Positions 1-64,000 of a stretch of 64,000 nt of DNA are shown piece by piece. Below the pieces are notes generated by a model. The model saw only the letters and a list, made by a program, of their open reading frames with translations, ran no database searches and was not told the DNA's origin. The position numbers were made by a program, and so were the translations under genes. Origin of the DNA: an uncultured candidate division WWE3 bacterium (lineage in GTDB: Bacteria; Patescibacteriota; WWE3; UBA101185; UBA10185); the NCBI GenBank assembly GCA_963765125.1, contig CAVXUZ010000005.1, forward strand, positions 177,816 through 241,815. Reading direction: 5' to 3'. The stretch's first letter is position 1; the number at the start of each line of letters is the position of its first letter.

Positions 1-178
1 TTACATATAGTCAAGCAAAAAAATACCTAGAAGAATTAACGCTAGAATCTAACCATGAACGAAAATATACAAAATATTCTCGAGGAATTAAAAGCAAAAG
101 AACCAGTTTTTTAAACTCTTTAGATAATTGTTCAACAAAAGAAAGACTTAAAAATATCAATAAGCTTTTTATTGTTAT

Positions 179-1693
179 CTACTTTACTTGTTTTAGCTCG
201 TTACCATCCCACTCAATCACAGGCCCGTTTCCATAATCTGCATTTATTTCTACTGAATGGTTTTGCCACGTTCCATAATCAATTGTTTTGTTCTCGGGAC
301 CTTCAAAAGGTACTATTGCAAAATAAAGTTTTATTTTATAGCTATTTGATGATGTCTCCTCCAATGTTCCACTTTCTTTAAACTGTGCTACCCGAAACTC
401 TCTTCTAAAGCTTTCACCATTATCAAAAACTTTACCCAAAGTATAAATACCACCAAGATCTATGTCCTCTTCAGGTTTAGCTGCTAAATCATCCCAGCAT
501 GTTGGTGAATAGCAAGTATCCATCATAAAAGAAGACCCGCTCACGTTTACCACTTTAATAATCTGATTTGGAATATCTTCTATCTTATTTTCAGTTATTT
601 CTTCTTTTACAACATCACCTGTTCTTTCAGTTTCTTTAGTTGAAATTGCCAAGAAATCCTCTACTTCTGCCTGTGTCATTGGCTTATATTCCTTGTTTAG
701 ACTCTTTAACCAAGCTTCGACTTCAACCATTTCCATTTCTGTAGCGGTGACGGTCTCTGGGTATTTAGCTTGTCTAATACGTTGAAAAGGTTTCTGATAT
801 TCAAAATTTCTAAGATCTACACCGATTACCTTACCTTCTTGAGCAGCGTCTCTAGCCTGCTCTAACCCGATCATCACGCTGTCGAATTTACCAAACGCAT
901 TACCAAGATTGCTGGGTACATTGGCAATAGTCAAAATATTGGCAATTGGCTCGGTTACAGTTCTTACATTTCCAACAAATGAAGATACTTTGTTTCTATC
1001 ACCCATAGCTATTTGAGCACCATCCTCGGTCACTTCTAGCGCCAAATCAACTCCTACAATAACCACAGATGCCTGAGTTAGTGTTCCAGCAGTAGCTAAT
1101 CCTGCAACGCCTCCGGTCAAGACAACTCCTCCAACGAAACCAACAACCTTACAACCATCCTTGACCACAATGGCGGTATTTTCTAATGTTTCAAAAGAAT
1201 CTCCTTCTTCTGTAAAGACATCAGAATTTATTTGAGCCTGAGCTTGATCTAGAATGATTTGAGCTCTTTTGGCATCCACACCCAAATGATTCGCTAAAGT
1301 TGAAATTCCTTTAAATCTTGGCGCTTTATCGTAGATAGCTGAGATTTCCTTAGCTGTATAAGCATTGACTATTTGAATTAATTGATAATTGGCAGCGGCT
1401 TTTTCTGCAGTGATAGTAGCAGAAGTCTCAAGTTTTTGTGATTCCTTTTCCAGGCTGTTCCAATCTTTAATCAACTCTGCCATATCGTTTTTCCATGTTG
1501 AGTAATCAGCATATTCTTCTGCGTTCACTAAGATATTATCGGTTCGATAGCGCAATATTAAATATGCTTTAGAGACGTCATACGTTGATCCTATGACTTT
1601 TTGCTCATTTTGATTACGATTATTAATAAGTAAAGCTACAACTATAACCAACACAATAATCGCAAAGAATATAAGTAGTTTTTTGTTTATCAT
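179..1693 (-). CDS. hypothetical membrane-anchored protein (single N-terminal TM, large extracytoplasmic domain)
   Basis: 504-aa ORF with a hydrophobic N-terminus (LLIFFAIIVLVIVVALLI). No recognised catalytic motif. Co-oriented immediately downstream of the giant surface protein. Confidence 0.5.
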   Translation of the reverse strand: MINKKLLIFFAIIVLVIVVALLINNRNQNEQKVIGSTYDVSKAYLILRYRTDNILVNAEEYADYSTWKNDMAELIKDWNSLEKESQKLETSATITAEKAAANYQLIQIVNAYTAKEISAIYDKAPRFKGISTLANHLGVDAKRAQIILDQAQAQINSDVFTEEGDSFETLENTAIVVKDGCKVVGFVGGVVLTGGVAGLATAGTLTQASVVIVGVDLALEVTEDGAQIAMGDRNKVSSFVGNVRTVTEPIANILTIANVPSNLGNAFGKFDSVMIGLEQARDAAQEGKVIGVDLRNFEYQKPFQRIRQAKYPETVTATEMEMVEVEAWLKSLNKEYKPMTQAEVEDFLAISTKETERTGDVVKEEITENKIEDIPNQIIKVVNVSGSSFMMDTCYSPTCWDDLAAKPEEDIDLGGIYTLGKVFDNGESFRREFRVAQFKESGTLEETSSNSYKIKLYFAIVPFEGPENKTIDYGTWQNHSVEINADYGNGPVIEWDGNELKQVK

Positions 1694-1762
1694 AAAGCAA
1701 TATTACTAGATTTAATTATTCTTACAAGCAAAAAAGATTTGATAGAAATTAATTTGTGATAG

Positions 1763-4700
1763 TTATAAATTAGGTGTAACAGTAAAATAAACAATATCTG
1801 TATATTCTCCCGCTATTGTGTTTGGGGACATCGTTGCTTTAAATAACAACGTTGCAGTTTCGTCTGCAACTCCTACAGTATTTGAAAAAATAGGATTTGT
1901 TGAGATTTCTAATCCACCTACAGTATTTCCACTTACATTATATTTTGAGTCAACCACAGCTGTAGCAGAACTTGCCTGGACACCGTAGCCTTCTACACCT
2001 GGTGTTAAAACCATGTCAGCTGACATAATTGTGCTACCAGAGCCGTTAAATAATCCACCAACATAACCATTGCCATCATCATTTATATAAACTTGGTATC
2101 CTGTATACCCGTTGGTATTAACTGCTACGTTCATAGTGGTAGTTTGAGAGATACTATTAATATTTAAGGTGCCCAATGTTAGAGATGCTTTTGAAACTGA
2201 CATGTTTACATAGGGTACAGTAGTAGTAGACGCATTAGATTCAGGGCTATACTCTGTCTCAGTAAAATCCCCTTGCAGTGCCTTTACTCTCGCTTTGTAT
2301 GTACTTTTTGGCATTAAATCAAGAATATAAGAGCCCGAACTTCCTCCCCACGAATCATAAGTTCTATAATCTTCTATTCCCAAAGTGTCTCCTACAGTAC
2401 CGTCGTTTTGTACATACTGATAAGAGCTGAAGTCGTTTGATGATACTTTGACTGCATATAAAGTGTCCGTAGGATTGCCCGCAGTGCTCAACGTTATGGT
2501 TAACCTACTATAAGAATTATCTGAATTTATTAAAGCCGGCGCATACGGTGTGTTAACTTCAATTCTTGAGTTATATCCAATCTTAGTTCTGAAACTAGCA
2601 GAGTCGTCAATTCCTGCAAACGGGTTTATTTCACCAAGTATGCCAAAGTTTGTACTAGACCCAGAGGCTGAGCCTGCAGAAAGAGCGTCACCTCTTATTC
2701 TAAAACTGGGGCTGTACATTTCATCTGACGTAAACTCTTGCTCATCCTCCCAACTACCGTAGGCGGGTTCGTTGTTAGTGTAACTCCTAATCCAAATTGC
2801 GTCATAGTTTGAATACGTTGTTGAGTAGGTAAAAACACCTGTTCTTCCGGTACTGTATGTGGTTTCACTTGATCTTGTTGTTGTACTTGTGGGTGTACCT
2901 GTATAAACAGCTGACTCGGTGTATAGTTCCGAGATAAGTGAATTACTATTTGCTCTATATAAATTAACCAGATACCAAGTATCTAAAGAAACTAAATAAG
3001 ATCCATTAGTAATAAGAGTGTATGAAGTGTCAACTCTAATTTGTGGAGAAACAGCGCCTCTACCATCTAATGTTGCCTGGTATCCGCTGTTTGCGGACGA
3101 CGCACCGGCTGTATGCAACCCTGGACCAAGTGTATCTACATCGATTGCGCCAGACTCAATACGAAGCCACCCCTCTTGAACATAGTTGTCAACGCTAAAA
3201 TTATTAACGTCCTGCATCTGAATTCTATAATCATTAGACGCATGATTTACGTCACCACAGCCGCTACCTTCTTTACACGAATTGGTACTAGTAGAAAATG
3301 TAATTCCCGAAGCACCCGCAGTATCAAAAAGAATGTTACTATCATCAAAATCCTCAAAATGATCAAACGTAGCAGAGCCATTGGATGTCGTTGATGCTGA
3401 GGAATTACCATAATAAATTAGAATACCAGCACCCCCTGATAAAGGAATAGAATCAATCTCAACATAAAAAACAGCCTTGTCACTATCAATTTTTTGTATA
3501 AGGTAATAGTCGAGCTCAACTCCATCGAGACTTGTAAATCTAATATCTCCAAAATCAGTTTTGCATTTGGAATCTAGGTATACATTCATGCCACTGTCAG
3601 TTCCACTGCCGTAATTTACAACTATCTTTTTTTCGTAGTTTAATAGTGTCCCGTCTACTGATGACTCAATATTTAATGGTTTTCTATATTGCCAAGAGCT
3701 ATTAAGCCAACCAGTAATCTCAATAATTGGCGCAACCTCTTCCTCTAAGCTCCAAAAGCCAAAAGTGGGTTCATCTTCTGTACGATTTCTAATCCATATT
3801 GCATCAAAATTTGAATATGCTGTTGAATATGCAAACACACCGTGTCTACCTGTATTGCGCGTGGTTTCACTTGAACGTACCGTTGTAGTTGTTGGTGTAT
3901 TCGTATATGCTGCTCCTTCAGTAAACAACTCAGACTTAATGTCACTACCATTATCCCTATAAAGGTTAATAAGATACCAGGTGTTCAATGCTATTTGATA
4001 CGCGCCATTCGTTCTCCCAGTATTGCTAGTATCTTCTCTTATTTGTGGTGATTCTGCACTCCTATAGTCTATTATTGCCTGGTAACCGTTCAGTGAAGAA
4101 GCTGCGCCTGCCATGTGCAAACCAGGTCCGAATTGATCGTTACCTGTAGCACCAGATTCAATCCTTAACCATCCCTCTTCAATATACTCGTCGACATCAA
4201 AATCTGTAGTGTTTTGCATTTGTGTTCTATACGCCATAGATGGATTATTTACATCACCGCACCCACCCCCTTCCTTACATGAAGTAGTACTTGCAACAAA
4301 AGTTACACCAGCAGATCCAGCTGTGTCGAAAAGCCAGCTACTGTCATCAAAGTCCTCAAAGTGATCAAAGGTAGCAGATCCGTTTGATGTAGTTGATGCA
4401 GCGACATTGCCATAATATATATATACGTCGGTTCCTCCAGAGGCTGGAATTGAATTAATTTCTACAAAAAAAGTTGCTTTATCACTATCAGTTTTTTGTA
4501 ATAGGTAATAGTCTAGTTCTGTTCCATTTTCTGTGGCAAACCTAATATCTCCAAAATCTATATTACTTTTTGAGTTTAAATACACGTCCATGTCGCTGTC
4601 AGTACCAGCACCATAATTTACAGTTATTTTTTTTTCGTAATTTGTTAACACACCATCCGCAGAAGAATTAATATGTATTGATTTTCTGTACTGCCAAGCG

Positions 4701-4849
4701 CTGCTAAACCAAGCAGCCTCAACAACAGGAGGGTTTATGATGAAGGTGAGAAAAATAGCTCCTACAGTTAAACAACAAAACAAGCCATAACGTATCTGAC
4801 AAAGTACTCTAAAACAAATACCTAATGTTTTTCTTAAATAGCGAAGCAT
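1763..4849 (-). CDS. large secreted/surface protein with two tandem DUF2341-like + concanavalin/LamG-like modules and a C-terminal Ig-like region
   Basis: 1028-aa ORF with an N-terminal signal/TM. Two ~330-aa internal copies each start with WQYRK..I.I.S..DG.L.NYEKKI.VNYG.GTDS, which matches my memory of the DUF2341 N-terminal signature. Each copy continues through FGDIRF...LDYYL and CKEG.GCGDVN. The C-terminal third has a beta-rich, Ig-like composition. Confidence 0.6.
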   Translation of the reverse strand: MLRYLRKTLGICFRVLCQIRYGLFCCLTVGAIFLTFIINPPVVEAAWFSSAWQYRKSIHINSSADGVLTNYEKKITVNYGAGTDSDMDVYLNSKSNIDFGDIRFATENGTELDYYLLQKTDSDKATFFVEINSIPASGGTDVYIYYGNVAASTTSNGSATFDHFEDFDDSSWLFDTAGSAGVTFVASTTSCKEGGGCGDVNNPSMAYRTQMQNTTDFDVDEYIEEGWLRIESGATGNDQFGPGLHMAGAASSLNGYQAIIDYRSAESPQIREDTSNTGRTNGAYQIALNTWYLINLYRDNGSDIKSELFTEGAAYTNTPTTTTVRSSETTRNTGRHGVFAYSTAYSNFDAIWIRNRTEDEPTFGFWSLEEEVAPIIEITGWLNSSWQYRKPLNIESSVDGTLLNYEKKIVVNYGSGTDSGMNVYLDSKCKTDFGDIRFTSLDGVELDYYLIQKIDSDKAVFYVEIDSIPLSGGAGILIYYGNSSASTTSNGSATFDHFEDFDDSNILFDTAGASGITFSTSTNSCKEGSGCGDVNHASNDYRIQMQDVNNFSVDNYVQEGWLRIESGAIDVDTLGPGLHTAGASSANSGYQATLDGRGAVSPQIRVDTSYTLITNGSYLVSLDTWYLVNLYRANSNSLISELYTESAVYTGTPTSTTTRSSETTYSTGRTGVFTYSTTYSNYDAIWIRSYTNNEPAYGSWEDEQEFTSDEMYSPSFRIRGDALSAGSASGSSTNFGILGEINPFAGIDDSASFRTKIGYNSRIEVNTPYAPALINSDNSYSRLTITLSTAGNPTDTLYAVKVSSNDFSSYQYVQNDGTVGDTLGIEDYRTYDSWGGSSGSYILDLMPKSTYKARVKALQGDFTETEYSPESNASTTTVPYVNMSVSKASLTLGTLNINSISQTTTMNVAVNTNGYTGYQVYINDDGNGYVGGLFNGSGSTIMSADMVLTPGVEGYGVQASSATAVVDSKYNVSGNTVGGLEISTNPIFSNTVGVADETATLLFKATMSPNTIAGEYTDIVYFTVTPNL
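2750..4711 (-). repeat. tandem duplication of a ~990-nt coding module (two copies, about 4711-3725 and 3724-2750) inside the surface-protein gene
   Basis: The protein copies are ~60-70% identical over ~325 aa. DNA-level similarity is also visible, e.g. ccaagagctattaagccaacc versus ctgccaagcgctgctaaaccaagc. Confidence 0.7.
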
Positions 4850-5551
4850 TGGTTTAATTTTAGCAGATATATATTAAGTAAATGAGGGGTTTGTCTTACT
4901 ACAAGGGATAAAACCAGTTTATATTTTCACTATGAGCTCCAAAAAGGTTTTTATGTGTAGTCTAGTTAAAATTTAATTATTTTGTAATTATCTATTTATG
5001 CATCAAAAGGTTTTTGTGGCTGACCATCGCCATCGATGTTAGAACTGCTATTTTAATTTAAAAGCACTCAGTAAGCCTTACAAACTCCAGAATTTCCACT
5101 CTCATATATACCCACCTCTTTTACCGCAATCTTTTTAAGTGTAGATGTTATTTCTTTCGTATCAACCTTTTGAGAGACTTTACCAAGCGTTACGTGTGAA
5201 TTGTAGGTTGTGAATACCCAAGGAGTGCTATATTTAAAGCCATTCGTTTTTCGTCTTTGTTGAGTTCATTCATATAATTACTATCATAGTATTTCTCCCT
5301 AACAAACCCATCTCTTTGAATACCTATCTTCTCAATAATTGTTTTCTGTAATTTTCTTAACTCGCCACTTAACTTGAAATTGAGATATCGATACATTGAT
5401 AAAGGTCACAAAAAAGGAAATGAAGTTATTACCGTTTCCAATAATCATAGCTAAAAGTCCTTGTATGTTTAATGTTTATATCCCAATTGAAAGACAATTA
5501 TGGTTTGGTGATTTTGCATGACGCTACACTCATAATCTGTATAATTAAAGT

Positions 5552-6157
5552 ATGAAAAATAATAAACTAATCTCAATTCTGATAATAATCTTAGTTTGTA
5601 TGGGTTATTTACTATATAAAAATAATCAAAGTGAATCACCAAATAAATCCCCTGAAATTACAACAATGGAACAAACTGAACCTAAAGACGAAAAACACCA
5701 AATAGGATTAAGCAACCCTGCATCGACCTATTGCGCACAGAACAATGGTGAGTTGGAAATAATTACCGATGCTGATGGAAGCCAATTTGGTCTATGCAAA
5801 TTTAAGGATTTCTCTTGCGAGGAGTGGACTTACTTTAGAGGCGAGTGCGACATTACAGGAGATGCTGAGAGTATTAGACAGGAACTAATTAAAAAAGGGT
5901 TAGATCTTTCAAAAATGAAAGTGGTTATAAACAAGCATTTAGGTAAATATATTGGAGCGTCTGTCGTACCTGTAGACATCAGTGAGGGTGGTGGCGGTGG
6001 TTACGTGTTTGCGGTAAAAGATGAGGGCGTAATTAAAGTACTAGCTGACGGTAACGGGATAATTTCATGTGAGTCGTTTAAGGATTATCCTGAATACCCA
6101 GCATATTTAGTATCTGGATGTGTGGATTCTGTTACGGGCGATGTTGTGAAAAGATAG
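5552..6157 (+). CDS. secreted DUF333 (putative hemolysin/YoaF-like) domain protein with an extra C-terminal domain
   Basis: N-terminal TM/signal, then NPASTYCAQNNGELEI...DGSQFGLCKF.DFSCEEWTYFRGEC, the characteristic Cys-rich DUF333 motif. Good SD/AT-rich upstream. Confidence 0.55.
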   Translation: MKNNKLISILIIILVCMGYLLYKNNQSESPNKSPEITTMEQTEPKDEKHQIGLSNPASTYCAQNNGELEIITDADGSQFGLCKFKDFSCEEWTYFRGECDITGDAESIRQELIKKGLDLSKMKVVINKHLGKYIGASVVPVDISEGGGGGYVFAVKDEGVIKVLADGNGIISCESFKDYPEYPAYLVSGCVDSVTGDVVKR

Positions 6158-6400
6158 TGATTTTCTATTTGGCTGGAACATTGTGCTTTAGTCGGAACAT
6201 TATTAAAGTTAAATATCACTAACTATCTTTAAAAATAATCACGAAACTGTTAATCAGTCTCTACAATGGTTCGAACTGGAAGATAAGTTGTTGTTAGAGG
6301 AAAATCAACCTATTTTATATTCATGCCTGGCCGTCTGGTCTCAGATTGGAACTTTTTCTAGTGTATTTTAGCGGCAAGTACTGAAATATATGCTAGATTT

Positions 6401-6874
6401 TTAAGGCATAAAACCATTTAGTATTTGGATATATTTTTCTTGAATCTCTTTTGGCACCAAAAAATCTTCTAAAAGCTCCATTTTGCCTTTGTTTATAATT
6501 ATTCGGTTACAAGGAGAATAGTAAAACTCATTTTTAGTAGCAACAAAAAGAAATGATGGATCCCATGATTTAACAGCTTCCAGAGCTAAATCATTTATTT
6601 CCTTGTAATTAATTGTGTTTCTATATTTTACTTCCACTAAATATGCTTCAGATTTATCATTTTTTATTAAAACAAAATCTGGCATTTTATTAAAATTACT
6701 AACTACTTTTGGGAGAATAAGATTATGATACTGGGCTAGTTCAGGAATTGTATTCTCGTAACCAAAGGGAATTACAGTGAAATTTCCAACTTCAGAGAAC
6801 ATTTGTTGAAAAATAACTTCGGTGATTTTACCCTTTATTAATTGTGTAACAAAATATGTATGATCCTTTTCCAC
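6401..6874 (-). CDS. hypothetical protein with a PD-(D/E)xK nuclease-like motif
   Basis: 157 aa. PDFVLIK...AYLVEVKYR fits the D-x(n)-E-x-K core of restriction-endonuclease-fold proteins. No other family signal. Confidence 0.35.
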   Translation of the reverse strand: MEKDHTYFVTQLIKGKITEVIFQQMFSEVGNFTVIPFGYENTIPELAQYHNLILPKVVSNFNKMPDFVLIKNDKSEAYLVEVKYRNTINYKEINDLALEAVKSWDPSFLFVATKNEFYYSPCNRIIINKGKMELLEDFLVPKEIQEKYIQILNGFMP

Positions 6875-6951
6875 ATATAAATCATACCCTACATTTGTAG
6901 TTAATGAAAAAATTGTTAATTGGATATGTTGTTGCTATAGAAAGAAAACTC

Positions 6952-7025
6952 TGGCTGGGGAACAGGGACTCGAACCCCAATTTTCGGGACCAAAACCCGA
7001 CGTGCTGCCATTACACCATTCCCCA
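6952..7025 (-). tRNA. tRNA-Gln (anticodon UUG)
   Basis: The reverse complement folds as a canonical cloverleaf: acceptor TGGGGAA/TTCCCCA, anticodon stem TCGGG/CCCGA with loop TTTTGGT, T-loop GGTTCGAGTCC, 3' CCA encoded. Confidence 0.8.
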
Positions 7026-7069
7026 ATGGTTTACTAAAACTCAAAAAATCACCAAACCAAAAATATATT

Positions 7070-7147
7070 TGGTGGGCCTGCATGGGACTCGAACCAAGGA
7101 CCTCTCGGATGTAAACCGAACGCTCTAACCAGCTGAGCTACAGGCCC
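7070..7147 (-). tRNA. tRNA-Val (anticodon UAC), T-arm imperfect
   Basis: Reverse complement GGGCCTGTAGCTCAGCTGGTTAGAGCG...TTTACAT...GGTTCGAGTCC...CAGGCCCACCA. Acceptor, D-arm and anticodon arm are canonical. The T-stem has mismatches or one extra nt (78 nt including CCA). Confidence 0.55.
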
Positions 7148-7225
7148 AAAAGAAATTTACCTCTTAGGCTTACGTATTTTAACAATATTTTTAGGTTTTA
7201 TCATCAATTAATCTATAATGTACTT

Positions 7226-8122
7226 ATGAGATTGAAGCTACTTTTACTATTTACGATTATTATCGTTTGCACGCTACTTCTATATTTTGTAGCCGATTTA
7301 GATAATCACAATGTTTTAGGCCTAAAAAACGACGAGTCATCGGTTTTTGAAAAGTTTTTACCGAAGTTTAATACTCTTCAAAGAAGTTCACGATTTAAAA
7401 ATCTAACTGATGTAACTAAAGGTAAAGAAGGAACATTTGGAATTTATATTAAAGATTTAGATTCTGGTGCTACTTTCGCTTTTAATGAGACAGAGTTATT
7501 TTATGCGGCGTCTCTATTTAAAACTCCCCTAGCAGCGTCTGTGCTAAAACTCGTAGATGAGGGCGCTCTTAAATTAGATAACGAAAATATTTACACGCAG
7601 TCAGATTATTCTGACGGTACTGGTTCAATTGCTTACAACTCTTACGGTTTAACTTACACCTATGACCAACTACTAGACCTATTACTAAAAGAATCTGATA
7701 ATTCTGCACAAAATATAATTATGAGAACAATAGGTGCTCCAAACGCTGAAAATGCATTTAAACTAATTCCACTAAAAAATCACTTTTTTGAGAATAATAC
7801 TGCCACTCCTGAACAAATCGCTATTTTTTATGAAAAGCTTGTAATGAGCAACTATTTAAAGAAAGACAGCTTAGATAGCCTTTTGGAGCGTATGAAGAGC
7901 ACTTTGTTTGATGATAGGGTGCATTTAGGTCTTGAAGAAAACGTTGAATTTGCGCATAAAATTGGCAATTGGCCAGATACTTCAACTTGGCATGACTGTG
8001 GTTTGGTGATTGACGAAAATAATACAATAGTCGTTTGCTTGATGAGTAGATACACTACGCTTGAAGATTTTAATATAGTAGCTAAGAGTACAGGTGAATT
8101 TGTTAATTACCTGCTAGACTAA
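7226..8122 (+). CDS. class A beta-lactamase-related serine hydrolase (PBP-like), membrane-anchored
   Basis: SxxK (AASLFKTP), SDN (ESDNSAQN) and a KTG-like HKIGNW in the correct order and spacing. N-terminal TM. Confidence 0.55.
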   Translation: MRLKLLLLFTIIIVCTLLLYFVADLDNHNVLGLKNDESSVFEKFLPKFNTLQRSSRFKNLTDVTKGKEGTFGIYIKDLDSGATFAFNETELFYAASLFKTPLAASVLKLVDEGALKLDNENIYTQSDYSDGTGSIAYNSYGLTYTYDQLLDLLLKESDNSAQNIIMRTIGAPNAENAFKLIPLKNHFFENNTATPEQIAIFYEKLVMSNYLKKDSLDSLLERMKSTLFDDRVHLGLEENVEFAHKIGNWPDTSTWHDCGLVIDENNTIVVCLMSRYTTLEDFNIVAKSTGEFVNYLLD

Positions 8123-8126
8123 ATAT

Positions 8127-8621
8127 ATGTATTGGTATAAAGAGACAAACACCGACCAGTTTAAAGAATATTACGCAAAAAGAAATTCAATAGTAGCAAA
8201 AATGAAGCGTGCATTTGTTATTTACACATTTTTTACTATTTTAGCAATTGGAGGATTTCTACTATTTTCAGGAATAAATTATTTTGACGTACCAAATCTA
8301 TGTTTTTTAAAAATTAAATATGATAATAAAAATGGCGACGCAGGCACTATAAAGCAAGCAATAGAAAAGATAAAAGTGGAGGATTTTACAAAATATCGAG
8401 AACTATGTACTTATGTAGATAAAATATTTGAAAAACCCTGCACACTAGCCTCACCTAAAAATGGAAACCTCTTTGTCGCAAACTCTGATGGTTGCTATAT
8501 TTACGGCTCAAAAATAATTATGATAGAGCCAGAAGTTGCAGAAGATGGGTTGGTAAGTAGGCGCGCTAATCTGATTAAGAATTACACAGAAAAATCAAAA
8601 ACGTTTTGGGTATCTCAATAA
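8127..8621 (+). CDS. hypothetical membrane protein
   Basis: 164-aa ORF with one TM segment. No recognisable motif. Confidence 0.4.
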   Translation: MYWYKETNTDQFKEYYAKRNSIVAKMKRAFVIYTFFTILAIGGFLLFSGINYFDVPNLCFLKIKYDNKNGDAGTIKQAIEKIKVEDFTKYRELCTYVDKIFEKPCTLASPKNGNLFVANSDGCYIYGSKIIMIEPEVAEDGLVSRRANLIKNYTEKSKTFWVSQ

Positions 8622-8622
8622 T

Positions 8623-9057
8623 TTATAATTTTGTAACACTGTCTAAAAACACTGTACTTTTCTCATAGCATTCGACTTCATCAAGGTATCTACCCTCTCT
8701 CGCCTGCATAGCGTGGCACATTTCGTGAATAATAATCGCTGAGCCAACAGCAGGGTTTGATTGATCATTTCCGACATATATCTTTTGAGGTTTACTTGCT
8801 CTAAAACAACCTCCGTCAAAACCACCGCAGCTTGGATTCATATCAATTACTTCAATATTTGTACAAAGTTTTTGATAATTATCTGGCGTGGCGTATTTAA
8901 TGATTCTAATTGCTTCTTTAGTATCTAGATTACTTGGAAGATATGAGGGAATGATTGTAATAAAACACTTGTTATCTTTGTCGAAATATATGAAGAAATG
9001 GTATACAAATAATCCAAAAAGAACAAACAAAAAAATAAATTTCAAAATCTTCTTCAT
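8623..9057 (-). CDS. small secreted Cys-rich protein with an HExxH motif (putative Zn-metallopeptidase-like)
   Basis: Signal/TM N-terminus. IIIHEMCHAMQ contains HExxH. Family not identified. Confidence 0.35.
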   Translation of the reverse strand: MKKILKFIFLFVLFGLFVYHFFIYFDKDNKCFITIIPSYLPSNLDTKEAIRIIKYATPDNYQKLCTNIEVIDMNPSCGGFDGGCFRASKPQKIYVGNDQSNPAVGSAIIIHEMCHAMQAREGRYLDEVECYEKSTVFLDSVTKL

Positions 9058-9132
9058 ACAATAAGAGTAGATGATTTATCGTAAAAGAGCAAAGAAAGAC
9101 CCGAACTAAATATATAATTCGGGTCTTTGAGA

Positions 9133-10041
9133 CTATATGTACCTATATAACTTATTCACAATAATCAAGCCATAGTGCTTAGTACCTGCGCAAACGACCG
9201 GTGTTTGATGATTCCAGTCGTAAGTGCCTGCTCGTTTGTTGTAAGACGCCCAGATATTCACACAGAATGGTTTATCAACTTTATATGGATTAATAACAAA
9301 CCCACCTGCGCCGGAGATCAACTTATATGCTGCTCCGAGCTCATGGTGTTTTTGAGACAAACTAATCTGAGCATTGACTGAGCCGTCTGACACACACGCC
9401 ATTTCGTATGCAGCCGATCCGGGATTTCGTAAATATCCTTTTTCCATTCCAAACGCGTTCATAACTGCTGATCTTGTTTGAGGATAGTACATGTCTGCAA
9501 CGATGATTTGCGATCCTAAATTGACTAAATCTTCTTTTGCAGTAATTGCATACTCCTGTTTACTATCCAGTGTTCTAGCGACTCTTGTTCTACGGTTTTT
9601 ATCAGCAACCCAATTAGCGCCAGTTCTGTAATCCATAACACCCGCGGCAAGAATATCATTAAAAAAGATATCATCTCCAGCAGTTACTAGGGCAATTGTA
9701 ATTGCAACTGAATATGGAAATCCATCTGTGGCTTTTGCTTTTTCAAAATCAAGGGAAGCATCAAGAGGATCAATTGCAACAAGTACAAATTTACTATTTG
9801 CAGTATTGCAGTGATATTCAGGATCAAGTCCCTCAATAATTGTTGCACCACACCATTTTAATGAAGAAAAGTACTCTAAATAAAGTTCACCAAGAATACG
9901 GTCTGCTTTAATTTCACGATCATTGTGAAGATCGCCTGAAGCAACACCTTTCTTAATGACGTTCCTTCCTTCATCATTTTTTAATTCGCGTATTTTGCTG
10001 TATCCCAGCCGGAAAGCTTGTTGTAAAGCTTCTGTATACAT
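9133..10041 (-). CDS. inositol monophosphatase / FBPase (FIG) superfamily phosphatase
   Basis: DLHNDREIKADRIL (the DLVTxxDRxxE-like metal-binding motif), VLVAIDPLDASLDF (DPxDGT-like), GSAAYEMACVSDG and HELGAAYKLISGAGG (WDxAAG/EAGG-like region) in canonical order. The coding DNA is visibly GC-richer than its flanks. Confidence 0.55.
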   Translation of the reverse strand: MYTEALQQAFRLGYSKIRELKNDEGRNVIKKGVASGDLHNDREIKADRILGELYLEYFSSLKWCGATIIEGLDPEYHCNTANSKFVLVAIDPLDASLDFEKAKATDGFPYSVAITIALVTAGDDIFFNDILAAGVMDYRTGANWVADKNRRTRVARTLDSKQEYAITAKEDLVNLGSQIIVADMYYPQTRSAVMNAFGMEKGYLRNPGSAAYEMACVSDGSVNAQISLSQKHHELGAAYKLISGAGGFVINPYKVDKPFCVNIWASYNKRAGTYDWNHQTPVVCAGTKHYGLIIVNKLYRYI

Positions 10042-10082
10042 GATTTCGTCTCCTTATATGCGTATTTGTGTGAGATTATACC

Positions 10083-10118
10083 ACAAAAAATGAGCACCCC
10101 CTGCCAGGGTGCTCATCT
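10083..10118 (-). terminator. rho-independent terminator of the two-component/Spy-like operon
   Basis: Perfect 9-10-bp stem atgagcacc/ggtgctcat with a 9-nt loop, followed by a U-run on the minus strand (aaaaaa on the plus strand at 10085-10090). Confidence 0.5.
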
Positions 10119-10144
10119 TAAGCCTGCCAAGACTTGTTCTGCTG

Positions 10145-10594
10145 TTAGAATCCTTTCGGACCCATACCGTTTAAATCTCCCCTTCCGTTACCCATTCCTC
10201 TTGGTGCACCCATGATGTTTCTTAGGTCAAGGTTTTCAGAATCTGCCCAATTCTGCATTTCTTCTCTAATTGATGTCATTTCGTCTCTTTTTTCTTGTAT
10301 ACGATTGTGATACTCAAGGATTTTTGTTTTTTGATCTTCTGTTATGCTCCCCTCGGTAGCAGCCTTGTTTAATCTTTCGTTAAACGTGTTTTGCATCTCT
10401 TGCTGTCTTTCAGCTCTTAGTTCGGTAAAAGTTGTGTTTACATCTTCTTTCTTGATGTTAAATTTTGTCATCAATCTATTTACGAATGGTGAGAAAATAT
10501 TATCTTCCTCAGCGTAAACTGACTTTGTACCAACTAGCGATACTGTGAGAACTAGAGCAGCGAGTGAGCCTAGTATAATTGTTGTTTTTTTCAT
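10145..10594 (-). CDS. secreted Spy/CpxP/ZraP-like periplasmic protein (putative envelope-stress chaperone or TCS accessory)
   Basis: Signal peptide, charged helical coiled-coil-like body (TFTELRAERQQEMQNTFNERL...) and a Gly-rich C-terminus (GMGNGRGDLNGMGPKGF). Last gene of the RR-HK operon, as cpxP/zraP-type genes are arranged. Confidence 0.35.
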   Translation of the reverse strand: MKKTTIILGSLAALVLTVSLVGTKSVYAEEDNIFSPFVNRLMTKFNIKKEDVNTTFTELRAERQQEMQNTFNERLNKAATEGSITEDQKTKILEYHNRIQEKRDEMTSIREEMQNWADSENLDLRNIMGAPRGMGNGRGDLNGMGPKGF

Positions 10595-10660
10595 AACTAC
10601 ACCTCCTTATAAATTAATTATTTACTTCACAAATAATATAAGTATTGTCTGAGATATAGC

Positions 10661-11692
10661 TTAAGAAAGCGGTAGGATAACTGTAAAAGTTGAACCTTTA
10701 TTGATAGTAGATTCTGCTTTAATACATCCACGATGTAATTCAACAATATTTTTAGCAATGGAAAGTCCCAAACCAAACCCTTTGTATTCATTTTTTGATC
10801 TTGATTTGTCTGCGCGGTAAAACCTTTCGAATATGTGCTCGAGTTGCGATTTTTCTATACCTACACCGCTGTCAGTTACTGTAATGACGGCGTTTTTACC
10901 CCTCTGTATGAGTTTAATATCAATCTCTGAGTTTTCTTTACTGTATTTAACAGCATTATCTAACAACACAGTTGCAAGTTCTCCAATACTTCTCTCATTT
11001 GCTTTAATTTGTAAGTCAGCTAAATTAGAAATGAGTTTAATATTTTTTACACTAGCTTGTTTATTTATCGAAGATATAGATTTCTCTAAAACTTCTCTCA
11101 AATTAATCACGCTTTTTTCAAGTTTAGAATTAATTCCTTGATAATAATTCTCTGCTAATAAATCTTCTGTTAGATTTTGAAGTTTGTTTACTTCATCTAG
11201 ATTACTTTGCAGTAATTCTCTATTTTGTATTTTTTTGTCCCTTAAGCTAACCTCAATTTCTGTTTTCAACGCGGTTACAGGTGTTTTTAATTCGTGTGCA
11301 GCATCTGAAATAAATTGTTTTTGAGAATTCAAAACTTTTTCAATTGGTTTTAATGTTTTACCGGCTAAAAAATAACCTAAGGCTGCTGAGCCAACAATAA
11401 TTGCTAAATTAATCTTTATGAGTGTATTTTTTAAATCACTGTGAATTTCCAAGAGCGTATTTTCTTCAAACATTGGGTTTCTAGGTTGTCTATTATCAAC
11501 AATTCCAGTAGATGGTGGAAATATCTTATCAAGTAGTTCTTTGCGCTGCTCCATACGCTCTTGCTGAAATAAAAGCGCTCTACGTGTAGACATCACGGTA
11601 TTGCTATAAATAAAGATGCTGAATATTAGTGAAACTGAAGAAATCACCAACACATACCAAACTGTTAATTTTAATTTAGCGTCTGTAAACAT
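10661..11692 (-). CDS. sensor histidine kinase (HisKA + HATPase_c), two TM segments
   Basis: H-box AAHELKTP. N, G1 and G2 boxes (DSGVGI...GFGLGLSI). The start overlaps the response-regulator stop. Confidence 0.85.
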   Translation of the reverse strand: MFTDAKLKLTVWYVLVISSVSLIFSIFIYSNTVMSTRRALLFQQERMEQRKELLDKIFPPSTGIVDNRQPRNPMFEENTLLEIHSDLKNTLIKINLAIIVGSAALGYFLAGKTLKPIEKVLNSQKQFISDAAHELKTPVTALKTEIEVSLRDKKIQNRELLQSNLDEVNKLQNLTEDLLAENYYQGINSKLEKSVINLREVLEKSISSINKQASVKNIKLISNLADLQIKANERSIGELATVLLDNAVKYSKENSEIDIKLIQRGKNAVITVTDSGVGIEKSQLEHIFERFYRADKSRSKNEYKGFGLGLSIAKNIVELHRGCIKAESTINKGSTFTVILPLS

Positions 11693-12360
11693 TATTCTGA
11701 TACCTTATAACCAAAACCACGAACTGTCTTAATATAATTTGTCTTAAACGGCCTGTCTATTTTTTGTCTTAAATATCTAATATATACCTCTACTGTATTT
11801 GGCAAAATATCTGATTCAAAACTCCAAACGCTCTCCATTATTTGATCTTTACTCATAACGTGATCTTTGTGTCGCATTAAATATTCAAGCAATGCAAACT
11901 CTTTTTTTGTAAGTAAAACGTCGAGACCATTTATTTTTACAGTTGAATTAGTTAAATCTAATGACAACTCTCCGATAGCAAGTAACTCATCTGTGTATTG
12001 ACGTGGCCTTCGCGAAATTGCTTTAACTCGCGCGAGCAGCTCCTCAAACTCAAATGGTTTTGTAAGATAATCGTCAGCACCAATATTTAAACCGTCTACT
12101 TTGTCTCTCAGCTGACTTTTAGCTGTAAGCATTAGTATTGGTGTGGTGATTTTATCTGCTCTTAGAGAAGTACAAATCTCTTCGCCGGGCATCGAAGGTA
12201 GCATTAAATCCAAAATTATAATGTCATAGGTTTCTGATGACGCTAAATCATAACCCTCTTCTCCGTCATAAGAAACATCAACTATATGGTTTTCTTGCTC
12301 AAGGCCTTTTTTAATAGAGTTCGCTATTTTAATGTCATCTTCAACTACTAAAATCTTCAT
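11692..12360 (-). CDS. OmpR-family response regulator
   Basis: Receiver domain (MKILVVEDD...ILDLMLP...K) plus a winged-helix C-terminus (ALLEYLMRH...RGFGYKV). Confidence 0.9.
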   Translation of the reverse strand: MKILVVEDDIKIANSIKKGLEQENHIVDVSYDGEEGYDLASSETYDIIILDLMLPSMPGEEICTSLRADKITTPILMLTAKSQLRDKVDGLNIGADDYLTKPFEFEELLARVKAISRRPRQYTDELLAIGELSLDLTNSTVKINGLDVLLTKKEFALLEYLMRHKDHVMSKDQIMESVWSFESDILPNTVEVYIRYLRQKIDRPFKTNYIKTVRGFGYKVSE

Positions 12361-12422
12361 AGCTACTATTATAGACGTAAAACTGAGTTTAATCTGAGAT
12401 TAGTCATTGAGCCCTATAGTGT

Positions 12423-12451
12423 TTGACGTAATACTAGTTATAGGTTATAAT
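12423..12451 (+). promoter_or_regulatory. candidate sigma70-type promoter (TTGACG - 17 nt - TATAAT)
   Basis: Consensus -35 at 12423-12428 and perfect -10 at 12446-12451 with a 17-nt spacer. It sits ~150 nt upstream of the 12603 start with a structured leader in between. Confidence 0.4.
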
Positions 12452-12602
12452 TCCACAGTTCTTTAAAAATATCTCCTGTCTGATGCGAAGAACGACAAGA
12501 GTATATCGTTTGTACTGATACTGGGCAGGATCAAGTATAAGCGGTATGCACTTGTCGTTTTTCTAGACAAATCAAAAATAATCAGACAAAAGGAGAGAAA
12601 TA

Positions 12603-13514
12603 ATGAGCGGCTATAATGATGACAGAAACAGTGCTTGGTTTAAAGCAAAGGGTCCGGCAATGCCGAGAGTTATTCAGTCACTTAGGGATCTACCAATTCC
12701 CCTGTTAAGAAAACTCGAGGATATTCGAATTAGTTCTGAATTAAAACAAAACTTTGCACCTGGGTATGTCCTTCGGCTTGGTGGAATGATCGAGCACCTA
12801 TTTGGTGTCAGCCAGGTGATGACGATGTGGAAGAAAAACGCTGATGAAAGCTATTCTCCATTCAGTCCTCAGCTAGTAACCAGCATTCCTCCAGCGCAGG
12901 CAATATTTTCGGTTGTCGACATTGAGACCGATCCAAAGATTATCTTTCTGAAAAAGGCAAGAGATCTCTGCCTGCAAGAAGAGTATGCCATGGTTTTTTG
13001 GAATGAGGGGTTAACACCCGAGCCAATGGCTGTTAAAGATTACATGGGAAGTGTCCACCCAGAGTTTCCAAGGGGCGCTCTTGCAGACGGTGTAGGTTTT
13101 AAAACTACCCCAGAAGCTGAACAGGAACTTGGATTAAAAACGAAATACTTTATCCGAATTCCAGGCGCAAATCCAGACCCCGGACAGATGATGTCACCTA
13201 TCCCTTACAGGATAGCTTTCATGAGTGCTGAAAAAGAGGCGCTGGATGTTGACGGCGAAGCCGATATGATCAAGGGTTTGTTAGTAGTAAAACCGGAAGC
13301 GTTGTTCAAACAATTGGACACGTATGACGGAATTACACAAAGCCAGGTCTTCGCTTCTATTAGGTACATTGTGTATGAGTTTAATAAAGACACAGAGGTA
13401 CTTGATGGCCAGGGTAACAAGATTGAACTATCTGATGAAGAAATTATGAAAATTCGCATGGTTTTCATCAGGATCCTGCAAGGCCCGCTTGACGATTTAA
13501 AAGCGGATTGTTAG
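12603..13514 (+). CDS. hypothetical protein (no recognised family), compositionally atypical (GC-richer)
   Basis: 303-aa ORF with a strong SD (aaaaggagagaaataATG). The coding DNA looks ~10 points higher in GC than neighbouring genes. No motif match. Confidence 0.5.
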   Translation: MSGYNDDRNSAWFKAKGPAMPRVIQSLRDLPIPLLRKLEDIRISSELKQNFAPGYVLRLGGMIEHLFGVSQVMTMWKKNADESYSPFSPQLVTSIPPAQAIFSVVDIETDPKIIFLKKARDLCLQEEYAMVFWNEGLTPEPMAVKDYMGSVHPEFPRGALADGVGFKTTPEAEQELGLKTKYFIRIPGANPDPGQMMSPIPYRIAFMSAEKEALDVDGEADMIKGLLVVKPEALFKQLDTYDGITQSQVFASIRYIVYEFNKDTEVLDGQGNKIELSDEEIMKIRMVFIRILQGPLDDLKADC

Positions 13515-13525
13515 GAAATAGCTAT

Positions 13526-13565
13526 AAACTCCCTATAAACAAAAAGTTTAAGGGAGTTTTTTTTG
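13526..13565 (+). terminator. rho-independent terminator
   Basis: aaactccct / agggagttt 9-bp stem followed by T7. Confidence 0.5.
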
Positions 13566-13629
13566 CTTAAAAACATGTCTAAAGTTATAATGAACATTGT
13601 TGTCGTAAGTATTTAGATTAAGGAGAATA

Positions 13630-14766
13630 ATGCCAAGTAAACTAAAAAAGATATATAAAGGTAGAAAAGTACTAGTAACAGGACATACAGGTTTTAAAGG
13701 AACTTGGCTAACTGTTTGGTTAACAAAACTTGGCGCCGATGTTGCAGGTTTTAGTTTAGACGAATTACCAACAGAACCTTCTAATTACGCGCTTTCTCAC
13801 GTTGCAGATAAGATTAAAGACTACAGAGGCGACATAAGAAATTTTAAAGATATTGACGCAGTTATTAAAAAACACAAACCAGAAATTATATTTCACTTAG
13901 CAGCACAGCCGATTTTATTAAAATCCTACGATGACCCTAAAACTACATTTGATACAAATGCAGGTGGTACTGTTAATGTTCTAGAAGCAGTAAGACAAAA
14001 CGAATGTGTTAAAGCATTAGTCAGCATTACAACAGACAAAGTATATAAAAATAAAGAATGGGTATGGGGATACAGAGAGACTGACCAGCTAGGCGATACT
14101 GATCCATACGCTGCAAGTAAAGCTATGGCAGAGCACGCAATAGAATCTTATAGATATTCATTTTTTAGAGATCAGGGTTTAGGAGATAGACGAGTTGCAG
14201 TCGCAGCTACTAGAGCAGGTAATGTTATTGGGGGTGGTGATTTTGCTGATTTTAGAATTATTCCAGATTGTATTAGAGCCTTATTAAACGGTAGTCCAAT
14301 AGAAATACGAAACCCAGAAAGCGTACGCCCATGGCAATTAGTACTCGAGCCGTTAAGCGGTTATCTTTGGGTGGGCGCAAAACTTCTAGAAGATCCACAG
14401 GGTGGTTATGACCGACCTTGGAACTTTGGACCATTAAGCACTCACGGAGTGAAGGTAAGAGATGTAGCCGATTTAATGGTAAAACTTTGGGAAAATGGTA
14501 AATGGGTTGATGTGAGTAAAGAAAATGCACCAAAAGAGTCTAAGCTTCTAATGTTAGATTGGTCGGCAGCGCATAACTATCTAAAATGGCGTCCTGTTTA
14601 CAATTATCAAGAGACAATGGAAGAAGTTGTAACTTGGTTTAAGGAATACGCAAAGCAAAAAGAAGCTAATGAAGACAAAATCGATATGTTTGACGTAACA
14701 AGCGCCCATATAGATAAATATGTGAAAAGAGCAAAAGAGCTTGATATTGAGTGGGCTGTAGATTAA
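13630..14766 (+). CDS. rfbG: CDP-glucose 4,6-dehydratase
   Basis: VLVTGHTGFKGTWL is the hallmark RfbG N-terminal Rossmann motif. YxxxK (YAASKAM). The length of 378 aa fits. Confidence 0.85.
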   Translation: MPSKLKKIYKGRKVLVTGHTGFKGTWLTVWLTKLGADVAGFSLDELPTEPSNYALSHVADKIKDYRGDIRNFKDIDAVIKKHKPEIIFHLAAQPILLKSYDDPKTTFDTNAGGTVNVLEAVRQNECVKALVSITTDKVYKNKEWVWGYRETDQLGDTDPYAASKAMAEHAIESYRYSFFRDQGLGDRRVAVAATRAGNVIGGGDFADFRIIPDCIRALLNGSPIEIRNPESVRPWQLVLEPLSGYLWVGAKLLEDPQGGYDRPWNFGPLSTHGVKVRDVADLMVKLWENGKWVDVSKENAPKESKLLMLDWSAAHNYLKWRPVYNYQETMEEVVTWFKEYAKQKEANEDKIDMFDVTSAHIDKYVKRAKELDIEWAVD

Positions 14767-14806
14767 AAAGAAAAAGCTCACATTTCTGTAAGCTTTTTTT
14801 GAACTA

Positions 14807-15211
14807 TTATTCTTCGGAAATCACTGTAGTAGAGCCACCGTTAGAAATACCAATCGCAAGATATGTGCAGGTATATTTGGAAATGTTCTTCATACTATGA
14901 ACTTCATAGGGTTCGACAATGATTAACATCCCAGGTTGGACTTTAAATTCTTTCTTATCCACCTCCATTAGTGATTCACCTGAGAGAATGTAAAAAATCT
15001 CAGTCATTCCGAGTTTCTTATTACCGTGTTTGTGTTTTGAGACGAATCCACCAGCTTTTAATTCTGCGTAGTTGACCATAGCAAGTTTTCCGGTGATTAG
15101 ATGATCCAGGTCTCTTGCGTGACTAAACAGTACCCTCTTCAGAATAGAATCGTTTCCTTGGTCGTGAGACGTAAGCTCGAGTGGCTGTTCATCAAAGATT
15201 TGAATGTGCAT
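14807..15211 (-). CDS. cupin-fold protein (possible sugar-nucleotide ketoisomerase, FdtA/WxcM-like)
   Basis: 134-aa cupin barrel (HKHGNKKLGMTEIFYILSGE...VQPGMLIIVEPYEVHS), convergent with rfbG inside the sugar-nucleotide cluster. Confidence 0.45.
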   Translation of the reverse strand: MHIQIFDEQPLELTSHDQGNDSILKRVLFSHARDLDHLITGKLAMVNYAELKAGGFVSKHKHGNKKLGMTEIFYILSGESLMEVDKKEFKVQPGMLIIVEPYEVHSMKNISKYTCTYLAIGISNGGSTTVISEE

Positions 15212-15306
15212 GTAATCCTCTCCTTTTTATGATTTTGCCCAATCTACCACATAAAATGGTGCTATTCAACTTTACTAACATAAATTACTGTGATAACGTC
15301 AATTAT

Positions 15307-16113
15307 ATGAAAACTATCATTCTTTGCGGTGGTAAAGGTACAAGGCTCAATGAAGAGACCGAGTTTAAGCCAAAACCCCTTGTCCAAGTCGGTGGAATCC
15401 CCATTTTAGTCCATATTATGAATATTTACGCGTTTTACGGGCATAAGGAGTTCATTTTAGCCCTTGGCTATAAGGGCGAGATGATTAAAGACTATTTTCT
15501 AACCCTTTCAAGATATGAGGATGATTTCGAATACGACATGAAAACCGGCAAAGTCACACATTTTGAAAAACGTATGAACTTTGACTACACGATTATTTTT
15601 GCCGAAACTGGGGCTGAAACGCAATCTGGCGAGCGAGTTAAAATTGCGGCTAAATATGTACCAGAAAATGATCAGAACTTTATGGTTACTTACGGGGATG
15701 GTCTTAGCAGTATTAACGTTAATAAATTAATTGAATTTCATAAAGATCAAGAAAAGCGACACGGTGTGTATGCAACAATTTCAGCTGTTCATCCTACTTC
15801 TACTTTTGGTAGGGTGAGCTACAACAATGATGAGGTTGTTACAGTTTTTCAAGAAAAACAACCGATTTTTGAAGATTACATTAACGGTGGATTTCAGGTT
15901 TTTAATCGTAAAGCACTTGATTACATTAAAGAAGGCGAGATGCTTGAAGGTGGGTGCTTGAGCAGACTTACAAAAGAAAAGAAGCTTGCATTGTATAGAC
16001 ATGCAGGTTATTGGAAGAGTATGGACACAATGAAGGATTATCTTGAACTGAACGAGGAGTGGAAAAAAGAAAAACCTTGGGCCGTATGGGAAAAAGGTCG
16101 CGGAGTTAAGTAG
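15307..16113 (+). CDS. rfbF: glucose-1-phosphate cytidylyltransferase
   Basis: MKTIILCGGKGTRLNEETEFKPKPLVQVGGIPILVHIM matches the RfbF N-terminus. The start is trimmed from the track ORF (15181) to the first ATG after the upstream cupin gene. Confidence 0.85.
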   Translation: MKTIILCGGKGTRLNEETEFKPKPLVQVGGIPILVHIMNIYAFYGHKEFILALGYKGEMIKDYFLTLSRYEDDFEYDMKTGKVTHFEKRMNFDYTIIFAETGAETQSGERVKIAAKYVPENDQNFMVTYGDGLSSINVNKLIEFHKDQEKRHGVYATISAVHPTSTFGRVSYNNDEVVTVFQEKQPIFEDYINGGFQVFNRKALDYIKEGEMLEGGCLSRLTKEKKLALYRHAGYWKSMDTMKDYLELNEEWKKEKPWAVWEKGRGVK

Positions 16114-16114
16114 C

Positions 16115-16681
16115 ATGATATTTACAGAAACATTTATAAAGGGGTTGTATACGATAGAACTCGATAAACGCGGTGATGACCGCGGTTTTTTTGCGAGAGC
16201 ATTTTGCGTAAATGAATACAACGCCAACAATTTAGATCCCAAGATTGTTCAGATGAATAACTCGTTTACAGGAGAAAAACTCACTTTACGAGGGATGCAT
16301 TATCAGTTAGCTCCTAAATGCGAGGTACGAATAGTGCGATGTTTGAAAGGTAGACTATTTGATATGTCTTTAGATTTAAGACCTAACTCCCCTACTTTTG
16401 GACAATCTTTTGGCACAGAGCTTAACGCTGAAAATAGAAAAATGATGTATATACCAAAAGGTTTTGCACATGGATTTTTAACACTCGATAACGATACGGA
16501 GATGTTTTACATGGTTACTGAGTTTTATGCGCCAGAATTTGAAAGAGTAATAAGATGGGATGATCCCAAATTCAATATGGGCTGGCCAGAAAAACCACTT
16601 CATATCTCAGAAAAAGATGCAAAAGCAGTTGATTTTAATCCGGGCTACCATTTAGAAGGAATGGAGGCATATAACTTATGA
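16115..16681 (+). CDS. RmlC-family sugar-nucleotide 3,5-epimerase
   Basis: 188 aa. The RmlC-fold motifs are present (GFFARAF, LRGMHYQ, KGFAHGF). Confidence 0.75.
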   Translation: MIFTETFIKGLYTIELDKRGDDRGFFARAFCVNEYNANNLDPKIVQMNNSFTGEKLTLRGMHYQLAPKCEVRIVRCLKGRLFDMSLDLRPNSPTFGQSFGTELNAENRKMMYIPKGFAHGFLTLDNDTEMFYMVTEFYAPEFERVIRWDDPKFNMGWPEKPLHISEKDAKAVDFNPGYHLEGMEAYNL

Positions 16682-17464
16682 AAATATTAATTACAGGCGG
16701 TAGTTCATTCACAGGATATTGGTTTATAAAAGAACTTTCGTCAGCGGGACACAAAGTCTATGCAACGTTCACAAAAAAGTTAGATGACTACACAGGCATA
16801 AGAAAACTTAGAGTTGATGAGCTTAAGAAATATTTGTACACCACTAGAAGAATGCGAATTTGGCGATACTAATTTCATTGATTCTATTAAACAAAATAAA
16901 TACGATCTTCTTTGCCACCATATGGCAATGGTCTCTGATTTTAGCTACAGAGCTATGGACTACAATATTCCTAGTGCACTTGAAGAGAGCACAAAGAATA
17001 TCGACCTCGTTATGCAGGCGTTAAAGGACAACGGATGTAAAGCAGTTTTAGTAACAGGTTCAATTTTCGAAGCAGGAGAAGGAAAAGGGCAAGGTTCAGA
17101 TAAGCCAGCCTATCCTTACGCGCTTTCAAAGACATTTACATACGAGGTTGTTAAGTATTATGCAGAGCATTATGGTTTAAATCATGGAAAATTTGTTATT
17201 TCTAATCCATTTGGTCCTATGGAAGAGCCCAAATTCACTTCATACTTGATGCAGACTTGGATTAAAAAAGAAGAAGCGGCTGTAAAAACACCTGAGTATA
17301 TAAGAGACAATATACACGTATCACTATTAGCAAAGATTTATAAAGAATTTGCAGAAGATGTATACAAAAGTAAATCACCACTCAAAATTAATCCCTCTGG
17401 TTACGTTGGAAAACAGGGAGAATTTGCAGAAAGATTTAGGGATGAGATTAAAGAAAAGGTTTGA
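16678..17464 (+). pseudogene. NAD-dependent sugar epimerase/reductase (RmlD/SDR-like) interrupted by a frameshift near 16802-16872
   Basis: Fragment 1 (16678-16872) carries the Rossmann motif ITGGSSFTGYW. Fragment 2 (16814-17464, other frame) carries the catalytic YPYALSK. Together they give a ~280-aa SDR. A third frame at 17349-17618 may hold a displaced C-terminus. Confidence 0.6.
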
Positions 17465-17621
17465 TCTTGAATGTAAATTGGCTTTACTTGAGCAAACAGA
17501 GTTTAGTGAGCCTAAAGAACTTGTAAATACAGACGTACCAAATACGTCAAAATTTAATTTTATTGAAGTAAAGGCTTGGGATGACCTTGCTGACTTCTAT
17601 AGAAAGGTGTATTTTTAAAAA

Positions 17622-18596
17622 ATGGAAGGTAAAAATATAGACAATCACCCATCAGTGGGGATTGCAATTATCACGTATTGGGACAAGAAGCATTTAGAAA
17701 AATGTATTCCCCCACTCTTAAATTCGCCGTTGAAACCAAGAGTAATGGTTTTTAATTCTACCTCAAACGATGGAACCGTCGAAGAGGCTGAGAGGTTGGG
17801 AGCGGAGACATTTGTAATACCACGTAAAAATATGAACCACGGTTCCGCAAGAGAAGCCTGTAGAAAAAGGCTTGGTACAGACATTGTAGTTATGATGACT
17901 CCTGACGCATATGCAGTGGATGAGTTTGCCATAGAAAAACTTGTCAAACCAATTGTAGAAGGAAAGGCATCAGTAGCGTATGGAAGACAGTTACCTCATG
18001 ACGACGCAAATGAGATTGCAAGATTTGGAAGAATGTTTAGTTATCCTGAACAAAGCAACATAAGAGGAATCGAACACGCAGACAAATACGGTTCTTATAC
18101 AGTATTTTGTTCTGACGCGTTTGCAGCATGGTCACAAAAAGCATTAGACGAAGTTGGAGGATTTAGATGGGTTTTAGCAGGTGAAGACACAATTGCAACC
18201 GCGATGCTTCTTAAAAAAGGGCACAAAATCGCATATGTTGCAGAGGCACAAGTAAAACATTCTCATAACTACACGGTAAAGAAAGAATTCTTTAGACACT
18301 TTGATACAGGTATTTATCGAAAACAGTGGGAAAAAGTACTAAACGTAGGTAAGGGAAGCGATCAGGGACGAGGAGTATTATACGCAAAGGGCCTTTTTAA
18401 ATACCTCTGGGGAGTTAATAAAAATATGATACCTAGAGCGTTTGCACAACTCGCAGCAGGATATCTGGGATTCTTGCTTGGTAGATTTGGTTACAAATTG
18501 ATACCAAATGACATTAAGAAAAAGATAAGCCACTCAGAATTCTTTTGGAAATCAGAAGAGTATGCAAATGGTAAGTGGAATGAACCCGCTGAATAG
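17622..18596 (+). CDS. glycosyltransferase, GT2-like (GT-A fold)
   Basis: N-terminal GIAIITYWDKKHLEKCI...NSTSNDGT and a downstream acidic motif are typical of family-2 glycosyltransferases. Confidence 0.5.
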   Translation: MEGKNIDNHPSVGIAIITYWDKKHLEKCIPPLLNSPLKPRVMVFNSTSNDGTVEEAERLGAETFVIPRKNMNHGSAREACRKRLGTDIVVMMTPDAYAVDEFAIEKLVKPIVEGKASVAYGRQLPHDDANEIARFGRMFSYPEQSNIRGIEHADKYGSYTVFCSDAFAAWSQKALDEVGGFRWVLAGEDTIATAMLLKKGHKIAYVAEAQVKHSHNYTVKKEFFRHFDTGIYRKQWEKVLNVGKGSDQGRGVLYAKGLFKYLWGVNKNMIPRAFAQLAAGYLGFLLGRFGYKLIPNDIKKKISHSEFFWKSEEYANGKWNEPAE

Positions 18597-19686
18597 TTAG
18601 TCGGTTCCATTAAAATCAACAGGGTTTGCTCGCGAAGTATTTAAGATAAGTCTTTTTAGAATTTCTGTAAAACTTACTCCATAAAGAGTTTCTAAAATGG
18701 TACCAAGTGCGACCTGCATTTCTTTTGGGCCAAATGCGCAGTTTGTGTTGTTATCAATTACATAGTATCTACCTGAACTATCGATTCTAATTTCAACTTT
18801 GCCGTAATCTTCCATCTTTGTAGCGTCAAAAGCCTTTTTAACAAGTGCTTTGAGTGTTTCATCATTATACTTTTCGTAGTGGTAACTACCGTGTGAATAG
18901 TCGTCTCTCCATTGATAGTCAAAATTAGAAAAATTATATTTTTCTGTAGAATCTTCAAATACTTTTTCAGCCATATAAACTTTTGTATGAACGCCCTGTA
19001 GAACTATTGCAGATATTTCTCTTCCGACAATAAACTCCTGCACTAAAACGGGCTGTTTGTATGTTCCTATTAAAAACTTCAATCTTTCTTGAAGCTCTTT
19101 CTCGTTTTCTACAATTGATGCTCTTGTGATCTCCACGCCTCCATGAATTGCATTTAGTTTCGTAATCAATGGATACTGCAAGCTCGTTATTTAAATGATC
19201 GTTATGCGTGTAAAAAAGCTGTGTATGAGGTACGGGAACTCCTGCTTGTTGTAAAAGCTTAGTTGTAAGAAATTTATTGTAGGTGATGGACAAACCTAAT
19301 ATATCTGCACCAGTATATGGTATATTAAGCATTTCTAAAACGCCAGGGATAGCGGGCGCAAGATCTTCGTGGCCTTTAACTGACTCAACAAGGTTAATAG
19401 CCATTTCAGGACCTTTTATTTTTAGAACCTCTGTTAAATTTTCATCGCCCGGAATAAGAATTGGCTCAATACCTAATTTTTGCAAATAGCTACCTACAAC
19501 GCCTGCTTCGTACTCTGCGCTTTTTTCTGTAATATATTGTTCTTCGGTTGGAAAATATTCGCGCTTTGCTTCACTATAAATAACCGCAACTTTCTTTGGA
19601 AGATAATCTAGTATTGGATGGTCGGCACCAGAAGGAGGTTCATCTATTTTTGAATTACCATTTATTGCAACAGGCGTTGTATCCAT
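18597..19686 (-). pseudogene. ATP-grasp enzyme (D-Ala-D-Ala ligase-like) interrupted by a frameshift near 19182-19192
   Basis: The N-terminal domain (KKVAVIYSE...GIEPILIPGDE...LNIPYTGADIL) is in the 18967-19686 frame. The central/C-terminal ATP-grasp domain (LQYPLITKLNAIHGG...PVLVQEFIVGREIS...KVEIRIDSSGRYYVIDNNTN) is in the 18597-19181 frame. The junction has no homopolymer. Confidence 0.6.
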
Positions 19687-19848
19687 ATCAAATATATATG
19701 TTAATGAATGTTATAAAAATATCAATAGTTATTTAAAATAATAAGCATGAAAAAACCACCTTTTGGGTGGTTTCTTCGTTGTCCCGATAAGAGTTGCCTC
19801 TTGGTGGGACAAAGAGTAATTTACTAAATTTTGCGATTTGTGTCAACA

Positions 19849-20406
19849 CTATTTTTGGAAAGATATTTTTAATGGGAGTTTTACAAATTCCATCAGGAAT
19901 AATCCAATAGGATATAGAATTCCCCAAAATAGTATTGTTTGTGGAACTGCAAAGAATAAACCTCCATTAGAATTAATAAATTGTTTAGGTATTGGAATTA
20001 GCGCACTTAAAAGAGGGCTGGTAACAACAACTATAAATAAAGACAAGACGTAAACAGCAATGTTTTTTGCAAACCTATATACATCTGGCTTCTCTTTTGA
20101 AATAAAATATTTTGTAAATATGCTAACAACTAAATAAAAGAATACAAATGGCGAAGTTGTTGCTTTCATCAACGCACTGCAAAAAGTAGTGATCAACATA
20201 AGAGCTAAAATTCGTCTTGTTGTAGATCGTGGGGATTTATCAAACAATATAGCGTATGACAATATTGAAATAAATTCGGCTAAAAACAACATAATGCTTG
20301 TATCACGAATAAAATTAATATTTTTCAATGGAAACATCAAAGCGTATATAAATGGTAAAGCAAGAAAAAGAACACTCACGTTTGTTATATATTTATTAAT
20401 ATTCAC
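19849..20406 (-). CDS. hypothetical polytopic membrane protein
   Basis: 185 aa with ~5 TM helices. No motif recognised. Confidence 0.4.
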   Translation of the reverse strand: MNINKYITNVSVLFLALPFIYALMFPLKNINFIRDTSIMLFLAEFISILSYAILFDKSPRSTTRRILALMLITTFCSALMKATTSPFVFFYLVVSIFTKYFISKEKPDVYRFAKNIAVYVLSLFIVVVTSPLLSALIPIPKQFINSNGGLFFAVPQTILFWGILYPIGLFLMEFVKLPLKISFQK

Positions 20407-20457
20407 AGAATTATTGTATCAAATAAAAATATTGAACTGATATGTTGGGAAAAAGAT

Positions 20458-20532
20458 GGTGGGGAGGGTGGGGATCGAACCCACATAGCCGGTTTTTCAG
20501 ACCGGTGCCTTGACCAACTTGGCTACCGCCCC
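20458..20532 (-). tRNA. tRNA-Phe (anticodon GAA)
   Basis: Reverse complement GGGGCGGTAGCC...CTGAAAA...GTGGGTTCGATCCCCAC...CCTCCCCACCA. Canonical except for one C:U mismatch in the acceptor stem. Confidence 0.75.
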
Positions 20533-20541
20533 ATTACAATT

Positions 20542-20616
20542 GGAGCGAGAGACGGGACTCGAACCCGCGGCCTCTTCCTTGGCAAGGAAGCGTTCTACCA
20601 CTGAACTACTCTCGCG
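20542..20616 (-). tRNA. tRNA-Gly (anticodon GCC)
   Basis: Reverse complement GCGAGAGTAGTTCAGTGGTAGAACG CTTCC TTGCCAA GGAAG...GGTTCGAGTCC...CTCTCGCTCCA. All stems pair. Confidence 0.85.
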
Positions 20617-20747
20617 TATGCACTATCAAGAAATTAATCCCCTAAAATAGTCAGGTTCTTACTCTCGCAAACTCTTATGCCTAACACTGCCTAGGCGTAA
20701 CCTATTATAAAAGAACTTTAGTTATAAGAAAAGGGCATTTTGGCGTC

Positions 20748-22433
20748 TTACCAACTTCCACCGCCACCGCCACCGCCCCCACCGCCTGAGAATCCTCCAC
20801 CGCCTGAAAACCCGCTAGAGAAGCCGCTAGAGCTTCTGGATGAGCTATAATGGCTCATTGAGGATGAAACAGCGCTGTTTATGTTGTGTGTAAGTCCAGA
20901 AAATACAGCAGCATTTGCAAGATCTCCAGAGTACCAATCAGTTTTTAGTTCTCCTAAATCTTTGAATCGTTTAATCCATACATCTTCTACGCCAAAGGCT
21001 GCAGCGTAAGGAAGGAGTTTTTCAAAGAACATCATCGCCTCTGCTTGAAAATCTAATTGCGCATCTTGACTTACTAGAAAGTTTTTTAATGAGGCAGTTT
21101 TTGAATACTTATCTATTCCCTTGTCTGTAAATTTTATAAAGTGTCGATGATAGTAGAAAAGTACTAAAAGCAATGGGATGTTAGCTGTGAAGAGAGCAAG
21201 CCCTACTAGTACCCAATGTTTTGCTTTTTCGTTTGATAAATCACCAACAAAAAGATTTTTCTTTTCTAATGCTTCGACCGATTTTTCCATAAATTTCTGA
21301 ATATTTTCTCCTAGTGTTATAGATTTCTTCAATTCCACAAAACTTGCCATGTCAGAGTTCTCAAATATTGCATCATAGAGGAGCTTTTCGTAATCCTCTA
21401 AACCTGTTGCAGCTTGTTTAGTATTTTTTACAAAATATAATTTCTTTTCCTGCTGTTCAATTTTAAAATAACCTCTTTGCGCAAGATGTATGATTGTTGC
21501 TGATACTTCTTTTTGGTCAGGTTTTTTATCAATGAGTACTCCAGTCTCTGCTGGTGTATAAAAAGTTCCGTTATCATTTGTTGGCGGTTCAAACCAAGCA
21601 GCAACCTCTTGCTTATTATTCTTAAAGAACTTCTTAAAACCATGCCTTTTAATTATAATTTTTACTGGAAGAACTATTACCCAGAAAAAATAACCTAAAC
21701 CTAAGATAATAGGTAGTATTGTTTCCCATATACTTTTCTTTACTTCAACAGGCTCGAGTTGTGCTACAAAGCCTTTTGGAAATCCAACTACACCGGTGAT
21801 GCCCTCGTTCATTCCAAGTAATTCTGCAGTGATCAGCGCGCCTTTTTCAGTAACTAATTTATTGCATGATTGATCGGTAGACCCCTTTATCCCTCGATAG
21901 CACATCGCATTTATTTCGGAGCCTATAACACTATCCGGCAGAATTACATTGTTTTTAGATGAATAAATTGGCACATTCCATTCGTTTCCTGTGAAGTTCC
22001 AAAACATTTCATCATGGTCTTCGTAGTATGTTACGGCACCAGATACAACGTAGTTTATTTTATATATTTTAGTACCTGTTATAAGTTTGTCGGCGTCCCC
22101 AATTTTAATTGTAAGTTTTCCTGAAGAGTTATCGCTAGACTCAACAAATGTATATGCCGTACCAATATCATCTGTAACCGAAACATCCGAAATCAACATT
22201 TTAAATGTCTTACCATCCTGGTTTGTTTTAAAGTAAGGAATTATTCTAAAAATCCCATGTCTCTGCTCTTCACCAAAATTATATTTTATTGTCTCGTTAA
22301 CAAATATCTGACCGTCAGATTCAACTCTTACGGTGCTATCAAAAGACTCAATTACCTCCCCTGCAAAAACATGAGTCGAAAATATCATTAAAAGTAGTGA
22401 AAATATTAAAGATTTTAAAGTTATGCTTTGCAT
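20748..22433 (-). CDS. DUF2207-family membrane protein
   Basis: Signal peptide, extracytoplasmic N-domain, TM helices, and a C-terminal Ser/Gly tail (SSSRSSSGFSSGFSGGGGFSGGGGGGGGGGSW) characteristic of DUF2207 proteins. Confidence 0.55.
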   Translation of the reverse strand: MQSITLKSLIFSLLLMIFSTHVFAGEVIESFDSTVRVESDGQIFVNETIKYNFGEEQRHGIFRIIPYFKTNQDGKTFKMLISDVSVTDDIGTAYTFVESSDNSSGKLTIKIGDADKLITGTKIYKINYVVSGAVTYYEDHDEMFWNFTGNEWNVPIYSSKNNVILPDSVIGSEINAMCYRGIKGSTDQSCNKLVTEKGALITAELLGMNEGITGVVGFPKGFVAQLEPVEVKKSIWETILPIILGLGYFFWVIVLPVKIIIKRHGFKKFFKNNKQEVAAWFEPPTNDNGTFYTPAETGVLIDKKPDQKEVSATIIHLAQRGYFKIEQQEKKLYFVKNTKQAATGLEDYEKLLYDAIFENSDMASFVELKKSITLGENIQKFMEKSVEALEKKNLFVGDLSNEKAKHWVLVGLALFTANIPLLLVLFYYHRHFIKFTDKGIDKYSKTASLKNFLVSQDAQLDFQAEAMMFFEKLLPYAAAFGVEDVWIKRFKDLGELKTDWYSGDLANAAVFSGLTHNINSAVSSSMSHYSSSRSSSGFSSGFSGGGGFSGGGGGGGGGGSW

Positions 22434-22437
22434 ATAA

Positions 22438-22524
22438 TGGTGGGCGAGACAGGACTTGAACCTGCACCGGTTTTACCCGACAACGACCTCAACGTTGCGC
22501 GTATACCAATTCCGCCACTCGCCC
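22438..22524 (-). tRNA. tRNA-Leu (anticodon GAG)
   Basis: 87 nt with a long variable arm. Reverse complement GGGCGAGTGGCGGAATTGG...CAACG TTGAGGT CGTTG...GGTTCAAGTCC...CTCGCCCACCA. Confidence 0.8.
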
Positions 22525-22551
22525 GAGTACATGCAACATTATAACAGCTAG

Positions 22552-22914
22552 GTGTTAACTTGTTTACTAGATTTCGGGATGGTATACTATGGGGCAATAC
22601 TAGAGAAAGGATCAGAGATGGGCACGCCAGGTTTAGTAGTAATCGACTGTCTTTTTGTAGACGATGTCGCTGCTGTTTTAAAACATGTTGAAAATACAGC
22701 TGGGGTTTGTTTTACCCTAAACCAGAGCGGCTACCACAGTTCGGGAGCAGTTGCAGTGGCTACAGGCACACGATATCTGAGATTTTATGGGTTAACCCCT
22801 GAAGAGGAAACAAATGTCAGAAAAGTGGCCGATGAGTTCATTGCAACACTTGTAGAAAAACGTGGTGGTTTATTATCAAAAAATGAAAACTTATCAGAAA
22901 TGTATATGCACTAG
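22552..22914 (+). CDS. hypothetical protein (start probably at the MGTPGLVV... Met near 22618); GC-richer than flanks
   Basis: 120-aa ORF between two tRNA genes, followed by a terminator. No family recognised. Confidence 0.4.
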   Translation: MLTCLLDFGMVYYGAILEKGSEMGTPGLVVIDCLFVDDVAAVLKHVENTAGVCFTLNQSGYHSSGAVAVATGTRYLRFYGLTPEEETNVRKVADEFIATLVEKRGGLLSKNENLSEMYMH

Positions 22915-22926
22915 GTTCTATTTGAA

Positions 22927-22971
22927 GAGCTGAGTAAATATCCAACAAAGGATAACTCAGCTTCTTTTTTT
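22927..22971 (+). terminator. rho-independent terminator
   Basis: gagctgagt ... actcagct stem followed by tcttttttt. The loop is long (~19 nt). Confidence 0.4.
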
Positions 22972-22974
22972 GCA

Positions 22975-23061
22975 TGGTGCCAGAGAAGGGATTTGAACCC
23001 ATATTCTCTTTCGAGAACAGCCTTCTGAAGACTGCGTGTCTACCAATTTCACCACTCTGGC
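22975..23061 (-). tRNA. tRNA-Leu (anticodon CAG)
   Basis: 87 nt. Reverse complement GCCAGAGTGGTGAAATTGGTAGACACG CAGTC TTCAGAA GGCTG, long variable arm, GGTTCAAATCC, CTCTGGCACCA. Confidence 0.8.
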
Positions 23062-23066
23062 TTAGT

Positions 23067-23141
23067 TGGTGAGGGCGGAGGGATTCGAACCCTCGACAAA
23101 CTGGTTAAGAGCCAGCTACTCTACCACTGAGCTACGCCCCC
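23067..23141 (-). tRNA. tRNA-Lys (anticodon CUU)
   Basis: Reverse complement GGGGGCGTAGCTCAGTGGTAGAGTA GCTGG CTCTTAA CCAGT...GGTTCGAATCC...CGCCCTCACCA. Confidence 0.8.
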
Positions 23142-23195
23142 AAATCACCAAGCCATTTAATGCTTTAAGATATTATTTCAAGTATAAGGTAATGA

Positions 23196-23648
23196 TTAAT
23201 ATCCGCCAAACCTATTATCTTTTATTTTTTTAATCTCTTTTTCTAAATTAAGAATGTATTCTGATCGTTTTAAACTCAACATGATAAAGATAATTAAACC
23301 GATTATGATCAGGACAAACATTATATAAGGACCAGCTTTATTCTCAATATTACCTATTGAAGGCTCAGTTGTGCCATAAACTTGCTGCAGCATCTCTGAT
23401 TTAGTATCTAAAGCAGCTTGATCATCTTTGACCTGAACTTGTTTACCATCTAAATTAAGTACCACGTCACCCTGAGGGCTAAATTGCTGAGGTTTGTTAA
23501 TGTCAAAGTAAGTTTTTACAGCGTTATCTTCAGGCGGTGTTTGAATCTTTTTTGGCTCTTCTGCAGGTGTATTTAAAACCGCCTCGTCTATCTTTTTTAC
23601 GTTTTCTAAAGAACTAAAATCTTCTTGTTGTATATTTTGATTATCCAT
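23196..23648 (-). CDS. hypothetical protein with a C-terminal TM anchor
   Basis: 150 aa. Acidic/proline-rich N-terminal part and one TM helix (YIMFVLIIIGLIIFIMLSL). Confidence 0.4.
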   Translation of the reverse strand: MDNQNIQQEDFSSLENVKKIDEAVLNTPAEEPKKIQTPPEDNAVKTYFDINKPQQFSPQGDVVLNLDGKQVQVKDDQAALDTKSEMLQQVYGTTEPSIGNIENKAGPYIMFVLIIIGLIIFIMLSLKRSEYILNLEKEIKKIKDNRFGGY

Positions 23649-23666
23649 AATAGTTTTTTAATTTAA

Positions 23667-23742
23667 TGGCGCCCCCAAAGAGATTCGAACTCCCAACCCC
23701 TCGGTCCGAAGCCGAGTGCTCTATCCATTGAGCTATGGGGGC
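23667..23742 (-). tRNA. tRNA-Arg (anticodon UCG)
   Basis: Reverse complement GCCCCCATAGCTCAATGGATAGAGCA CTCGG CTTCGGA CCGAG...GAGTTCGAATCTC...TGGGGGCGCCA. Confidence 0.85.
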
Positions 23743-23793
23743 ATCCCAAAGATTATACTACAAACAACAGTTCTTTTTTGCTATTATTTCTTT

Positions 23794-24147
23794 ATGGGTA
23801 AATTAAGGCTTTTAGTTCTGGCTATAGTACTAGGAACAGTATTAATACCTGCAGCGTTCTACCTTAAAATGTTTACTAAAATTGATGCCAGCACAAGACC
23901 AAGCGTTTCTTTTAACCCGTACACTTGTTATGAGTGTCAGGATTGCTTTTGCACATTTACTTTAGATGATAACAAGGAGTACACGCTAAACAGTTTTGAC
24001 AAGAAATTGTGCGAATTAGACACAAACTATATTAAAGAGGGCATACAAAAGCTAGTTAATGAGCATAAAGCGTATTTAAGTTTGAGCGAATACAAAAATT
24101 TCTCTGACTGCGTTGTGTGGCATTCAAAGCATCCGTCAACTTATTAA
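23794..24147 (+). CDS. small secreted/membrane-anchored Cys-rich protein
   Basis: Start trimmed to MGKLRLLVLAIVLG. The track ORF's N-terminal extension overlaps tRNA-Arg. Six Cys residues in the mature part. Confidence 0.4.
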   Translation: MGKLRLLVLAIVLGTVLIPAAFYLKMFTKIDASTRPSVSFNPYTCYECQDCFCTFTLDDNKEYTLNSFDKKLCELDTNYIKEGIQKLVNEHKAYLSLSEYKNFSDCVVWHSKHPSTY

Positions 24148-24148
24148 A

Positions 24149-24598
24149 ATGATTTTGCAAAAAGTTAAAAAATACTTTCCGTTTTTTTATATATTATTGT
24201 TGATTTTATCCACCTACTACGTATACGATGCTTTAAAATCCAATGATTTAGATGTCTCTATTTTTGAAAAATCTGAAAACCAGAAAGAAATTGAAGTAAA
24301 ACCAGTTAAAGTTACTTTAGAGATTGTATCTTCGAGAGGTAGCGAGAACTTTGAAAAGAGTTTACTCAATACAAGTACAGTCGAGGATCTTGTTTTGAAA
24401 ATTAAAAATGAAAACGGTTTGGTGTATGAAAGGATTGGTTATGTTTATGGTTATGAGTTTGATTTAGTAAACGGCGAAAAAGCACCGGATGGCTATCTAT
24501 GGAAAATTTACGAAAATGGTACCGACGTCACCTTTGAAGCTGAAAACAGAAAACTTGTTGATGGTTATAATTATAAAATCTCTTTAGAAAAGAGGTAA
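24149..24598 (+). CDS. small membrane-anchored protein, DUF4430-like (beta-grasp) C-terminal domain
   Basis: Start trimmed to MILQKVKK. The C-terminal pattern DLVLKIKNENGLVYERIGYVYGYEFDLVNGEKAPDGYLWKIYENGTDV resembles DUF4430 from memory. Weak. Confidence 0.3.
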   Translation: MILQKVKKYFPFFYILLLILSTYYVYDALKSNDLDVSIFEKSENQKEIEVKPVKVTLEIVSSRGSENFEKSLLNTSTVEDLVLKIKNENGLVYERIGYVYGYEFDLVNGEKAPDGYLWKIYENGTDVTFEAENRKLVDGYNYKISLEKR

Positions 24599-24599
24599 T

Positions 24600-25784
24600 T
24601 TATTCAAATCGTAACGCCTCTATAGGATCTTTTTTACTTGCTTTTATTGCAGGGTATGTGCCAAAGATAACTCCCACTAAAACAGAAAAACCAAACGCTA
24701 GTAATACAGCCCAAAAAGGTACTTCGGTTCTTACAAACGCTCGTCCTGCAAAAGATGCAAGCCAGCCAAGTAATAACCCAACAGAACCACCACCTACGCC
24801 AATCATGACAGACTCGAACAAAAACTGTAGCGCAATGTCTCTAGAAGTTGCTCCTAAAGCTTTTCTTAAGCCTATTTCCTTTATTCTCTCCGTCACCGAA
24901 ACTAGCATTATATTCATAATACCGATGCCTCCTACTAACAATGAGATGCCTGCGATTGCACCAATTGCCGCAGTGAGCATACCAAGAACATTTTGAATCG
25001 ATGAAAGTACATCTTCTGCGGACACGACAGAGAAATCTTCTTCTTTCAAATCTCTAAGTAAAGCAAATTTTGCCTCTTTTATTGCAAGTTCTATAACGTC
25101 ACTACTTTTTGCGCTCATTGTTATACTGGATAATACTGCAGTATTAAAATCTTCCGTCACTCTTTTATAAGGGATGTAGACAATTTCATCCCAATCCTGA
25201 CCTTTTTTACTAGTTATCCCAACTATCTCATAATCATTGTCTTCAATCTTTATTTTTTTACCGATTGGGTTTGCGTTAGAGAAAAGCTCTTTAACTATAT
25301 TTGGTGATATTACAGCAACTTTGGCTTTGCTCTTATCTTCTGTATCAGAAAAGAATCTTCCTTTTTCAATCTTAATATTAAATATTTCTTTTGTATTTGA
25401 TGTTACGCCGTAGACAGTTCCGTAAAACTTATTTGTACGATATTCGATATTTTTACCAAATGTAATATTCGGGGCTATTTCGTCAATATAATCGGTGGCA
25501 AATGTTCTTAGAAGCTCAACATGTTTATCTTCAAATTTAATATTACCAAATGTTTTTGATGGATCATCAGTGAAACCAACCTTACCAGGAATAACAAATA
25601 CAACATTTGCTCCAAGTGATTCAAATTGGTCTTGCACATAATTTTGAATACCGATTCCCACCGATACGAGGCTTACAACTGCAAATACGCCAATTATTAC
25701 GCCAAGCATTGTTAGCGCAGTACGGCCTTTATGAAGTACCAACGCCCTATGTGATGATTTTATTGTTTCGATAATGCTTATCAT
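24600..25784 (-). CDS. ABC transporter permease, FtsX/MacB family
   Basis: MacB_PCD-like periplasmic domain between TM1 and three C-terminal TMs. Typical C-terminal GxxPAxKAxxxDPIEALRYE. Confidence 0.8.
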   Translation of the reverse strand: MISIIETIKSSHRALVLHKGRTALTMLGVIIGVFAVVSLVSVGIGIQNYVQDQFESLGANVVFVIPGKVGFTDDPSKTFGNIKFEDKHVELLRTFATDYIDEIAPNITFGKNIEYRTNKFYGTVYGVTSNTKEIFNIKIEKGRFFSDTEDKSKAKVAVISPNIVKELFSNANPIGKKIKIEDNDYEIVGITSKKGQDWDEIVYIPYKRVTEDFNTAVLSSITMSAKSSDVIELAIKEAKFALLRDLKEEDFSVVSAEDVLSSIQNVLGMLTAAIGAIAGISLLVGGIGIMNIMLVSVTERIKEIGLRKALGATSRDIALQFLFESVMIGVGGGSVGLLLGWLASFAGRAFVRTEVPFWAVLLAFGFSVLVGVIFGTYPAIKASKKDPIEALRFE

Positions 25785-26449
25785 TTCGTTATCTTTCCGT
25801 CAGATATAATTATTCTTCTGTCTGCAATCTTTGCGAGATCTTCGTCGTGCGTGACAATCACGATTGTTTTTCCCTCAACGTGAAGTTTATGAAAAAGCTT
25901 TTCAATTTCTGTTCCAGTTTTTGTATCTAAATTACCAGTCGGCTCATCTGCAAATATAATTGATGGATCTGTTACAAGTGCGCGTGCTATTGCAACTCTT
26001 TGTTTTTGTCCACCAGATAGTTCATTTGATTTGTTATTTAATCTATCACTGAGCTCTACCGCTTCTAAACTTTTTAAAGCCTTTTCTTTCCAAAATCGCT
26101 TTGGTAAATCGCTGTATTGTAAAGGAAGCGTTACGTTGTCTAGTGATGTTGTTCTGGGCAACAAATTGAAAAATTGAAAGATAAATCCTATTTCTTTATT
26201 TCTGATTCTCGCTTGTTCTTTTTCGGTGATATTACTAACATCTTTTCCATTTAGATAAAGTTTTCCTGATGATGGCGTGTCTAGTAATCCTAGTATATGC
26301 ATGAGCGTTGACTTGCCTGATCCTGATTTGCCTACAATTGCAACAAACTCGCCTTTTTCAATATCGAGTGATATTTTATCTAAAGCAATTATTTCTTCTT
26401 CATCTACGTGATAGATTTTTGATAGATTTTTAGCTTGGAGTACGAGCAT
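25781..26449 (-). CDS. ABC transporter ATP-binding protein (MacB/LolD-type)
   Basis: Walker [10 protein letters not shown], signature [15 protein letters not shown], Walker [13 protein letters not shown]. The stop overlaps the permease start. Confidence 0.9.
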
Positions 26450-26460
26450 TTCTTACAGGA

Positions 26461-27510
26461 TTAGTTGTTTATAATCCTCACTTTAATACCTTCTTTAAGC
26501 TCATTTTTCGTGTCCGAAACCTTAACTATTTTGTTTGTTGGAATTGTTTTGATCTCTGTAAAAATATCCCCCTGTAAGCCAATTTCGATATATTCTTTTT
26601 TAACCTTGTTGTTGTCACTTACGTATAAAAACGGTTTATCTTCAATGTCATAATATATATCGTCAAAAGTTAATGAGGGTACTTCTTTTTCTGAAGACGC
26701 AAGAATTATATAGGCATCTCCGTTCATTCCTAAAAGTACCTTATCTTTGTTTTCACCAGAAAACTTAATTTTAACTATAAAATCAGAGCCATTACCCGCG
26801 TCAACATACTGAGGTAGAGCTTCTACGACCCCTAAAAACTTTTCACCATCGTATGCGTCTAGAGCAATTTCAACATTCTGGCCGACTGATAGGTAACCAT
26901 AATCTTCTTGATCAATTTCAATTTCAAACAAAAGATTATCTACATCAGCAATTTTGACTATGGTTTCACCGGGTGACGCAATTTCGCCTTCTTCTTTAAA
27001 AGTATCTATAACAGTTCCTTCAATTGGCGAATAAATATACTTTGTGCCTACACTTGCTAACTGTGAATTATATGTAGCTTGAGCTTGGCTGATTAACTCG
27101 TCATATTTTCTTAATTCCATGTAATACTCGTCTTCGCCACCTGCAGCTGATACGTTGGAGCTGTATTGTTTTATAAACATTTCTTTATTTCTTATAGCTA
27201 TATCTCTAGCGTCTTTATACGCCTTTGCTGACTGTGAATCGGCATATGCGTCAATCATTGCAACATATTGATTTGTAGTAACATTTTCTCCTTCTTTTAT
27301 TGAAATATCAGTTATTTTGCCAAATCCAGAAAAAGACAAATTGACATCGTTGTTTGAAATGACTTTTCCGCTTGCGCTCACAGTCTTTTTTATAATTTTG
27401 TTGTCAACTTTTACTTCTGTAACCTCAATTACCTTACCTCTAGTGAATAGAAATATTCCTCCAATGGCAACTACTGCAATTAAGATTAAATACCACTTTT
27501 TTCTTATCAT
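26461..27510 (-). CDS. HlyD/MFP-family periplasmic adaptor
   Basis: N-terminal TM, coiled-coil middle, beta-barrel/lipoyl-like ends. First gene of the adaptor / ABC ATPase / permease triplet. Confidence 0.65.
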   Translation of the reverse strand: MIRKKWYLILIAVVAIGGIFLFTRGKVIEVTEVKVDNKIIKKTVSASGKVISNNDVNLSFSGFGKITDISIKEGENVTTNQYVAMIDAYADSQSAKAYKDARDIAIRNKEMFIKQYSSNVSAAGGEDEYYMELRKYDELISQAQATYNSQLASVGTKYIYSPIEGTVIDTFKEEGEIASPGETIVKIADVDNLLFEIEIDQEDYGYLSVGQNVEIALDAYDGEKFLGVVEALPQYVDAGNGSDFIVKIKFSGENKDKVLLGMNGDAYIILASSEKEVPSLTFDDIYYDIEDKPFLYVSDNNKVKKEYIEIGLQGDIFTEIKTIPTNKIVKVSDTKNELKEGIKVRIINN

Positions 27511-27593
27511 ATCCGTATAATATTAGCATAGCAAAGGCTCGCTTAAAAGCGTATTTGGTTGAATATGCACTTATTTAAGAATAGAATTACTGT

Positions 27594-27980
27594 ATGGGAA
27601 GTATATTTAGATCGCACCACCCTCTTAGACACACAAAAAGTTTTAAATACGCTTTTGAAGGTCTATTTTTTACATTTGCTAACGAGCCAAATTTTAGAGT
27701 TCAAACAATTCTTACAATATTAGTGTTAATTTTGGGTTTAGTGTTAAAAATAGGATTTTACGATTGGTTATTTTTAATAATTTCGCTTGGTATACTTTTA
27801 TCTGCTGAATTGATAAATACCGCATTAGAAAATTTAATGGATCTTATTTACGTCGAATACCATGAGGGAGTAAAAAAAATAAAAGATATTTCTGCTGCTT
27901 TTGTACTTGTTTCAGCGCTTTGTGCGCTTGCTGTTATTCTTTTTGTCTTTGGAAAGATCTTTATCAAGTTTATAATCTAG
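27594..27980 (+). CDS. dgkA: diacylglycerol/undecaprenol kinase (DgkA family)
   Basis: 128 aa, three TMs. SAELINTALENLMD matches the DgkA active-site motif (AEExNTAIE..D). Confidence 0.75.
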   Translation: MGSIFRSHHPLRHTKSFKYAFEGLFFTFANEPNFRVQTILTILVLILGLVLKIGFYDWLFLIISLGILLSAELINTALENLMDLIYVEYHEGVKKIKDISAAFVLVSALCALAVILFVFGKIFIKFII

Positions 27981-28454
27981 CCAGATTAAAATCCCCAAAA
28001 ATATAATTCCAAACGCGTAGCCGCCGATTACATCCCTGACGTAATGTTCTCCAAGCGCAACTCTTGATATGCCAACCATTGATATAAAGTAAATTGAGAG
28101 CACGCGAATCACATGTAGAATTAGGTTTGACTCTTTGATGTACTTGTACGACAGATAAATTACAAAACCCCAAAACACAGTGTAAAAAACAACGTGAGAA
28201 CTGGGAAAGCTATAAACGTCATAACTTAAATATCTACTAATTTCAGCTGTCGCCGGCCTTGAAACTCTATAAACGCTTTTTAAATACAGTGAGTAAGCAT
28301 AACTTACAATCGTCATCAGTGTTAGAAAGGCTGACTTCTCGTGACCTTTTTTGTATAAATAGACCATAAACATACCCACAACAAAAGAAATAACAATAAT
28401 GTTATCTCCAAAAGCGCTAACAAACTTGAGTTGATTGAAAATAAATTCTCCCAT
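27912..28454 (-). CDS. PAP2-family lipid phosphatase
   Basis: KxxxxxxRP (KSVYRVSRP), PSSH (PSGH-like) and SRVALGEHYVRD (SRxxxxxHxxxD) motifs in order. Convergent with dgkA and overlapping its 3' end by 69 nt. Confidence 0.75.
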   Translation of the reverse strand: MGEFIFNQLKFVSAFGDNIIVISFVVGMFMVYLYKKGHEKSAFLTLMTIVSYAYSLYLKSVYRVSRPATAEISRYLSYDVYSFPSSHVVFYTVFWGFVIYLSYKYIKESNLILHVIRVLSIYFISMVGISRVALGEHYVRDVIGGYAFGIIFLGILIWLDYKLDKDLSKDKKNNSKRTKR

Positions 28455-30031
28455 TAGTATCCCTTTGATTTTATTTCGTCTAAAGTTCCAGGTTCCATTT
28501 TATACACACGAACAAGCTCTGTATTGGTCCTTCCGAAAGTAAATATTGGTGGGTATCTATCAAACCAGTACCTTGCCTTTTCTTGTGTTGGCTTATCGGT
28601 AAAACTTTGAGAATTGAGTATGTGAATATAATGACCAGCCGAGTCAGTATCTTTTTTAAATGGCACATAGTGTCTTGCGATGCTTTCTCTCTCATTGGTA
28701 GAGTAAAAACCATTATTGTCAGAGTATATAATGGCGTCTCTAATCCCCTCCCAATTTCTATAATATGGAAAACCAAAAAGGCTTAAGTGATAGATTGGAG
28801 TTGGTTGATGAAATTCCCAGATAAGAAACTTTTTAGACTCCCAAGGATATTCCTTGCTATGATTAACAAATATTGAATACGATTGAGCGAAAATGAAAAG
28901 AAATACTATAAAGACATATGTATAAGAAATTGCTTGAGGAACAATAAACTTTTTAAATTTCATTAAAAACTTTTCAATTAAAACAATGCCCAATGCGAGA
29001 AATATAAAAAGCGGTATTAAATAGACGTAAATATGCGTACCGGGAATATAAATAAACTGCTCCATGACTATAACTGGTAATAATAACCAAATAAGTAATA
29101 CCATAATAAACTTTTTGTCATATTCATATTTTGGAAAAAACGAAAAGATTGTTAAGAAAATTTTAAATCTTTTAAGCTTGTCTATTAAAACGTAAGCTGC
29201 TCCTGAAATAAACAAAGCTAGGTACATATGAATGACGTAAATTGGTTGATAAACAGTGAATAGATATTTTGAGCTTGATATTTTTGATGAAACGTCGCCT
29301 ATGATTCTCCCTGACCAATAATTAAGAGTTGATTGCCCGAGCTTTAGAATAAATGGTATGTAAAAAAGTGACAGCAATATTATATTTAACAAAATCACAT
29401 TTCTAAGTATTTTGAATCCAGCATCGCCGCTCTTGTACTTCTTAATGTATTTTTTGCCCCACATGTAGATGTAATATAAAGCGACTGGAGCAATAAAAAC
29501 CGCGTCATAGTGAAAAAGTGCAGATAGCGACCAGTATAATACACCAAGAAATAAACCCTTATTCTTGTATAAATCGTTTCTGACTGCTCTTTCGAGCGAA
29601 TACAGTGCAAGTACCATAAAAAGCATTACAAAAGGTTGATACTGCACAATTCTTGATAGAGCAACAAAAAATCCATTTGTTGCAAAGAAAAATGCAGCGT
29701 AAAAGGCAACTTTTTCGTCAAATACATTTTTAATTAGCTTATAAAAGAAAAATACGGCCAGTATACCCGCAATAGCAAAAGGCAATCTTGCAAGTAACTC
29801 ACTGCTGTATGTTGGGTCTATCAATTTTATTAAAAATGTTATAAAAAATTGTCCTGGACCTTTTCGCTGTGTTAGTAGAAAGTCTCCGATATTTTCAGCG
29901 CCCGTAGGGTCAAAAAATGCTTTAATCTCATCACCTTGATAGTCAGAGTAGCCCAAATTTTGAAGTCGTAAAACCGCCGAGATTAGAATAATTATCGATA
30001 TTGGAATTAGTTTGACGATTCTTTTCAGCAT
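28454..30031 (-). CDS. GT-C fold membrane glycosyltransferase (ArnT/PMT-like, GT39/83-type)
   Basis: 525 aa with ~11-13 TMs. N-terminal-loop DE motif (YQGDEIKAFF) as in ArnT/PMT. Adjacent to PAP2 and DgkA. Confidence 0.55.
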   Translation of the reverse strand: MLKRIVKLIPISIIILISAVLRLQNLGYSDYQGDEIKAFFDPTGAENIGDFLLTQRKGPGQFFITFLIKLIDPTYSSELLARLPFAIAGILAVFFFYKLIKNVFDEKVAFYAAFFFATNGFFVALSRIVQYQPFVMLFMVLALYSLERAVRNDLYKNKGLFLGVLYWSLSALFHYDAVFIAPVALYYIYMWGKKYIKKYKSGDAGFKILRNVILLNIILLSLFYIPFILKLGQSTLNYWSGRIIGDVSSKISSSKYLFTVYQPIYVIHMYLALFISGAAYVLIDKLKRFKIFLTIFSFFPKYEYDKKFIMVLLIWLLLPVIVMEQFIYIPGTHIYVYLIPLFIFLALGIVLIEKFLMKFKKFIVPQAISYTYVFIVFLFIFAQSYSIFVNHSKEYPWESKKFLIWEFHQPTPIYHLSLFGFPYYRNWEGIRDAIIYSDNNGFYSTNERESIARHYVPFKKDTDSAGHYIHILNSQSFTDKPTQEKARYWFDRYPPIFTFGRTNTELVRVYKMEPGTLDEIKSKGY

Positions 30032-30033
30032 TT

Positions 30034-32076
30034 CTATTTTATATAATACACTGCCAAATCATTCATTGCTCTTGTAATTGCAACAAAAGCTTTTTTTGCA
30101 TCAACAAATGAATTTAACTTATCAATATTTAATCCTACGACATACAGTTTTGAGAATTCTAAGCCTTTGCAATTTTCAAATTTGGTGAAATACACACCCT
30201 TTGGAAGATAAGATATTCTCTGGTTTGGTATTAACTCGACCAGTCTGTCGTCCTCGAGATTTTGTTTCATAAGTATGTTTTTAATATCTTCGTAATAAGT
30301 TTCATCCATGCAGATTAAGCCAATGCTTTTATCTAAATGTTTAATATCGTTTTCTATATTAGTCGAAAGGTCAGCTAGCATCTGGCTACTATCAGAATAA
30401 TCCTTTAATTTAGGCTCTTTTCCTATACGATTGATGGATTTTGGTAAAAACCTATCTGTGTATGGTGACAAAATCTTATTGGCGAGGTCGATGATTTGCT
30501 TAGTACTTCTGTAGTTAGTATCTAAACTAAAAAACTTTGTTTTCTTTCCCCCACTGATTGTTTCTGAAATGTCTTCCCACTTTTCAACACCCTCCTCTAC
30601 GTAACCCTGGTTAAGATCACCAAAAATACACATTCGTCCGTGAAGAACTATTTTTTGCAGCACGATGTACTCTAAAAGATTAAAGTCTTGCCCCTCGTCA
30701 ACAACACAATATTCATATTTCTTGAATTTGGTAAAACCTACAATCTCCAAATATGCAAAAACGTATATCAGTGCGTCTTTGTAACTCAAATCCTTACTGA
30801 CGTCTATATTATTATGTTTTATAAATCTTACGTAATCGACATTAAACAACTCAAGCTTTATTTTTCTCAATTTTGTAATAATTCTTCTGATAGTTCTAAT
30901 GTTGTCGCGGTAAAAAACAGCTCGAATAGATTTAGGATTATCCTTGATTAAGTCTTGCTGGTTATTTAGCTCTTCTTCTAAATCAGACATTATGTCGTTT
31001 ATGTTTTCATAAGGAGTGTAGTTTTGGCTGTACTTATAACCTCCATACGACTCGAAATCTTCGTTGTTAAAAAGCTTCGTTAACTGGTTCTCAACTTTGC
31101 TGTGTATTTTGTTTAATTGATTTCTAATTGAAAATAAATCCTTTTCGCTAAAACCGTTCAGACTTTGTGTATCTAAATTATCGATTCTAATTTGTAATTC
31201 TTCACGAAAAACAATGTTTATTAGTACCTCTCTAAGAGTTTTATAATTAATATCAAAAATACCTAGTTTTGGAAAAAGTGTGGACAAATAACCCACTAGA
31301 ATTTGATTCTTTGCAATTAGAATTGAGCGCTCTGGATGTATTAAATCTGGATGATTAAAAAATATATGAGAAAGTTTGTGTATTGCGACTGTACTTTTTC
31401 CGCTTCCTACGCAACCTTGAACAATTGTCAGATGCCTTGGGTCCGATTCAATAATATCAAGTTGAGATTCTTGAATTGTTTCGACAATGTCTTCAAGTAC
31501 TCCCCCGGTTCTTTTTTCAATTTTTTCTGAAATAATTTCACTTTCGTCCAAATTTAAATCATTATTAAAATATTTTACGAGTACACCCGAATCTACTTCA
31601 AAGGTTCGTTTTAGATTTAAATCAGAAATCACCAAACCATCGGGTGTATCGTATTTAATGCCTTTTTGCGGGTATCTGTACCTATAAAACACTGATGCAA
31701 CTTTTGCTCTCCAGTCGGTAATAATTGGTACTTTCTCAGTAAAACCAAATTTCCCAATATAAAAAGATTTTTCGTCACCCTCTTGCTGAAGATCAATTCT
31801 TGCAAAATAAGGCTCCTTCACTAAAAAGCTAATTTCTTCAAGCCTTTTAAACTTATCTTTTACATTGAAATTCTGATTCTCTTGGTGAAGCTGTTCAATA
31901 AAGGTATTAAAATCAAGTCCACTAGTTTCAGGGTCTTCTCTTAGGTCTTTAAGTTTATCTAAATTATCTTTTCCTAATGCCGCAAGCTTTTCAGTTATTA
32001 CATTGTTAGCGTCATTGAGCTTATCGACGATTGATTTAAGATGAATACTCTCTGTTTCAAATATTTCTTTGTTCAT
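30034..32076 (-). CDS. superfamily-1 DNA helicase, HelD/helicase IV-like (UvrD family)
   Basis: N-terminal HelD-like region, Walker A GCVGSGKST, DExx (VVDEGQD), C-terminal UvrD_C-like motifs (YRSTKQII, VAITRAMNDLAVYY). Confidence 0.65.
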   Translation of the reverse strand: MNKEIFETESIHLKSIVDKLNDANNVITEKLAALGKDNLDKLKDLREDPETSGLDFNTFIEQLHQENQNFNVKDKFKRLEEISFLVKEPYFARIDLQQEGDEKSFYIGKFGFTEKVPIITDWRAKVASVFYRYRYPQKGIKYDTPDGLVISDLNLKRTFEVDSGVLVKYFNNDLNLDESEIISEKIEKRTGGVLEDIVETIQESQLDIIESDPRHLTIVQGCVGSGKSTVAIHKLSHIFFNHPDLIHPERSILIAKNQILVGYLSTLFPKLGIFDINYKTLREVLINIVFREELQIRIDNLDTQSLNGFSEKDLFSIRNQLNKIHSKVENQLTKLFNNEDFESYGGYKYSQNYTPYENINDIMSDLEEELNNQQDLIKDNPKSIRAVFYRDNIRTIRRIITKLRKIKLELFNVDYVRFIKHNNIDVSKDLSYKDALIYVFAYLEIVGFTKFKKYEYCVVDEGQDFNLLEYIVLQKIVLHGRMCIFGDLNQGYVEEGVEKWEDISETISGGKKTKFFSLDTNYRSTKQIIDLANKILSPYTDRFLPKSINRIGKEPKLKDYSDSSQMLADLSTNIENDIKHLDKSIGLICMDETYYEDIKNILMKQNLEDDRLVELIPNQRISYLPKGVYFTKFENCKGLEFSKLYVVGLNIDKLNSFVDAKKAFVAITRAMNDLAVYYIK

Positions 32077-32762
32077 AAGTAAAAACCCTCTTTTGCGATT
32101 AAGACAACATATTCTCCTTTATTTACAATTTTTGATTTTAACACCTTCTCAACAGTTCCTCTGATTATTTTTTCAAACATTTTGGTTTGGTCATTTACAA
32201 GGCATACTTGTCTGTTTCCAAGTGTGACAAAGACTTCATTTAACAGCTTTTCAACCCTGTAAGGAGATTCGTAGATAACTAAAGTTGCGTCCATTTTTCC
32301 ATAAATACTCAGAAGTTCAGAAACTTTTGATTTTTGTTTTGGTAAAAAGCCCATAAATATAAACTTATCTGTTGGTAACCCAGACACAGCTAGAGCAGAT
32401 ATTACCGCGCTAGGCCCAGGAACAGATATAATATTTATTCCATTCTTTATAACTTCAACTATCAGCTTGTATCCAGGGTCTGAAATCACCGGCGTCCCGC
32501 TGTCGGAGACTAACGCAATGTTTTTTCCATCTTTGAGAAGGTCAATTATAGATTTACAAACTGCTGTGTGTTTCTGATCAGTGTATATAAGTTGAGATTT
32601 ACCAGTAATGTTGTACTTTTGTAAGATTTTTTGTGTTTCGCGAGTATCTTCAGAAAGTATATAATCTACACTTTTTAGAACCTCAATCGCTCTAAAGGTA
32701 ATATCATCTAAATTTCCTATTGGGGTCGCAATAACGTACAAAGCTCCACAGATACTATCCAT
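32073..32762 (-). CDS. rsmI: 16S rRNA (cytidine1402-2'-O)-methyltransferase
   Basis: LYVIATPIGNLDDITFRAIEVLKSVDYILSEDTRET is the conserved tetrapyrrole-methylase-fold RsmI N-terminus. Confidence 0.8.
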   Translation of the reverse strand: MDSICGALYVIATPIGNLDDITFRAIEVLKSVDYILSEDTRETQKILQKYNITGKSQLIYTDQKHTAVCKSIIDLLKDGKNIALVSDSGTPVISDPGYKLIVEVIKNGINIISVPGPSAVISALAVSGLPTDKFIFMGFLPKQKSKVSELLSIYGKMDATLVIYESPYRVEKLLNEVFVTLGNRQVCLVNDQTKMFEKIIRGTVEKVLKSKIVNKGEYVVLIAKEGFYL

Positions 32763-32789
32763 AAAAGCTATTTTATCACTTTATGGTAT

Positions 32790-33539
32790 TTATTGTTCTT
32801 TTAGAATATCGAAAGCGCCATTAATTGTTTCTGCTGGTACAGCACCAAACAATGTTAATGCCTCGCCTGTTTCAACATTCATTACAAAGTTACCTGGGGT
32901 ACCTGTAACACCTGCGCTGGTTGCACTTGCAATATCATCATTAAGTCTCTGTGCGGCTTCGTCACTAGATATACACTCGGTGTATTTGGTCTTATCTAAG
33001 CCTGCGATTGTGTTTAGTACTGGATTTAAGTCGCTAATTACCTCACTGTTACCATAAAGTGCGTCTGTGAACTTCCAAAATCCTTCATTTCCTGTCTGTT
33101 CACCGATACAGATAGCGGCTAATGCTTTTGGTTCAGCTCCTGGATGTAGCTGCGTTAAAGGAAAGTGCCTGTAAATCCACATTATCTCACCGTTAGAGCT
33201 ATCTACTACTTGTCGGGCTGTTTCGTGAAATCTTTGGCAAAAGGGACATTCATAGTCTGAGTACTCGATCAGCGCAAATTTTGCGTCTTTATTTCCATAA
33301 ATGTAATCTTGCGCGGTTGGTCCTTGAACGTTAGCTGGAGCTAAAAGTCCTGGATCTTCGTCTGGTGCAGCGCCAAGTTCTTGTTTTTGTCCTATGCCTG
33401 TACCTTCTTTAAGATACTTTACTTCGGTGCTTAATTTTCCAATATAGAATGCAGCACCTAAACCAAATAGAAATAAAATGACTGTGATAATAGAAGGCTT
33501 TAAAGACTTAATATTTGAGGATTCGTTTTGTATTGACAT
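32790..33539 (-). CDS. DsbA-like thiol:disulfide oxidoreductase, membrane-anchored
   Basis: N-terminal TM. Thioredoxin fold with CPFC active site (YECPFCQRFH). Confidence 0.75.
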   Translation of the reverse strand: MSIQNESSNIKSLKPSIITVILFLFGLGAAFYIGKLSTEVKYLKEGTGIGQKQELGAAPDEDPGLLAPANVQGPTAQDYIYGNKDAKFALIEYSDYECPFCQRFHETARQVVDSSNGEIMWIYRHFPLTQLHPGAEPKALAAICIGEQTGNEGFWKFTDALYGNSEVISDLNPVLNTIAGLDKTKYTECISSDEAAQRLNDDIASATSAGVTGTPGNFVMNVETGEALTLFGAVPAETINGAFDILKEQ

Positions 33540-33584
33540 AACAACTATTTATACTTGATTGGGGCAAAAAGTCAACCAACCGTA

Positions 33585-33770
33585 TTATTTAAGCGCTCTA
33601 AATAGCTCTTTTACGTTATCGACAACCCGTTCTCTAAAAGTAGATTTATCAACCATACCAAGCTCACTCTCGGTATGTCTTACTGAGTAGATGGTTAATA
33701 CAGTACTAGCTATAAGGGATATAACGGTAATATAAAAAATTAACGAAAACTTGAATTTCGTTTTAATCAC
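33585..33770 (-). CDS. small hypothetical membrane protein
   Basis: 61 aa with one TM helix. May not be expressed. Confidence 0.25.
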   Translation of the reverse strand: MIKTKFKFSLIFYITVISLIASTVLTIYSVRHTESELGMVDKSTFRERVVDNVKELFRALK

Positions 33771-33791
33771 ACAATGATTTTAGCAGATTTA

Positions 33792-33971
33792 TTACTTTAA
33801 ACGCGCGACTTCTTTATGAAGAGTATATTTTCTTAGTTTTGGGTTATATTTCATCAACTCAAGCTTTTCTGCAGAATTTAGCTTATTTTTTTGAGTTACG
33901 TAGGTTCTTATACCTGTTTCAGTGCACTCAAGACCTATTAATATTCTATTTCCCTTTTTCTTCTTCGCCAT
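33792..33971 (-). CDS. rpmG: 50S ribosomal protein L33
   Basis: Not in the ORF track (59 aa). Manual translation gives [59 protein letters not shown], which matches the L33 consensus (YxTxKNK...KLEL.KY.P.LRK..LH.E). Confidence 0.8.
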
Positions 33972-34052
33972 AACAGAGGAATACTAATATAGAAAGGGGA
34001 CAAAAGCAAGTTCTTTTAAGGTTTGGTGATGAATATTTGTTAAAATATCTTC

Positions 34053-35450
34053 GTGACGGAATTAACAAAAAAAGCCGAAAAACTGGCAACAGAGCTATAT
34101 AAAAGAAAAGAACGTTTAAATGGTGAAAGCTACTTAAATCACGCCAAAAAGGTTGCCGATCGCCTTAAGGGAATAGGAATAAGAAATGAAAACGTTTTGG
34201 CAGCAGCCATGCTTCATGACGTCAATAAAGATGTTGATATAGAAAACACTTTAAAAATCATCAAAAAGAAAATGCCAACAGAAGTTTATGAAATTCTTGA
34301 ATCATACGTCAAAACATCAAACTCGATGGTACTTCACGAAAGCGCAACAGAAGGAAACACACGTCTTGTAATTCAAGCTTTTCTTGGTTTAGCTAAAAAC
34401 CTAGACGTCTTACTAATAGTACTTGCAGATAAGTTAGAGAATTCACGATCATTGCATATGTTAGAGCCTGATAAAAGAATAAGGTCAGCAAAACGCGCAT
34501 TAAATATTTATGCACCTCTTTGCAGATTTGTTGGATTGCAACCATTTGCTGTAGAAATTGAAAAGAATAGTTTTAGAGTTTTATTTCCTGGTGAGTACAG
34601 CAAGATAAGAAATATACTGACTGAAATTAGCTCATTCTCAAATGTCTATCTCAAAGAAATTTCTGAGATGATAAAAAAATATCTCGATGACAATAGAATT
34701 CATTCAACCGTCTCTTACAGAATTAAATCAGAATATTCAATATATAAGAAATATAAACTACACAGTGAAAAAGATGATTCTTACGATTATTCTAGCGTTG
34801 CTGACATCGCTGCATTGAGAATCTTAGTAAACACAGTTGATGAGTGCTACAAGGTTGAGGACCTTCTTAAAGAAGTGTGGGATGAAGACTATAAACATCG
34901 TGACGATTACATAGAAAATAAGAAACAAAGCGGTTACCAGTCTTTACATTGCTATTTTTATATAGAGAAAGATTATCCACTTGAAATTCAGATTAGAACT
35001 TACGATATGCACGAACAAAATGAATATGGAAAATCCAGTCATTTATTTTACAAGATGGGAGATATTTTCAAAAAACATGGAGTAAAAGAATCCTTTTGGT
35101 TAAAAGAAATAAAGTTTGGTAATGACTATCAAGATCAAAATATTAATTTATTTAAGGATTATGTTTATGTGTTCACACCTAAAGGAGATATTATCGAGTT
35201 GCCTAAAGGGTCTTCAGTTTTGGATTTTGCTTACGCAATCCATGACGACATAGGAAATAAATGTGCTGGTGCCTTAGTTAACGATGAGATGAAGAAACTT
35301 ACGCAAATTGTTGAAAATGGAGACAGAGTACTAATAAAAACAGGCAATAAAGTAAATGTAAGTAGAGACTGGTTAACGAGCGTAAAAACTCCAAGAGCAA
35401 GAAGCAATATAAGAAAAGCACTACGCGCCCAGATATCAAAGGCAAGATAA
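34053..35450 (+). CDS. rel: short Rel/SpoT-homolog (HD hydrolase + (p)ppGpp synthetase + TGS), lacking the C-terminal regulatory domains
   Basis: HD motif (AMLHDVNKD), synthetase motifs (DIAALRILV...GYQSLHCYF...EIQIRT..MH..EYG) and TGS (VYVFTPKGDIIELPKGSSVLDFAYAIHDDIGNKCAGALVN). GTG start. 465 aa versus ~730 for full-length Rel. Confidence 0.75.
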   Translation: MTELTKKAEKLATELYKRKERLNGESYLNHAKKVADRLKGIGIRNENVLAAAMLHDVNKDVDIENTLKIIKKKMPTEVYEILESYVKTSNSMVLHESATEGNTRLVIQAFLGLAKNLDVLLIVLADKLENSRSLHMLEPDKRIRSAKRALNIYAPLCRFVGLQPFAVEIEKNSFRVLFPGEYSKIRNILTEISSFSNVYLKEISEMIKKYLDDNRIHSTVSYRIKSEYSIYKKYKLHSEKDDSYDYSSVADIAALRILVNTVDECYKVEDLLKEVWDEDYKHRDDYIENKKQSGYQSLHCYFYIEKDYPLEIQIRTYDMHEQNEYGKSSHLFYKMGDIFKKHGVKESFWLKEIKFGNDYQDQNINLFKDYVYVFTPKGDIIELPKGSSVLDFAYAIHDDIGNKCAGALVNDEMKKLTQIVENGDRVLIKTGNKVNVSRDWLTSVKTPRARSNIRKALRAQISKAR

Positions 35451-35451
35451 G

Positions 35452-37929
35452 TTGACACAACAAAGTATTATTTCTATCATCAATCCAATGAATGATTATG
35501 ATCACATTAAAATAGAAGCTAAGTGGAAAAAGAAATGGTTTGACGACAACATTTACGAGGCTGTAGATTTTTCAGAAAAACCCAAAAAATATATACTTGC
35601 AGAACTCCCCTATCCATCAGGAAAATATCTTCATGTCGGGCATATGATGCGTTATACGGTACCTGAAATATATTCTAGGTACCTTAGAATGTGTGGTTAC
35701 AACGTAATGTACCCGATGGGATGGGACTCTTTTGGTCTTCCTACCGAAACATTCGCTATTAAGGATAAGAAAACTCCGCAAGAGGTTACACGCGATGCAA
35801 CAAATAATTTTAAAATTGCAATGCAGGACATGGGGTACGCAATTGATTGGAATCGCGAAATCAATACATCAGACCCTGAATACTACAAATGGACACAATG
35901 GATATTTTTGAAATTATTCGAAAAGGGTCTTGTAGAACAAAAAGATTTACCGGTGTGGTGGTGTAAAGAATTAGGTGTTTTAGCAGATGAAGAAGTATTA
36001 TCAGACCCAAAAAGTCCATCAGGAAAAAAATCAGAAAGAGATGGTTACCCTGTTTATAGAAAAAATCTAAAACAATGGATTTTGAAAATTACTAATTATG
36101 CAGATAAACTCCTTGAAGGATTAGAAGATGTAGATTACTTTGACTCGGTTAAAAATGGACAACGAAATTGGATTGGTAGAAAAGAAGGCCTTTGCATAAG
36201 ATACCCCCTCGAAAATAATCCAGAAATAGAAATAAGATGTTTTACTACTAGAGCAGATACAAATTACGGTGCAACATTTATTGCGTTAGCTCCAGAGCAC
36301 GACTTCGCCAAAAAAATTGCAGAAGAAAATCCAGACGTTAACGCATATATTGTGAAATCTTTAGAAAAACCTGATATTGAAAGAATAGACGAGGGTAAAG
36401 AAAAAACAGGCGTTTTCACAGGTAAGTACGCGATTAATCGATTAAACAATAGAGTACTTCCTATTTGGGTATCAGACTTTGTGCTTGGTGATTATGGAAC
36501 AGGCTCGGTAGTTGGTGTACCAGCGCACGATAAGCGCGATTTTGCATTTGCGTCCAAGTATGGAATTGATATCGTGCGTGTAGTTGATAACCCTGCTGAA
36601 AGTACTCAACATGCGATATTAAAGATTGATGATGTTTTTGAAGATTATGGTATCGCGGTAAATTCAGAAATTATAAATGGTAAAGATTCAGAAACAGCAC
36701 TGAAAGCTATTTCAGAGTACTTAATAGAAAAGGGTTACGCAGAAAAAATTAAGACGTACAAACTTAGAGATCAGATATGGTCGAGACAGAGATATTGGGG
36801 AGATCCGATTCCTTTAATGTACACAGAAGACGGCAAAATTGTCGCCGATTATGATTTACCAGTAAAACTTCCTATCCTAAAAGATTTTTTACCAGAAGAA
36901 GGTAAAGCTCCATTAGAAAAAGTGCCGGCATGGTTCAATGTAAAAACAAAAGATGGAAAAAAAGCAAAGCGCGAAACGGACACAATGCCAACTTGGGCGG
37001 GTTCAAATTGGTATTTTATGAGGTACATTGATCCAAAAAATAATGAGGCATTTGCTGATTTTGAAAAGTTAAAGTACTGGATGCCGGTTGATAAATACTT
37101 CGGTGACGCCGGGCACACCACAGCGCATTTAATGTACTCGAGATTTTGGTACAAGGTCCTTTATGAGGATGGTCTAGTTCCAACACCAGAACCTTTTCAA
37201 TGGAGAATGAGCGGCGGATTACTTTTGGGAGGTGACCGTAGAAAAATGTCGAAGTCAAGACCAGAATTTGTCGTAAACCCTGAAGACGTTTTAGCCAGTT
37301 ATGGAGCTGACGCAGCACGTGTTTACCTCTCTTTTATTGGACCCTACGAAGAAACATATCCTTGGAACGAAAATGGAATAAAAGCGTGCTATCGATTTAT
37401 AAACAATGTATTTCAACTGAGCACAAAAGTTTCAAAAGAAGACGACAACAAAGAACTTGTGATTTTACTGAATAAGATGATTAAAAACATTACTAAAATG
37501 CTTGAAGATTTAAAAATGAACACGGCAGTTTCTGAATTGATGATTTATGTAAATGAGGCGAAAAAGCAAAAGCATCTCAATAAACAAAACTTTTTAGTTT
37601 TCTTAAAAGTCTTAGCGCCATTTGCGCCATTTATTACTGAACATTTGTGGCAAGAATTTAATGAATTTAAAATATGGAAAAAAGAAAATAGCATCCATCT
37701 TCATGATTGGCCACTTTTTGATAAAACTCTAGTCACTGACGACACGGTAAGGTTGCCAATTCAAATAAATGGAAAATTGAGACATGAAATTGAAGTTAAA
37801 GTTGACACACCTGAAGAAGAAATAAAAACCCTCGTGTTTTCAGAATCTGCGGTGCAAAAGTACGCAACAAAAGAAACCGTAAAGAAATTTATTTATGTGA
37901 AAAATAAAATTGTAAATTTGGTTGTTTAA
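35452..37929 (+). CDS. leuS: leucyl-tRNA synthetase
   Basis: HIGH motif (LHVGHM) and KMSKS (RKMSKSR). CP1 editing and anticodon-binding regions present. 825 aa. The true start may be the MNDYDH Met about 36 nt downstream. Confidence 0.9.
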   Translation: MTQQSIISIINPMNDYDHIKIEAKWKKKWFDDNIYEAVDFSEKPKKYILAELPYPSGKYLHVGHMMRYTVPEIYSRYLRMCGYNVMYPMGWDSFGLPTETFAIKDKKTPQEVTRDATNNFKIAMQDMGYAIDWNREINTSDPEYYKWTQWIFLKLFEKGLVEQKDLPVWWCKELGVLADEEVLSDPKSPSGKKSERDGYPVYRKNLKQWILKITNYADKLLEGLEDVDYFDSVKNGQRNWIGRKEGLCIRYPLENNPEIEIRCFTTRADTNYGATFIALAPEHDFAKKIAEENPDVNAYIVKSLEKPDIERIDEGKEKTGVFTGKYAINRLNNRVLPIWVSDFVLGDYGTGSVVGVPAHDKRDFAFASKYGIDIVRVVDNPAESTQHAILKIDDVFEDYGIAVNSEIINGKDSETALKAISEYLIEKGYAEKIKTYKLRDQIWSRQRYWGDPIPLMYTEDGKIVADYDLPVKLPILKDFLPEEGKAPLEKVPAWFNVKTKDGKKAKRETDTMPTWAGSNWYFMRYIDPKNNEAFADFEKLKYWMPVDKYFGDAGHTTAHLMYSRFWYKVLYEDGLVPTPEPFQWRMSGGLLLGGDRRKMSKSRPEFVVNPEDVLASYGADAARVYLSFIGPYEETYPWNENGIKACYRFINNVFQLSTKVSKEDDNKELVILLNKMIKNITKMLEDLKMNTAVSELMIYVNEAKKQKHLNKQNFLVFLKVLAPFAPFITEHLWQEFNEFKIWKKENSIHLHDWPLFDKTLVTDDTVRLPIQINGKLRHEIEVKVDTPEEEIKTLVFSESAVQKYATKETVKKFIYVKNKIVNLVV

Positions 37930-38754
37930 CTATCTCAACTCGAATTTTACTTGCACTGTTTTTGTAATCTTTGTACTACCGGGTTGAAATTCATCTCCCT
38001 CACCACCGCTACCCATTCCTAAAATATTGCCGTTAAATACTGAAGATGATCTACCAAGCTCTTCGATACTAATTATTTTACCTAAAGACTTACCCTTGTT
38101 TTTAGCTATAAACAGCGCTTTATCTTCTGCCGCGTCGATAGCGTTAGCCAGCATTCTTGCCTCATCGATTTTCTCCTCGTCTAGATAATAGTCTGGTCCA
38201 AACACCTCTACGTTTGGTTGAGAAGATATAAGCGCAGATAACTCTGAAACTCTATTAATATCTTTGAGTTTTATTTCAAGACTATTGCTTGCTCGCCAAA
38301 GTTTTGGCTGTGCCAACCCTTTTTGATTTACTACCGGCGCTACCTGATCATCAAGTTGATAGACATAGCTGCTTGTAGTTTTTATATCTAATGGGTCAAT
38401 TCCAAAGTTTTTCACAAGCTCAGTCATTGATTTTATATCACCAGAAAGTTCACCTGTGACAACATCCTTATTTTGACCAGTTCGTGATACGGTGACCACA
38501 TAGGTAGCAATTTGATTATTTTCAACTGATGTATAAGTTCCTATGACGTTTATAAATTTTTCTTGTGATAGTGTGACTGGGCCGAGTCTTAGTAAACTTA
38601 AATTTGTAAAAATAGCAAATGCAACTAGAGCGATTAGAACATTTCTTAAAATAGGGTCTGATTTTAAAAATAACCAGATTTTTTGTGTATGTTTATTTTT
38701 GATTTTTTCTTGAATTTTTAATAAAAAGTTGATTTTAGATTTTTTTCCTGCCAT
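37930..38754 (-). CDS. SIMPL-domain (DUF541/BP26-like) secreted protein
   Basis: N-terminal TM. The overall SIMPL-like pattern ends in TKITKTVQVKFEL. Confidence 0.5.
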   Translation of the reverse strand: MAGKKSKINFLLKIQEKIKNKHTQKIWLFLKSDPILRNVLIALVAFAIFTNLSLLRLGPVTLSQEKFINVIGTYTSVENNQIATYVVTVSRTGQNKDVVTGELSGDIKSMTELVKNFGIDPLDIKTTSSYVYQLDDQVAPVVNQKGLAQPKLWRASNSLEIKLKDINRVSELSALISSQPNVEVFGPDYYLDEEKIDEARMLANAIDAAEDKALFIAKNKGKSLGKIISIEELGRSSSVFNGNILGMGSGGEGDEFQPGSTKITKTVQVKFELR

Positions 38755-38848
38755 AAACCGATTATGGCATGTTTTTATTAAAAGTCAAAGCTAGAGGTTA
38801 GTTTATTATATATTCGCATTTTCTTCGGTATTTGGTAAAATAAATATC

Positions 38849-39109
38849 ATGGTACAGCCTATTAAAGACCCTATTTCAGTATGTTCCTTTTATGATAATA
38901 CCAAGAGAAAAACCATCATTACAGCTGTTAAGTGGCATGGCAAGGTCTACAAAATCACCAAACAAGGTCTTTACCATACATTCAAAAAAGGCTCCGAAAC
39001 AATACACGTGTTTTCAGTATCCAGTGAAACTATAAGCTTTAGATTATTACTCTATGCGAACTCACTAAATTGGTTTTTAGAAGACACAGACGATGAGAAT
39101 TTTAGCTAA
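38849..39109 (+). CDS. small hypothetical protein
   Basis: 86-aa ORF just upstream of dinB. No motif. Confidence 0.3.
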   Translation: MVQPIKDPISVCSFYDNTKRKTIITAVKWHGKVYKITKQGLYHTFKKGSETIHVFSVSSETISFRLLLYANSLNWFLEDTDDENFS

Positions 39110-40319
39110 TCTAGACTTTAATATTGCTCCTGCATATTTTATGCACATAGACTTGAATTCTTGTTTTGCGACAATTGAACAACAAGCAAATCCCCTACTT
39201 AGATATAAACCCATCGCAGTCGCAGCCTACGATTCGCCAAAAGGAATTATTCTTGCCCCGTCGGTTGAAGCAAAAAGGCTAGGGATAAAATTAGGCTTTA
39301 GAGTTGAAGAGGCAAAAAAGATTTGTCCCCAGATTGTTATACTCACCCCAGATCCTAATAAGTATAGATATATTCATCACCAACTAAAAAAACTTCTTTT
39401 AGAATACACAGACGACGTAGTACCAAAATCTGTTGACGAGTTTGTGCTTAACTTTGAAAACACTCCAAAGTATAAACTTGGGCTGATGAACATCGGTGCG
39501 GAAATTAAAAAAAGAATTAAAGATGAAGTTGGTGATTACATTACAGTCTCGATAGGAATTTCAAAGAATAAGTTTTTAGCCAAAATGGCATCAAACCTTA
39601 AAAAACCTGATGGCCTTGAGGAAATAAATGAACATAACTACCTAGAAATTTATAAAAACTTAACTCTGATAGATATAACAGGCATAGGTGAAAAATCTGC
39701 AGTTAGACTAAATAGTCACGATATATTTACAATGTTGGATTTTTACAACTCACCTTCTTACAAATTAAAGACTGTTTTTGAATCGGTCGTTGGGCATTAC
39801 TGGTATTTAAAACTAAGAGGCTACGAAATAGAAAATTATAAAGATCAGCGTAAGAGTTTTGGTCATCAGTATGCTCTACCCAAACCAATGACTACACTTG
39901 GAGAGATAAAACCTATTTTAATTAAACTCGTTGAAAAAATGGGGCTCAGACTTAGAAACTCTGGGTATAAGACGCAAGGTCTCTGTCTCTACTTGGTTTA
40001 TAGAGACCATACATCGTGGCATCAGAGTAGAAAAACAAAAAGAATTATTTTCGACTCAAGGGACATTTATAAGGAGATCATAAACCTTTTTAACCTATCT
40101 CCAAGAAAACCTATAAGACTTTTGGGGATTTCATGCTTCAACCTTGTAAGCGTAGCTACTGTGCAGTTAGGACTTTTTGAGGATGTTAAAAAAAGCGAAA
40201 ATCTAACTCACATGTTAGATAAGATAAATAACAGGTGGGGAAGGTTTGTAATTGCACCAGCGAGCATGCTTAGTAAAGAAAAGTATGTTCCGGATAGAAT
40301 TGGCTTTGGGAGCGTCTAA
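39093..40319 (+). CDS. dinB: DNA polymerase IV (Y-family)
   Basis: MHIDLNSCFATIEQ (the DxDxFFASVE-type catalytic motif), the palm/fingers pattern and the little-finger domain. Start possibly at the Met 48 nt downstream. Confidence 0.85.
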   Translation: MRILANLDFNIAPAYFMHIDLNSCFATIEQQANPLLRYKPIAVAAYDSPKGIILAPSVEAKRLGIKLGFRVEEAKKICPQIVILTPDPNKYRYIHHQLKKLLLEYTDDVVPKSVDEFVLNFENTPKYKLGLMNIGAEIKKRIKDEVGDYITVSIGISKNKFLAKMASNLKKPDGLEEINEHNYLEIYKNLTLIDITGIGEKSAVRLNSHDIFTMLDFYNSPSYKLKTVFESVVGHYWYLKLRGYEIENYKDQRKSFGHQYALPKPMTTLGEIKPILIKLVEKMGLRLRNSGYKTQGLCLYLVYRDHTSWHQSRKTKRIIFDSRDIYKEIINLFNLSPRKPIRLLGISCFNLVSVATVQLGLFEDVKKSENLTHMLDKINNRWGRFVIAPASMLSKEKYVPDRIGFGSV

Positions 40320-40380
40320 AGACTAAAAAGGTTGTAAAATCGACGAAAACACACATTTATTGGTATAATGTCTAGGTTTT

Positions 40381-41154
40381 ATGGATAAAATACCAATAAA
40401 AACAACTGAAGAAATTAAATTAATGCGCGAAGCTGGATTTATTTTAGGAACAATACTAAATAAGCTTAGAACGCAGGTAAAACCCGGAGTTGACTCCTTT
40501 GACCTAGAAGATTCATTCATTAAACTGTGTACCGATTACAGCGTTATTGCAGCCTGTAAAGGCTACGCACCAAGTGGATTTACTCCTTATCCAACCGGGC
40601 TATGCTTAAGTTTAAACGAAGAATCAGTTCATTGCTTTCCTGTTAAAGGCAGAAAGCTTAAAAACGGCGACCTTCTTACTATCGACACGGTTATCGGTTA
40701 TAGGGGGGTATTTGTTGATAGCGCAATAACATTAGGTGTGGGTCAAATATCAGAAGATAAGGATAGAATTATGAGAACTGCACAAAAAGCTCTCTATAAT
40801 GCCATAGAATGCGTTAAACCGGGTGCTAGGATTGGTGATTTATCGAATATTATACAAAAAACAGCCTATAAAGAGGGCTACTCGGTGCTTAAAGAGTATG
40901 CGGGCCACGGAATAGGTAAAGCTATGCATGAGGCACCCGAAATACCTTGTTTTGGTAAGCCTAACATTGGGCCTATTCTTCAAGCAGGTATGACACTTGC
41001 TATTGAACCTCTAGTATGTGAAAATAGCAACGTTCTTGAGCATAGCAACTTTTGGCATACAAAAACTGTAGACGGAGGCTTATTTGCTCAAGAAGAGCAC
41101 ACAGTTCTTGTAACGCCCGATGGTTATGAAATTCTAACTAAAGTAAATGACTGA
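40381..41154 (+). CDS. map: methionine aminopeptidase type I
   Basis: Conserved metal ligands (D...D...H...E...E) and GHGIG motif (YAGHGIGKAMHEAPEIP). 257 aa. Confidence 0.9.
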   Translation: MDKIPIKTTEEIKLMREAGFILGTILNKLRTQVKPGVDSFDLEDSFIKLCTDYSVIAACKGYAPSGFTPYPTGLCLSLNEESVHCFPVKGRKLKNGDLLTIDTVIGYRGVFVDSAITLGVGQISEDKDRIMRTAQKALYNAIECVKPGARIGDLSNIIQKTAYKEGYSVLKEYAGHGIGKAMHEAPEIPCFGKPNIGPILQAGMTLAIEPLVCENSNVLEHSNFWHTKTVDGGLFAQEEHTVLVTPDGYEILTKVND

Positions 41155-42211
41155 AAATACATATAACCCACCAAAAATTAATAGCAAAGCATTTAAGACA
41201 TTGGCAACGCTGTTTATTATTGGCGCGTTGTTAACGGCAATTGCCTTCTTACACCCAGCTATTTTTACTGCGTTTTTAAATTTCTTTTGGATAATGATGT
41301 TAATAATTGTTGCGGTATTTCTTGTTTTAGGCTTTTTAGTAATAGTAGGAATGAAATCAGAAGTAGGTTCCTTCTTAGATGTCGTTCTTGAGGGATCTCT
41401 AACAATATTGGACGCAATTAATATTCTAAAGAAACTATACGAAAGATTTATCACATTGCTGAAGGATTTTATTTATTTCATAACTCCGATTATTGCCATA
41501 TGGATTGCAATTATAATTTATATTGGTCTGATTATTTTGTACAAAAGTGTAGGTATGGAAAATGATGTAACTTTACTTACCATAGTTCTAACAGTCGCGC
41601 TTGTTGTTGCAGTTGGTATATTAAATAAACCAGTAGAAAATGTAACTCTTATTACGTGGGCAGACTCGGTAAGACTAAGATTTAAAGGTTACTTCGCAGA
41701 TGCGTTCGAAGTTGTAATCTTTCTGTTCTTCTTAACAATGGATTTAAAAAATCTCTTCTTTTTACCCGACAATTTAAAGGTACCTATCAACGCATTTATT
41801 GGTAACTATGACCTTATGCTAAGAGGCACAAATTATTCTCACCAGATTATGGTCACTATCTACCTAGTCGCTTTCAGTATTCTTTTTGAAATAATAAGAA
41901 ACCTTATTAGGCTCATTGCGGTAGCTACAAAACACTACAGACAAGCAGATGTTGAGATTTCAAAAATTCAAAGAATGAAGAGCGCCATAAGAATGAGTTT
42001 CTCTGAATCAAAAGACTATCTCGTTAAATTCATTACTTTCACAACAGTGTTGATTTTGGTCTTTCTTTTCTTTCCAAGACTTAAATTATTCGCAATGTTT
42101 ATCACAAGCATTACCAACCTAATGCTAGATTTGTTGATGAATGAAAGATTGTTTTTTAGAAAAGGAACCGATCTTATATCTAGAATACTTAATAAACTGT
42201 TCAACGTTTAA
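41147..42211 (+). CDS. hypothetical polytopic membrane protein
   Basis: 354 aa with ~8 TMs. No motif. Confidence 0.4.
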   Translation: MTENTYNPPKINSKAFKTLATLFIIGALLTAIAFLHPAIFTAFLNFFWIMMLIIVAVFLVLGFLVIVGMKSEVGSFLDVVLEGSLTILDAINILKKLYERFITLLKDFIYFITPIIAIWIAIIIYIGLIILYKSVGMENDVTLLTIVLTVALVVAVGILNKPVENVTLITWADSVRLRFKGYFADAFEVVIFLFFLTMDLKNLFFLPDNLKVPINAFIGNYDLMLRGTNYSHQIMVTIYLVAFSILFEIIRNLIRLIAVATKHYRQADVEISKIQRMKSAIRMSFSESKDYLVKFITFTTVLILVFLFFPRLKLFAMFITSITNLMLDLLMNERLFFRKGTDLISRILNKLFNV

Positions 42212-42774
42212 ATTAGCAATAAATAATCGTAGCCTCTTAACTCTTTTCTTCTCTCTTTATAATCTGGCATCACGATCGATATGTATTTCCAAAATGATTT
42301 TGAGTGATTTAGATGCACTGTATGTGCGAGCTCATGAAAAACAACATACTCAAGTACTTTGTCTGATACGAAATACAATCTCCAATTTAATCTAATTCCC
42401 TTTTGTGCTGTACAAGAACCCCATCTCCTTTTAGCGCCAGAAAGTTTTACTGAAGACACTTTAATTCCTAGCGTCTGCTCGTATTGTCTCACCATCTTAA
42501 GTAGTTTTGTTCGTGAATCCTCTTTATAGAAATTTATTTTAGATTCATCGAAGTTCAGTGAGTTTAACTTTGTCCTTTTATCTTGTTGAAGTTTTTGTCT
42601 CTTAAAAATCCAGTCTTGATTTGAAATAACAAACTTTTCAATATCTTTTACGCACGAGTGTAGTGGCGCTTTGATAATAATATCACCCTCATTGTTTACT
42701 GTTATTGCTATTGTTTTTCTTTTTGAATATTTGATTAAAGGTTTTCTCAACTCTGTCCTTTCCTCTTCTAACAT
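42208..42774 (-). CDS. DUF45/YgjP-family metal-dependent hydrolase
   Basis: RRWGSC...LNWRL...YVVFHELAHTVHLNHSKSFW is the YgjP/DUF45 HExxH signature. Confidence 0.65.
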   Translation of the reverse strand: MLEEERTELRKPLIKYSKRKTIAITVNNEGDIIIKAPLHSCVKDIEKFVISNQDWIFKRQKLQQDKRTKLNSLNFDESKINFYKEDSRTKLLKMVRQYEQTLGIKVSSVKLSGAKRRWGSCTAQKGIRLNWRLYFVSDKVLEYVVFHELAHTVHLNHSKSFWKYISIVMPDYKERRKELRGYDYLLLI

Positions 42775-43597
42775 TTTTAGATTCTATCAGACTAAGTATT
42801 CTATCAAAATCCTTTAAAAGAGCTGTGTAACGTTTATAAAATTTACGTTCTTCATAACTGCCGATAAGAAGTGCAACCTTTTCGCGCCTCTTAGTATCAA
42901 AACTTTCTTTTATAGCATGCATGAAATTTAGTAGGCTTCCTGTAGATGTACTATTTTTGTTGATAATAAACACTGTAAATTCTTCATTAACTAAAAATGG
43001 CATAGACTTTTTAAGCATTCTTAGCCAAAGTCTGTATTCAACTGTAATTTCGTTTGTCTCTTCAAAACCACCGCATTTAATTAATTCTTTTGTTTTAATA
43101 AAAGTATTTTCATGAGACATCATGTTTGTAATCGACATAATTACTTTTGGATTTATACTTATTATTTGTACAAGATTTATATTTATTCTAGTGCCACCAA
43201 CTTCTAAAGGTAGATTACCTGTAATCCAAAGTAGTTTAGGATCCTTTTTAAAGTATTTTGCTGCTCTTTCTAACGCATCGTCTGAAATATAGTAATCGTC
43301 AGAATGTAAAAAATGAATAACATCACCGGTTGCATGCGGTGTTGCCATATTTAATGCGTTTGCAACACCCTTTGCAGGTGTTTTAATAACTTTTATTGGA
43401 TATCTGTCCTTGTTGCGTTCAATATAATCATCAATTATCTTCTGCGTACCATCTGTAGAGTGGCTGTCGTTAAAAATGTGCTCTATATTGGTGTAAGTTT
43501 GGTTTTCAACGCTATCTAAAGCCTTTTTTAGGTATTTTTCGCTGTTATAAGTACAAGTAACAACTGTGATTTTAGGATAATCTTTCTTCATCATCAC
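42689..43597 (-). CDS. family-2 glycosyltransferase
   Basis: ITVVTCTYNSEKYLKKALDSVENQTY is the GT2 N-terminus. DxD region (HSDDY). Confidence 0.75.
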   Translation of the reverse strand: MMMKKDYPKITVVTCTYNSEKYLKKALDSVENQTYTNIEHIFNDSHSTDGTQKIIDDYIERNKDRYPIKVIKTPAKGVANALNMATPHATGDVIHFLHSDDYYISDDALERAAKYFKKDPKLLWITGNLPLEVGGTRININLVQIISINPKVIMSITNMMSHENTFIKTKELIKCGGFEETNEITVEYRLWLRMLKKSMPFLVNEEFTVFIINKNSTSTGSLLNFMHAIKESFDTKRREKVALLIGSYEERKFYKRYTALLKDFDRILSLIESKNVRRGKDRVEKTFNQIFKKKNNSNNSKQ

Positions 43598-43648
43598 ACC
43601 TGATTATATAATCCTTTATTAAAACATCAACTTTGATAAGATTACCCT

Positions 43649-44659
43649 ATGGAAAATAATGATCTATATGAAATCGCAAAAAAGGCAATGACGCCAGGTA
43701 AAGGAATTCTCGCATCGGATGAGAGTGTAGGCTCTGCTAACAAAAATTTAGAAAAAGCTGGTATTACACCAACTGACGAGTTAAGGAGAAAATATCGAGA
43801 GCTTTTTATAAGCACTCCGGATTTGGAAAAATATATCACAGGCATAATTTTATTTGACGAAACATTTTGGCAAAACGATTCTAATGGTAAACCCTTTAGG
43901 CAAATACTAATTGAGAAAGGTATTATTCCAATAATTAAAGTAGATGAGGGAACTGTTGAATTACCAGAATTTCCGGGAGAAAAAATTACACTAGGTTTAG
44001 ATAATCTTGAACCACGTTTAGCTAAATATTATGAGAATGGTGCGAGAATGGCTAAATGGAGATCTGTCATTAAAATAAACGAGAGTTTAGGTTTACCAAC
44101 CGATGAATGTATCGAGGCTAACGCCGTGGGTCTCGCCGAATATGCACTGTTTTGCCAAAAATACGGTATTGTACCTATGATTGAGCCAGAAGTTCTTCTT
44201 GACGGGCCACATACGATTGAAAAGGCCGAAGAGATTACAAAAAGAGTACTACGAAAGGTTTTTGAGGTTTTGGGTGAATATAAAGTAGATCTTAAAGGGA
44301 TCATATTAAAAACAAGCATGGTTGTACCAGGTAGCGAGAGTAAACAAGAAATAACACCTGAGCAAATAGCTGACGCAACGGTAAGAACTTTAACCTACAC
44401 TGTGCCTGCAGAAGTACCCGGCATCGTGTTTTTATCTGGAGGGCAAGAACCAGAAGAAGCAACCCAAAACTTAAACGAAATTGCAAAAAGAGAACCTCTT
44501 CCTTGGGAAATTGCCTTTTCATACCTTAGAGCTATTGAAGGTCCTCCGGGGGTTATTTGGGCTGGTAAAGATGAGAATGTTGACGCCGCTCGAGAAGAAT
44601 TTGTAAAAAGGCTTAAAATGAATACCCTTGCAGATAGTGGAAAATATCAAGGCGAATAA
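43649..44659 (+). CDS. fba: fructose-bisphosphate aldolase, class I
   Basis: GKGILASDES (GILAADES Schiff-base-family motif), the E187-like region and the active-site Lys region. 336 aa. Confidence 0.85.
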   Translation: MENNDLYEIAKKAMTPGKGILASDESVGSANKNLEKAGITPTDELRRKYRELFISTPDLEKYITGIILFDETFWQNDSNGKPFRQILIEKGIIPIIKVDEGTVELPEFPGEKITLGLDNLEPRLAKYYENGARMAKWRSVIKINESLGLPTDECIEANAVGLAEYALFCQKYGIVPMIEPEVLLDGPHTIEKAEEITKRVLRKVFEVLGEYKVDLKGIILKTSMVVPGSESKQEITPEQIADATVRTLTYTVPAEVPGIVFLSGGQEPEEATQNLNEIAKREPLPWEIAFSYLRAIEGPPGVIWAGKDENVDAAREEFVKRLKMNTLADSGKYQGE

Positions 44660-45373
44660 TTATTTTTTAAAGTTTTCGTAAAGCACAATTGAAACCGCAA
44701 CCGAAAGATTAAGTGAATCCACTTTATTTGTGTGTTTTATTGCCACAGTATTTTCCATTTGCTCAAAATAAGGATCTAAACCACTGCCCTCATTACCAAA
44801 TATAAGTGTTGCGGGATTTTTAAACTGTACTTTACCTAATTCAAATTTACCGCCAAGAACAAAAGGATACATAATATGTTTTTGGTATTTATCTGCGTAT
44901 TGTCTGTAAGTATCAAAATATTCAAAGTTCAAATCGAAAAATGAGCCCATTGAGGATCTGACAACTTTTGGGTCAAAAATATCAATTGCAGGTCTAACCA
45001 TCGCAAGATTTTTAATTCCAAAAGCCGCCATCGCGCGAATTATGGTACCAACGTTACCCATATCAGATGGATTTACTAATAAAATATGTGTTTCATCAGC
45101 GTTTAATTCTTTTTTATATTTTCTAAAAACGCCAACCGCATGAGTATTTTCTTTCTTTGCAATCTTTGAGATTGCTCTTGGCCCATTATCAAATGTGATC
45201 CTGTGTTTTATGCACAACTCTCTAATCTTTTTTACACCATCTGATTTTTCAGAAGTATCATTAATTAGCACTGCCATAACCTTTTCAGGTGCTTTTTCAA
45301 GAAGTTCTATTGTTGGAAAAATGCCAAATGCATATGTATAGTCCAGTTGTTTCTTATAAATTCGCAAGCTCAT
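44660..45373 (-). CDS. SpoU/TrmH-family RNA 2'-O-methyltransferase
   Basis: SPOUT motifs NPSDMGNVGTIIRAMAAFG and LIFGNEGSGL. Confidence 0.8.
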   Translation of the reverse strand: MSLRIYKKQLDYTYAFGIFPTIELLEKAPEKVMAVLINDTSEKSDGVKKIRELCIKHRITFDNGPRAISKIAKKENTHAVGVFRKYKKELNADETHILLVNPSDMGNVGTIIRAMAAFGIKNLAMVRPAIDIFDPKVVRSSMGSFFDLNFEYFDTYRQYADKYQKHIMYPFVLGGKFELGKVQFKNPATLIFGNEGSGLDPYFEQMENTVAIKHTNKVDSLNLSVAVSIVLYENFKK

Positions 45374-45396
45374 GGTGTGATAATAGCATATAATGG

Positions 45397-46635
45397 CTAT
45401 TCATATCTCAATGCGTCGATAGGGTTTAATTTTGCAGCTTTGTTTGCGGGATAAAGTCCAAAAACTATACCGATAAGAGCAGAGACAAAAAACGCAATAA
45501 AAATTGAACTAACTGATAGGGTTTGCGGAAGACTCATTACTTTTGTCATTATTAAAGATACTGCAACACCTACAATTACTCCGATGATTCCCCCAGAGAG
45601 CGTCAGAATTATAGCCTCAATTAAAAACTGTGATGTAATGGCGCGTCTTTTTGCACCTAAGGCTTTACGTATGCCAATTTCTCTAGTTCGTTCAGTAACA
45701 GTAACGAGCATTATGTTCATAATCCCTATACCACCGACTACTAAAGATATTGCGGCAATTCCTGTTAGTAAGGTTGTAAATGTTTGTGTAACTTCTGTTA
45801 CAGTTTCTAAAATATCCGCCTGCGAGCTTATAGAGAAATCTGCCTCAGATACTTGCTTAAAACCATGTCTTTCTAATAAAAAGAATCCAAGTTGATTTTC
45901 TGCTGCCTCCATCATACTTTCATCAGAGGCACCTACGTAAATGTTTGATACATGGTTTACACCAAATAGAGCTTTTTGTGCCGTGAGTAGTGGGATGTAT
46001 ACAGTTTCGTCAGAATTTGCACCACCTCCACTGAATCCTTTACTTTCTAAAACTCCAATTACTTTATAGTTTCCCCCGTTTATTTTTATATTATTTCCAA
46101 GAGGTTCTTCGTTTTCAAATAAATCTTCTACCACGGATGCGCCGATTACTGCAACTTTATTCTTTAATAGGTTGTCTTGTTCTGTTATATACAAACCGTA
46201 TTCAGTATTAAGATTTCTTAAACTAAAATAGTCTTCTGTTACACCAGATACTGAGTAATTCTCGTTATTTGAACCATATGAAACCTGCATTCTTCCTGAA
46301 TATTCTGCTGCTACACTATCTACAGTTGTAAATCGGTTTGATGATTCGATTGCGAGCATATCGTCGTATGTTAAGGTAGTTGCATTTGAGGAACTTCTTA
46401 AAAATCCCTGTTGGCTTGAACCTGGCCTAACAATTAGCAGATTAGATCCTAATGCCTGGATTTGTGATTTTACGCTGACCTGGCTTGCGTAACCTAACGA
46501 CATAAGAGCAATCACTGAGCCTATCCCAATAACTATTCCTAAAATAGAAAGCCCTGTTCTTAGTTTATTTACTCTTAAAACGTCTATGCTTTCTTCAAAT
46601 AGCTCATTTATTGTCATTTTTATTCTTTCTATCAC
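45397..46635 (-). CDS. ABC transporter permease, FtsX/MacB family (paralog 2)
   Basis: Same architecture as 24600-25784. The C-terminus ends ...NPIDALRYE. Confidence 0.8.
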   Translation of the reverse strand: MIERIKMTINELFEESIDVLRVNKLRTGLSILGIVIGIGSVIALMSLGYASQVSVKSQIQALGSNLLIVRPGSSQQGFLRSSSNATTLTYDDMLAIESSNRFTTVDSVAAEYSGRMQVSYGSNNENYSVSGVTEDYFSLRNLNTEYGLYITEQDNLLKNKVAVIGASVVEDLFENEEPLGNNIKINGGNYKVIGVLESKGFSGGGANSDETVYIPLLTAQKALFGVNHVSNIYVGASDESMMEAAENQLGFFLLERHGFKQVSEADFSISSQADILETVTEVTQTFTTLLTGIAAISLVVGGIGIMNIMLVTVTERTREIGIRKALGAKRRAITSQFLIEAIILTLSGGIIGVIVGVAVSLIMTKVMSLPQTLSVSSIFIAFFVSALIGIVFGLYPANKAAKLNPIDALRYE

Positions 46636-47293
46636 TTTTTATTTTTCCATCTACAATAGTAATAATTCGCTTTGCTCGTGATGCAATTTCTTCTTCGTGA
46701 GTAATTACAATGATTGTGTGACCCTTTTTGTTTAGATCAGAAAATAAATCCATTATTTCTGCGCCCTGTTTTGTAGGAAGATTACCAGTTGGCTCGTCTG
46801 CGAGAATAATACTTGGACTTACTGCAAGCGCTCGAGCGATAGCAACTCTTTGCTTTTGACCACCAGAAAGTTGATTTGGAGTATTTTGCAATTTATCACC
46901 AAGCCCAACCGATTCTAAAAGTTTTTTACCTTTCTCAAATCGTTCTATTTTTGATATACCCGCGTATGCCATAGGCAAAGCAACATTCTTAATTGCAGAT
47001 GTTCTTGCTAAAAGGTTATACGCTTGAAATACAAAGCCAATCTCTTTGTTTCTTATTTCCGATAGTTCATCGTCTGACAAAATGCCAACATCTTTTCCAT
47101 TTAAAATATATTTTCCTAATGTTGGGGTATCTAGAGCACCTAGAATATGCATAAGTGTTGATTTACCGGATCCAGATGGTCCCATAATCGCTACAAACTC
47201 ACCCTTTTTTATGTTAAACGAAATATCATCGAGCGCTTTTGTCTCAACATCACCATTTTCATAAACCTTTGATATGTTGGAAACTTCGATCAT
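46604..47293 (-). CDS. ABC transporter ATP-binding protein (MacB/LolD-type, paralog 2)
   Basis: Walker A GPSGSGKST, signature [15 protein letters not shown], Walker [11 protein letters not shown]. Confidence 0.9.
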   Translation of the reverse strand: MIEVSNISKVYENGDVETKALDDISFNIKKGEFVAIMGPSGSGKSTLMHILGALDTPTLGKYILNGKDVGILSDDELSEIRNKEIGFVFQAYNLLARTSAIKNVALPMAYAGISKIERFEKGKKLLESVGLGDKLQNTPNQLSGGQKQRVAIARALAVSPSIILADEPTGNLPTKQGAEIMDLFSDLNKKGHTIIVITHEEEIASRAKRIITIVDGKIKSDRKNKNDNK

Positions 47294-47294
47294 T

Positions 47295-48512
47295 TTATCT
47301 TCCTGGACCCATTATAAAGCTGCCACTGGGTCTAAAACTGCTACCTTGTCCTGAACTGAAACCGCTTGTTGGAAGTGATTTAACGTAAACTTCTTGACCT
47401 TCGGATATTCCACTTACTATTTCGATGTAGTCTGCTGTTTTTATACCAGTATTAACTTCTTTTTTTCCATCCGGTGTGTCTACAGAAAGTTTTCCACTTT
47501 TTCCTCCAGATATTGCCGAAGTTGGTACGTAAGTAACATCATTCTTTTCTTCTAATATTATTTCTGCGTCTACACCCATATTTGGTAATACCAAATCTGA
47601 TTTTTCCTCAAACTTAACGATGACAGGATAATTTGTTACGCCACTAGATATTGAACCAATCTTGTCGATACCCGCAACACTTCCTATAAATACTTTTTCT
47701 TCGATACTGTTTAATGTGATTTCAACTTTTTGCCCAACACTTATTTTATTAATGTCTACTTCGCTTACGTTTAATGACGCGATCGGTGTGCCGTCTTGTT
47801 TTATTGACGCAACTGTCGCTGATGTTCTTTCTGAAAGTGAATTTGTTATGTCCATACCTTCAACAACTACAATATTTGCAATAACACCGCTACCGGGTGC
47901 GACTATGGATGGTGATTGAGCTTGGTACGACAACCACGCCTTATTTAAGTTTACTTGCGTCTGTGAAATACTAGCTTTTTGCAATTCATATTCGTTTTTA
48001 GTTGATAAATATGAATTCTCAGCTATTTTATACGATTCACGTTCGTCTTCAGACTGGTAGCTATTGTCCTCTTTTTCAGTATCAAATGAGTTTTCTGCCT
48101 CAATCACTGCACTTTCTTTTGCGTAAAGTCCATTTTTTGCGCTCTCTAACGAATTTTTAGCCGAAAGATACGATGACCACGCTTGAGCTAAACTCTCTTC
48201 ACCTGCAGCGTTTAAAGTTATCTCCATTAGCTTCTGTCCCTTAACAACAGTATCTCCCTCTTTAACAAAAACTTCTTTTACGATTCCATTTACGCTGGTT
48301 GTTACAGTTAAATAATTTGCAGTTTCAACTTGGCCAGAAACAGACACAGTAGATTTTAAATTGCCTTTCTCTGCCTTAGCTATGACTTGTGTCTCTTGTG
48401 CACCTTTTGCTTTATCGTCTGTGATTTTTTTATATATAAAAAATCCTCCAACGACAAATATTACAAAAACAGTGATTATCAATATTTTCTTGTGTTTTAA
48501 AACTTTCTTCAT
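47295..48512 (-). CDS. HlyD/MFP-family periplasmic adaptor (paralog 2)
   Basis: N-terminal TM, long coiled-coil, beta-barrel C-terminus. First gene of the second triplet. Confidence 0.65.
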   Translation of the reverse strand: MKKVLKHKKILIITVFVIFVVGGFFIYKKITDDKAKGAQETQVIAKAEKGNLKSTVSVSGQVETANYLTVTTSVNGIVKEVFVKEGDTVVKGQKLMEITLNAAGEESLAQAWSSYLSAKNSLESAKNGLYAKESAVIEAENSFDTEKEDNSYQSEDERESYKIAENSYLSTKNEYELQKASISQTQVNLNKAWLSYQAQSPSIVAPGSGVIANIVVVEGMDITNSLSERTSATVASIKQDGTPIASLNVSEVDINKISVGQKVEITLNSIEEKVFIGSVAGIDKIGSISSGVTNYPVIVKFEEKSDLVLPNMGVDAEIILEEKNDVTYVPTSAISGGKSGKLSVDTPDGKKEVNTGIKTADYIEIVSGISEGQEVYVKSLPTSGFSSGQGSSFRPSGSFIMGPGR

Positions 48513-48559
48513 ATACGAATTAGATTAAATATCTCTATTCTGAGAATAAACTGAGACCG

Positions 48560-49306
48560 TCATCTTTCTACTAAATTTTTAAGACCCTTAATTTCTTCGG
48601 CTGTAAGCGCACGCGACTCACCAAGCTCTAAATCACCTAGTGACAAATTACCCATACTGACGCGCCTTAGAGACACGGTTTCGTAGCCCAAAACACGACA
48701 CATTTCTCTAATTTGTCGCTTTTTTCCTTCAAAAAGCGTGATTTCAAACTCTCGGTTATTATTTTTCTTGACAATTGTAGGCATCGTTAAACTATCGTAA
48801 ATCTCCACACCATTTTTTAATGATTTAAGAAAATCCTCAGTAATATTTTTATCCACAACAACAACGTATTTCTTTTCAACATGATATCTTGGGTGGGTAA
48901 TTTTTAGGGCTAAATCACCGTCGTTAGTTAAAAGTATGAGCCCAGTACTGTTGTAGTCCAGCCTACCAACAGGATAAAGTCTGTTTTTTGTTTTCACAAA
49001 ATCTAGTACTGTCCTTCGTCCTCTAGTGTCTATAGTCGTACTTAAAACGTTTATTGGTTTATTAAGCAAGATATATTCAATATTTATATTTTTCTTTATG
49101 TCTTTGTTTCCTACTTTCACTACGTCTTTATCTTGTTTTATTCGCATCATAGACTTTGCAACAATGCCGTTAACAGTAATCTGCCTTTTTTCAAGCAATT
49201 CTTTTACTTTTCGGCGTGAACAAAATCCGTGTTGAGAAATAAAAGAGTCAAGTCTAATTTCTTCATCCGAGTTGTTTTTCTTATTATCTAGGCTTTTTTC
49301 CACCAT
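48560..49306 (-). CDS. pseudouridine synthase, RsuA/RluB family (S4 + catalytic domain)
   Basis: S4 domain (RLDSFISQHGFCSRRKVKELL..ITVNG) and catalytic motif VGRLDYNSTGLILLTNDGDL. Confidence 0.8.
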   Translation of the reverse strand: MVEKSLDNKKNNSDEEIRLDSFISQHGFCSRRKVKELLEKRQITVNGIVAKSMMRIKQDKDVVKVGNKDIKKNINIEYILLNKPINVLSTTIDTRGRRTVLDFVKTKNRLYPVGRLDYNSTGLILLTNDGDLALKITHPRYHVEKKYVVVVDKNITEDFLKSLKNGVEIYDSLTMPTIVKKNNNREFEITLFEGKKRQIREMCRVLGYETVSLRRVSMGNLSLGDLELGESRALTAEEIKGLKNLVER

Positions 49307-49335
49307 AACATTATAATATACTTTGTAAATTACTT

Positions 49336-50517
49336 ATGAAGATTCTATATATTATTAACGGATTAGGTTTTTCCCTAAATACAGGAATTGGTGGCTCTGA
49401 TAAGCGCGCCATTGAAACAATAAGAGGTATGCAAAAAATCGCGCCAGATGATACTTACGGAATTCTAACAACAGACACGGGATTTAATCTTTTTAAAGAT
49501 AAAGAGAGTTTAGACGCAACCTACCATGTAATCAATGAACCTAACTGGTGGCCAAACATTTTTAAAAGCTCAATACTTGGAAGATCCCTTTCGTATCTGT
49601 ATGCTCTTATAAAATCAATAAAGCTAATTAATGAATTTAAAGAATACGATATTTGCTTTTCTACCTCTGATTTCATATACGATTTAATTCCAGCCGTTAT
49701 TTATAAAAAAAGATTTAATAAAAAGCTAGTTTCAATGATCCATCACAGAATAAAATCACCGTTTAGAAGAAATGGAAATGCGCTGATAAATACCATGATG
49801 TACATATCACAAAATATTGGAATATGTTTAATTAAAAAATATTCTGACAAAATATTTTTGTACGACACACCAGAAGGCAAATTAATTGCAAACAGCATTT
49901 TAAAAAATGACAAAAGAATTGTTTTTGTGAAAAACGGTATTGACACAGATTTAATCGATTCTGCTCGTCAGGGTTCAAAACAATACGAAGCTTGCTTTCT
50001 AGGAGGAATAAGGCAAAGCAAAGGGATTGATGAATTTATACCAATCTGGAAAAAAGTAGTAGCAAAAAATCACCACGCCAGGTTCTTAATCATTGGCGGA
50101 GGCAGCAAAGATCAGGTTGATAGTCTAAAACGTAGAGTTAAAGTAAGTAATTTAGAAAACAATATAGTATTTGCAGGACCTCTATCGGGTAAAGAGCTCT
50201 ACGAAAGCATCAAAGGCTCATACCTATTTGTATTTCCTAGCCACGAAGAGGGGTGGGGAATTTCAATATGTGAGGCGATGTATTGCGGTTTACCTATAAT
50301 ATGCTACGACTTGCCAGCCTACAGTGTATTTGGAATCATATTAGATAAAGTGCCTGTTGGTGATGTCGACGCGCTAGTTTATAACGTTCATCGCTATTTA
50401 GACAATGTTAATCTCATTAATCAAAAGTTTGAAGCTCTTCGTGCGACTGCGTTAAAATTTAGCTGGAATACTGTGTCTGCGAATGAGCATGAGCTATTTC
50501 AAAGTCTTGTTGAATAA
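49336..50517 (+). CDS. family-4 (GT-B) glycosyltransferase
   Basis: EX7E motif region (FPSHEEGWGISICEAMYCGLPII). Confidence 0.7.
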   Translation: MKILYIINGLGFSLNTGIGGSDKRAIETIRGMQKIAPDDTYGILTTDTGFNLFKDKESLDATYHVINEPNWWPNIFKSSILGRSLSYLYALIKSIKLINEFKEYDICFSTSDFIYDLIPAVIYKKRFNKKLVSMIHHRIKSPFRRNGNALINTMMYISQNIGICLIKKYSDKIFLYDTPEGKLIANSILKNDKRIVFVKNGIDTDLIDSARQGSKQYEACFLGGIRQSKGIDEFIPIWKKVVAKNHHARFLIIGGGSKDQVDSLKRRVKVSNLENNIVFAGPLSGKELYESIKGSYLFVFPSHEEGWGISICEAMYCGLPIICYDLPAYSVFGIILDKVPVGDVDALVYNVHRYLDNVNLINQKFEALRATALKFSWNTVSANEHELFQSLVE

Positions 50518-50553
50518 AAAAGCACCCTATTTTATTCATAAGGTGCTTAATAT

Positions 50554-51252
50554 TTACAACTTTGCTTTTTCAATCTGGCGCATTCTAAGTTTCAAACCGT
50601 TTGCAGCTGCAATCAAATAAGCAATTGGAACAAGAAACAACGCCCAAGGTGACCACGCATACGCAGCGTCCATCATCCATCCAGTAAGCCACACATTTTT
50701 TGGAATCTTGTTTTTCTCTTTTTTCAGTGAGTACTTAAGATCAGCGTATTCGATCCTTGTCCATTTGCGTATTTCATCTTTTGAATCACCTTCCTGAATA
50801 AGAATCTTTACAATCCCATGTGAGAACCAAACTTTATCGGCAGGAGGATTATCCATTTTATTAATCTCGGTCCAAGCCTCTTTGGATCTAATTATGGCCT
50901 TCATAAGTTCACCCTCTTTTAGATAAACCGATGCCATATGTCTCAAGCACCTTGCTTTTGCGGTTATGTTGTTATCTAAAAGTGCTTCTTCAATTGCACT
51001 TTGGTAGCAACTGTGCGCCTCGTAAAACTGGCTAAGATGCTCGTACGCAAGTCCTTTGTGCCTTAATGCCTCAGACGACTGCGAATGCGTTATTCCTTTA
51101 GCATGGGCCTCCTGAAAGATAGGTATTGAAGCTGATGGATCGCCATGTTCTCTTATTTCTACACCCTGCTCAATGAGTTCCTTAAAAGATTTTTCTGGCA
51201 TACCAAACTCTCCTTTATTGCTATGTTTAGTTTCTTTGCAGTATTTTACCAC
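50554..51252 (-). CDS. hypothetical TPR-like protein with C-terminal TM anchor
   Basis: Helical-repeat composition and a C-terminal hydrophobic segment (WALFLVPIAYLIAAANGL). Confidence 0.35.
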   Translation of the reverse strand: MVKYCKETKHSNKGEFGMPEKSFKELIEQGVEIREHGDPSASIPIFQEAHAKGITHSQSSEALRHKGLAYEHLSQFYEAHSCYQSAIEEALLDNNITAKARCLRHMASVYLKEGELMKAIIRSKEAWTEINKMDNPPADKVWFSHGIVKILIQEGDSKDEIRKWTRIEYADLKYSLKKEKNKIPKNVWLTGWMMDAAYAWSPWALFLVPIAYLIAAANGLKLRMRQIEKAKL

Positions 51253-51298
51253 TCACAAAATATATTTCAATTGCTCTAGGTTATTGGGTAAGTTTAAT

Positions 51299-52474
51299 TT
51301 ATGGTTTGATGATTTTTAACAACTTGCCTTTACCATATTTAACGATGCATTCAGACTTAATAAGAAAATCAACATTCTCAACTTTTTCTTCGCCAACGTA
51401 CACCCCTCCCTGCTGTATCCTTCTTTTTGCCTCGCTGTTTGATGGTAAACATCCTGATGAAACAAGCACTTCGACAATGTTTAAACCACTGTCTTTGAGT
51501 TTAGCTTCTGGTATATTCTCGGCGTTCTGTGCCTCTTTTGCAGCGGCATCGCCGTGAATGAGCTTTGTTACTTCATACGCCAATCTTTTTTGCGCTTCTT
51601 TTGGTGATTTTATAATCAAATCAATTTCTTCGAGAGGTAAAAATGTAAAAAGCTTAAATAGTGTTGGCACCATATCATCTGGTGTTTTTACAATGTATTG
51701 ATAAAAATCAAATGCTGAGGTTCTATTTACATCCAACCAAACAGGACCTTTCTCTGTTTTTCCCATCTTCACACCGTCTGCAGTAGTTAATAGTGGAAAT
51801 GTCAAAGCAAATACGTTAGCTCCATCTTCTGATTTTCGTATAAGGTCTACTCCTGCAAGAATATTCGCCCACTGGTCCTGACCGCCCGCCTGAAGTTTAC
51901 ATTTGTGTCTTTTATAAAGTTCTAGATAATCCCATGCCTGAAGAGCTGGGTAACAAAATTCTAAAAGTGAAAGTGGTCTATTTTCAGAAAGTCTATCTGA
52001 GAAAGTTCTCATAGAAACGAGCTCGTTAACACTAAAGTATCTTGCAATTTTGATAAGAAAATCATCTAAAAACTTAAACTCTCCTAACCACTCAACATTG
52101 TTTACCATCGTAGCAGCATTTTCACCAGAAAATCGTAATAAACCTAGGTCTTCAACCTGTTTTTTAAGAACTACGGCGTTTTCTTCGATGAATTCGCGTG
52201 TTACAAGGTTTCTTTGTGTACTTTTACCAGAAGGATCTCCCACAAGGCCTGTTCCCCCTCCGATCAAAAAAATGACTTTGTGACCATATTCTTGAAAATA
52301 ATGCATTGCCATAAGCAAAAGAAGGTGTCCAAGATGCAATGACTGCGCTGAAGGGTCAAAGCCTATGTACATCGCAACAGGCTGCTCTAGGGCTAATTTT
52401 AATCCAACCTCATCGCTTGTATCGTATACGTAACCTCTTTGCTTTAATATTTCGAATACATTTTGTTTTTTCAT
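51299..52474 (-). CDS. tyrS: tyrosyl-tRNA synthetase
   Basis: HIGH (LHLGHLL), KMSKS variant (KMGKTE) and a C-terminal S4 domain. Start trimmed to MKKQNVFEIL, since the track's N-terminal extension would overlap the upstream gene. Confidence 0.9.
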   Translation of the reverse strand: MKKQNVFEILKQRGYVYDTSDEVGLKLALEQPVAMYIGFDPSAQSLHLGHLLLLMAMHYFQEYGHKVIFLIGGGTGLVGDPSGKSTQRNLVTREFIEENAVVLKKQVEDLGLLRFSGENAATMVNNVEWLGEFKFLDDFLIKIARYFSVNELVSMRTFSDRLSENRPLSLLEFCYPALQAWDYLELYKRHKCKLQAGGQDQWANILAGVDLIRKSEDGANVFALTFPLLTTADGVKMGKTEKGPVWLDVNRTSAFDFYQYIVKTPDDMVPTLFKLFTFLPLEEIDLIIKSPKEAQKRLAYEVTKLIHGDAAAKEAQNAENIPEAKLKDSGLNIVEVLVSSGCLPSNSEAKRRIQQGGVYVGEEKVENVDFLIKSECIVKYGKGKLLKIIKP

Positions 52475-52475
52475 A

Positions 52476-53090
52476 TTATTTTGTTGGCATCCACCCGCAG
52501 GAAATTTTATTCTCTGCTGAATATATAATACACATTGCAGACTTAAATCTATAGTCCTCATCTTTTGGGGCAATATATCCAATCCCACCTCTGCCATCCT
52601 TGCTCACGTAATTAAAATCACCCAGCTCATTCACCCAACCATCATTCTCAAAAAACTTTTCAATCTTCTTCTTGCTCTCATAACTTATACGTATAGTTTT
52701 TGCATTTGAAAGTGTTAGTGTTGCATCTTGCGCTGTCCATAATGTTTGTTCTTGCGTTATTGCAAGATCGCTTAATCCTGCAACTTCTGCAAAAGTGATC
52801 ATCAGACTATCTGTTGTGTCTGGTTTAGCTGTCTCAACAATATTTTCATCTTCTTTTACTGAAATTGTAAAAACAGCAATCGCTAATCCTATTAAAACAA
52901 CAAATAGAAATATTATCATTTTTAGAGAAAGCAACTTAAACAAAATATTTCTTTTGTTGTCTTTTTTTGTTTCGTCGTAAATATTGGTCATAAATACAAC
53001 ATCTTCTTTTTGCTTATGCTTATTTTGATAAATTTTAATAAATTCGATATTTTGTGAAATTAATTTCTTAATATATGTGATTAATTCCAT
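52476..53090 (-). CDS. hypothetical membrane-anchored protein
   Basis: 204 aa with one TM after a basic N-terminus. Confidence 0.4.
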   Translation of the reverse strand: MELITYIKKLISQNIEFIKIYQNKHKQKEDVVFMTNIYDETKKDNKRNILFKLLSLKMIIFLFVVLIGLAIAVFTISVKEDENIVETAKPDTTDSLMITFAEVAGLSDLAITQEQTLWTAQDATLTLSNAKTIRISYESKKKIEKFFENDGWVNELGDFNYVSKDGRGGIGYIAPKDEDYRFKSAMCIIYSAENKISCGWMPTK

Positions 53091-53732
53091 ACATTATTTA
53101 TATCATATTGTGTAAAAGCTTCTTTTGAGAAAGTGGCAAATTAAAAACAGCCGCGTTGTTAATACTTGCGACTGTTTAAGTAATTTGTGGAAAGCAAAAT
53201 ACCTTATTCGTAGGCTCAAACGGTATAGGAATATACTTTAAACCCTTTCCTTTTCTTACTGTTGTAGCAATTTTACAGTATTTTTGTACAATTTATAAAA
53301 GTAGGATTTATACGTACATATGCCATTTTTCAACAAAAAATGATTTGACCCCAGATTATTCTATTTCTCTGAGGTCTATAGTTTATAAGAATTCTTTTTA
53401 ACTGGTTACTGTTCTTATTTGTTTAAATAACATCATACTGAGTTTTTAATGCATACCTCTTCGCTCGCCAGTGACGCCAAAATGGTAGCCCAAAAAAGAG
53501 CTTTGCATCCTTTAACGTGCTATACAAAAATCCGTCAGTACCAACATAACCTTTATATCTACCACAGTCTTGTAAAACAGATACACTCTTTTTGTTAACT
53601 ATTAAATCAATCACATACACGTACCCACGCATTGTTACTGCCTCCTTCTCAGAATTGGTTTAAGATCAGGCGTTAAATATAATTGCTGGAATTATATGCA
53701 GTTTTACCATACGAGTCAAACGCTACAGGATA

Positions 53733-53748
53733 TTGGGGTGGCTGACCG
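53733..53748. repeat. 16-nt direct repeat of the tRNA-His 3' end (att-like)
   Basis: ttggggtggctgaccg occurs identically at 53733-53748 and again at 53900-53915, where it is the tRNA-His 3' end. Confidence 0.6.
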
Positions 53749-53850
53749 AACTCGGTCACGTGTCTTTTGTCTGTAGCTCACTTTGGTGCACAACATACAA
53801 AAGCACTCGACCCCGCCTCCTTCGCTTCGCTCAGTCCGGCATTCGATCCC

Positions 53851-53900
53851 TGTAAACACAAAGAAAGCTGTCATCCACCTTCGGTGAATACCAGCTTTCT
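53851..53900 (-). terminator. rho-independent terminator immediately after tRNA-His
   Basis: agaaagctg / cagctttct 9-bp stem. On the minus strand it is followed by TTTGTGTTT. Confidence 0.45.
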
Positions 53901-53976
53901 TGGGGTGGCTGACCGGGCTCGAACCGGCGACATCCTCTTCCACAGAGAGGCGCTCTACCACTGAACTACAGCCACC
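53901..53976 (-). tRNA. tRNA-His (anticodon GUG) with genome-encoded G-1
   Basis: Reverse complement G|GTGGCTGTAGTTCAGTGGTAGAGCG CCTCT CTGTGGA AGAGG...GGTTCGAGCCCGG TCAGCCAC C CCA. There is an extra 5' G opposite discriminator C73. Confidence 0.8.
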
Positions 53977-54005
53977 GCGCACAATTACAGGGGAATTATA
54001 ACATT

Positions 54006-55427
54006 TTAATTAGTCTTTACGTGTTTCCAGTTTATAAAGTCTAAAAATCTATCGCCGGTGGTAAAGGTGTATTTATCACCAACCCCCTCTATATATTTTG
54101 AGATGTAATGCTTACTGAATGGGTGATACAAAAATATAGCAGGTGTCGTTTCAACTACTACTTTTTGAAATTCGTTGTAGTGTGTAACCCTCTTTGCCTG
54201 ATCAGGCTCATTTCGACCCTCTTCTAACGCCCTGTCTGCACGAACTTGCTCAAATCCGCTTAAATTAAGCCCTGGAGCATCTTTTTGTGTTGAATGCCAA
54301 TTTATATACCTATCCGGATCTCTATCAACTTCTTGCCCGTAAAACAATATTTCAAAATTTCTAGGGTTTATTGCCTCGTCAACGATTTTGTCTGATGCTA
54401 TTTCGATAGTTTTAACCTCTAAACCAAATTTGTCTTCCCAAATATGCGCGATATTCTCTGCCATTTTTTTATGTGCTTTAATATCAGGAACTGTGATTCT
54501 TAATGTCAAATCTTTATAATCAGCGCTTATATCGGCAGAGCCATCAAAATCGATGGACTTATCGGTAAATGAACTTCGACTAATGGGTCCTTGAACTCTG
54601 ATGCCTTTTTCGTAAATTAGTTGATCGATGTCTAGAGCTGCTAAAAGGTTATCTCTAAGTTTAACGTCTTGATACTTTTCATCGCGTAAATTAAAAAATA
54701 GCGCATAGTAAACACCTTGCAGAGGTAAGTTAAACTTTTCAAAATTGTCTATTGAATATTCTTGGTCTGACACAAATCCATCAATCTCACCTAATTTTGC
54801 TGCTGTAAGAATCTCGTTTTCATTTGCGTAACATCTGAAACTTAAACGTCTTATATCAAGTTCTGGTTTTTCGTGAACTAGAACAATCTGTTTAATTACT
54901 GGGCCACTTCTTTCAACGCGTGCCACCTTAAACGGTCCGCTACTGATTGGATTTAATTGATCCATTTTTTCTTCTGACTCATCCGGCATAACGCCGACTG
55001 TTAAAAGATTTAGAAAGGGAGAGTATTTGTTTGGTAATGTATAACGTACTGTTAAATCGTCAACTCGATCTGTTGCCACACCCGCAAGATTACTAACCTT
55101 ATAAGAGGTATAAATTAAATCGTCTGCGTTAATTTGTTTTCCGTTTGACCAATACTGCTTATCTTTTAGTTTTATTGTGTAAACAAGACCATCCTCTGAA
55201 ATACTCCAAGTTTCGGCGAGATCAGGTATTAAAGTACCGTATATGTCATATTCGAACAATCCTCTGTAGATCATTCTTGAAATAGTGTTATCGATTTTAT
55301 TTACGGTTTGGCTGGGTAAAAATGAGTTTGGCTGGCCGACAACGCCCTCTGTGTAATCATTGACCGTTGGCGATATTCCTAACCAAAATGTGTTTATGAC
55401 AAAAATTATATGTGTTAAGAAATTCAC
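54006..55427 (-). CDS. ABC-type solute-binding protein, family 5 (peptide/nickel SBP), membrane-anchored
   Basis: 473 aa. N-terminal TM, then SBP_bac_5-like domain order. No cognate permease or ATPase genes adjacent. Confidence 0.55.
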   Translation of the reverse strand: MNFLTHIIFVINTFWLGISPTVNDYTEGVVGQPNSFLPSQTVNKIDNTISRMIYRGLFEYDIYGTLIPDLAETWSISEDGLVYTIKLKDKQYWSNGKQINADDLIYTSYKVSNLAGVATDRVDDLTVRYTLPNKYSPFLNLLTVGVMPDESEEKMDQLNPISSGPFKVARVERSGPVIKQIVLVHEKPELDIRRLSFRCYANENEILTAAKLGEIDGFVSDQEYSIDNFEKFNLPLQGVYYALFFNLRDEKYQDVKLRDNLLAALDIDQLIYEKGIRVQGPISRSSFTDKSIDFDGSADISADYKDLTLRITVPDIKAHKKMAENIAHIWEDKFGLEVKTIEIASDKIVDEAINPRNFEILFYGQEVDRDPDRYINWHSTQKDAPGLNLSGFEQVRADRALEEGRNEPDQAKRVTHYNEFQKVVVETTPAIFLYHPFSKHYISKYIEGVGDKYTFTTGDRFLDFINWKHVKTN

Positions 55428-55431
55428 GTTG

Positions 55432-56598
55432 TTATTTTAACAAAATTTGCTGATAAATATCTCTATGTTGCTCTGCAATCTTTTTCCAGCTTCTTGCTAC
55501 AGCCTTTTTAGCAACGTTTGTCTCTATCTCTTTTACCAACTGTGGGTTTTCAGCAATCTCTAGAAATGCTTTATCCCAGTCGCTATTTGATGTTAAATAG
55601 CCATCAACCTTGTGAGTAATCTCTTCATTATAATTTCCTATTTTCGAAGCAATTACACATTTTTTAAATCCGAAAGCCTGTGCTAAAGGTCCGCTTGCTG
55701 AAATACTTATTACTGCCGGTATAACGCAACAATACGCACGACTAAACTGTTTTTCGATTTGTTCTTTTTCTAAAAAGCCTAAAATGTTTACGTTGTTAGT
55801 TAATTTAAGTTTTTTAATCAGATTTTTTATTTCTTCAAACGCAAATTCCTGGCCTTTAATAACTCCTCCGCCCATAATTAGTTTTGTATTTTTATACTTT
55901 GGATTTTGAATAAACTTTGCAAACCCTCTCAAAATATTTTCTATTCCTTTGCGTCTTGCAAAATAACCAAAATAAAAAAAGTCCTTTGACCTTTCTTTTG
56001 TAGACGAATTTATGATTTTTACACCGTGACTTAAAACCTCAACTTTTTCTTTTTTTACACCATAATCATTTGTTAACCACTTTTTTAATAAATTGGTATG
56101 AACAATAACTTTTTCTACAAGCAGACCTGTTACAAGCGCAAAATAATTAAAGAAACTAATGAGAAGTTCTGGTTTGATGATTGATTTGCCTCCTCTAAAC
56201 ATTCCAACAAAATTCTGGTCAATTATCTTTTTGGGTACAACAGCGTGCTGGGTAATAACAATTTTAAATCCGTAGATTCTTAAAATCATAAAAAACAGAG
56301 GTAAAAAAGAGTTTGTAAGTGCTCCACCAAACATATTAGTTTCATATTGAAAATGCACGATTTTTGGACGATCGATGAAGAGTTCGCTTAAAATAGATAC
56401 AAAAAATAATACCCCCTTTTGCCAAACGGGCTTAACTTTGCCAAAACCACTGGTTTGTCTACTCCTCGTTGAAGTTGGTGCATACACAACTAGCTCTGGT
56501 TTATCTGATTTTGACAGCTTTTCGTACTCTTGAACCAAAAAACTCGAATAGTTAGAATACGGCTCCAAACTGGTAATCATCACAACTATATTTTTCAT
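55432..56598 (-). CDS. family-4 (GT-B) glycosyltransferase
   Basis: C-terminal GT4 fold features (EGFGLP-like region reduced). 388 aa. Confidence 0.6.
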   Translation of the reverse strand: MKNIVVMITSLEPYSNYSSFLVQEYEKLSKSDKPELVVYAPTSTRSRQTSGFGKVKPVWQKGVLFFVSILSELFIDRPKIVHFQYETNMFGGALTNSFLPLFFMILRIYGFKIVITQHAVVPKKIIDQNFVGMFRGGKSIIKPELLISFFNYFALVTGLLVEKVIVHTNLLKKWLTNDYGVKKEKVEVLSHGVKIINSSTKERSKDFFYFGYFARRKGIENILRGFAKFIQNPKYKNTKLIMGGGVIKGQEFAFEEIKNLIKKLKLTNNVNILGFLEKEQIEKQFSRAYCCVIPAVISISASGPLAQAFGFKKCVIASKIGNYNEEITHKVDGYLTSNSDWDKAFLEIAENPQLVKEIETNVAKKAVARSWKKIAEQHRDIYQQILLK

Positions 56599-56716
56599 TG
56601 AGTAGAATATATCATAACAACAGCCTGCTTATCTAAGTTGTAATTACAACAACTAGCTGTTAAAATCTTGAGGGAATTTTTGTATAATACAAAATACAAC
56701 TTTCTCTTTTAAGAAT

Positions 56717-56791
56717 GGCCCCATCGTCTAACGGTTAGGACATCAGGTTTTCATCCTGGAAATCGGAGTTCGATTCTCCGTGGGGTCACCA
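56717..56791 (+). tRNA. tRNA-Glu (anticodon UUC)
   Basis: GGCCCCATCGTCTAACGGTTAGGACA TCAGG TTTTCAT CCTGG...GGAGTTCGATTCTCC GTGGGGTC A CCA. Confidence 0.85.
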
Positions 56792-56792
56792 A

Positions 56793-56830
56793 AAGCGCAG
56801 ATATCACCTAGCGTGATAGTTGCGCTTTTG
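56793..56830 (+). terminator. rho-independent terminator immediately after tRNA-Glu
   Basis: aagcgca(gatatcac ctagc gtgatagt)tgcgctt long hairpin followed by TTTG. Confidence 0.5.
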
Positions 56831-56914
56831 TGATTTCGGAGGGGACGTACTAGCGTAAGCGTGTTCGACAATTTGAACAAAGTGAGAATTGGTAGCGAAC
56901 ATAGTGAGCGTGTT

Positions 56915-56932
56915 TCTCCGTGGGGTCACCAT
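56915..56932. repeat. 18-nt direct repeat of the tRNA-Glu 3' end (att-like)
   Basis: ttctccgtggggtcacca occurs identically at 56774-56791 (inside tRNA-Glu) and at 56915-56932. Confidence 0.6.
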
Positions 56933-56998
56933 AATCTTGAATTATGCGTAAAAAAACACCACATTTGGATATACCGTGAATGTGGTGTTTGTTTTTTT

Positions 56999-57316
56999 TT
57001 AGTGCCTATCTAAATTGTGTAACCCGTTGTAGTATCTCATGGCCTTTTCGTACCCCTGGTTATCGAATATTGCTTTTACAAAACCTGGAATAAGTGCGTC
57101 AACTTTCCTGATTTCAAGTCCAGTACCTGGCGTTTTGATGTAATCCCAAATTGTTATGGACATTAGAAGAACAAACTCTTCGGGGGTCATCTCTTGTCCA
57201 GACCAACAAAGTAAGACAGGATATACATTTTTCTCTATCGCCTCTTCTGAACAGACGTCTCTTAGTTTGCTCAAAAGTTCAACCTGCCTCGGTAAAACAA
57301 CTGTTTCGTTGTCCAT
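56999..57316 (-). CDS. hypothetical protein
   Basis: 105 aa. No motif. Confidence 0.35.
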   Translation of the reverse strand: MDNETVVLPRQVELLSKLRDVCSEEAIEKNVYPVLLCWSGQEMTPEEFVLLMSITIWDYIKTPGTGLEIRKVDALIPGFVKAIFDNQGYEKAMRYYNGLHNLDRH

Positions 57317-57387
57317 TAGCCTCTCCTTAGGTTATTTAGATGTTATGATTATACCTCACAAAGCCTATAGCGTCTAATGCTGTCTAC

Positions 57388-59475
57388 TTACCTTAATTTG
57401 TATAAGTAAAACATCATCTCTCTCGTGTAGTATTTGTGCGGAGGAAGTAAACAACCAATTTCACCATTAATGTCCATACCCTTAACACTTGCTAGTTTTA
57501 AAAACGAGTAGGTGTGAAAAGTACATTCATCACTTACATTGTAGTAACTATATTTTTGTTTATAAACATCTACTTCACTCAATGACTGGATTTTTTCATT
57601 TGATAGTACATACGTATTCTTGTAGTTTTTACTCAACAGTTTAATATCTTCACCAAACAAATTATCAACATTTTCAACTGAAAATACGTTCATGTCGTAA
57701 TAGTACTTAAATGGTGCGACACTAAACGTTGCAAAGTTATTAAAATATTTTTGCGGCTTTTCATTTGTTTGTTCTCTAAATAAGATCAATAAGTCATTTG
57801 TCTTAACAACGTTTCTTACGTCATCATAAAATTTAATTGATTGCCCTTCAGTTCCTAATGTTTGTACAAATGAAAATATTAAGAAATAGATTGTGATTAA
57901 CGATAGAGCGCTGTACGTAATGTAGCGCAGTTTAGAACCTAGCGATAAATATGAAAATATTGCCAGAATGATTATTGTGAAATTTACAATCTCTAAAAAT
58001 ATGTACCTCGCAGTGTAATATTGGTATCTCACAATATCACCAAATGTAACTTGTATTAATAAAAAGTACAGAGTCGTAATCAGCAAAGTAACAATTTTTG
58101 CATCTTTCTCTTTTTTAAATCCGTACAGTACAGTGCCAGTAAACAAAGCAATTAATCCAATTAGTGAAATGTGCTGTGACAATACAAAAAGGTTTGTGTG
58201 TTTCAATGCTTCAACTCTGTTAACACCCGTATACCAGTATCTTTCGGTGTTCGTTGCTACCGATATGTCTTTAAGGTTTATTGATTGATATTGTTTAATA
58301 CTGAAGTAAGCGATTATTAAAATTAGGATTACAAAGATTACCCAAATATATTTTTCAAACAACTCTTTTGTCTTCTTTAAAATCTTTTGCCCGTTAAACC
58401 TGTTTATCAATAAGATTACTGCCGCCGTAACAGCAACAATCGCCAACAGTTTAATATCAGACGCGCTACCTAATAGTTTTTGCATAGTCGTTGGATAAAT
58501 TCTGTTAAACGTTATTGGTAAGAATTTAAAATAAAAAACAAATGAAACAAAAAATGTAACTGTTAAAGAACCTAAATATATTAGTATTGCTTTCTTTTTC
58601 ACTTTATTTTTTATATACAAAACTGACAGTACCCCAATAAGCGCAAAAATAGGAAGATACATAAATGAGCTCATTCTTGTGTAGTAAAATCCATTAAATA
58701 AAAGTATTGAAAGAAAAAGTTCAAATATATTTTGTTTGGTGATTTTTTCTGCATTTAGAACCCGTATTAATAGGTAAAAACCCATCGCAATATAGGTAAG
58801 TGCGGTAATTTCACCAACAGGAAACTTAGAATAAAACACATGCATTGGGTTTATTGCTGCCAATCCCATCGCGATTAACCCTGCTGTTTTCTTCTTGCCT
58901 ACTAATTCGTAAGTAATTAAATATATCGCAACTAGTGAAATGGTTGAGAAAAATGTTAATGAGTAAGTAGAATTGTTTTGCCCGAAAATAACCTCAAAGA
59001 TTGCAATCCACGATGGATGCATAGGATAAAAAACCATTTCTAAAATAGATGCATCTCTATCGTAATACTCAAAACTCGGCATTAGATTACTCATATTCTT
59101 GTCGTATATTTCTTTTTGAGCTTCTGAAAGTGTTTCTCTGAAATAATCTTTATATTTAAGACTTCCCTGTTTTACATACTGGTGCGCAATGTTTACATAG
59201 GTACCTTGGTCTTGGCCACCCATTATGTATTGTGACGGCGGTAATCTTAAAATTAGGGCAAGTACCAAAATTAAAATAAAAAATAAAGTTTCAAGCTTTG
59301 GAATTTTTATACTTCGCAATTTTTGAATATAACCAGTTTTGTAAATATAGATAATAGTTGCGATAATCCCCATACTTAATGAGTAAAGCGCGTTAAAGTG
59401 GCTTACAGTTAGAGAACCTACTGAAAATAGGCCTGTAACTGCAATAAAAACTAACAATGGTATGATCATCACCAT
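57388..59475 (-). CDS. large polytopic membrane protein, GT-C-like glycosyltransferase candidate
   Basis: 695 aa with ~13 TMs and a ~200-aa C-terminal soluble domain. Divergent from the wzm/wzt export genes. No sharp motif. Confidence 0.4.
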   Translation of the reverse strand: MVMIIPLLVFIAVTGLFSVGSLTVSHFNALYSLSMGIIATIIYIYKTGYIQKLRSIKIPKLETLFFILILVLALILRLPPSQYIMGGQDQGTYVNIAHQYVKQGSLKYKDYFRETLSEAQKEIYDKNMSNLMPSFEYYDRDASILEMVFYPMHPSWIAIFEVIFGQNNSTYSLTFFSTISLVAIYLITYELVGKKKTAGLIAMGLAAINPMHVFYSKFPVGEITALTYIAMGFYLLIRVLNAEKITKQNIFELFLSILLFNGFYYTRMSSFMYLPIFALIGVLSVLYIKNKVKKKAILIYLGSLTVTFFVSFVFYFKFLPITFNRIYPTTMQKLLGSASDIKLLAIVAVTAAVILLINRFNGQKILKKTKELFEKYIWVIFVILILIIAYFSIKQYQSINLKDISVATNTERYWYTGVNRVEALKHTNLFVLSQHISLIGLIALFTGTVLYGFKKEKDAKIVTLLITTLYFLLIQVTFGDIVRYQYYTARYIFLEIVNFTIIILAIFSYLSLGSKLRYITYSALSLITIYFLIFSFVQTLGTEGQSIKFYDDVRNVVKTNDLLILFREQTNEKPQKYFNNFATFSVAPFKYYYDMNVFSVENVDNLFGEDIKLLSKNYKNTYVLSNEKIQSLSEVDVYKQKYSYYNVSDECTFHTYSFLKLASVKGMDINGEIGCLLPPHKYYTREMMFYLYKLR

Positions 59476-59508
59476 AATAATAGCTTATTTTAGTTTTCTC
59501 GTGTAGAA

Positions 59509-60357
59509 ATGTATAATTACAGCGGTTATATGCAAAAAACGTATTATGAGATAAATCCACCAAAATCTCTTCTTTCTTTGGATTTTAAAGAGATTTGGCG
59601 TTATAAAGAATTACTTTTTGTTTTCAGTTGGCGAGACATAAAACTGAGGTATAAACAAACTTTTTTAGGTGTTGCGTGGGCTGTCTTTCAACCATTTCTT
59701 ACAATGGTAATATTTAGTATATTTTTCGGAAGACTCGCTAAAATTCCGTCTGACGGTGCACCATATCCAATATTTGTTTATTCAGGTTTACTTTTCTGGA
59801 CATATTTTTCAAACTCTTTAACAAACGCTAGTAATTCTTTGGTAAGCGAAGAAAATATTATTAAAAAAGTTTATTTTCCGAGATTGATCTTGCCAATTTC
59901 TGCGTCGGTAACACCAATTATAGACTTTGTATGTGCATTCTTTGTGCTTGCAGGTTTGATGATTTTTTATCATTTTGCTTTTAACATTTTGATTATTGTT
60001 CTTATACCGCTACTTCTACTTATATCTCTTCTTACAGCGTCGGGGATTGGTTTATTTCTCTCATCAGTAAATGTTAAATACCGCGATGTTCGATATATAT
60101 TACCGTTTTTTATACAAATACTTTTATACATAACGCCGGTAATTTACCCAACAAGTATTATCCCTGAAAACCTCAGGTTAGTTGCTTACATAAATCCTAT
60201 GGTGGCAGTAATAAATACAGCAAGGCACTTTATTATTGGAGGTGCCCCACTTGAGCCTATCGGATTAATAATATCTTTAGTTTGCTCAATATTGTTTTTT
60301 ACATTCGGAGTTTATTACTTTAAGAAGACAGAAAGATTCTTTGCCGACTTACTATGA
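59509..60357 (+). CDS. ABC-2-type polysaccharide/teichoic-acid export permease (Wzm/TagG family)
   Basis: Six TMs. ABC-2 signature region (FFGRLAKIPSDGAPYPIFVYSGLLFW). The stop overlaps the ATPase start (ATGA). Confidence 0.7.
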   Translation: MYNYSGYMQKTYYEINPPKSLLSLDFKEIWRYKELLFVFSWRDIKLRYKQTFLGVAWAVFQPFLTMVIFSIFFGRLAKIPSDGAPYPIFVYSGLLFWTYFSNSLTNASNSLVSEENIIKKVYFPRLILPISASVTPIIDFVCAFFVLAGLMIFYHFAFNILIIVLIPLLLLISLLTASGIGLFLSSVNVKYRDVRYILPFFIQILLYITPVIYPTSIIPENLRLVAYINPMVAVINTARHFIIGGAPLEPIGLIISLVCSILFFTFGVYYFKKTERFFADLL

Positions 60358-61565
60358 GCACACCAATTATAGAAGTAAATCACCTCACCAAAAAATATAA
60401 AATAGGTCATAAAGAGCCTTACTACTCGTTACGAGATTCTTTAGTCCAACATTTTTAAATCAAAAACAAACAGCGAAGAGTTTTTAGCACTCGATGACGT
60501 AAGTTTTGCCGTTAATGAGGGTGACGTCATCGGAATTATTGGTAAAAATGGAGCTGGTAAAAGTACATTGCTTAAAATATTGTCCAGAATTACACCACCT
60601 ACCGAGGGTAACATTATTATGCGCGGGCGTGTTGCGTCTTTACTTGAGGTTGGAACCGGGTTTAATCCGGAACTTACCGGCAGAGAAAACATTTTCTTAA
60701 ACGGTGCAATTATGGGTATGACGCGCGTTGAGATTAATAAAAAGTTTGACGAGATAGTAGATTTCTCTGGAATAGAAAAGTTTTTAGATACACCAGTAAA
60801 AAGATACTCATCAGGTATGTATGTGAGATTGGCCTTTGCTGTTGCAGCACATTTAGAGCCTGAAATATCTATTGATTGATGAGGTTTTAGCTGTGGGTGA
60901 TTCAGAGTTTCAAAGTAAATGCTTAAGAAAAATGGATGACGTATCTAAAAGTGGACGAACAATTTTGTTTGTTAGCCATAATATGGGTGCGATTCAGCAG
61001 CTATGCAATCGTACAATTCTACTTAATCAGGGTATGATTCAACTTCAAGGAGAAACAAAGTCGGTGATTGACGAATATTTTAAAGCAATAAGCGAGAGGA
61101 GCAAATCGCTGTCTATGGAGACAAGACACAGGTCAGGCGATGGCTTCTGCATCTATAGATAAAATTGAATTACCTAATATAATAAAATCAGGTTCAGAGT
61201 TCTTTATTAAAATATTCTTTCACTCAAATAATGATTCGATTTTAAAAAATTGTAGAATTGGTGTAGTTATCAAGGATTTTACTGGTAGAAAGCTAATTTT
61301 ATGTTCAACGGAAATGAAACACACGAACAGTATCAATCTAGGTAAAAGTGGGCAAGCCACTTGCCTTATTGATAGGCTTCCTTTACCAAGCGGAGACTAT
61401 TTAATAGACCTCTTCTTTGAAACTGACAAACAGGTTGCAGACTGGATTCAAGACGCTTACGTTCTTTCAATTAAAGATGGTAATTTTTATAGCGGTGCGA
61501 GACAACTTCCGGTAGGACATGAGAACACCGGCATAGTTCTTGTTGACCATTCCTGGACATTTTAA
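60354..61565 (+). pseudogene. ABC-2 export ATPase (Wzt/TagH family) with C-terminal carbohydrate-binding domain, disrupted by 2-3 frameshifts
   Basis: Reading across three frames reconstructs MSTPIIEVNHLTKKY...LVQHF|[45 protein letters not shown]...EPEI|[11 protein letters not shown]...GRTILFVSH. Shifts lie at the T5 run 60452-60456 and at ~60868. The C-terminal domain (61140-61565) is in a further frame. Confidence 0.7.
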
Positions 61566-61738
61566 AGTAGATATTTGCACAGAATATTCGTTTTTTACTG
61601 CAGTATATCTAAGGTAGTAATATAAAATATTAAAAAATGTAGTTAATTACTTTATCTGTGTAGAGTATTATTCTTTTAAATTGATTTTAGGCTCTTTTCT
61701 ATGTATTCTTGGTCTATACTGCCTTTTGTAATTAATTT

Positions 61739-62471
61739 TTGGGTTATACTTTGTTAAAAATTATATATTATGTTGACAAGGCAATAGAATATTTTTTAGC
61801 GGTTATACGTAAACTAAGATTCACATTGTTTTTTAACCTACATTACTCTCAAAACGGCGAGGACGCCGTATTGTATAGGGCATTTCCAAGGAAATATAAA
61901 GGTTTTTACGTTGATGTTGGCGCGCATCACCCGATGAGATTTTCAAACACATATTATTTTTACAAATTGGGATGGAGTGGAATAAATATTGATCCATCAT
62001 CGACTTTTTCCAATGACTTTTCAAAAATACGTTCTCGTGATATAAACCTAAATTTTGGAGTTTCAAACACCGAAGAGGTGCTTGATTACTTTATGTTTAA
62101 AGAGGCAGCATACAATAGTTTTAAGGTAGGTATAAAAGAAAAACCACAAATTTCTAAAAACACAGAATTTATTGGTGTAAAAAAAGTCGCATTACGAAGG
62201 TTAGACAATATTTTAGATGAATACCTACCAAAAAACACAAAAATTGACTTTTCTGAGCATTGACGTAGAAGAGTACGATCTCAATGTTCTTAAATCAAAT
62301 AACTGGAAACTATATAGACCTCTGTGCGTGCTTGTTGAAGACAATTCTTTTTCATTTTTGAAGATGGAACAAAGCGTTGTATATAACTTTCTTATAAGTA
62401 AGAACTATGAATTACGATTCAGAGTTGGAAATACATTAATTTTTTTCGATTCTAATGATAAAACCCTATAA
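61739..62471 (+). pseudogene. FkbM-family methyltransferase, frameshifted at a T-run (62249-62252)
   Basis: YSQNGEDAVL...GFYVDVGAHHP...SNT...GWSGINIDP in frame 1. The text continues ...KIDF|LSIDVEEYDLNVLKS in the +1 frame. Removing one T restores the canonical KIDxLSIDVEG motif. Confidence 0.6.
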
Positions 62472-63406
62472 AATACCTATATTATTTCTAATATATAACA
62501 GAGAGGATCTGTCACTTAGGGTGTTGGACGCAATTAGAAAAGTAAAACCAACCGCATTGTACATTTCAGCAGATGGCTATAAACCAGAGTTATTAAACGA
62601 TGAAGCTAATTGTAACAAAACACGTGACGCTGTTGTTAAGTCAATTGATTGGGAATGCAACGTAAAGACAATGTTTAATGACAGAAATTTAGGTTGCAGA
62701 AACTCTGTCGAAAAAGCTATTAATTGGTTCTTCGACAACGTAGAGGCTGGAATAATACTTGAGGACGATTGCTTACCAAATGAGAGTTTTTTTGTTTACT
62801 GTGAAACTCTTTTAGAAAAGTATGTGGATAATAACTCTATAATGCACATAGGAAGCGTAAATTATACTAATAGTATATTCCCTAAAAAAAATAGCTATTA
62901 CTTCTCTCGTTATCCTGATATCTGGGGCTGGGCTACCTGGAAAAGATCATGGAAACAATATTTAGGCAATATGGACTCATCTTGAATATTTTCTACATAA
63001 CGATTTAAATAGATATTTTAGTAGACCATCTGAAATTAGATATTGGCAAAACGTTTTTAAAAGGGTTAATGAGGAAGGAGTTGACTCGTGGGGGTATCGT
63101 TGGATTTACTCGGTTTGGCACGCAGGTGGAATATCTATTAAACCTTATAAGAATTTTGTTAAAAACATTGGTTTTGACAGCAGATCAACCCATACAAAAA
63201 CAGCTCCCTCTTTTATTGAGAACGCTAAGCTCGAGTCTCTTACTGGCGAAATTGAACATCCATTAAATATTAAGATAGACAAAAATCTAGACCAGAAGTT
63301 TTTTGATAAAGTATACATAAAGAAACCTGTATTTTTCTCAACTGCAAATTTATATTCAATTATTTCTGATTTTTGGAATAGGCTGAGGTTTTCTAATGAG
63401 CCTTAA
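62455..63406 (+). pseudogene. GT-A-like nucleotide-diphospho-sugar transferase, frameshifted near 62965-62985
   Basis: Frame 1 (62455-62985) ends ...WKQYLGNMDSS*. A clean protein-like continuation (THLEYFLHNDLNRYF...DSWGYRWIYSVWHAGGISIKPYKNFVKNIGFD...FSNEP) runs in the next frame to 63406. Confidence 0.5.
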
Positions 63407-64000
63407 GATATCTATCGTAACAACATGTCTAAACGAGTATTCAAAGATAGAAAATACTTTAAAAAGTGTTATTTTTCAGACTTATCCAAACTTTGAGTAC
63501 ATAGTGATCGACGGTGGCTCAACTGACGGCACTGCCAACCTTATTTCTAAGTATAAAAACAAATTATTTTACTATATTTCTGAAACAGACATTGGTATTT
63601 ATGACGCCATGAATAAAGGAGCAAAGATTGCTACGGGCGATTATCTATTATTTTTGAACGCAGGGTGATTATTTTATTAGTAAGAACAGCCTGTCTGACT
63701 TCTCTGTTAACCTTGGTAAACATAACATATTGATTGGGAATATTGTTAGTAAAGACTTTCAAAAAACCATCATCAAACGATCCAAGACTGTTAAATATTG
63801 ATACATACCTCAGTTACTCTACTCCCCCTCATCAAGCTTCATTTATAATGAGGTCGATGCTGGAAAAATGTAATTACTACGATACTTCATTTAAAATAGC
63901 TGGAGATTATGATTTCTTTCTTAAGGCAAGATTTATTCAACATGCAACTTTCTCTTATCATGACATAGACGTTTCTTATTTTGACAATAGTGGTTTAAGT
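63396..64000 (+). pseudogene. family-2 glycosyltransferase, at least two frameshifts, runs off the window end
   Basis: ISIVTTCLNEYSKIENTLKSVIFQTYPNFEYIVIDGGSTDGT...LFLNAG| then DYFISKNS... in the next frame after a GGG run (63663-65). A second shift near 63780-63800 leads into ...HQASFIMRSMLEKCNYYDTSFKIAGDYDFFL. Confidence 0.6.

Follow-up and report, generated by a model that had tools for sequence, protein, structure and literature searches.

The product of the gene at positions 1763–4849 (minus strand) of the window, which is the whole stretch of 64,000 nucleotides analysed from an uncultured candidate division WWE3 bacterium, is by analogy a putative sugar-binding protein of the cell surface, a glycan-binding adhesin resembling the large WxL proteins; a rough probability of 0.55 is assigned to this reading. 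The protein features a signal peptide, two DUF2341/jelly-roll cassettes and a carboxyl-terminal conserved family region. Taken alone, the gene is a fairly ordinary one that codes for one more predicted adhesin. It uncovered a large uncharacterised family, with at least 231 clusters at 50% identity and a near-strictly carboxyl-terminal domain, that is almost always encoded beside a WxLIP homologue and has gained different binding heads several times.

Gene organization and overall architecture

The ORF listing assigns 1028 residues plus the stop codon to positions 1763–4849 and 504 residues to positions 179–1693, both on the minus strand, in agreement with the initial annotation. The host belongs to the Patescibacteria and has a small genome; the closest relatives of the carboxyl-terminal part of the protein are found in WWE3-labelled MAGs. 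The identical 1028-residue protein is encoded in public data by a 482-kb contig and by a separate 4.2-kb Logan contig, where it is followed 69 nt on by the start of the same neighbour. As this arrangement is found on an independent contig, the architecture is not specific to one assembly. The fusion of cassettes to the carboxyl-terminal family region in the form found here was seen in one organism only. Searches of NCBIfam and PHROGs yielded no significant family for the 1028-aa or the 504-aa protein, PDB sequence searches with the whole protein and with a cassette profile returned nothing useful, and no synteny was detected between the window and the loci bearing relatives.

The amino terminus (aa 1–45; 4715–4849, minus strand) has the features of a signal sequence: a basic n-region, a hydrophobic core spanning aa 19–45 and an end where cleavage would fall between VVEA and AW, as judged by hydropathy scan and inspection. 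A signal peptide is also present at the equivalent position in the standalone relatives described below. The gene product is thus presumably exported by the Sec pathway, and the presence of the signal sequence makes an extracellular binding role reasonable. Inspection and hydropathy of the carboxyl terminus, which ends in IVYFTVTPNL, revealed neither an LPXTG motif nor a hydrophobic segment, and a sortase-anchored surface protein was rejected on these grounds.

The DUF2341/lectin-fold cassettes

Each cassette is, according to the model of cassette 1, a DUF2341 β-sandwich followed by a concanavalin-A-like jelly roll. The sandwich of cassette 1 covers aa 46–170 (4340–4714, minus strand). Its jelly roll, assigned from the AlphaFold model and Foldseek searches, extends over aa 171–375 (3725–4339, minus strand) and carries the C-x5-C loop SCKEGGGCGD ahead of a short acidic linker. 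Cassette 2 repeats this organization with a second DUF2341 stretch forming the sandwich at aa 380–504 (3338–3712, minus strand) and a jelly roll at aa 505–705 (2735–3337, minus strand), whose loop reads SCKEGSGCGD and whose fold is deduced from the model of copy 1.

The assignment to DUF2341, suggested by the initial annotation from a WxYRK-type motif, holds for both copies. Pfam PF10102 is matched by two stretches with 138.8 bits against a cut-off of 23.4 bits (E 8e-41), and both copies start with W-x-Y-R-K (AWQYRKSI and SWQYRKPL). In an alignment of 22 cassettes, all of which have a DUF2341 Pfam match, W7 and K11 of this start never vary, and conservation of R10 reaches at least 90%. The W-x-(Y/H)-R-K strand lies amino-terminal to the Pfam envelope, whose best stretch in cassette 1 is aa 98–171, yet it is part of the same predicted sandwich. 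The two-domain unit of ~325 residues aligns end to end with 29 cassettes from other proteins, and tandem cassettes are found also in P0009, P0011, P0012, P0021 and P0022. Proteins that combine DUF2341 with concanavalin-A-like or LamG domains are widely annotated and uncharacterised; they occur in Patescibacteria, Asgard and DPANN archaea, Bacteroidota and viruses.

The LamG-like character proposed for the second domain stands at the level of fold and fails at the level of Pfam families. The cassette model has a pLDDT of 90.8 and a pTM of 0.90, with strands at residues 9–101 reaching pLDDT 93–97. Foldseek returned 26 PDB matches at E≤1e-3, mostly to lectins, CBM66 and the thrombospondin C-terminal domain. 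They include CBM66 4b1m (target-normalised TM 0.75, E 6e-6), galactocerebrosidase (E 3e-7), where the matched part is presumably the lectin domain of that protein, and, with E-values of about 1e-3 to 1e-4, legume lectins and Emp47; ERGIC-53 and the BoNT receptor-binding region are matched as well. The Laminin_G Pfam models PF13385 and PF02210 find nothing in the 1028-aa protein even at E≤1, and a Laminin_G match appears in only one of the 22 aligned relatives, at 0.0055. Pfam matches of aligned relatives in the equivalent region are to 3keto-disac_hyd and Laminin_G_3.

Concanavalin-A-like folds occur in enzymes as well. It is unlikely that the jelly rolls are catalytic, akin to a glycoside hydrolase, a lyase or a 3-keto-disaccharide hydrolase, and that the protein is a surface-displayed polysaccharide-processing enzyme. 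This possibility draws on the match of two aligned relatives to 3keto-disac_hyd (1.4e-8), shared by the more distant protein P0350, and on the Pfam description of Laminin_G_3 as "Concanavalin A-like lectin/glucanases superfamily", which places glucanases in the fold class. However, the top structural matches (CBM66, L-type lectins, the thrombospondin C-terminal domain and the BoNT receptor-binding region) are non-catalytic, the window protein matches no enzyme family at E≤1, and its nearest relatives come from phage tail regions, whose proteins usually serve in binding.

Age and maintenance of the repeat

The two copies of ~330 residues are about two-thirds identical, as the initial annotation described: BLASTP of aa 1–375 against aa 376–1028 aligns aa 46–371 with aa 380–705, gap-free, with 215 of 326 residues identical (66%; E 2e-146). 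Identity is higher in the DUF2341 part (71%) than in the jelly-roll part (63%), without gaps in either. The repeat is indeed visible at the DNA level, where the copies are 67–68% identical with a period of 1002 nt, far above chance, and the two cassettes are each other's closest relatives (neighbour-joining bootstrap 93.5%).

The duplication is old and both copies are under purifying selection. Synonymous differences between the copies are saturated (pS 0.73, dS ~2.8), dN is 0.25, the dN/dS ratio is ~0.09 and identical DNA extends over 17 nt at most. These values make an unstable copy number unlikely and rule out the recent duplication, inviting copy-number variation, that had been proposed. 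Recent horizontal transfer of the cassettes is ruled out by their GC3 of 0.28–0.29, equal to the genome background of 0.29 ± 0.04. A concentration of divergence in loops, as might accompany a change in specificity, is unsupported: predicted strands are 71% and non-strand residues 62% identical (Fisher p = 0.10).

The single argument for regarding the tandem as a mis-joined or expanded repeat, an explanation of negligible probability, is the hazard that repeats generally present in metagenome assembly. One nucleotide position in three differs between the copies, and identical runs are at most 17 bases long, too short for short reads to mistake one copy for the other. Both copies are read in one unbroken frame, and the independent contig carries the identical protein.

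The carboxyl-terminal family region

The initial annotation described an Ig-like carboxyl terminus. β-Sandwich domains are predicted there, yet this region is not a generic tail: the last 323 residues correspond to a whole conserved secreted protein of Patescibacteria that is usually standalone and about 330–360 residues long. The segment aa 700–1028 is 59–64% identical, over 98% of its length, to standalone proteins of 329–361 residues. The signal peptides of these relatives end exactly where homology starts, and the point of cassette insertion coincides precisely with the junction of signal peptide and mature start in the carboxyl-terminal family protein.

The region begins with a flexible segment (aa 706–768; 2546–2734, minus strand; model pLDDT <50) that has three short strands of the type S-x-(N/S)-F-x-(I/L), namely SPSFRI, STNFGIL and SASFRT, and that aligns with the first residues following the signal peptide of the standalone relatives. 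Then comes a seven-strand sandwich identified as a fibronectin type III (FN3) domain (aa 769–874; 2228–2545, minus strand), which dominates the matches in fold searches with the carboxyl-terminal model. The last domain is a terminal β-sandwich (aa 875–1028; 1766–2227, minus strand; pLDDT 92–98) that ends in YTDIVYFTVTPNL, contains neither Trp nor LPXTG and is the signature of the family. The family representatives counted above were collected at E≤1e-30. In 201 of 202 instances the terminal domain lies at most 5 residues from the carboxyl terminus. It is shared, at 30–33% identity, with small paralogues encoded in related loci, including six of the closest ones; no paralogue of the family is encoded elsewhere in the 64-kb window.

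A WxLIP-like gene is found within a few kb of the family gene in 15 of 16 distinct loci, in a scan of relative loci from which the window's own locus was absent and whose best carboxyl-terminal match to the window protein was 59%. The Pfam family WxLIP_PGBD is matched by 10 of 18 such neighbours (best E 1.3e-8), and the neighbour profile retrieves EfmWxLIP1 from the PDB (9i25, 9i1y; E 8e-7). The WxLIP homologue in these loci is membrane-anchored, with a PGBD domain, a second Ig-like domain and a carboxyl-terminal membrane helix (DUF916). In locus L002, for example, a standalone family member is encoded at 8001–9044 (plus strand) and its neighbour at 5798–6781 (minus strand). In P0276, P0356 and P0265 a WxLIP-like protein is fused to the carboxyl-terminal family. 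Neither a WxLIP-like gene nor a small paralogue is present within the 64-kb window.

No sequence similarity of the family to WxL domains was detected: hmmscan runs with 37 and with 21 members gave no Pfam WxL match at E≤1, and profile searches gave no match to WxL chains in the PDB at E≤10. The two conserved Trp-x-Leu motifs of WxL domains are absent, the family consensus at the candidate positions being G-Y-x-V and V-Y-F-T-V. The WxL analogy is thus one of genomic context and architecture only.

Binding heads in other members of the family

Several proteins carry the family domain at their carboxyl terminus and a different head at the amino terminus. P0302 has two DUF2341 domains with a strong match to Laminin_G_3, P0350 has DUF2341 with 3keto-disac_hyd, P0364 has a DUF2341 head and P0334 a β-propeller. 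These proteins are only 24–39%/28–33% identical to the parts of the window protein, which argues that they are independent. To judge from these sequences, the design of a head on a common base arose independently in distant relatives. The proposal of a lineage-specific glycan-binding or adhesin system is thereby retained for the extracellular binding role and abandoned for the lineage specificity.

The downstream gene

The 504-aa protein (179–1693, minus strand) belongs to a separate, highly conserved family of Patescibacteria with more than 424 homologues at 49–77% identity and no Pfam match. It has one strong hydrophobic helix at aa 1–28 (Kyte–Doolittle 3.4), which is its amino-terminal membrane anchor. 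The AT-rich spacer between the two genes (1694–1762, minus strand) is 69 nt long, against the 70 bp first reported for this single-TM, co-oriented neighbour. A consensus scan of it found no terminator-like or promoter-like site, and transcriptional read-through across positions 1694–1762 is possible.

The initial annotation had placed the two genes in one operon. A dedicated two-gene operon, in which the membrane protein would anchor or export the 1028-aa protein, accords with the co-orientation, the short spacer devoid of such sites, the membrane helix and the repetition of the adjacency on the independent contig. The distribution of the two families argues against it and renders it quite unlikely. 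Homologues of the 504-aa protein (66–72% identity) are found in three unrelated neighbourhoods that lack both DUF2341 and carboxyl-terminal-family genes within 8 kb, and 16 loci of the carboxyl-terminal family have no homologue of the 504-aa protein, so that the pairing is seen in 0 of 3 distinct partner loci and in 0 of 16 family loci. The 504-aa family is, moreover, far better conserved than the 1028-aa protein, and its members exchange their own carboxyl-terminal domain. These comparisons indicate that the gene is probably outside the system of the large protein and not its partner.

Relatives in phages and the genomic context

The closest relatives of the cassettes include proteins from phage tail regions. 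The gene of P0002, the closest of all (62% identical, locus L025), has a tail-fibre PHROG gene on one side and a holin-endolysin pair on the other, and P0004 (52% identical, L026) lies on a contig with RusA, SU10 adaptor and terminase genes. In IMG/VR, 83 stretches of viral contigs code for DUF2341 relatives. INPHARED phage genomes gave two weak archaeal-virus matches only, and the link to phages comes from metagenomic contigs.

These relatives raise the possibility that the cassettes are phage receptor-binding modules and the gene a prophage remnant, or a host decoy or receptor mask against adsorption. It is considered very unlikely: no phage genes are present near the window gene, whose neighbours code for a DUF333 protein, tRNAs, a beta-lactamase-like protein and a two-component system, PHROGs gave no match for the window proteins, and the gene product combines a signal peptide with a cellular carboxyl-terminal family. 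The GC3 of the cassettes at background level and the age of the copies also speak against it, as do the close relatives P0003 and P0008, which are encoded in cellular loci.

Proposed function

The adhesin reading supposes that the carboxyl-terminal family domain holds the protein at the surface of the cell wall or membrane, where its probable anchor would be a WxLIP-like protein from another part of the genome. The FN3 domain would act as a spacer, and the two lectin-fold heads would project outward and may bind carbohydrates of a host cell or substrate. Such an overall design would be that of the large WxL adhesins of Firmicutes. The domain make-up, the predicted folds, the site of insertion, the age of the repeat and the selection on it, the statistics on neighbouring genes and the repeated origin of the design come from the analyses above; we infer export, the mode of anchoring, sugar binding and the biological target. 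Earlier work put DUF2341 forward as an adhesin module (PMC4858521, PMC11809585).

Archaeal type IV pilus loci hold DUF2341 proteins that were suggested to be tip adhesins (PMC4858521), and an equivalent role for the window protein would make it a pilus-associated tip adhesin. This role is highly improbable because the amino terminus is not class III (prepilin)-like, as judged by eye, a Pfam scan of 20 neighbouring ORFs revealed no pilus gene, and the conserved context of the carboxyl-terminal family is WxLIP-like genes, not pilus genes.

A broader and tentative proposal, which may well prove wrong, is that Patescibacteria have a display system equivalent to WxL–WxLIP, in which a diverged, motif-less WxL-equivalent has repeatedly swapped heads, including DUF2341-lectin cassettes of phage-fibre type. 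Patescibacteria mostly live on other cells and their mode of attachment is largely unknown. If the proposal is true, head swapping would be one way by which these epibionts gain or change attachment specificity and the window protein would be a two-headed example. If the anchoring model is true, it would offer an experimental entry point to surface display and host recognition in Patescibacteria, and WxL-type systems would reach well beyond Firmicutes.

Comparison with known systems

The predicted jelly-roll fold resembles CBM66 and the L-type lectins (legume lectins, ERGIC-53, Emp47). Identity to them is 7–14%, a likeness at the level of fold, and unlike in these proteins the jelly roll here is always preceded by a DUF2341 sandwich. 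Among proteins combining DUF2341 with concanavalin-A-like or LamG domains, both window cassettes are far above the Pfam DUF2341 threshold; they differ by being joined to a different carboxyl-terminal family and by a jelly roll too divergent for the Laminin_G Pfam models. The phage tail-fibre or receptor-binding proteins (P0002, P0004 and those of IMG/VR) have the same cassette subtype, with 52–62% identity over all 325 residues. They feature neither a signal peptide nor the carboxyl-terminal family, whereas the window gene is in an ordinary chromosomal context.

WxL clusters are composed of a small WxL protein, a large WxL protein with amino-terminal binding domains and a WxLIP (PMC9772566, PMC10599100). 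The WxLIP of such clusters has a DUF916-DUF3324-TM layout. For EfmWxLIP1–WxL, completion of the sandwich by a hairpin strand of WxLIP has been described (PMC10599100). The window protein differs from the large WxL proteins (Lwp/CscC) of Lactobacillales, Listeria and Enterococcus (PMC9772566, PMC10599100, PMC1534035) in its terminal domain, which has neither Trp-x-Leu nor a Pfam or PDB sequence match to WxL, in its host phylum, Patescibacteria, Firmicutes being the source of more than 91% of known WxL sequences, and in the detachment of its gene, within the window, from any WxLIP-like gene. The layout is the same in both: a signal peptide, amino-terminal binding domains, β-sandwich spacers and a family-defining carboxyl-terminal domain. 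As in the WxL systems, small standalone forms coexist with large head-bearing forms, and in relatives the carboxyl-terminal family clusters with a WxLIP homologue.

Repeat architecture and cassette fold

The large gene (1763..4849, minus strand) is an intact ORF coding a 1028-aa protein. It is followed on the same strand, after a gap of 69 nt, by a 504-aa ORF (179..1693), which agrees with the spacing of ~70 bp in the initial annotation. An identical 1028-aa protein is encoded in public data by a 482-kb contig and by an independent 4.2-kb Logan contig, in which the 504-aa neighbour starts again 69 nt past the large gene. The description of the gene is thus accurate and does not reflect an assembly quirk. 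When the protein is cut at residue 375, aa 46-371 and aa 380-705 align ungapped with 215/326 identities (66%, E 2e-146), as expected from the reported two copies of ~330 aa that are about two-thirds identical. Their DNA identity is 67-68% with a period of 1002 nt. Pfam recognizes DUF2341 (PF10102) in two stretches (E 8.2e-41; 138.8 bits vs a cut-off of 23.4) and no other credible family, Laminin_G models being absent even at E<=1; NCBIfam yields no match.

AlphaFold, supplied with an alignment of both window copies and 20 full-length cassettes from other proteins, gave an all-beta, two-domain model (pLDDT 90.8, pTM 0.90). The W-x-YRK motif, nearly invariant in this alignment, lies immediately beyond the Pfam envelope and makes up the first strand of the DUF2341 sandwich. 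Foldseek retrieved 26 PDB matches at E<=1e-3. They include galactocerebrosidase (E 3e-7), whose 332-column alignment we take to span its sandwich-plus-lectin part, CBM66 4b1m (E 6e-6, TM 0.75 on target), the C-terminal domains of thrombospondin and COMP, the botulinum-toxin receptor-binding region, legume lectins, Emp47p and ERGIC-53. These matches identify the second half of each copy as a concanavalin-A-like jelly roll. In the aligned relatives this region matches Pfam 3keto-disac_hyd in 2/22 (1.4e-8) and Laminin_G_3 in 1/22 (0.0055). The term LamG-like is therefore appropriate for the predicted fold but not as family membership of the large protein. A C-x5-C loop is present in each jelly roll (aa 191-197, SCKEGGGCGD, nt about 4259-4279; aa 525-531, SCKEGSGCGD, nt about 3257-3277) and absent at that position in the closest cassette relative, P0002. 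This loop could be closed by a disulphide and lie near the binding face.

Age of the duplication

In a neighbour-joining tree of all sampled cassettes, copies 1 and 2 group as sisters, with 93.5% support (200 bootstraps). Nei-Gojobori estimates give a saturated pS of 0.73 (dS about 2.8) and a dN of 0.25 (dN/dS about 0.09), while the longest run of identical bases is 17. By these values the duplication is ancient, contrary to the view that the repeat is recent, and purifying selection acts on both copies. The idea that it invites copy-number variation fails as well, because the copies offer no substrate for homologous recombination. Differences between them are evenly distributed across strands and loops, and their GC3 (0.28-0.29) equals the gene background of the window (0.29 +/- 0.04). 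The pair originated either by duplication in place or by arrival ready-made.

A C-terminal protein family that receives different heads

With aa 700-1028 as the sole query, 40 proteins were recovered. The 27 top-ranking ones stand alone, measure 229-386 aa, show 45-64% identity across most of the query and are devoid of Pfam annotation. Their aligned signal peptides end in ...A-(D/E)-E, directly followed by the segment that starts ...EFTSDEMYSPSFRIRGD in the large protein. Since homology begins right after the signal peptide, the alignment places both cassettes precisely between the family's signal peptide and its mature N-terminus. The model of the C-terminal region (overall pLDDT 84) features a ~60-aa low-confidence segment, in which three short strands follow the pattern S-x-N-(F/Y)-x-(I/L), and a well predicted terminal beta-sandwich. 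The C-terminus proposed as Ig-like is not a generic tail: aa 700-1028 correspond to a whole, mostly standalone, protein family. An exhaustive profile search collected 231 cluster representatives with E<=1e-30, a number that rises to 1045 with E<=1e-10. In 201/202 instances the terminal domain ends no more than five residues from the protein C-terminus. Every GTDB genome that codes for the family belongs to Patescibacteria; the nearest carry either a WWE3 label or a generic Saccharibacteria one.

Some members carry an amino terminal head: two DUF2341 plus Laminin_G_3 (P0302), DUF2341 plus 3keto-disac_hyd (P0350), DUF2341 (P0364), a beta-propeller/FG-GAP (P0334) or fn3 (P0289, P0265). Compared to the window protein, cassettes of headed members are only 24-39% identical and their C-terminal regions only 28-33%, whereas standalone WWE3 proteins reach about 60% identity to its C-terminal region. 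This closer sequence relation to standalone proteins indicates that the head fusions arose independently.

DUF2341 in phages and cells

DUF2341, whose role is putative in each case, was described in archaeal type IV pilus loci, as a candidate tip adhesin (PMC4858521), as an N-terminal appendage of ExbB/TolQ-like proteins (PMC12505986) and in giant Patescibacteria proteins (PMC11809585). The gene of P0002 (62% identity) is flanked on one side by an HNH endonuclease gene and a gene that matches a tail-fibre PHROG, and on the other by genes for a holin and an amidase endolysin. The contig of P0004 (52%) also encodes RusA, an SU10-type adaptor and terminase. These two phage-like contigs (L025:1-13849 and L026:1-18673) code for putative tail-fibre proteins with the same cassette subtype; their GC is 43% and 39%, respectively, that of the window 35%. 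IMG/VR contigs hold 83 stretches encoding DUF2341 relatives. The close cassette relatives P0003 and P0008 are cellular. We read the cassette, from these sequence relations, as a binding module common to phage fibres and cell-surface proteins. That the large gene is a prophage remnant is improbable, given the absence of phage neighbours among the 20 window ORFs scanned with Pfam and of any PHROG match of the gene. Another DUF2341 protein, P0007, has Trp at many sites where all relatives have Gly (YYWKTWATTTS vs YYGKxxATTTS), which suggests that its source is an organism using code 25 (UGA=Gly), or a phage of such an organism, and that its gene was translated with UGA=Trp.

Genomic context and the 504-aa neighbour

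The surroundings of the large gene are ordinary chromosomal context, none of the 20 scanned ORFs being a mobile-element gene. They code for a class-A beta-lactamase-like protein (7226-8122), a two-component system (10661-12360), a DUF2207 membrane protein (20748-22433) and ten tRNAs in three small clusters (6952-7147, 20457-20615, 22438-23742). A MacB-type ABC exporter (FtsX/MacB_PCD permease and ATPase) with an HlyD-family membrane-fusion protein is found at 24600-27510(-). Patescibacteria are generally assumed to lack an outer membrane; if so, the membrane-fusion protein is unexpected. The 700-nt AT-rich (31% GC) intergenic region 4850-5551 separates the large gene from a divergent DUF333 gene (5552-6157); it has no Rfam match, and promoter-like sites are no commoner there than in shuffled sequence.

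The 504-aa protein belongs to a large Patescibacteria family of unusual conservation, which counts more than 424 homologues with 49-77% identity and has no Pfam match. Its members share an N-terminal membrane helix and a ~320-aa region of extreme conservation, and end in one of three mutually exclusive C-terminal domains; their gene contexts vary. Within the ~320-aa region lies a hydrophobic, glycine-rich stretch that hardly varies, VKDGCKVxGFVGGVVLTGGxAGLAxAGTLTQ...DLALEVTEDGAQIA. A consensus scan of the 69-nt spacer detected no terminator-like or promoter-like site, and co-transcription at this locus is possible. The role of operon partner assigned to this protein nevertheless finds no comparative backing: three different neighbourhoods of close homologues have no DUF2341 or C-terminal-family gene within 8 kb, and 0/16 distinct loci with the C-terminal family have a 504-aa homologue or a DUF2341 cassette.

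Similarity to WxL/WxLIP systems

A different protein, of ~290-420 aa, accompanies the C-terminal family in 15/16 loci (12 from phmmer round 1, three more from profile rounds), the exception being interrupted by a contig end. Of its members, 10/18 show a match to Pfam WxLIP_PGBD, the former DUF916 (best E 1.3e-8), its profile matches the solved Enterococcus faecium EfmWxLIP1 (9i25, 9i1y) with E 8e-7, and members aligned to P0276/P0356 have a C-terminal membrane helix. These similarities identify it as a homologue of the WxL-interacting proteins (WxLIP) of Gram-positive bacteria, which are membrane-anchored and, by prediction, place a strand within WxL (PMC9772566, PMC10599100). Fusions of the ~290-420-aa protein with the C-terminal family occur in P0276, P0356 and P0265. 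Among loci L001-L024 (for example L002:5798-6781(-), L004:4821-5759(-), L021:12032-14116(+)), WxLIP-like genes adjoin those of 1-4 paralogous small secreted proteins without WxL motifs. Small paralogues that share the terminal domain of the C-terminal family with 27-34% identity accompany it in six loci among the closest (L001, L002, L004, L010, L011, L015). The 64-kb window itself has no WxLIP-like gene and no small paralogue of the terminal domain. The cellular DUF2341-lectin protein P0008 (L108:5144-7432) has a short end domain with a W-x-L-like motif (TATWTLEI ... YTIDMTLTVS), a sequence that may point to a connection of DUF2341 heads with WxL-type tails.

The large protein is most likely a surface-displayed, carbohydrate-binding adhesin. 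Its two old, conserved lectin-fold heads have been joined to a surface-protein base that is conserved in Patescibacteria and is probably kept at the envelope via a WxLIP-like protein encoded elsewhere. Taken alone this is a modest finding, in which domains of known kinds are combined in a new way; the broader lead worth testing is that Patescibacteria may have a display system of the WxL/WxLIP type whose heads can be swapped. None of the top-ranked papers retrieved connected WxL/DUF916 with Patescibacteria. The Patescibacteria loci have a parts list equal to that of WxL/WxLIP clusters, the window protein being the counterpart of their 'large' member. The terminal domain differs from the WxL domain in that it has neither a tryptophan nor a Pfam WxL match, and comparison with PDB chains gave nothing beyond FN3-type noise. 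For these reasons the proposal, from likeness of architecture and context, is that the C-terminal family works like WxL, not that it belongs to the WxL family.

Follow-up and report, generated by a model that had tools for sequence, protein, structure and literature searches.

A structured, protein-less element on the 3' side of the tRNA-His gene in a WWE3 bacterium belongs to a widespread family that carries copies of neighbouring tRNA 3' ends

The window analysed in this study, that is the whole 64-kb stretch of DNA from a member of the candidate division WWE3 (Patescibacteria), has a G+C content of 35%. Ten tRNA genes are located in it (positions 6952-56791), and the element described below was found only at the gene of tRNA-His. 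This gene was recognized by both ARAGORN and Rfam (Table 1), its CCA is gene-encoded (53901-53903) and the G at position 53976 of the minus strand provides the G-1 residue facing C73, exactly as the original prediction had read it. Genes for SBP_bac_5 (hereafter SBP), a glycosyltransferase, TyrRS and hypothetical proteins surround the locus; among named homologues, those of WWE3 match the SBP protein best. The glycosyltransferase gene separates tRNA-Glu from the SBP gene in the window, and is missing in locus L015. Two hypothetical genes on the minus strand, both without a Pfam match, lie between the element and tyrS: an ORF of 69 codons (53423-53632), served by a promoter with an 11/12 sigma-70 match and by a Shine-Dalgarno sequence, and a gene for a 204-aa product with an N-terminal membrane anchor (52476-53090). 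Both are absent from the 3' side of tRNA-His in the closest relatives. Two spurious ORFs span tRNA-His together with the element, one of 88 aa on the minus strand (53716-53982) and one of 65 aa on the plus strand (53767-53964), and gene callers might list them among hypothetical proteins.

Downstream of the tRNA-His gene its own 3' end recurs. The 16-mer TTGGGGTGGCTGACCG, composed of the terminal part of the tRNA and one additional nucleotide, has exactly two sites in the 64-kb window, one at the 3' border of the gene (53900-53915) and the other at the distal end of the insert (53733-53748), so that the exact recurrence noticed earlier is real; its chance expectation is 0.01, and two matches were obtained in none of 100 shuffled sequences. 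The repeat can be extended to 22 nt with 20/22 identical positions, covering C56-A76 plus one base. Over C56-A76 proper the identity is 19/21, and the downstream copy has TT (UU) instead of CC at positions 60-61. A terminator hairpin had also been proposed behind the gene, and a terminator-like hairpin followed by a T-rich run was indeed observed there, even if a simple terminator scan of the window did not list it. The insert between the repeats measures 167 bp and contains no ORFs. It had earlier been described as some 150 bp of non-coding DNA, but the segment is not anonymous: its G+C content is approximately 53% versus 35% for the genome, and it matches a conserved structured element.

Table 1. 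Features at the tRNA-His gene and in the segment behind it (positions in the window)
Feature	Positions	Strand	Evidence or remark
tRNA-His(GTG)	53901-53976	-	ARAGORN and Rfam (53901-53975, tRNA, 62.5 bits), plus G-1 at 53976
Repeat copy A, tRNA-His C56-A76	53901-53921	-	
Gap between tRNA-His and the element	53854-53900	-	terminator-like hairpin AGAAAGCUG..CAGCUUUCU (~53861-53900, MFE), then T-rich UUUGUGUUU
Structured element	53729-53856	-	covariance model R1: 64.8 bits, E = 1e-17; nhmmer E = 1.6e-34
P1 5' strand CAGGGAUC	53845-53852	-	pairs with tRNA-copy positions 57-64
Junction J1/2, GAAU	53841-53844	-	family consensus GAAA
P2	53815-53840	-	GCC/GGC base, tandem G.A pairs, inner hairpin CUGAGC-GAA-GCGAAG
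P3, long hairpin	53754-53812	-	base GGUCG x UGACC, G.U pair near-invariant in the family
Repeat copy B, copy of tRNA-His C56-A76	53734-53754	-	19/21 identical
Exact 16-nt repeat, tRNA-His positions 62-76 plus 1	53733-53748	-	
Promoter TTGACT-17-TATAAT, then Shine-Dalgarno	53691-53719	-	11/12 sigma-70 match; outside the element, context of the right-hand boundary

Exact-protein look-ups with the genes of the window gave no match, which means that strain-level relatives are absent; the closest SBP homologue is 69% identical, and by this protein the closest relative is L017 (GTDB contig CAYSWS010000008.1; 68% identity). Using alignment of SBP homologues, 75 syntenic loci were obtained from GTDB species genomes. 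The gene order tRNA-Glu(-) / SBP(+) / tRNA-His(+) is kept across WWE3, and in several genomes among the 75 loci the 3' end of the resident tRNA-His likewise recurs downstream of the gene. The spacers of L028 and L033 are homologous to that of the window: a hairpin is followed by GGGAUCGAAUGCCGGA...GAGGCGGGGUCG, a variable hairpin, GUGAC and a tRNA copy that starts from C56. Of some 52 WWE3 tRNA-His loci, only about 3 have the element. In the SBP tree its three carriers (the window, L028 and L033) fall into three clades, their nearest relatives being devoid of it. A conserved flank, aatt.aGGTTGT..CAACA..ATACCCC..AATCGAACC, adjoins the CCA of the tRNA-His gene itself in L024 and L036; in L028 this flank adjoins the CCA of the tail. 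Judged by these flanks, the former two are precise empty sites and the latter is an occupied one, so both variants of the locus that the original prediction proposed to look for, with and without the segment, were found in relatives.

Other kinds of tRNA-derived repeats were registered in the same set. Within L017 (5101-10598) six cassettes of 0.5-1.5 kb stand one after another behind the tRNA-His gene, mostly with one ORF on the tRNA strand (one encodes a HIT-family protein), and each cassette ends in a repeat of about 30 nt, ttGGTTCAAATTCTcaTCAATCAGCCACCCCA, which combines a T-arm-like hairpin with the last 13 nt of tRNA-His. The three-way-junction core is absent from this array, which appears to be integron-like or a product of tandem accretion, and probably represents a separate phenomenon at the same tRNA. 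L070 (11521-12060) carries a one-ORF cassette of 526 bp that ends in a 13-nt copy of tRNA-His and is followed by the conserved flank of empty sites; L076 (4151-4210) has a 15-nt copy of its own tRNA-His 3' end just 42 nt downstream, and in L024 a 12-nt copy is located at 13878, 2.3 kb downstream of the gene.

The profile made of the three tRNA-His spacers revealed an element directly behind tRNA-Glu in L031, with a tail that is a 27-nt copy of tRNA-Glu, and one further copy in L056. JGI metagenome contigs were then scanned with the core pattern GAAWGYCGGA-N(8-32)-GAGGCGGGGT, which gave at least 120 loci, with 118 genuine copies among the matches listed. Covariance model R1, described below, yielded at least 121 matches from 100 sources, to which the remaining loci added 15, so that the search for the segment elsewhere, also suggested at the outset, ended with a family of at least about 135 copies in public data. 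The G+C content of carrier contigs varies from 31% to 65%. One of them, L188 (64% G+C), encodes an AlaRS that is 75% identical to Elusimicrobia proteins, hence the family occurs in Patescibacteria and Elusimicrobiota at least, with a core, GAAAGCCGGA / GAGGCGGGGUCG / GUGACC, that hardly differs between these phyla.

Copies of the element are obligatorily tied to tRNA and tmRNA genes, on their 3' side. Among the matches listed, 92 of the 118 copies have a tRNA gene on the same strand that ends less than 200 nt upstream, these neighbours cover at least 19 isotypes, with a median spacing of 54 nt between the end of the tRNA and P1; copies lacking an upstream tRNA are mostly situated at contig ends, are second tandem units or stand behind tmRNA. 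The linkage to tmRNA (ssrA) was found in L137 (3400-3945) and L165 (8219-8774). The order of the unit is in every case tRNA, usually a terminator-like hairpin, an optional P0 hairpin, the P1/P2/P3 junction, invariant GUGAC and the copy of the neighbour tRNA beginning from C56. Folding of the gaps in 90 copies placed a terminator-like hairpin straight after the tRNA in most of them; some copies are located between tRNAs of one cluster and have no terminator. P0, a 9-bp hairpin just 5' of P1, is present in many copies (for instance L126:190-237, L098:1020-1045 and L191). Frequently it contains AACUGCUU as a conserved region of the loop and closes with GCGU. Several peculiar copies may be mentioned here. 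The 20 nt preceding GAAAGCC in L137 match the tmRNA 3' end perfectly in reverse complement. Four copies (L106:9931-10033, L111:533-635, L137:3839-3945 and L152:3354-3462) group as a sub-family in which a small additional hairpin, GAAAGCG-uacu-CGC, stands between GUGACC and the 3' strand of P1, and their tails are out of register with the upstream tRNA. In L108 the element at 3956-4060 has no recognisable upstream tRNA, and a group I intron is located at 9925-10175 of the minus strand (Rfam, 67.9 bits).

Among the matches listed, tails of 87 copies were compared with the neighbour tRNA from C56 up to its end. Identity is complete (100%) in 45 of 87 and nearly so in 53 of 87, and several additional tails differ from the tRNA by a 1-nt indel alone. 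The left boundary of the tRNA copy falls at 55|56 without exception in the copies examined. The right one is diffuse: identity past the tRNA end fades gradually, being about 0.5 versus 0.3 in controls at +4 to +10, and in several copies the duplication reaches up to approximately 12 nt beyond the tRNA end. Five loci (L094, L096, L098, L101 and L206) have the whole unit duplicated in tandem. About 11 copies among the matches listed have kept only positions 57-64, the acceptor part of the tail being gone. Descent of the tail from mature tRNA by retro-copying was considered as well. Its marker would be CCA in tails whose neighbour genes lack it, and such tails have CCA in 6 cases and are without it in about 22, so this comparison gave no sign of retro-copying. 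Within a group of copies sharing the same tRNA, Arg-CCG, identity is 0.71-0.90 in the gap and 0.65-0.81 in the core (19-35% divergence), and similarity of the downstream flank is practically at the random level, yet the 18-nt tail has not changed and is 100% identical to the tRNA.

Twelve copies of equal length were aligned without gaps as a seed, a three-way junction was assigned, and covariance model R1 was built on this basis. In the family consensus 7 nt located 5' of GAAA pair with positions 57-63/64 of the tRNA copy forming P1; then follow J1/2 (GAAA), P2 with its GCC/GGC base, tandem G.A and variable hairpin, J2/3 (GG), and P3, in which GGUCG faces UGACC and a variable hairpin comes next, the last C of this helix being C56 of the tRNA copy. 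In the 121-sequence alignment, which was itself fitted to model R1, standard pairs occupy 92.0% of cells versus 68.1% after shuffling, changes on both sides (compensatory) are present in 28 of 31 pairs, and the covariation score is 0.523 compared with 0.147 for shuffled alignments (0 of 500 reach 0.523) and about 0.07 for slid controls. One pair is G.U in 114 of 120 sequences, and at another position GC and GU are distributed as 52:42. Because of these G.U pairs the fold is limited to the sense strand of the tRNA, and such strand specificity points to RNA and, less likely, to single-stranded DNA. The pairing in P1 is significant at positions 57-64 (position 59 is paired at 0.84 versus 0.41 in the control) and no pairing was registered past position 64, which leaves the acceptor 3' strand, the discriminator base and CCA as an unpaired tail. 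The 5' strand of P1 is specific to the element and its 3' strand is made of tRNA-copy positions 57-64, so that the helix covaries with each neighbour tRNA. The element is conserved, structured and strand-specific, and the direct repeat is built into its structure.

Folding and an Rfam search had been recommended for the spacer, and a conserved three-way-junction fold was obtained, but no family of Rfam 15 matches the element either in the window (53000-54100, E up to 10) or at other loci. All Rfam matches in the regions searched are tRNA, tmRNA and one group I intron elsewhere, none of them on the element, and known self-cleaving ribozyme classes present in Rfam also do not match it. The tRNA-like 3' end suggested tmRNA, split or permuted tRNA and known ribozymes as candidates; neither ARAGORN nor Rfam found any of them.

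Model R1 has a single match in the 64-kb window, and it is the segment behind tRNA-His. Five of the six pairs expected for positions 57-62 form in its P1 (C-G, U-A, an A.G mismatch, G.U, G.U and G-C); this helix was mapped by the default cmsearch alignment and by hand, and cmsearch with filters off misplaces it. Base C53754, the last one of P3, is C56 of the tRNA copy, positions 57-64 of repeat copy B supply the 3' strand of P1, and positions 65-76 (acceptor 3' strand, C73 and CCA) make up the unpaired tail. With one mismatch and two wobble pairs in P1, and a tail identical at 19 of 21 positions, this copy is slightly degenerate. It is also a mosaic. Its P1 5' strand and P2 are like those of the tRNA-His copy of L028, and from P3 through GUGAC-CGAGUUC it nearly coincides with L171, the copy elsewhere that resembles it most, after which the tail of L171 differs. 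The exact 16-nt repeat starts where the stretch shared with L171 stops, at tRNA position 62, and for this reason 16 nt rather than 21 were originally seen. Such composition indicates an exchange between copies, with a junction inside the T-arm.

Clustering of neighbour proteins around approximately 105 element loci revealed no family present at more than 6 loci and none that is enriched, and TnpA- or TnpB-like genes were not found among the neighbours. Tyrosine recombinases were sought by regex plus jackhmmer, which is a weak test: none was detected in the window, in agreement with the initial remark that no integrase gene is nearby, and none in 74 of the 75 related loci. The only such gene belongs to L077, where a Phage_integrase protein (Pfam E = 9e-11) is encoded at 13252-14370 of the minus strand, 1.7 kb downstream of tRNA-His; no repeat of the tRNA 3' end of 11 nt or longer occurs in the 10 kb examined there. 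Viral contigs contained 14 matches to the 16-mer, of which 13 were chance occurrences in high-G+C DNA and one was a phage tRNA-His, no matches to a 21-mer of the spacer, one chance match to the core pattern and 32 matches to a looser pattern. Only one of the latter, L216, is real, and there the element resides in the bacterial flank next to cysE and galE. A phage-borne attP is rejected on the basis of these viral scans.

Presence/absence polymorphism with precise boundaries, related cores standing at different tRNAs and the lack of any linked protein characterize the family. We assume with a probability of roughly 0.55 that the segment from the end of tRNA-His to position 53733 is one copy of a family of protein-less, non-autonomous insertion elements of about 150-200 bp, which target the T-loop and reside on the 3' side of tRNA and tmRNA genes. 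Under this assumption the element would enter a tRNA gene at the T-loop, at the junction U55|C56, and the incoming unit, consisting of a tRNA 3' end, a terminator and the RNA core, would restore an intact and terminated tRNA gene. The old 3' end, pushed downstream, would become the 3' strand of P1 and the tail of the element RNA, which itself may arise by read-through or by co-transcription with the tRNA. As the RNA has one segment complementary to positions 57-64 of the tRNA gene and a second one that repeats positions 56-76, the target would be selected by pairing with that gene (or with the tRNA itself), and the chemistry would be performed by a conserved factor encoded elsewhere, such as a recombinase, nuclease or ligase. 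A bolder version, to which we would give only tentative credence, sees here a new class of protein-less mobile element consisting solely of an RNA that directs its own insertion to one site, the T-loop, in genes of tRNA and tmRNA. The 5' strand of P1 and the tail would read the two target strands, the reaction would fall to a conserved host or helper enzyme encoded elsewhere or else to the RNA, and a change of these two short segments would retarget the element to new tRNAs.

Several observations restrain the insertion reading. No excised, circular or phage-borne form turned up, the viral scans giving nothing but chance matches and one host flank. The terminator-like hairpin that separates tRNA-His from the element leaves transcription of the latter hypothetical. 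The tail has remained 100% identical to the tRNA despite 19-35% divergence of the core, hence a selected function of the tail fits at least as well as a passive scar. The 5' strand of P1 needs to be matched anew to each new tRNA, which speaks for long residence rather than frequent hopping. The patchy distribution could also have been obtained by repeated precise loss between direct repeats.

The main alternative is that the element is a resident functional small RNA, linked to tRNA and not mobile, for which an exact copy of the neighbour's 3' 21 nt is a functional requirement and not a scar. Such an RNA might serve as a decoy or competitor for a factor reading the T-arm and acceptor end, or as a partner pairing with the 5' part of the tRNA, and the family would have spread long ago by duplication and then been held by selection. 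Near invariance of the core across two phyla and strong purifying selection on the structure are in line with this explanation, as are the Arg-CCG tails preserved between diverged cores and randomised flanks, and the two substitutions in the P1 region of the window copy, both of which are C-to-U and keep G.U pairing. Copies inside tRNA clusters without a terminator, which are probably co-transcribed with their neighbours, fit it too. However, the truncated copies have retained the core and P1 without the acceptor part of the tail, and near-identical P3 segments are joined to different tails. The presence of the element at so many isotypes and at tmRNA, yet at so few tRNA-His loci of WWE3 and in separate clades, demands either movement or very many losses. 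Duplications that run past the tRNA end and tandem whole units are, moreover, events at the DNA level. On balance we consider a resident RNA rather unlikely.

The original prediction pointed out that such repeats are a classic attL/attR footprint of tyrosine-integrase insertion. Carried further, this would mean that a tyrosine-integrase island once entered the T-loop of tRNA-His and has been deleted almost entirely, and the conserved part would be an attP arm with sites for integrase, Xis or IHF. Part of this idea stands, since the repeat does mark an insertion, as follows from the comparison of L024 and L036 with L028, and does start in the T-loop. Its extent from the T-loop to the tRNA 3' end and its fuzzy right boundary resemble those left by T-loop-targeting integrases; sublocations of integrases were reportedly described by Williams in 2002. 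The use of tmRNA genes and the Phage_integrase gene of L077 could be adduced as well. But the insert is an intact member of a family and not a shrunken island: more than 100 independent copies are equally short and free of integrase, and no protein family accompanies more than a handful of them. Strand-specific covariation with G.U pairs and tandem G.A is unexpected for double-stranded arms that bind proteins, the core of the element is conserved across phyla better than neighbour proteins, and the phage contigs scanned did not contain it. We regard such an integrase remnant as improbable. Two observations had initially been named together as speaking against integration, namely a lack of empty sites and membership of the repeat in a conserved structured RNA; relatives do have empty sites, but the repeat also belongs to such an RNA, so that the outcome is divided.

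One can also imagine a relic of a single-strand DNA transposon, a PATE/REP-like derivative of IS200/IS605 served in trans by a Y1/HUH transposase, with the fold formed by DNA and GGUU|C as the target. The strand-specific fold agrees with this, the left junction is fixed after the conserved tetranucleotide GGTT|C, the right end ..GTGAC is conserved, and the folded strand, which is the tRNA sense strand, would be the lagging-strand template for co-oriented genes. Elements of the IS200/IS605 type, however, make no target duplication, whereas 18-30 nt are duplicated here; the three-way junction, tandem sheared G.A and the conserved G.U pair are typical of RNA, and the neighbourhood offers no gene of TnpA or TnpB type. 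We regard this possibility as very improbable. A local accident, i.e. replication slippage or a chance repeat, has in its favour only that the window holds two copies, both short, and is practically negligible given the low chance expectation and the same architecture seen more than 100 times at other tRNAs. All three, the shrunken integrase island, the single-strand DNA relic and chance, fit the data poorly.

Among known systems, mobile elements with tyrosine integrases crossing over in the T-loop of tRNA or tmRNA genes, such as mycobacteriophage Ms6 (PMC1762012) and ssrA islands of Dehalococcoides (PMC3146451), are similar in many respects. Like them, the family is placed at the 3' part of tRNA/tmRNA genes, has a direct repeat from the T-loop to a few bases past the 3' end, leaves the gene intact, forms tandem arrays and has precise empty sites in relatives. 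Those elements, however, are kilobases long and encode an integrase, whereas members of this family span about 150-200 bp, code for no protein and consist of a conserved RNA fold, in which the repeat supplies one strand of the closing helix. CIME-type and other att-flanked remnants share with it att-like repeats and the absence of a recombinase, which implies mobilization in trans, but CIMEs are lineage-specific deletion products without conserved structure, while this family crosses phyla, covaries and is found at at least 19 isotypes.

Comparison with RNA-guided and RNA-based systems is equally instructive. Bridge or seek RNAs of IS110/IS1111 and omega RNAs of IS200/IS605 (TnpB, IscB) also join a scaffold to segments matching the flanks, and the complementarity of the P1 5' strand to the top strand together with the identity of the tail recalls the two-strand recognition of bridge RNAs. 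Yet bridge and omega RNAs are situated beside the gene of their own recombinase or nuclease and produce no 20-nt duplication, while no such gene was found near the element copies, and there is no sequence or Rfam similarity. Group I introns known at position 35/36 of Patescibacteria tRNA genes (PMC13011429) are likewise RNA-based, reside in tRNA genes of the same phylum and have their target set by pairing with the flanking tRNA. They are, in contrast, at least 200 nt long, break the gene at the anticodon loop and are removed by splicing, whereas here the upstream tRNA gene is complete and the element has no match to Rfam Intron_gpI. HDV-like theta ribozymes downstream of phage tRNAs (PMC10879173) are also small structured RNAs just after tRNA genes. 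[quoted passage not shown] No prior description of it was found in the open-access literature, and it may be described elsewhere; it appears to be a new, widespread and so far undescribed class of tRNA-linked structured elements.

For annotation, the practical consequence is that short repeats of tRNA 3' ends enclosing seemingly nothing should not be dismissed as dead att sites, and that covariance model R1 can already be used to label elements which now cause spurious ORF calls, such as the 88-aa frame mentioned above. The combination of a scaffold with one complementary and one identical segment follows the logic of a programmable guide RNA, so that the partner enzyme could be of interest for biotechnology. 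If confirmed, the family would represent a new widespread class of structured RNA in the Candidate Phyla Radiation and Elusimicrobiota, and a new way to occupy tRNA genes, these hot spots of genome plasticity, without an integrase.

Follow-up and report, generated by a model that had tools for sequence, protein, structure and literature searches.

Candidate tRNA-like modules bounded by copies of the parent tRNA 3' end behind tRNA-His and tRNA-Glu in a WWE3 genome and in other bacteria

Introduction

RNAs that borrow the processing of tRNA ends are known from several settings and include the t-elements of plant mitochondria, the mascRNA of MALAT1, the tRNA-like domain of tmRNA and the tRNA-like structures at viral 3' ends. 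Recombination sites that act as folded single strands form another relevant group, typified by integron attC and the attP hairpin of CTX phage. The CIMEs of streptococci are cis-mobilisable, att-flanked remnants of ICEs, kilobases long and derived from a recognisable ICE. Elements integrated by tyrosine integrases (P4-type islands, prophages and ICEs) are bounded by attL and attR, a repeat that covers a tRNA between its T-loop and its 3' end, with the complete tRNA at the inner and a fragment at the outer boundary, and may stand in tandem arrays. Partial tRNA copies beside tRNA genes are usually the attR sites of integrated elements, which measure 9-23 kb (PMC9897764).

Two segments of the window, the whole stretch of 64,000 nucleotides from an uncultured WWE3 bacterium that was analysed here, display part of each of these designs, one lying behind tRNA-His and the other behind tRNA-Glu. 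They have the repeat geometry of the attL/attR elements, but only 113-155 nt separate the repeats, no integrase or cargo is found in or beside the unit (neighbouring genes, Pfam/PHROGs), and the intervening DNA corresponds to a covarying fold in which the outer repeat is a helix strand. With the tRNA-like RNAs they have in common an acceptor/T-arm-like helix ending in (N)CCA, a position adjoining or co-transcribed with other RNAs and, by analogy, a predicted dependence on RNase P and CCA enzymes; they differ in a 3' strand that is verbatim that of the neighbouring tRNA, in the absence of D and anticodon arms, in a 60-70-nt three-hairpin insert at the T-loop, and in a 5' strand that pairs up to A73/C74 and leaves only CA free. 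The attC and CTX attP sites also feature an imperfect inverted copy of the target beside the site, a strand-specific fold, structure conserved over sequence, and cassette arrays, but here a tRNA end takes the place of attI or dif as the target, neither an integron integrase nor an Xer context is present, and the interior is conserved and bears RNA-type motifs (invariant G.U, tandem G.A). CIMEs are likewise non-autonomous, att-flanked DNA without recombination genes and capable of tandem accretion; unlike the units, they are kilobases long, ICE-derived and without a conserved RNA-like fold. Our reading, to which we give about an even chance, is that the two segments are copies of a scattered class of folded, tRNA-derived, tRNA-like RNA modules located behind their parent tRNA.

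Anatomy and surroundings of the two units

Downstream of each parent tRNA the same order is found, namely a hairpin, some 100-125 nt of further sequence and a copy of the last 18-22 nt of that tRNA (Table 1). A repeat finder matches 53733-53754 with 53900-53921 at the His locus (identity 20/22, spacing 167) and 56774-56794 with 56914-56934 at the Glu locus (exact over 18 nt, spacing 140), and in both units identity begins within the T-loop and ends at the CCA or one base beyond it. None of the other eight tRNAs of the window has a downstream copy of its 3' end.

Table 1. Features of the His and Glu units and their parent tRNAs, in window positions
Feature	Position	Strand	Basis
tRNA-His (GTG), CCA encoded; parent of the His unit	53901-53975	-	ARAGORN; Rfam RF00005, 62.5 bits
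His unit hairpin directly 3' of CCA; 17-bp stem, one mismatch, apex TTCACC-GAA-GGTGGA, then TTTGTGTTT	53862-53900	-	inverted repeat, MFE fold
His unit body	53756-53861	-	MAFFT identity to L045/L048; compensatory pairs
His body block CAGGGATCGAATGCC	53838-53852	-	
His body hairpin h1, with AGCGA-AGCGA	53815-53840	-	
His body GGGGT	53810-53814	-	
His body long hairpin h2, with AAGTGAG	53760-53806	-	
Distal copy of tRNA-His 3' end, T-loop C56 to CCA+1, 20/22 identical	53733-53755	-	repeat finder, fold
Promoter-like site TTGACT-17-TATAAT, 11/12; before a 69-aa ORF, immediately after the His unit	53691-53719	-	
tRNA-Glu (TTC), CCA encoded; parent of the Glu unit	56717-56791	+	ARAGORN; Rfam RF00005, 60.4 bits
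Glu unit hairpin (type 2), apex ATCACC..GTGATA, then TTTTG	56790-56830	+	inverted repeat; terminator scan match 56810-56826
Candidate Glu-type tRNA-like module	56831-56931	+	R1 58.5 bits, E~1e-12; R2 53 bits, E~1e-10
Glu 5' strand TGATTTCG..GGGGA, pairs with distal copy 56914-56928	56831-56845	+	pair map
Glu small hairpin	56851-56862	+	
Glu GTTCGAC	56863-56869	+	
Glu hairpin CAATT..AATTG, loop TGAACAAAGTGAG	56869-56891	+	
Glu 3' hairpin region	56898-56913	+	
Distal copy of tRNA-Glu 3' end, TTCTCCGTGGGGTCACCA exact, T-loop position 59 to CCA	56914-56934	+	repeat finder
Second hairpin and T-run, 18 nt past the distal CCA	56950-56994	+	inverted repeat

Each segment was originally said to open with a terminator hairpin, and arms followed by a T-run are indeed present in both, at 53856-53879/53883-53906 in the His unit and at 56790-56807/56813-56830 in the Glu unit. 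Judged by their sequence, both hairpins resemble intrinsic terminators, the His hairpin through its 17-bp stem and the TTTGTGTTT that follows. The hairpin beyond the distal Glu CCA probably terminates the Glu module, the convergent gene at 56999-57316, or both.

The His unit has one close homologue in the collections (L045/L048), with a mean column identity of 81% (MAFFT), and looser analogues in other contigs; comparison of the window unit with L045 alone yields five compensatory pairs and supports two internal hairpins. The register of its closing helix is ambiguous in the fold of the window unit. In the predicted fold, the two CC-to-TT differences of the distal copy convert A.C mismatches into A-U pairs with GATCGAAT. 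The promoter-like site at 53691-53719 marks the outer limit of the unit. A small ORF behind AAGGAGG was set aside as an explanation of the His unit, given that its start position is kept, its peptide is not, and the stems covary.

The window contains about 35% GC (about 31-39% per 1-kb window), and the Glu module, at 49%, stands well above this background. The two parent tRNAs face outward from a block of two genes encoding an SBP_bac_5 protein and a GT4 glycosyltransferase, with TyrRS nearby, and the best relatives of the TyrRS and of the solute-binding protein (SBP) belong to CPR/Patescibacteria. The glycosyltransferase gave no relatives when used as the query for related loci, the window's own proteins have no exact match on record, and the relatives found through TyrRS are not syntenic with the window. 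No integrase or phage-like protein was detected near the window units among ten neighbouring ORFs searched against Pfam and four against PHROGs. Genes neighbouring the units are of housekeeping types (SBP, GT4, TyrRS, NYN, VanW, HisS).

Relatives in public collections

The pattern sought in the collections was the final 12 nt of each tRNA occurring twice, spaced as in the window. Among species-representative genomes, 24 loci matched the Glu pattern, 20 of them with a pair of tRNA-Glu 3' ends and the rest being protein-coding repeats. In the roughly 20 Glu loci, a tRNA-Glu (CTC or TTC) is followed by its own 3' end again 113-140 nt later. In 19 of the 20, the tRNA-Glu at the first end is the only tRNA that ARAGORN recognises; the other locus (L019) starts inside the tRNA. 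Their carriers are almost all CPR (WWE3, Saccharibacteria, Nomurabacteria, Parcubacteria and Doudnabacteria), joined by two clear Clostridia MAGs, and the intervening sequences are homologous to that of the window, as seen in GGGGACGTACGAGCTTTAGCGTTGTTCGACTATTGCGTAACAAAGTGGAGCAATTGC of L014 and GGGGACGTACTAGCGTAAGCGTGTTCGACAATTTGAACAAAGTGAGAATTGG of the window. The His scan of metagenomes returned 28 matching loci, and a single tRNA-His with a distal copy was recognised at L031, L037, L039, L041, L042, L045/L048 and L055.

The units are uncatalogued. Rfam 15 identifies only the two tRNAs in 53600-57050, whether at the gathering score or at E<=10, and only tRNAs in 18 related loci, neither ARAGORN nor the Rfam tRNA model recognises either window unit, even at E<=10, or the relatives, and full-text searches of the literature found no description of such units. 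A blastn search of phage genomes with both units gave nothing relevant, and scans of viral contigs for the double Glu end, the double His end and the junction of body and 3' copy gave zero matches.

The Glu-type fold

Plain MAFFT alignments misaligned the helices (RNAalifold), and a hand-defined structure, covariance model and realignment were used instead. The first model (R1) was built from a structure set by eye on eight close sequences, then realigned, and the second (R2) is its rebuilt form. R1 finds 14 units at E<0.02, the window's 56831-56931 (58.5 bits) and 13 others; 17 units, located in the window and in 15 other loci, match R2 at E<0.01, with strong covariation.

In the Glu consensus, the closing helix comprises 8 + 5 pairs and joins the start of the body (GTGATyyyCGC..GGGRA) to the distal tRNA copy, which contributes T-loop positions 59-60, the 3' strands of T-stem and acceptor, A73 and C74. 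This helix encloses a four-way junction that includes a short hairpin (Pa); the consensus further has a conserved unpaired GTTCGAC, in which the pentamer TTCGA of the T-loop is found, a hairpin (Pb) topped by GUA..GRA, of the tandem G.A type, around a pentaloop, and a small hairpin (Pc; TTTGN/NCAAA). The window copy is recognised by this model over 56831-56931, its closing helix with the distal copy included; it departs from the consensus in Pb and Pc, and its GTTCG is able to pair with a downstream CGAAC.

Conserved secondary structure, which the original prediction had proposed to test for, is found in the Glu type. In the R1 alignment, which is fitted to the model, 90.2% of cells are paired against 76.0% in shuffles, and 15 of the 28 pairs are changed on both sides, counts that derive from related sequences. 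Covariation reaches 0.433 against 0.185 in shuffles, none of 500 shuffles attaining 0.433, a test that overstates significance because the sequences are related; with the partners slid by 1-3 columns it falls to 0.04-0.14. G.U cells number 51 and A.C cells 7, which assigns the fold to the tRNA-sense strand. In the closing helix, variation is confined to the 5' strand and takes the form of C/U changes opposite G, because the tRNA fixes the 3' strand. The duplex energy of the closing helix, compared with shuffled bodies, reaches p<=0.05 in only 6 of 36 units, and so the support for this helix rests on positional consistency, the one-sided C/U changes and three compensatory cases.

The hairpins that lead the units are of several types. 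Type 1 (TGAACAGGTTCTTCACC..GGTGGAGGTTCTGTTCA, without a T-run) precedes Glu-type units in eight CPR genomes, in which its 16 pairs are 100% paired and 6 of the 16 show double changes; a G.U / U.U / U.G core in the middle of the stem is invariant, a feature hard to explain in duplex DNA. Type 2 (apex ATCACC..GTGATA and a T-run) leads the window Glu unit and those of L011, L026, L058, L021 and L023. The His hairpin of the window sets a type 1 apex (TTCACC-GAA-GGTGGA) on a terminator-like base, and this apex does not recur in the window as a common form of terminator. A terminator hairpin comes after most distal CCA ends.

Relation between the His and Glu units

Blocks of sequence common to the two segments had suggested a single miniature element or RNA family. 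The quoted blocks are all present at their positions, including an exact common 9-mer, CAAAGTGAG, and this 9-mer alone constitutes the best local alignment of the segments, with a score of 18 against 16.0 +/- 2.4 in dinucleotide shuffles, of which 216 in 1000 reach 18. The pairwise likeness is thus at chance level, and neither R1, searched at E<=10, nor R2, searched at E<=5, matches the window His unit. What stands is that each unit belongs to a recurrent class bounded by a tRNA 3'-end repeat; from a chance-level score and Glu models that miss His, the two are not demonstrably one family.

The blocks take on meaning when many units are compared. GAGCGAAGCG, AGCGTAAGCG and CAAAGTGAG are instances of the motif AGYGAR. 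In 36 units, drawn from many genomes, this motif occurs 43 times in the sense and five times in the antisense direction, shuffles giving 5.9 +/- 2.5, and each window unit has three copies; GCGAAGC is found 13 times in the 36 units against 0.3 expected. The TTTGTG(A)TTT.. blocks consist of the T-run of the hairpin and the opening part of the strand to which the repeated tRNA end pairs. Both units display one architecture, in which a hairpin is followed by a body rich in AGYGAR hairpins and then by a T-loop-to-CCA copy that pairs with the start of the body, and their common ground is limited to this architecture, the hairpin apex and AGYGAR.

Signs of tRNA ancestry and behaviour of the distal copy

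The 5' strands of several units resemble the tRNA strands that they would replace. The His 5' strand of L042, GGTGACTGGTGGG, consists of G-1, the tRNA-His acceptor 5' strand and, directly joined to the latter, the T-stem 5' strand; G-1:C73 is kept in some His units (L042), and some His 5' strands are still recognisable as GGTGaCTG-GTGGG with G-1. One unit of L012 (Clostridia) keeps GGCC.. and AACCCGG(AG)GGTTCG of tRNA-Glu, and the next is a near-complete pseudo-tRNA-Glu with the same two-hairpin insert in its T-loop. A base-by-base reading of the CPR Glu 5' strands against GGCCCCA reveals only transitions, with pairing kept via G.U or A-U. Taken together, the strands of L042, L012 and the CPR units therefore indicate a resemblance to the acceptor/T-arm minihelix of the parent tRNA, and the module appears minihelix-like, with D and anticodon arms absent and a large insert at the T-loop.

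In the Glu loci, the identity of the repeat runs a median of 7 nt past the 12 nt enforced by the search pattern and ends at the CCA. The distal copy follows the local T-stem variant, be it TTCTCCG, CTCTCCG, CTCCCGG or TTCCCCG, and is the local tRNA's own in 17 of 20 Glu loci. At L005/L006, the distal copy repeats a T-loop C of the tRNA, and the 5' strand has a G to match it; in the His distal copy of L058 a G-to-A change turns a U.G into a U-A pair. Such departures from the tRNA, in the window His unit and in L058, improve the modelled pairing with the 5' strand of the module. The distal copy evolves with the module and behaves as part of it.

Distribution and turnover

The order tRNA-Glu(TTC), SBP, tRNA-His is conserved in WWE3, in Saccharibacteria and in the closest relatives of the window, and around tRNA-Glu(CTC) eight genomes with units have upstream NYN and VanW genes in common. 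Occurrence of the units themselves is patchy. In an unbiased sample of six distinct loci, chosen by SBP homology at 65-69% identity, there is no intact Glu unit (0/6), L058 holding one internally deleted remnant, and one of the five loci with tRNA-His (again L058) has a His unit. By cross-species comparison, tRNA-His is empty at L020, L024, L056, L057, L059 and L061, and tRNA-Glu is without an intact unit at L056-L062.

Units stand in tandem at L006, L014, L021, L027 and L034. The outer repeat of L021, from a complete WWE3 genome, is degenerate, and decayed copies include the L021 outer unit, L058 and the L013 remnant. Hairpin types have been exchanged among the units of L021, L023 and L026. 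L013 and L020, from one genome, carry the same subtype at both tRNA-Glu genes; L023 and L024, from another, carry different subtypes at their two tRNA-Glu genes, and one of these units resembles that of L016 from another phylum. Patchiness and decay of this kind are more in keeping with an element that is dispensable or selfish than with an important RNA.

Interpretation

We favour the units as RNAs, with a confidence that is evenly balanced, on the strength of the sense-strand fold, the invariant wobble and U.U pairs, the G.A-type loops, the tRNA-like CCA ends, the terminators past the distal CCA and the housekeeping context. Such a module would begin with a hairpin, terminator-like in the window and conserved without a U-run in many relatives, and would continue as an RNA of about 100-130 nt closed by pairing between its ends. 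Its 3' strand would reproduce the parent tRNA verbatim from about position 58 of the T-loop through the T-stem and acceptor 3' strands to the discriminator and CCA, and its G.U-rich 5' strand would replace the acceptor and T-stem 5' strands. The site of the T-loop would be taken up by a multi-hairpin insert, with GTTCGA and purine-rich AGYGAR loops with tandem G.A pairs kept in the Glu type; this insert would do the work of the module, probably by serving as a platform for protein binding. The precursor would presumably arise by read-through from the tRNA promoter, and RNase P, 3' trimming and CCA maintenance may define and stabilise the ends of the module because this machinery would recognise the minihelix. 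The direct repeat of 18-23 nt would then be a by-product of paralogy, held identical by concerted evolution, and may allow clean deletion, tandem duplication and recombinational shuffling of units, a route of loss, gain and shuffling that would explain the patchy distribution. No promoter was found for the unit body, and good terminator-like hairpins precede both window bodies, so that transcription of the bodies would need read-through. Moreover, the exact identity of distal copy and local tRNA in almost every genome is more simply explained by target copying or recombination.

The latter processes are central to the main rival, a possible though somewhat doubtful protein-less miniature integrative element of about 140-170 bp. 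Its attachment site would be the copied tRNA 3' end, and its terminator would keep the tRNA functional. Insertion would be site-specific (Campbell-type) or target-copying and catalysed in trans, and the folded strand, as RNA or single-stranded DNA, would be the substrate of recombination, in the manner of the attC and CTX attP hairpins, or would pair with the tRNA end as a guide. An element of this kind gives a more direct account of the arrays, of the patchy occurrence and of the perfect agreement with the local tRNA: the repeat runs from the T-loop exactly to the CCA as in classical tRNA att sites, the T-stem variant of the distal copy is local in those 17 of 20 Glu loci, syntenic relatives offer empty sites, the outer repeat of the L021 array is the more degenerate, and each unit places its own hairpin directly after the tRNA. 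The like subtypes of L013/L020 and the unlike ones of L023/L024, one shared with the other phylum of L016, also agree with movement. Against this, no integrase, transposase, reverse transcriptase or phage gene adjoins any unit examined, nothing matching appears in viral contigs or the phage database, terminal inverted repeats are lacking, and a double-stranded circle of about 140 bp is implausible, no free form having been seen. The invariant G.U and U.U pairs and tandem G.A loops indicate RNA over a recombinase site, and the upstream synteny at tRNA-Glu(CTC) is conserved across class-level lineages, which makes vertical descent with repeated clean loss an alternative to insertion. The RNA module and the mobile element are not mutually exclusive. 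A more speculative and improbable reading is a new class of self-propagating, protein-less tRNA mimics, in which the 5' strand of a folded RNA or single strand would guide it to the 3' end of one tRNA, where it would be installed with a fresh copy of that end and thereby spread between tRNA-Glu or tRNA-His genes and between phyla.

Decayed scars, in which larger prophages or islands were mostly deleted to leave attL, a remnant and attR, would suit the geometry of the repeat and the usual nature of partial tRNA copies as attR (PMC9897764), but they are very improbable, as random remnants would not show homology over about 20 genomes, a similar length of 113-140 nt between the repeats and a fold with compensatory changes, no element genes are left nearby, and the segments lie far above the GC background (the Glu module at 49% against about 35%), unlike old neutral DNA. 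Fortuitous short matches in AT-rich intergenic DNA have a negligible probability: the segments align no better than shuffles, but repeats of 18 exact and 20/22 nt lie directly behind their own tRNAs and behind none of the other eight, and the arrangement recurs with a homologous body in many genomes. Recurrence and the conserved fold exclude both deletion scars and chance.

A MITE or an IS-derived or IS200/IS605-type element was also rejected, in that the ends (TGAACAGG.. and ..GAGTCAAA) form no inverted repeat, and the target duplication of a MITE (2-14 bp) differs from a repeat that is here 18-23 nt and a tRNA end. TIGR arrays consist of alternating 8-12-nt repeats and 9-nt spacers with a Nop-domain Tas gene (PMC12045711); a TIGR-like reading was discarded on a unit spacing of 77-180 nt with no Nop-domain gene nearby, and a box C/D reading was rejected as well.

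Partial tRNA copies are routinely dismissed as integration scars, and here such a copy is the 3' strand of a conserved, covarying fold. If the units are RNAs, they represent an uncatalogued class of tRNA-derived RNA that probably has a protein partner; mobile units would be the smallest tRNA-targeting elements described and would require a new insertion mechanism. Either reading provides annotation pipelines with a concrete signature and experiments with a short RNA. The fold stands behind tRNA-Glu and tRNA-His in several CPR groups (WWE3, Saccharibacteria, Nomurabacteria and Doudnabacteria), whose tiny genomes hold little spare DNA. The arrangement is also carried by some Clostridia MAGs and by GC-rich metagenome contigs.

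Variation among the units

The complete genome of WWE3 RAAC2 (CP006914.1; locus L021) carries two Glu units in tandem, the outer 3'-end copy being degenerate (GTAGGGTCGTCA). The types of its internal hairpin, Pb, are swapped compared to those of L023 and L026, an arrangement that indicates recombination between units. At the syntenic relative L058, the tRNA-Glu is followed by a type-2 leading hairpin and then by a unit remnant with an internal deletion (..CCTGTGGGGTTCATGG), and the tRNA-His of the same locus bears a short unit, the distal copy of which contains one compensatory change. A pseudo-tRNA-Glu from a Clostridia MAG (CALVXB010000014.1; L012) displays seemingly intact acceptor, D and anticodon arms, with CCTTTTA as the anticodon loop, and the two-hairpin insert in its T-loop is that of the adjoining minihelix-type unit; this pseudo-tRNA looks like a tRNA-to-module intermediate.

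Surroundings of the window units

The promoter-like site beside the His unit precedes a 69-aa ORF. Searches of Pfam and PHROGs returned no match for this ORF, nor for the 695-aa and 204-aa ORFs.

Positions of the features discussed
Feature	Sequence	Position	Strand	Remarks
Promoter-like site, TTGACT-17-TATAAT	Window	53691-53719	-	Near-consensus; directly after His distal repeat
69-aa ORF	Window	53423-53632
204-aa ORF	Window	52476-53090	-	Flanks unit region
695-aa ORF	Window	57388-59475	-	Flanks unit region
tRNA-Glu remnant and tRNA-His unit	L058	3500-3730 (-) and 6205-6340 (+)		Syntenic relative
Tandem Glu units	L021	2422-2790
Pseudo-tRNA-Glu	L012	6004-6126
tRNA-His array	L044	4716-4988
tRNA-His array	L047	1636-1801
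Double Glu 3'-end pattern	L015	868-1004	-

Other arrays and pattern matches

Three to four tandem units of 87 nt (or 77 nt) lie behind tRNA-His in L044 (FWPV01000010.1) and L047, with the tRNA and its array directly 3' of the histidyl-tRNA synthetase gene. Each unit is comprised of a terminator-like hairpin and the entire tRNA 3' half, the variable region of which is interrupted by a 19-nt GC hairpin, and these tRNA-end arrays differ in kind from those of the window. Two Ga0208196 contigs (L051 and L053) bear tandem repeats of 165-166 nt, each terminating in GGGTCAGCCACCCCA, with no tRNA called beside them. The double Glu 3'-end pattern is also matched in a Clostridia MAG (L015), where a tRNA-Met/Met/Glu cluster occupies the other strand.

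Follow-up and report, generated by a model that had tools for sequence, protein, structure and literature searches.

An exact displaced copy of a tRNA-Glu 3′ end in a CPR chromosome as a possible footprint of a miniature integrative module

Results

A duplicated tRNA end at two genes of the window

The window, by which we mean the whole 64-kb stretch of DNA analysed here, is part of a 482-kb contig. It is a low-GC chromosomal stretch (GC 32-39%) of an ultra-small CPR/Patescibacteria bacterium, and the glycosyltransferase encoded at 55432-56598 has its closest named relative in candidate division WWE3 (47% identity). No close relative of the genome was present in the collections searched. Ten tRNA genes were called concordantly by ARAGORN and Rfam, and CCA is encoded in 10/10 of them. 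Just downstream of the tRNA-Gly/Phe pair, a 561-aa ORF (20748-22433) contains two tandem 18-nt units at 20776-20811 (CCCCCACCGCCTGAGAAT / CCTCCACCGCCTGAAAAC), which probably encode a proline-rich peptide repeat. The features of the two tRNA loci that are the subject of this work are collected in Table 1.

Table 1. Features at the tRNA-Glu and tRNA-His loci of the window
Feature	Coordinates	Strand	Basis
Intact tRNA-His(GUG)	53901-53975	-	ARAGORN, Rfam
Terminator hairpin directly 3′ of tRNA-His	53861-53900	-	Fold, sequence
Exact phage-type G.A hairpin motif GACTGAGCGAAGCGAAGGAG	53817-53836	-	Sole window match at ≤3 mismatches; 0.01 expected by chance
Displaced copy of tRNA-His 3′ end	53733-53754	-	22 nt with 2 mismatches
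Intact tRNA-Glu(UUC), encoded CCA	56717-56791	+	ARAGORN; Rfam tRNA model, 60.4 bits
18-nt repeat TTCTCCGTGGGGTCACCA, first copy (tRNA positions 59-76)	56774-56791	+	Exact match; numbering from sequence
Terminator hairpin (AAAGCGCA...TGCGCTTT + T-run), left part of insert	56792-56829	+	MFE fold; terminator scan 56810-56826
CGGAG, identical to tRNA T-stem 5′ strand	56837-56841	+	Sequence; pairing seen in folds
G.A hairpin A (CAATTTGAACAAAGTGAGAATTGG)	56869-56892	+	Pattern scan match at 56873; sequence
G.A hairpin B (TAGCGAACATAGTGAGCG)	56893-56910	+	Only window match to GAGCGAACGAAGTGAGCG; 0.02 expected by chance
Displaced second copy of the 18-nt tRNA-Glu 3′ end	56914-56931	+	Exact match
Second hairpin, A-run + T-run (ACACCACATT...AATGTGGTGT)	56950-57000	.	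Sequence, ORF list

The original prediction had described an 18-nt direct repeat of the tRNA-Glu 3′ end downstream of the gene, and this repeat proved to be real and exact. Its sequence occurs exactly twice in the 64-kb window, with no third site even at 2 mismatches, and with the same 2 mismatches allowed it was matched in 0/100 dinucleotide shuffles of the window. The second copy had been placed at 56915-56932, which is off by one nucleotide (correct, 56914-56931); its downstream location was right, and the spacing of 124 bp has to be replaced by a measured gap of 122 nt (140 nt start to start). The 18 nt comprise the last two T-loop bases, the 3′ strand of the T-stem, the 3′ strand of the acceptor stem, the discriminator, and CCA, so that the first base of the repeat directly follows the invariant T-loop base A58 and its last three bases are CCA. 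The sequences downstream of the two copies are unrelated to each other. The arrangement is a direct repeat of the 3′ part of a tRNA, 18/18 nt identical, with the intact tRNA at one end.

Between the two copies, the terminator hairpin occupies the 38 nt immediately after CCA and ends in a T-run, and 84 nt lie between it and the displaced copy, in agreement with the predicted hairpin followed by ~85 nt. These 84 nt are G-rich and C-poor. The CGGAG at their 5′ side may tentatively be paired, in the modelled folds, with CTCCG of the downstream copy, which would close a long hairpin. Further 3′, hairpin A combines a Watson-Crick stem with one tandem G.A pair and a loop of AAA, and hairpin B is a 3-mismatch variant of a phage-type motif, GAGCGAACGAAGTGAGCG, to which we return below. 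The ORF list holds no plausible gene within the 122 nt. The ends of the insert (AAAGCGCAGAT... / ...GTGAGCGTGT) are not inverted repeats, and with a repeat of 18-22 nt and no terminal inverted repeats the insert does not classify as a MITE or IS-type element. The second hairpin, 19 nt past the displaced copy, is a bidirectional terminator common to a convergent 105-aa ORF, and it is possibly the original terminator of tRNA-Glu. Neither an integrase nor a transposase nor a reverse transcriptase was detected by Pfam among the 28 window proteins tested, all neighbours included; nor was a recombinase gene found in the insert or among these proteins.

A geometry like that at tRNA-His had been claimed, and a parallel downstream copy with 16 exact nt was indeed confirmed there, ~3 kb from the tRNA-Glu case. 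The displaced piece corresponds to positions 56-76 plus 1 nt, with the differences C60T and C61T; its exact part, at 53733-53748, covers positions 62-76 and the following A. The insert between the gene and the copy is 146 nt long, and GCCGG at 53840-53836, located 5′ of the G.A motif, equals the T-stem 5′ strand of tRNA-His. Plain alignment of the Glu insert with the His insert gave no significant homology. At the remaining 8 tRNA genes of the window, no comparable downstream copy of the gene's own 3′ end is seen.

Related modules in Saccharibacteria and in metagenomes

To find orphan copies, we searched 185,579 genomes and the JGI metagenomes for the 18-mer without a preceding A58, a condition by which genuine tRNA genes are excluded. 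Most matches were high-GC coding coincidences, and three further low-GC cases were found (L010, L014, and L018), which were thus retrieved by the exact 18-mer and selected for a non-A at position 58. The first is a Saccharibacteria MAG, in which tRNA-Glu(CUC) is followed by two AT-rich hairpins and by the copy after 108 nt. The second, a 448-kb low-GC metagenome contig, has a terminator behind its tRNA-Glu(CUC), and the copy lies 165 nt past the tRNA. In L018, the contig begins 111 nt upstream of the copy, and any tRNA would fall outside it. The search also returned an orphan 18-mer at 1831-1849 of JAAUYH010113776.1 (L012), with no tRNA within 1.9 kb; this contig has a GC content of 39% and no long ORFs, and it may not be bacterial.

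The rplU gene adjoining the L010 copy was used as a handle to retrieve eight loci with an identical L21 protein. The same module was present in 6/8 of these Saccharibacteria loci, which come from NCBI, JGI, ENA, and Logan and from different samples. With the module recovered in six assemblies that are independent and derive from different samples, assembly duplication, named in the original prediction as a possible cause of the repeat, is excluded.

The cases share an architecture of intact tRNA, terminator hairpin(s), G/A-rich hairpin segment, and 3′-end copy. Read in the orientation of the module, the order is the intact gene end, a spacer of ~45-60 nt (at 3′ ends, the terminator), the G.A hairpins, and the displaced fragment, the spacer before the G.A hairpins being either a hairpin or AT-rich sequence. 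The polarity agrees in the five complete cases, including a mirror-image case described below (L037), and the cut L018 is consistent as far as it is visible. The repeat ends exactly at CCA in 2/4 Glu cases (the window and L014); in L010 and the His case, the shared sequence runs on by one A. The narrow size range (108-165 nt) favours a discrete module over random deletion remnants. With the mirror-image case included, the arrangement recurs in several CPR lineages and at three tRNA species.

What follows the displaced copy differs among loci. A near-consensus sigma-70-type promoter lies 5-15 nt past the copy at tRNA-His (TTGACT-17-TATAAT, window 53691-53719, minus strand) and at the Saccharibacteria tRNA-Glu (L010 6725-6765, minus strand). 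At the window Glu locus, in L014, and in L018, it is a terminator hairpin, not a promoter, that comes after the copy.

Comparison of five inserts revealed no common architecture within them, and most pairwise alignments were insignificant. The His insert and the Glu insert of L018 could be aligned (z=5.2), with the common blocks ATGC..GACTGAGC..AGCGAAGGAG, and the L010 and L014 inserts have the block AGGAG(G/A)ATCGAAC in common. The T-stem 5′ strand precedes the G/A-rich segment in the 3′ cases of the window (CGGAG at 56837-56841, GCCGG at 53840-53836), and AGGAG does so in L010, L014, and L018. The displaced piece could be a T-arm plus the acceptor 3′ strand, with the hairpin segment inside the T-loop; since the hairpin motif itself has GGAG as its conserved end, this reading is only tentative. 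We also observed that the inserts of L014 (2467-2478) and L010 (6834-6845) start with GGAG(A/G)ATCGAAC, which is the reverse complement of the T-loop and T-stem 3′ strand of their own tRNA (perfect in L014, 11/12 in L010), and that the resulting 12-bp inverted repeat encloses the acceptor end and the terminator.

In viral contigs, the 18-mer was found in phage-borne or adjacent tRNA-Glu genes and in high-GC coincidences, with no attP-like junction, and the module pattern GGAGRATCGAAC...TCTCCGTGGGG gave no matches there. One low-GC "viral" contig (L002, IMGVR_UViG_3300022821_001679, 1-9140) ends in a tRNA-Glu(UUC) nearly identical to that of the window. Beside this tRNA lies a defence-type island encoding a ParB/DndB-like protein, an SNF2 helicase, a cytosine methyltransferase, a restriction-like protein, and a large serine recombinase, and no second 18-mer is present. 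In a related organism, this same tRNA may have been the integration site of the island.

The module differs between strains

One of the loci with identical L21 (L029) has neither the insert nor the copy, and its tRNA-Glu is separated by 27 nt from the same rplU promoter. The module is absent there and present in L027 and L028, which is a strain-level difference. L029 does not amount to a clean empty site: where the filled allele has "atagc" between the copy and the rplU promoter, L029 has 27 nt of unrelated sequence after its CCA. More distant relatives (85%, 81%, and 62% L21 identity) have no module, and 2/3 of them lack this tRNA at the locus. The module is labile and not conserved. Among the filled alleles, all six variable positions lie within the terminator hairpins, and the overall diversity is low; a selection test among the strains was dropped because the diversity was too low.

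Several further observations concern the surroundings of these loci. In L033 (JGI Ga0558119_04407, ~560-800), the module is present and the acceptor 3′ strand of the tRNA-Glu itself lacks 5 nt (ctccgt-----cacca), ARAGORN calls no tRNA, and the distal 18-nt copy is intact; the 5-nt deletion may be an assembly error or a broken gene. Comparison of L027-L034 with L024, L019, and L021 places a rearrangement breakpoint at the tRNA-Glu upstream of rplU. The upstream neighbour of this tRNA is mostly IleRS, and NUDIX/aldo-keto reductase in L029 and L033; in the 62% relative, IleRS adjoins rplU with no tRNA between. A 236-nt indel separates Saccharibacteria strains between rplU and parA.

For the window itself, synteny was of no help. 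The homologs of the neighbouring glycosyltransferase are at most 47% identical and lie away from tRNAs, and the closest relatives by TyrRS (n=3, 63-69% identity) all have a different gene order. Four tRNAs of the TyrRS relatives were inspected and had no 3′ copies, and one of these relatives has a 5′ mirror case. In this relative (L037, 63% TyrRS identity), a copy of the 5′ end of tRNA-Gln(CUG) lies upstream of that gene (3788-3861). The repeats cover positions -3 to 20 (3637-3659) and positions 18-29 (3730-3741), and together they make up a 32-nt fragment (-3 to 29) whose D-loop is interrupted by a GTA-flanked segment of 70 nt. The 70-nt segment contains two G.A hairpins on the antisense strand, and 43 nt separate the fragment from the intact gene. 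As the repeat includes 3 nt upstream of the mature 5′ end, it speaks for a DNA-level event.

Hairpins of the inserts in viral genomes

The 20-mer GACTGAGCGAAGCGAAGGAG of the His insert was found exactly in nine IMG/VR viral contigs of GC 31-70%, where ~0.1 would be expected by chance, and also in the Bacillus phages Jayan, PK-1, and PS1. The 18-mer GAGCGAACGAAGTGAGCG was found exactly in 72 IMG/VR viral contigs, against a rough estimate of ~2 by chance. Within the window, matches to both motifs at ≤3 mismatches lie solely inside the two inserts. Both words fit the same hairpin with a GAA or GNNA loop, whose pairing we read by hand as G1.A19 and A2.G18, two Watson-Crick pairs, G5.A15 and A6.G14, two further Watson-Crick pairs, and the loop. 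The motif takes the forms GACUGAGC-GAA/GNNA-GCGAAGGAG and GAGCGAAC-GAA-GUGAGCGA, between which the Watson-Crick pairs compensate (C-G to G-C, U-A to C-G, G-C to A-U) and the tandem G.A pairs are kept. Many copies have a variable outer stem, in which pairing is ~70% at the first two positions and near random beyond.

The viral hairpin loci (L039-L159) are intergenic in 69/79 cases, with no strand bias relative to the neighbouring ORFs; the idea that the hairpins are RNA 3′-UTR elements was rejected on this lack of bias. Their interpretation as duplication-making insertions was rejected as well, flanking direct repeats at the viral loci being no longer than those of controls. A hammerhead or other ribozyme reading of CUGAGCGAAG failed on a core misfit and on the absence of a match in Rfam. 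Cultured phages offered no empty-site comparison, no relatives sharing the intergenic regions. We noted G.A hairpins in the phage records PQ299153 (47356-47380), PP552876, PQ758588, and MH382836 (67259-67286), and copies often lie close to contig ends. Rfam contains no matching family, and the motif strings found no mention in the literature searched; the G.A hairpin is without description in either. It links CPR chromosomes to a sequence element spread over very different phages, and on sequence grounds the hairpin content suggests that the inserts are foreign DNA related to mobile elements.

Discussion

The original prediction had argued for a recurrent process rather than chance, and this is borne out by the two tRNAs of the window, the Saccharibacteria tRNA-Glu, L014, and the mirror-image 5′ end of tRNA-Gln. 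Of the three options that it offered, a mobile element or its scar gains support from the presence or absence in strains and from the phage-shared hairpin, and an RNA mimicking the tRNA end fares poorly, with no Rfam match and no promoter. We see about an even chance that the repeat is the footprint of a miniature, integrase-less integrative module, or a minimal scar, with an att-type duplication of the tRNA 3′ end. A mobile element or scar fits best because strains differ in its presence and because the inserts share a hairpin motif with phages. On such a model, a small non-coding module (122 nt at Glu, 146 nt at His) would enter the 3′ end of the tRNA and keep the gene intact, so that the tRNA would now end in one 18-nt copy followed by a terminator brought by the module. 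The distal copy would then probably be the original 3′ end with a degenerate T-arm, displaced by ~120 nt and non-functional. The complete gene would represent attL and the 3′ fragment attR, recombination would be the cause, and the enzyme responsible would presumably act in trans to mobilise the module. The model predicts an empty site, with tRNA-Glu joined directly to TAATCTTGAATT for the window and ATAGCTTGACTT for L010, and a circular junction of the form ...GTGAGCGTGT-TTCTCCGTGGGGTCACCA-AAAGCGCAG... The searches recovered neither a clean empty site nor an excised form, nor a full-length element with the same ends.

Further features speak against this reading. The repeat starts at position 59, and because of this the T-loop cannot be the crossover segment of T-loop-class integrases; moreover, a spacer of ~45-60 nt without the G.A segment in every case would be odd for a decayed prophage. 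The 100% identity of the 18 nt to the tRNA could reflect selection or gene conversion. We regard as rather unlikely, while worth stating, a bolder proposal in which the inserts are an undescribed family of ~110-170-nt non-autonomous CPR modules that home to tRNA-gene loops and are built from G.A hairpins circulating in phages. Their targets would be the T-loop on the 3′ side and the D-loop or anticodon stem on the 5′ side, and the gene would be restored by a tRNA end and a terminator or promoter that the module itself supplies. In a variant of this proposal, the modules would be products of reverse transcription, the template being a small RNA whose tail is the 18 nt of the tRNA accessible to reverse transcriptase.

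Local rearrangement, in which replication slippage or template switching at the T-arm hairpin was followed by decay of the extra copy, would need no mobility genes, terminal inverted repeats, or clean empty site, none of which were found, and tRNA stems are hairpin-forming and prone to template switching. A tandem duplication, however, would repeat the spacer, and the sequences after the two copies are unrelated; nor would different tRNAs and phyla be expected to share an ordered content (terminator, G.A hairpins, copy) and motifs, and we consider this origin unlikely. That the repeat is fortuitous or an assembly artefact has nothing to recommend it beyond the fact that the contig is metagenome-assembled, and its probability is negligible in view of the shuffles without a match, the second case in the window, and the same architecture in NCBI, JGI, ENA, and Logan assemblies. 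Another reading is a functional small RNA, or a tRNA 3′ extension, that mimics the T-stem/acceptor 3′ strand and CCA; an enzyme or toxin that binds tRNA ends might take it as a decoy or as a substrate, or it might provide the tRNA with an alternative 3′ end. The identity of the 18 nt to the tRNA in the window agrees with this, the three database cases having been preselected by that very 18-mer. A T-stem-like closing helix is possible at both loci (CGGAGGG/UUCUCCG at Glu, GAUCGAA/UUCGGUC at His); it has G.U pairs and so works on the tRNA-sense strand only, and the two mismatches of the His copy improve the pairing with GATCGAA upstream. The intact distal copy of L033, beside a tRNA whose 3′ end is deleted by 5 nt, points the same way. 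The structure prediction and covariance analysis that had been proposed as a check gave a divided answer, with fold z-scores from -0.8 to -3.1 across inserts: the window Glu segment (z -2.4) and L014 (z -3.1) fold better than shuffles, whereas L010 (z -0.8) does not, and the Rfam 15 covariance models match the tRNAs alone, at the gathering threshold as well as at permissive E (≤5, ≤1). Furthermore, the stretch from the strong terminator to the copy contains no promoter-like site, the five inserts lack a common architecture and mostly fail to align, the module is missing in L029 and in relatives, the G.A hairpins of L037 are antisense, and those of phages have no strand bias. The module is not a conserved RNA gene, and the RNA-mimic role in general appears distinctly unlikely.

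Very improbable, in our judgement, is an origin by reverse transcription, the copy being the cDNA of a mature tRNA 3′ end; recombination would then have brought into the tRNA gene either a small RNA with a tRNA-like tail or a cDNA primed by a tRNA. Its appeal lies in the borders. Positions 59-76 are the stretch that a reverse transcriptase copies from the CCA end before (m1)A58, and both borders are landmarks of RNA, the copy starting after A58 and ending at CCA76 in the window and L014; as to the A58 border, the window case alone is unbiased, the three database cases having been selected for non-A58. The lengths of 18 nt (Glu) and 22 nt (His, 2 mismatches) equal those of the two classes of 3′ tRNA fragments, which are 18 and 22 nt long, the same 18 tRNA nt (59-76) define retroviral primer-binding sites, and CPR genomes are rich in retroelements. 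Against it, the window proteins tested include no reverse transcriptase, the 5′ duplication of L037 with 3 nt beyond the mature 5′ end points to a DNA-level event, and well-known integrase cores at the DNA level have nearly identical borders. As CCA is encoded in every tRNA gene here, it gives no discrimination.

The miniature integrative module, if it is indeed mobile, would be among the smallest site-specific elements known, and it would point to a recombinase, or a reverse transcriptase, that acts in trans in CPR bacteria, a group with poorly known mobile DNA. Partial tRNA copies are routinely used to delimit integrated elements and to trace horizontal transfer. Modules of ~0.1 kb that duplicate a tRNA end would escape island finders, and they could pass for pseudogenes or for att sites of absent prophages.

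Among known systems, the closest likeness is the att duplication made by prophages, ICEs, and genomic islands with P4-type or other tyrosine integrases. P4-type islands typically carry 16-20-bp direct repeats of the extreme tRNA 3′ end including CCA. Elements of this kind likewise leave a complete tRNA and a partial direct copy, with a repeat of the extreme 3′ end including CCA and a tRNA that is still functional, as in the window. They differ in that they are kilobases long and have an integrase at the att site, whereas the inserts described here are 108-165 nt of non-coding DNA with no recombinase found nearby. Partial tRNA gene copies are the usual attR and a pervasive result of element integration, and the integrated elements concerned measure 9-23 kb and about 121 kb (PMC9897764). 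Relative to viral integration scars at tRNA genes, our module is about a hundred times smaller. A second parallel is provided by CIMEs, att-flanked derivatives of ICEs or IMEs that have lost the recombination module (reviewed in PMC5704250). CIMEs have att-type repeats and no integrase of their own and are presumed to be mobilised in trans, and the window module, as read here, would be alike in these respects. CIMEs still carry genes, however, and span several kb; their ICE ancestry is recognisable, and a partner ICE occupies the same site. None of this was seen here.

Two other systems share single traits with the insert. The primer-binding site of retroviruses and LTR retrotransposons corresponds to the same tRNA positions 59-76, CCA included, but it is complementary to the tRNA and lies inside an element encoding a reverse transcriptase; here the copy is in the sense orientation beside its own tRNA gene, without that complementarity, and the window proteins tested contain no RT domain. 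Casposons and similar transposons likewise insert at tRNA 3′ ends and duplicate more than 10 bp of the target. A casposon, however, is bounded by terminal inverted repeats, makes a 14-15-bp duplication, and encodes Cas1; neither terminal inverted repeats nor genes were found in the window inserts. Considering these likenesses and differences, the finding is best filed as a miniature form of the att-type duplication of a tRNA gene end.
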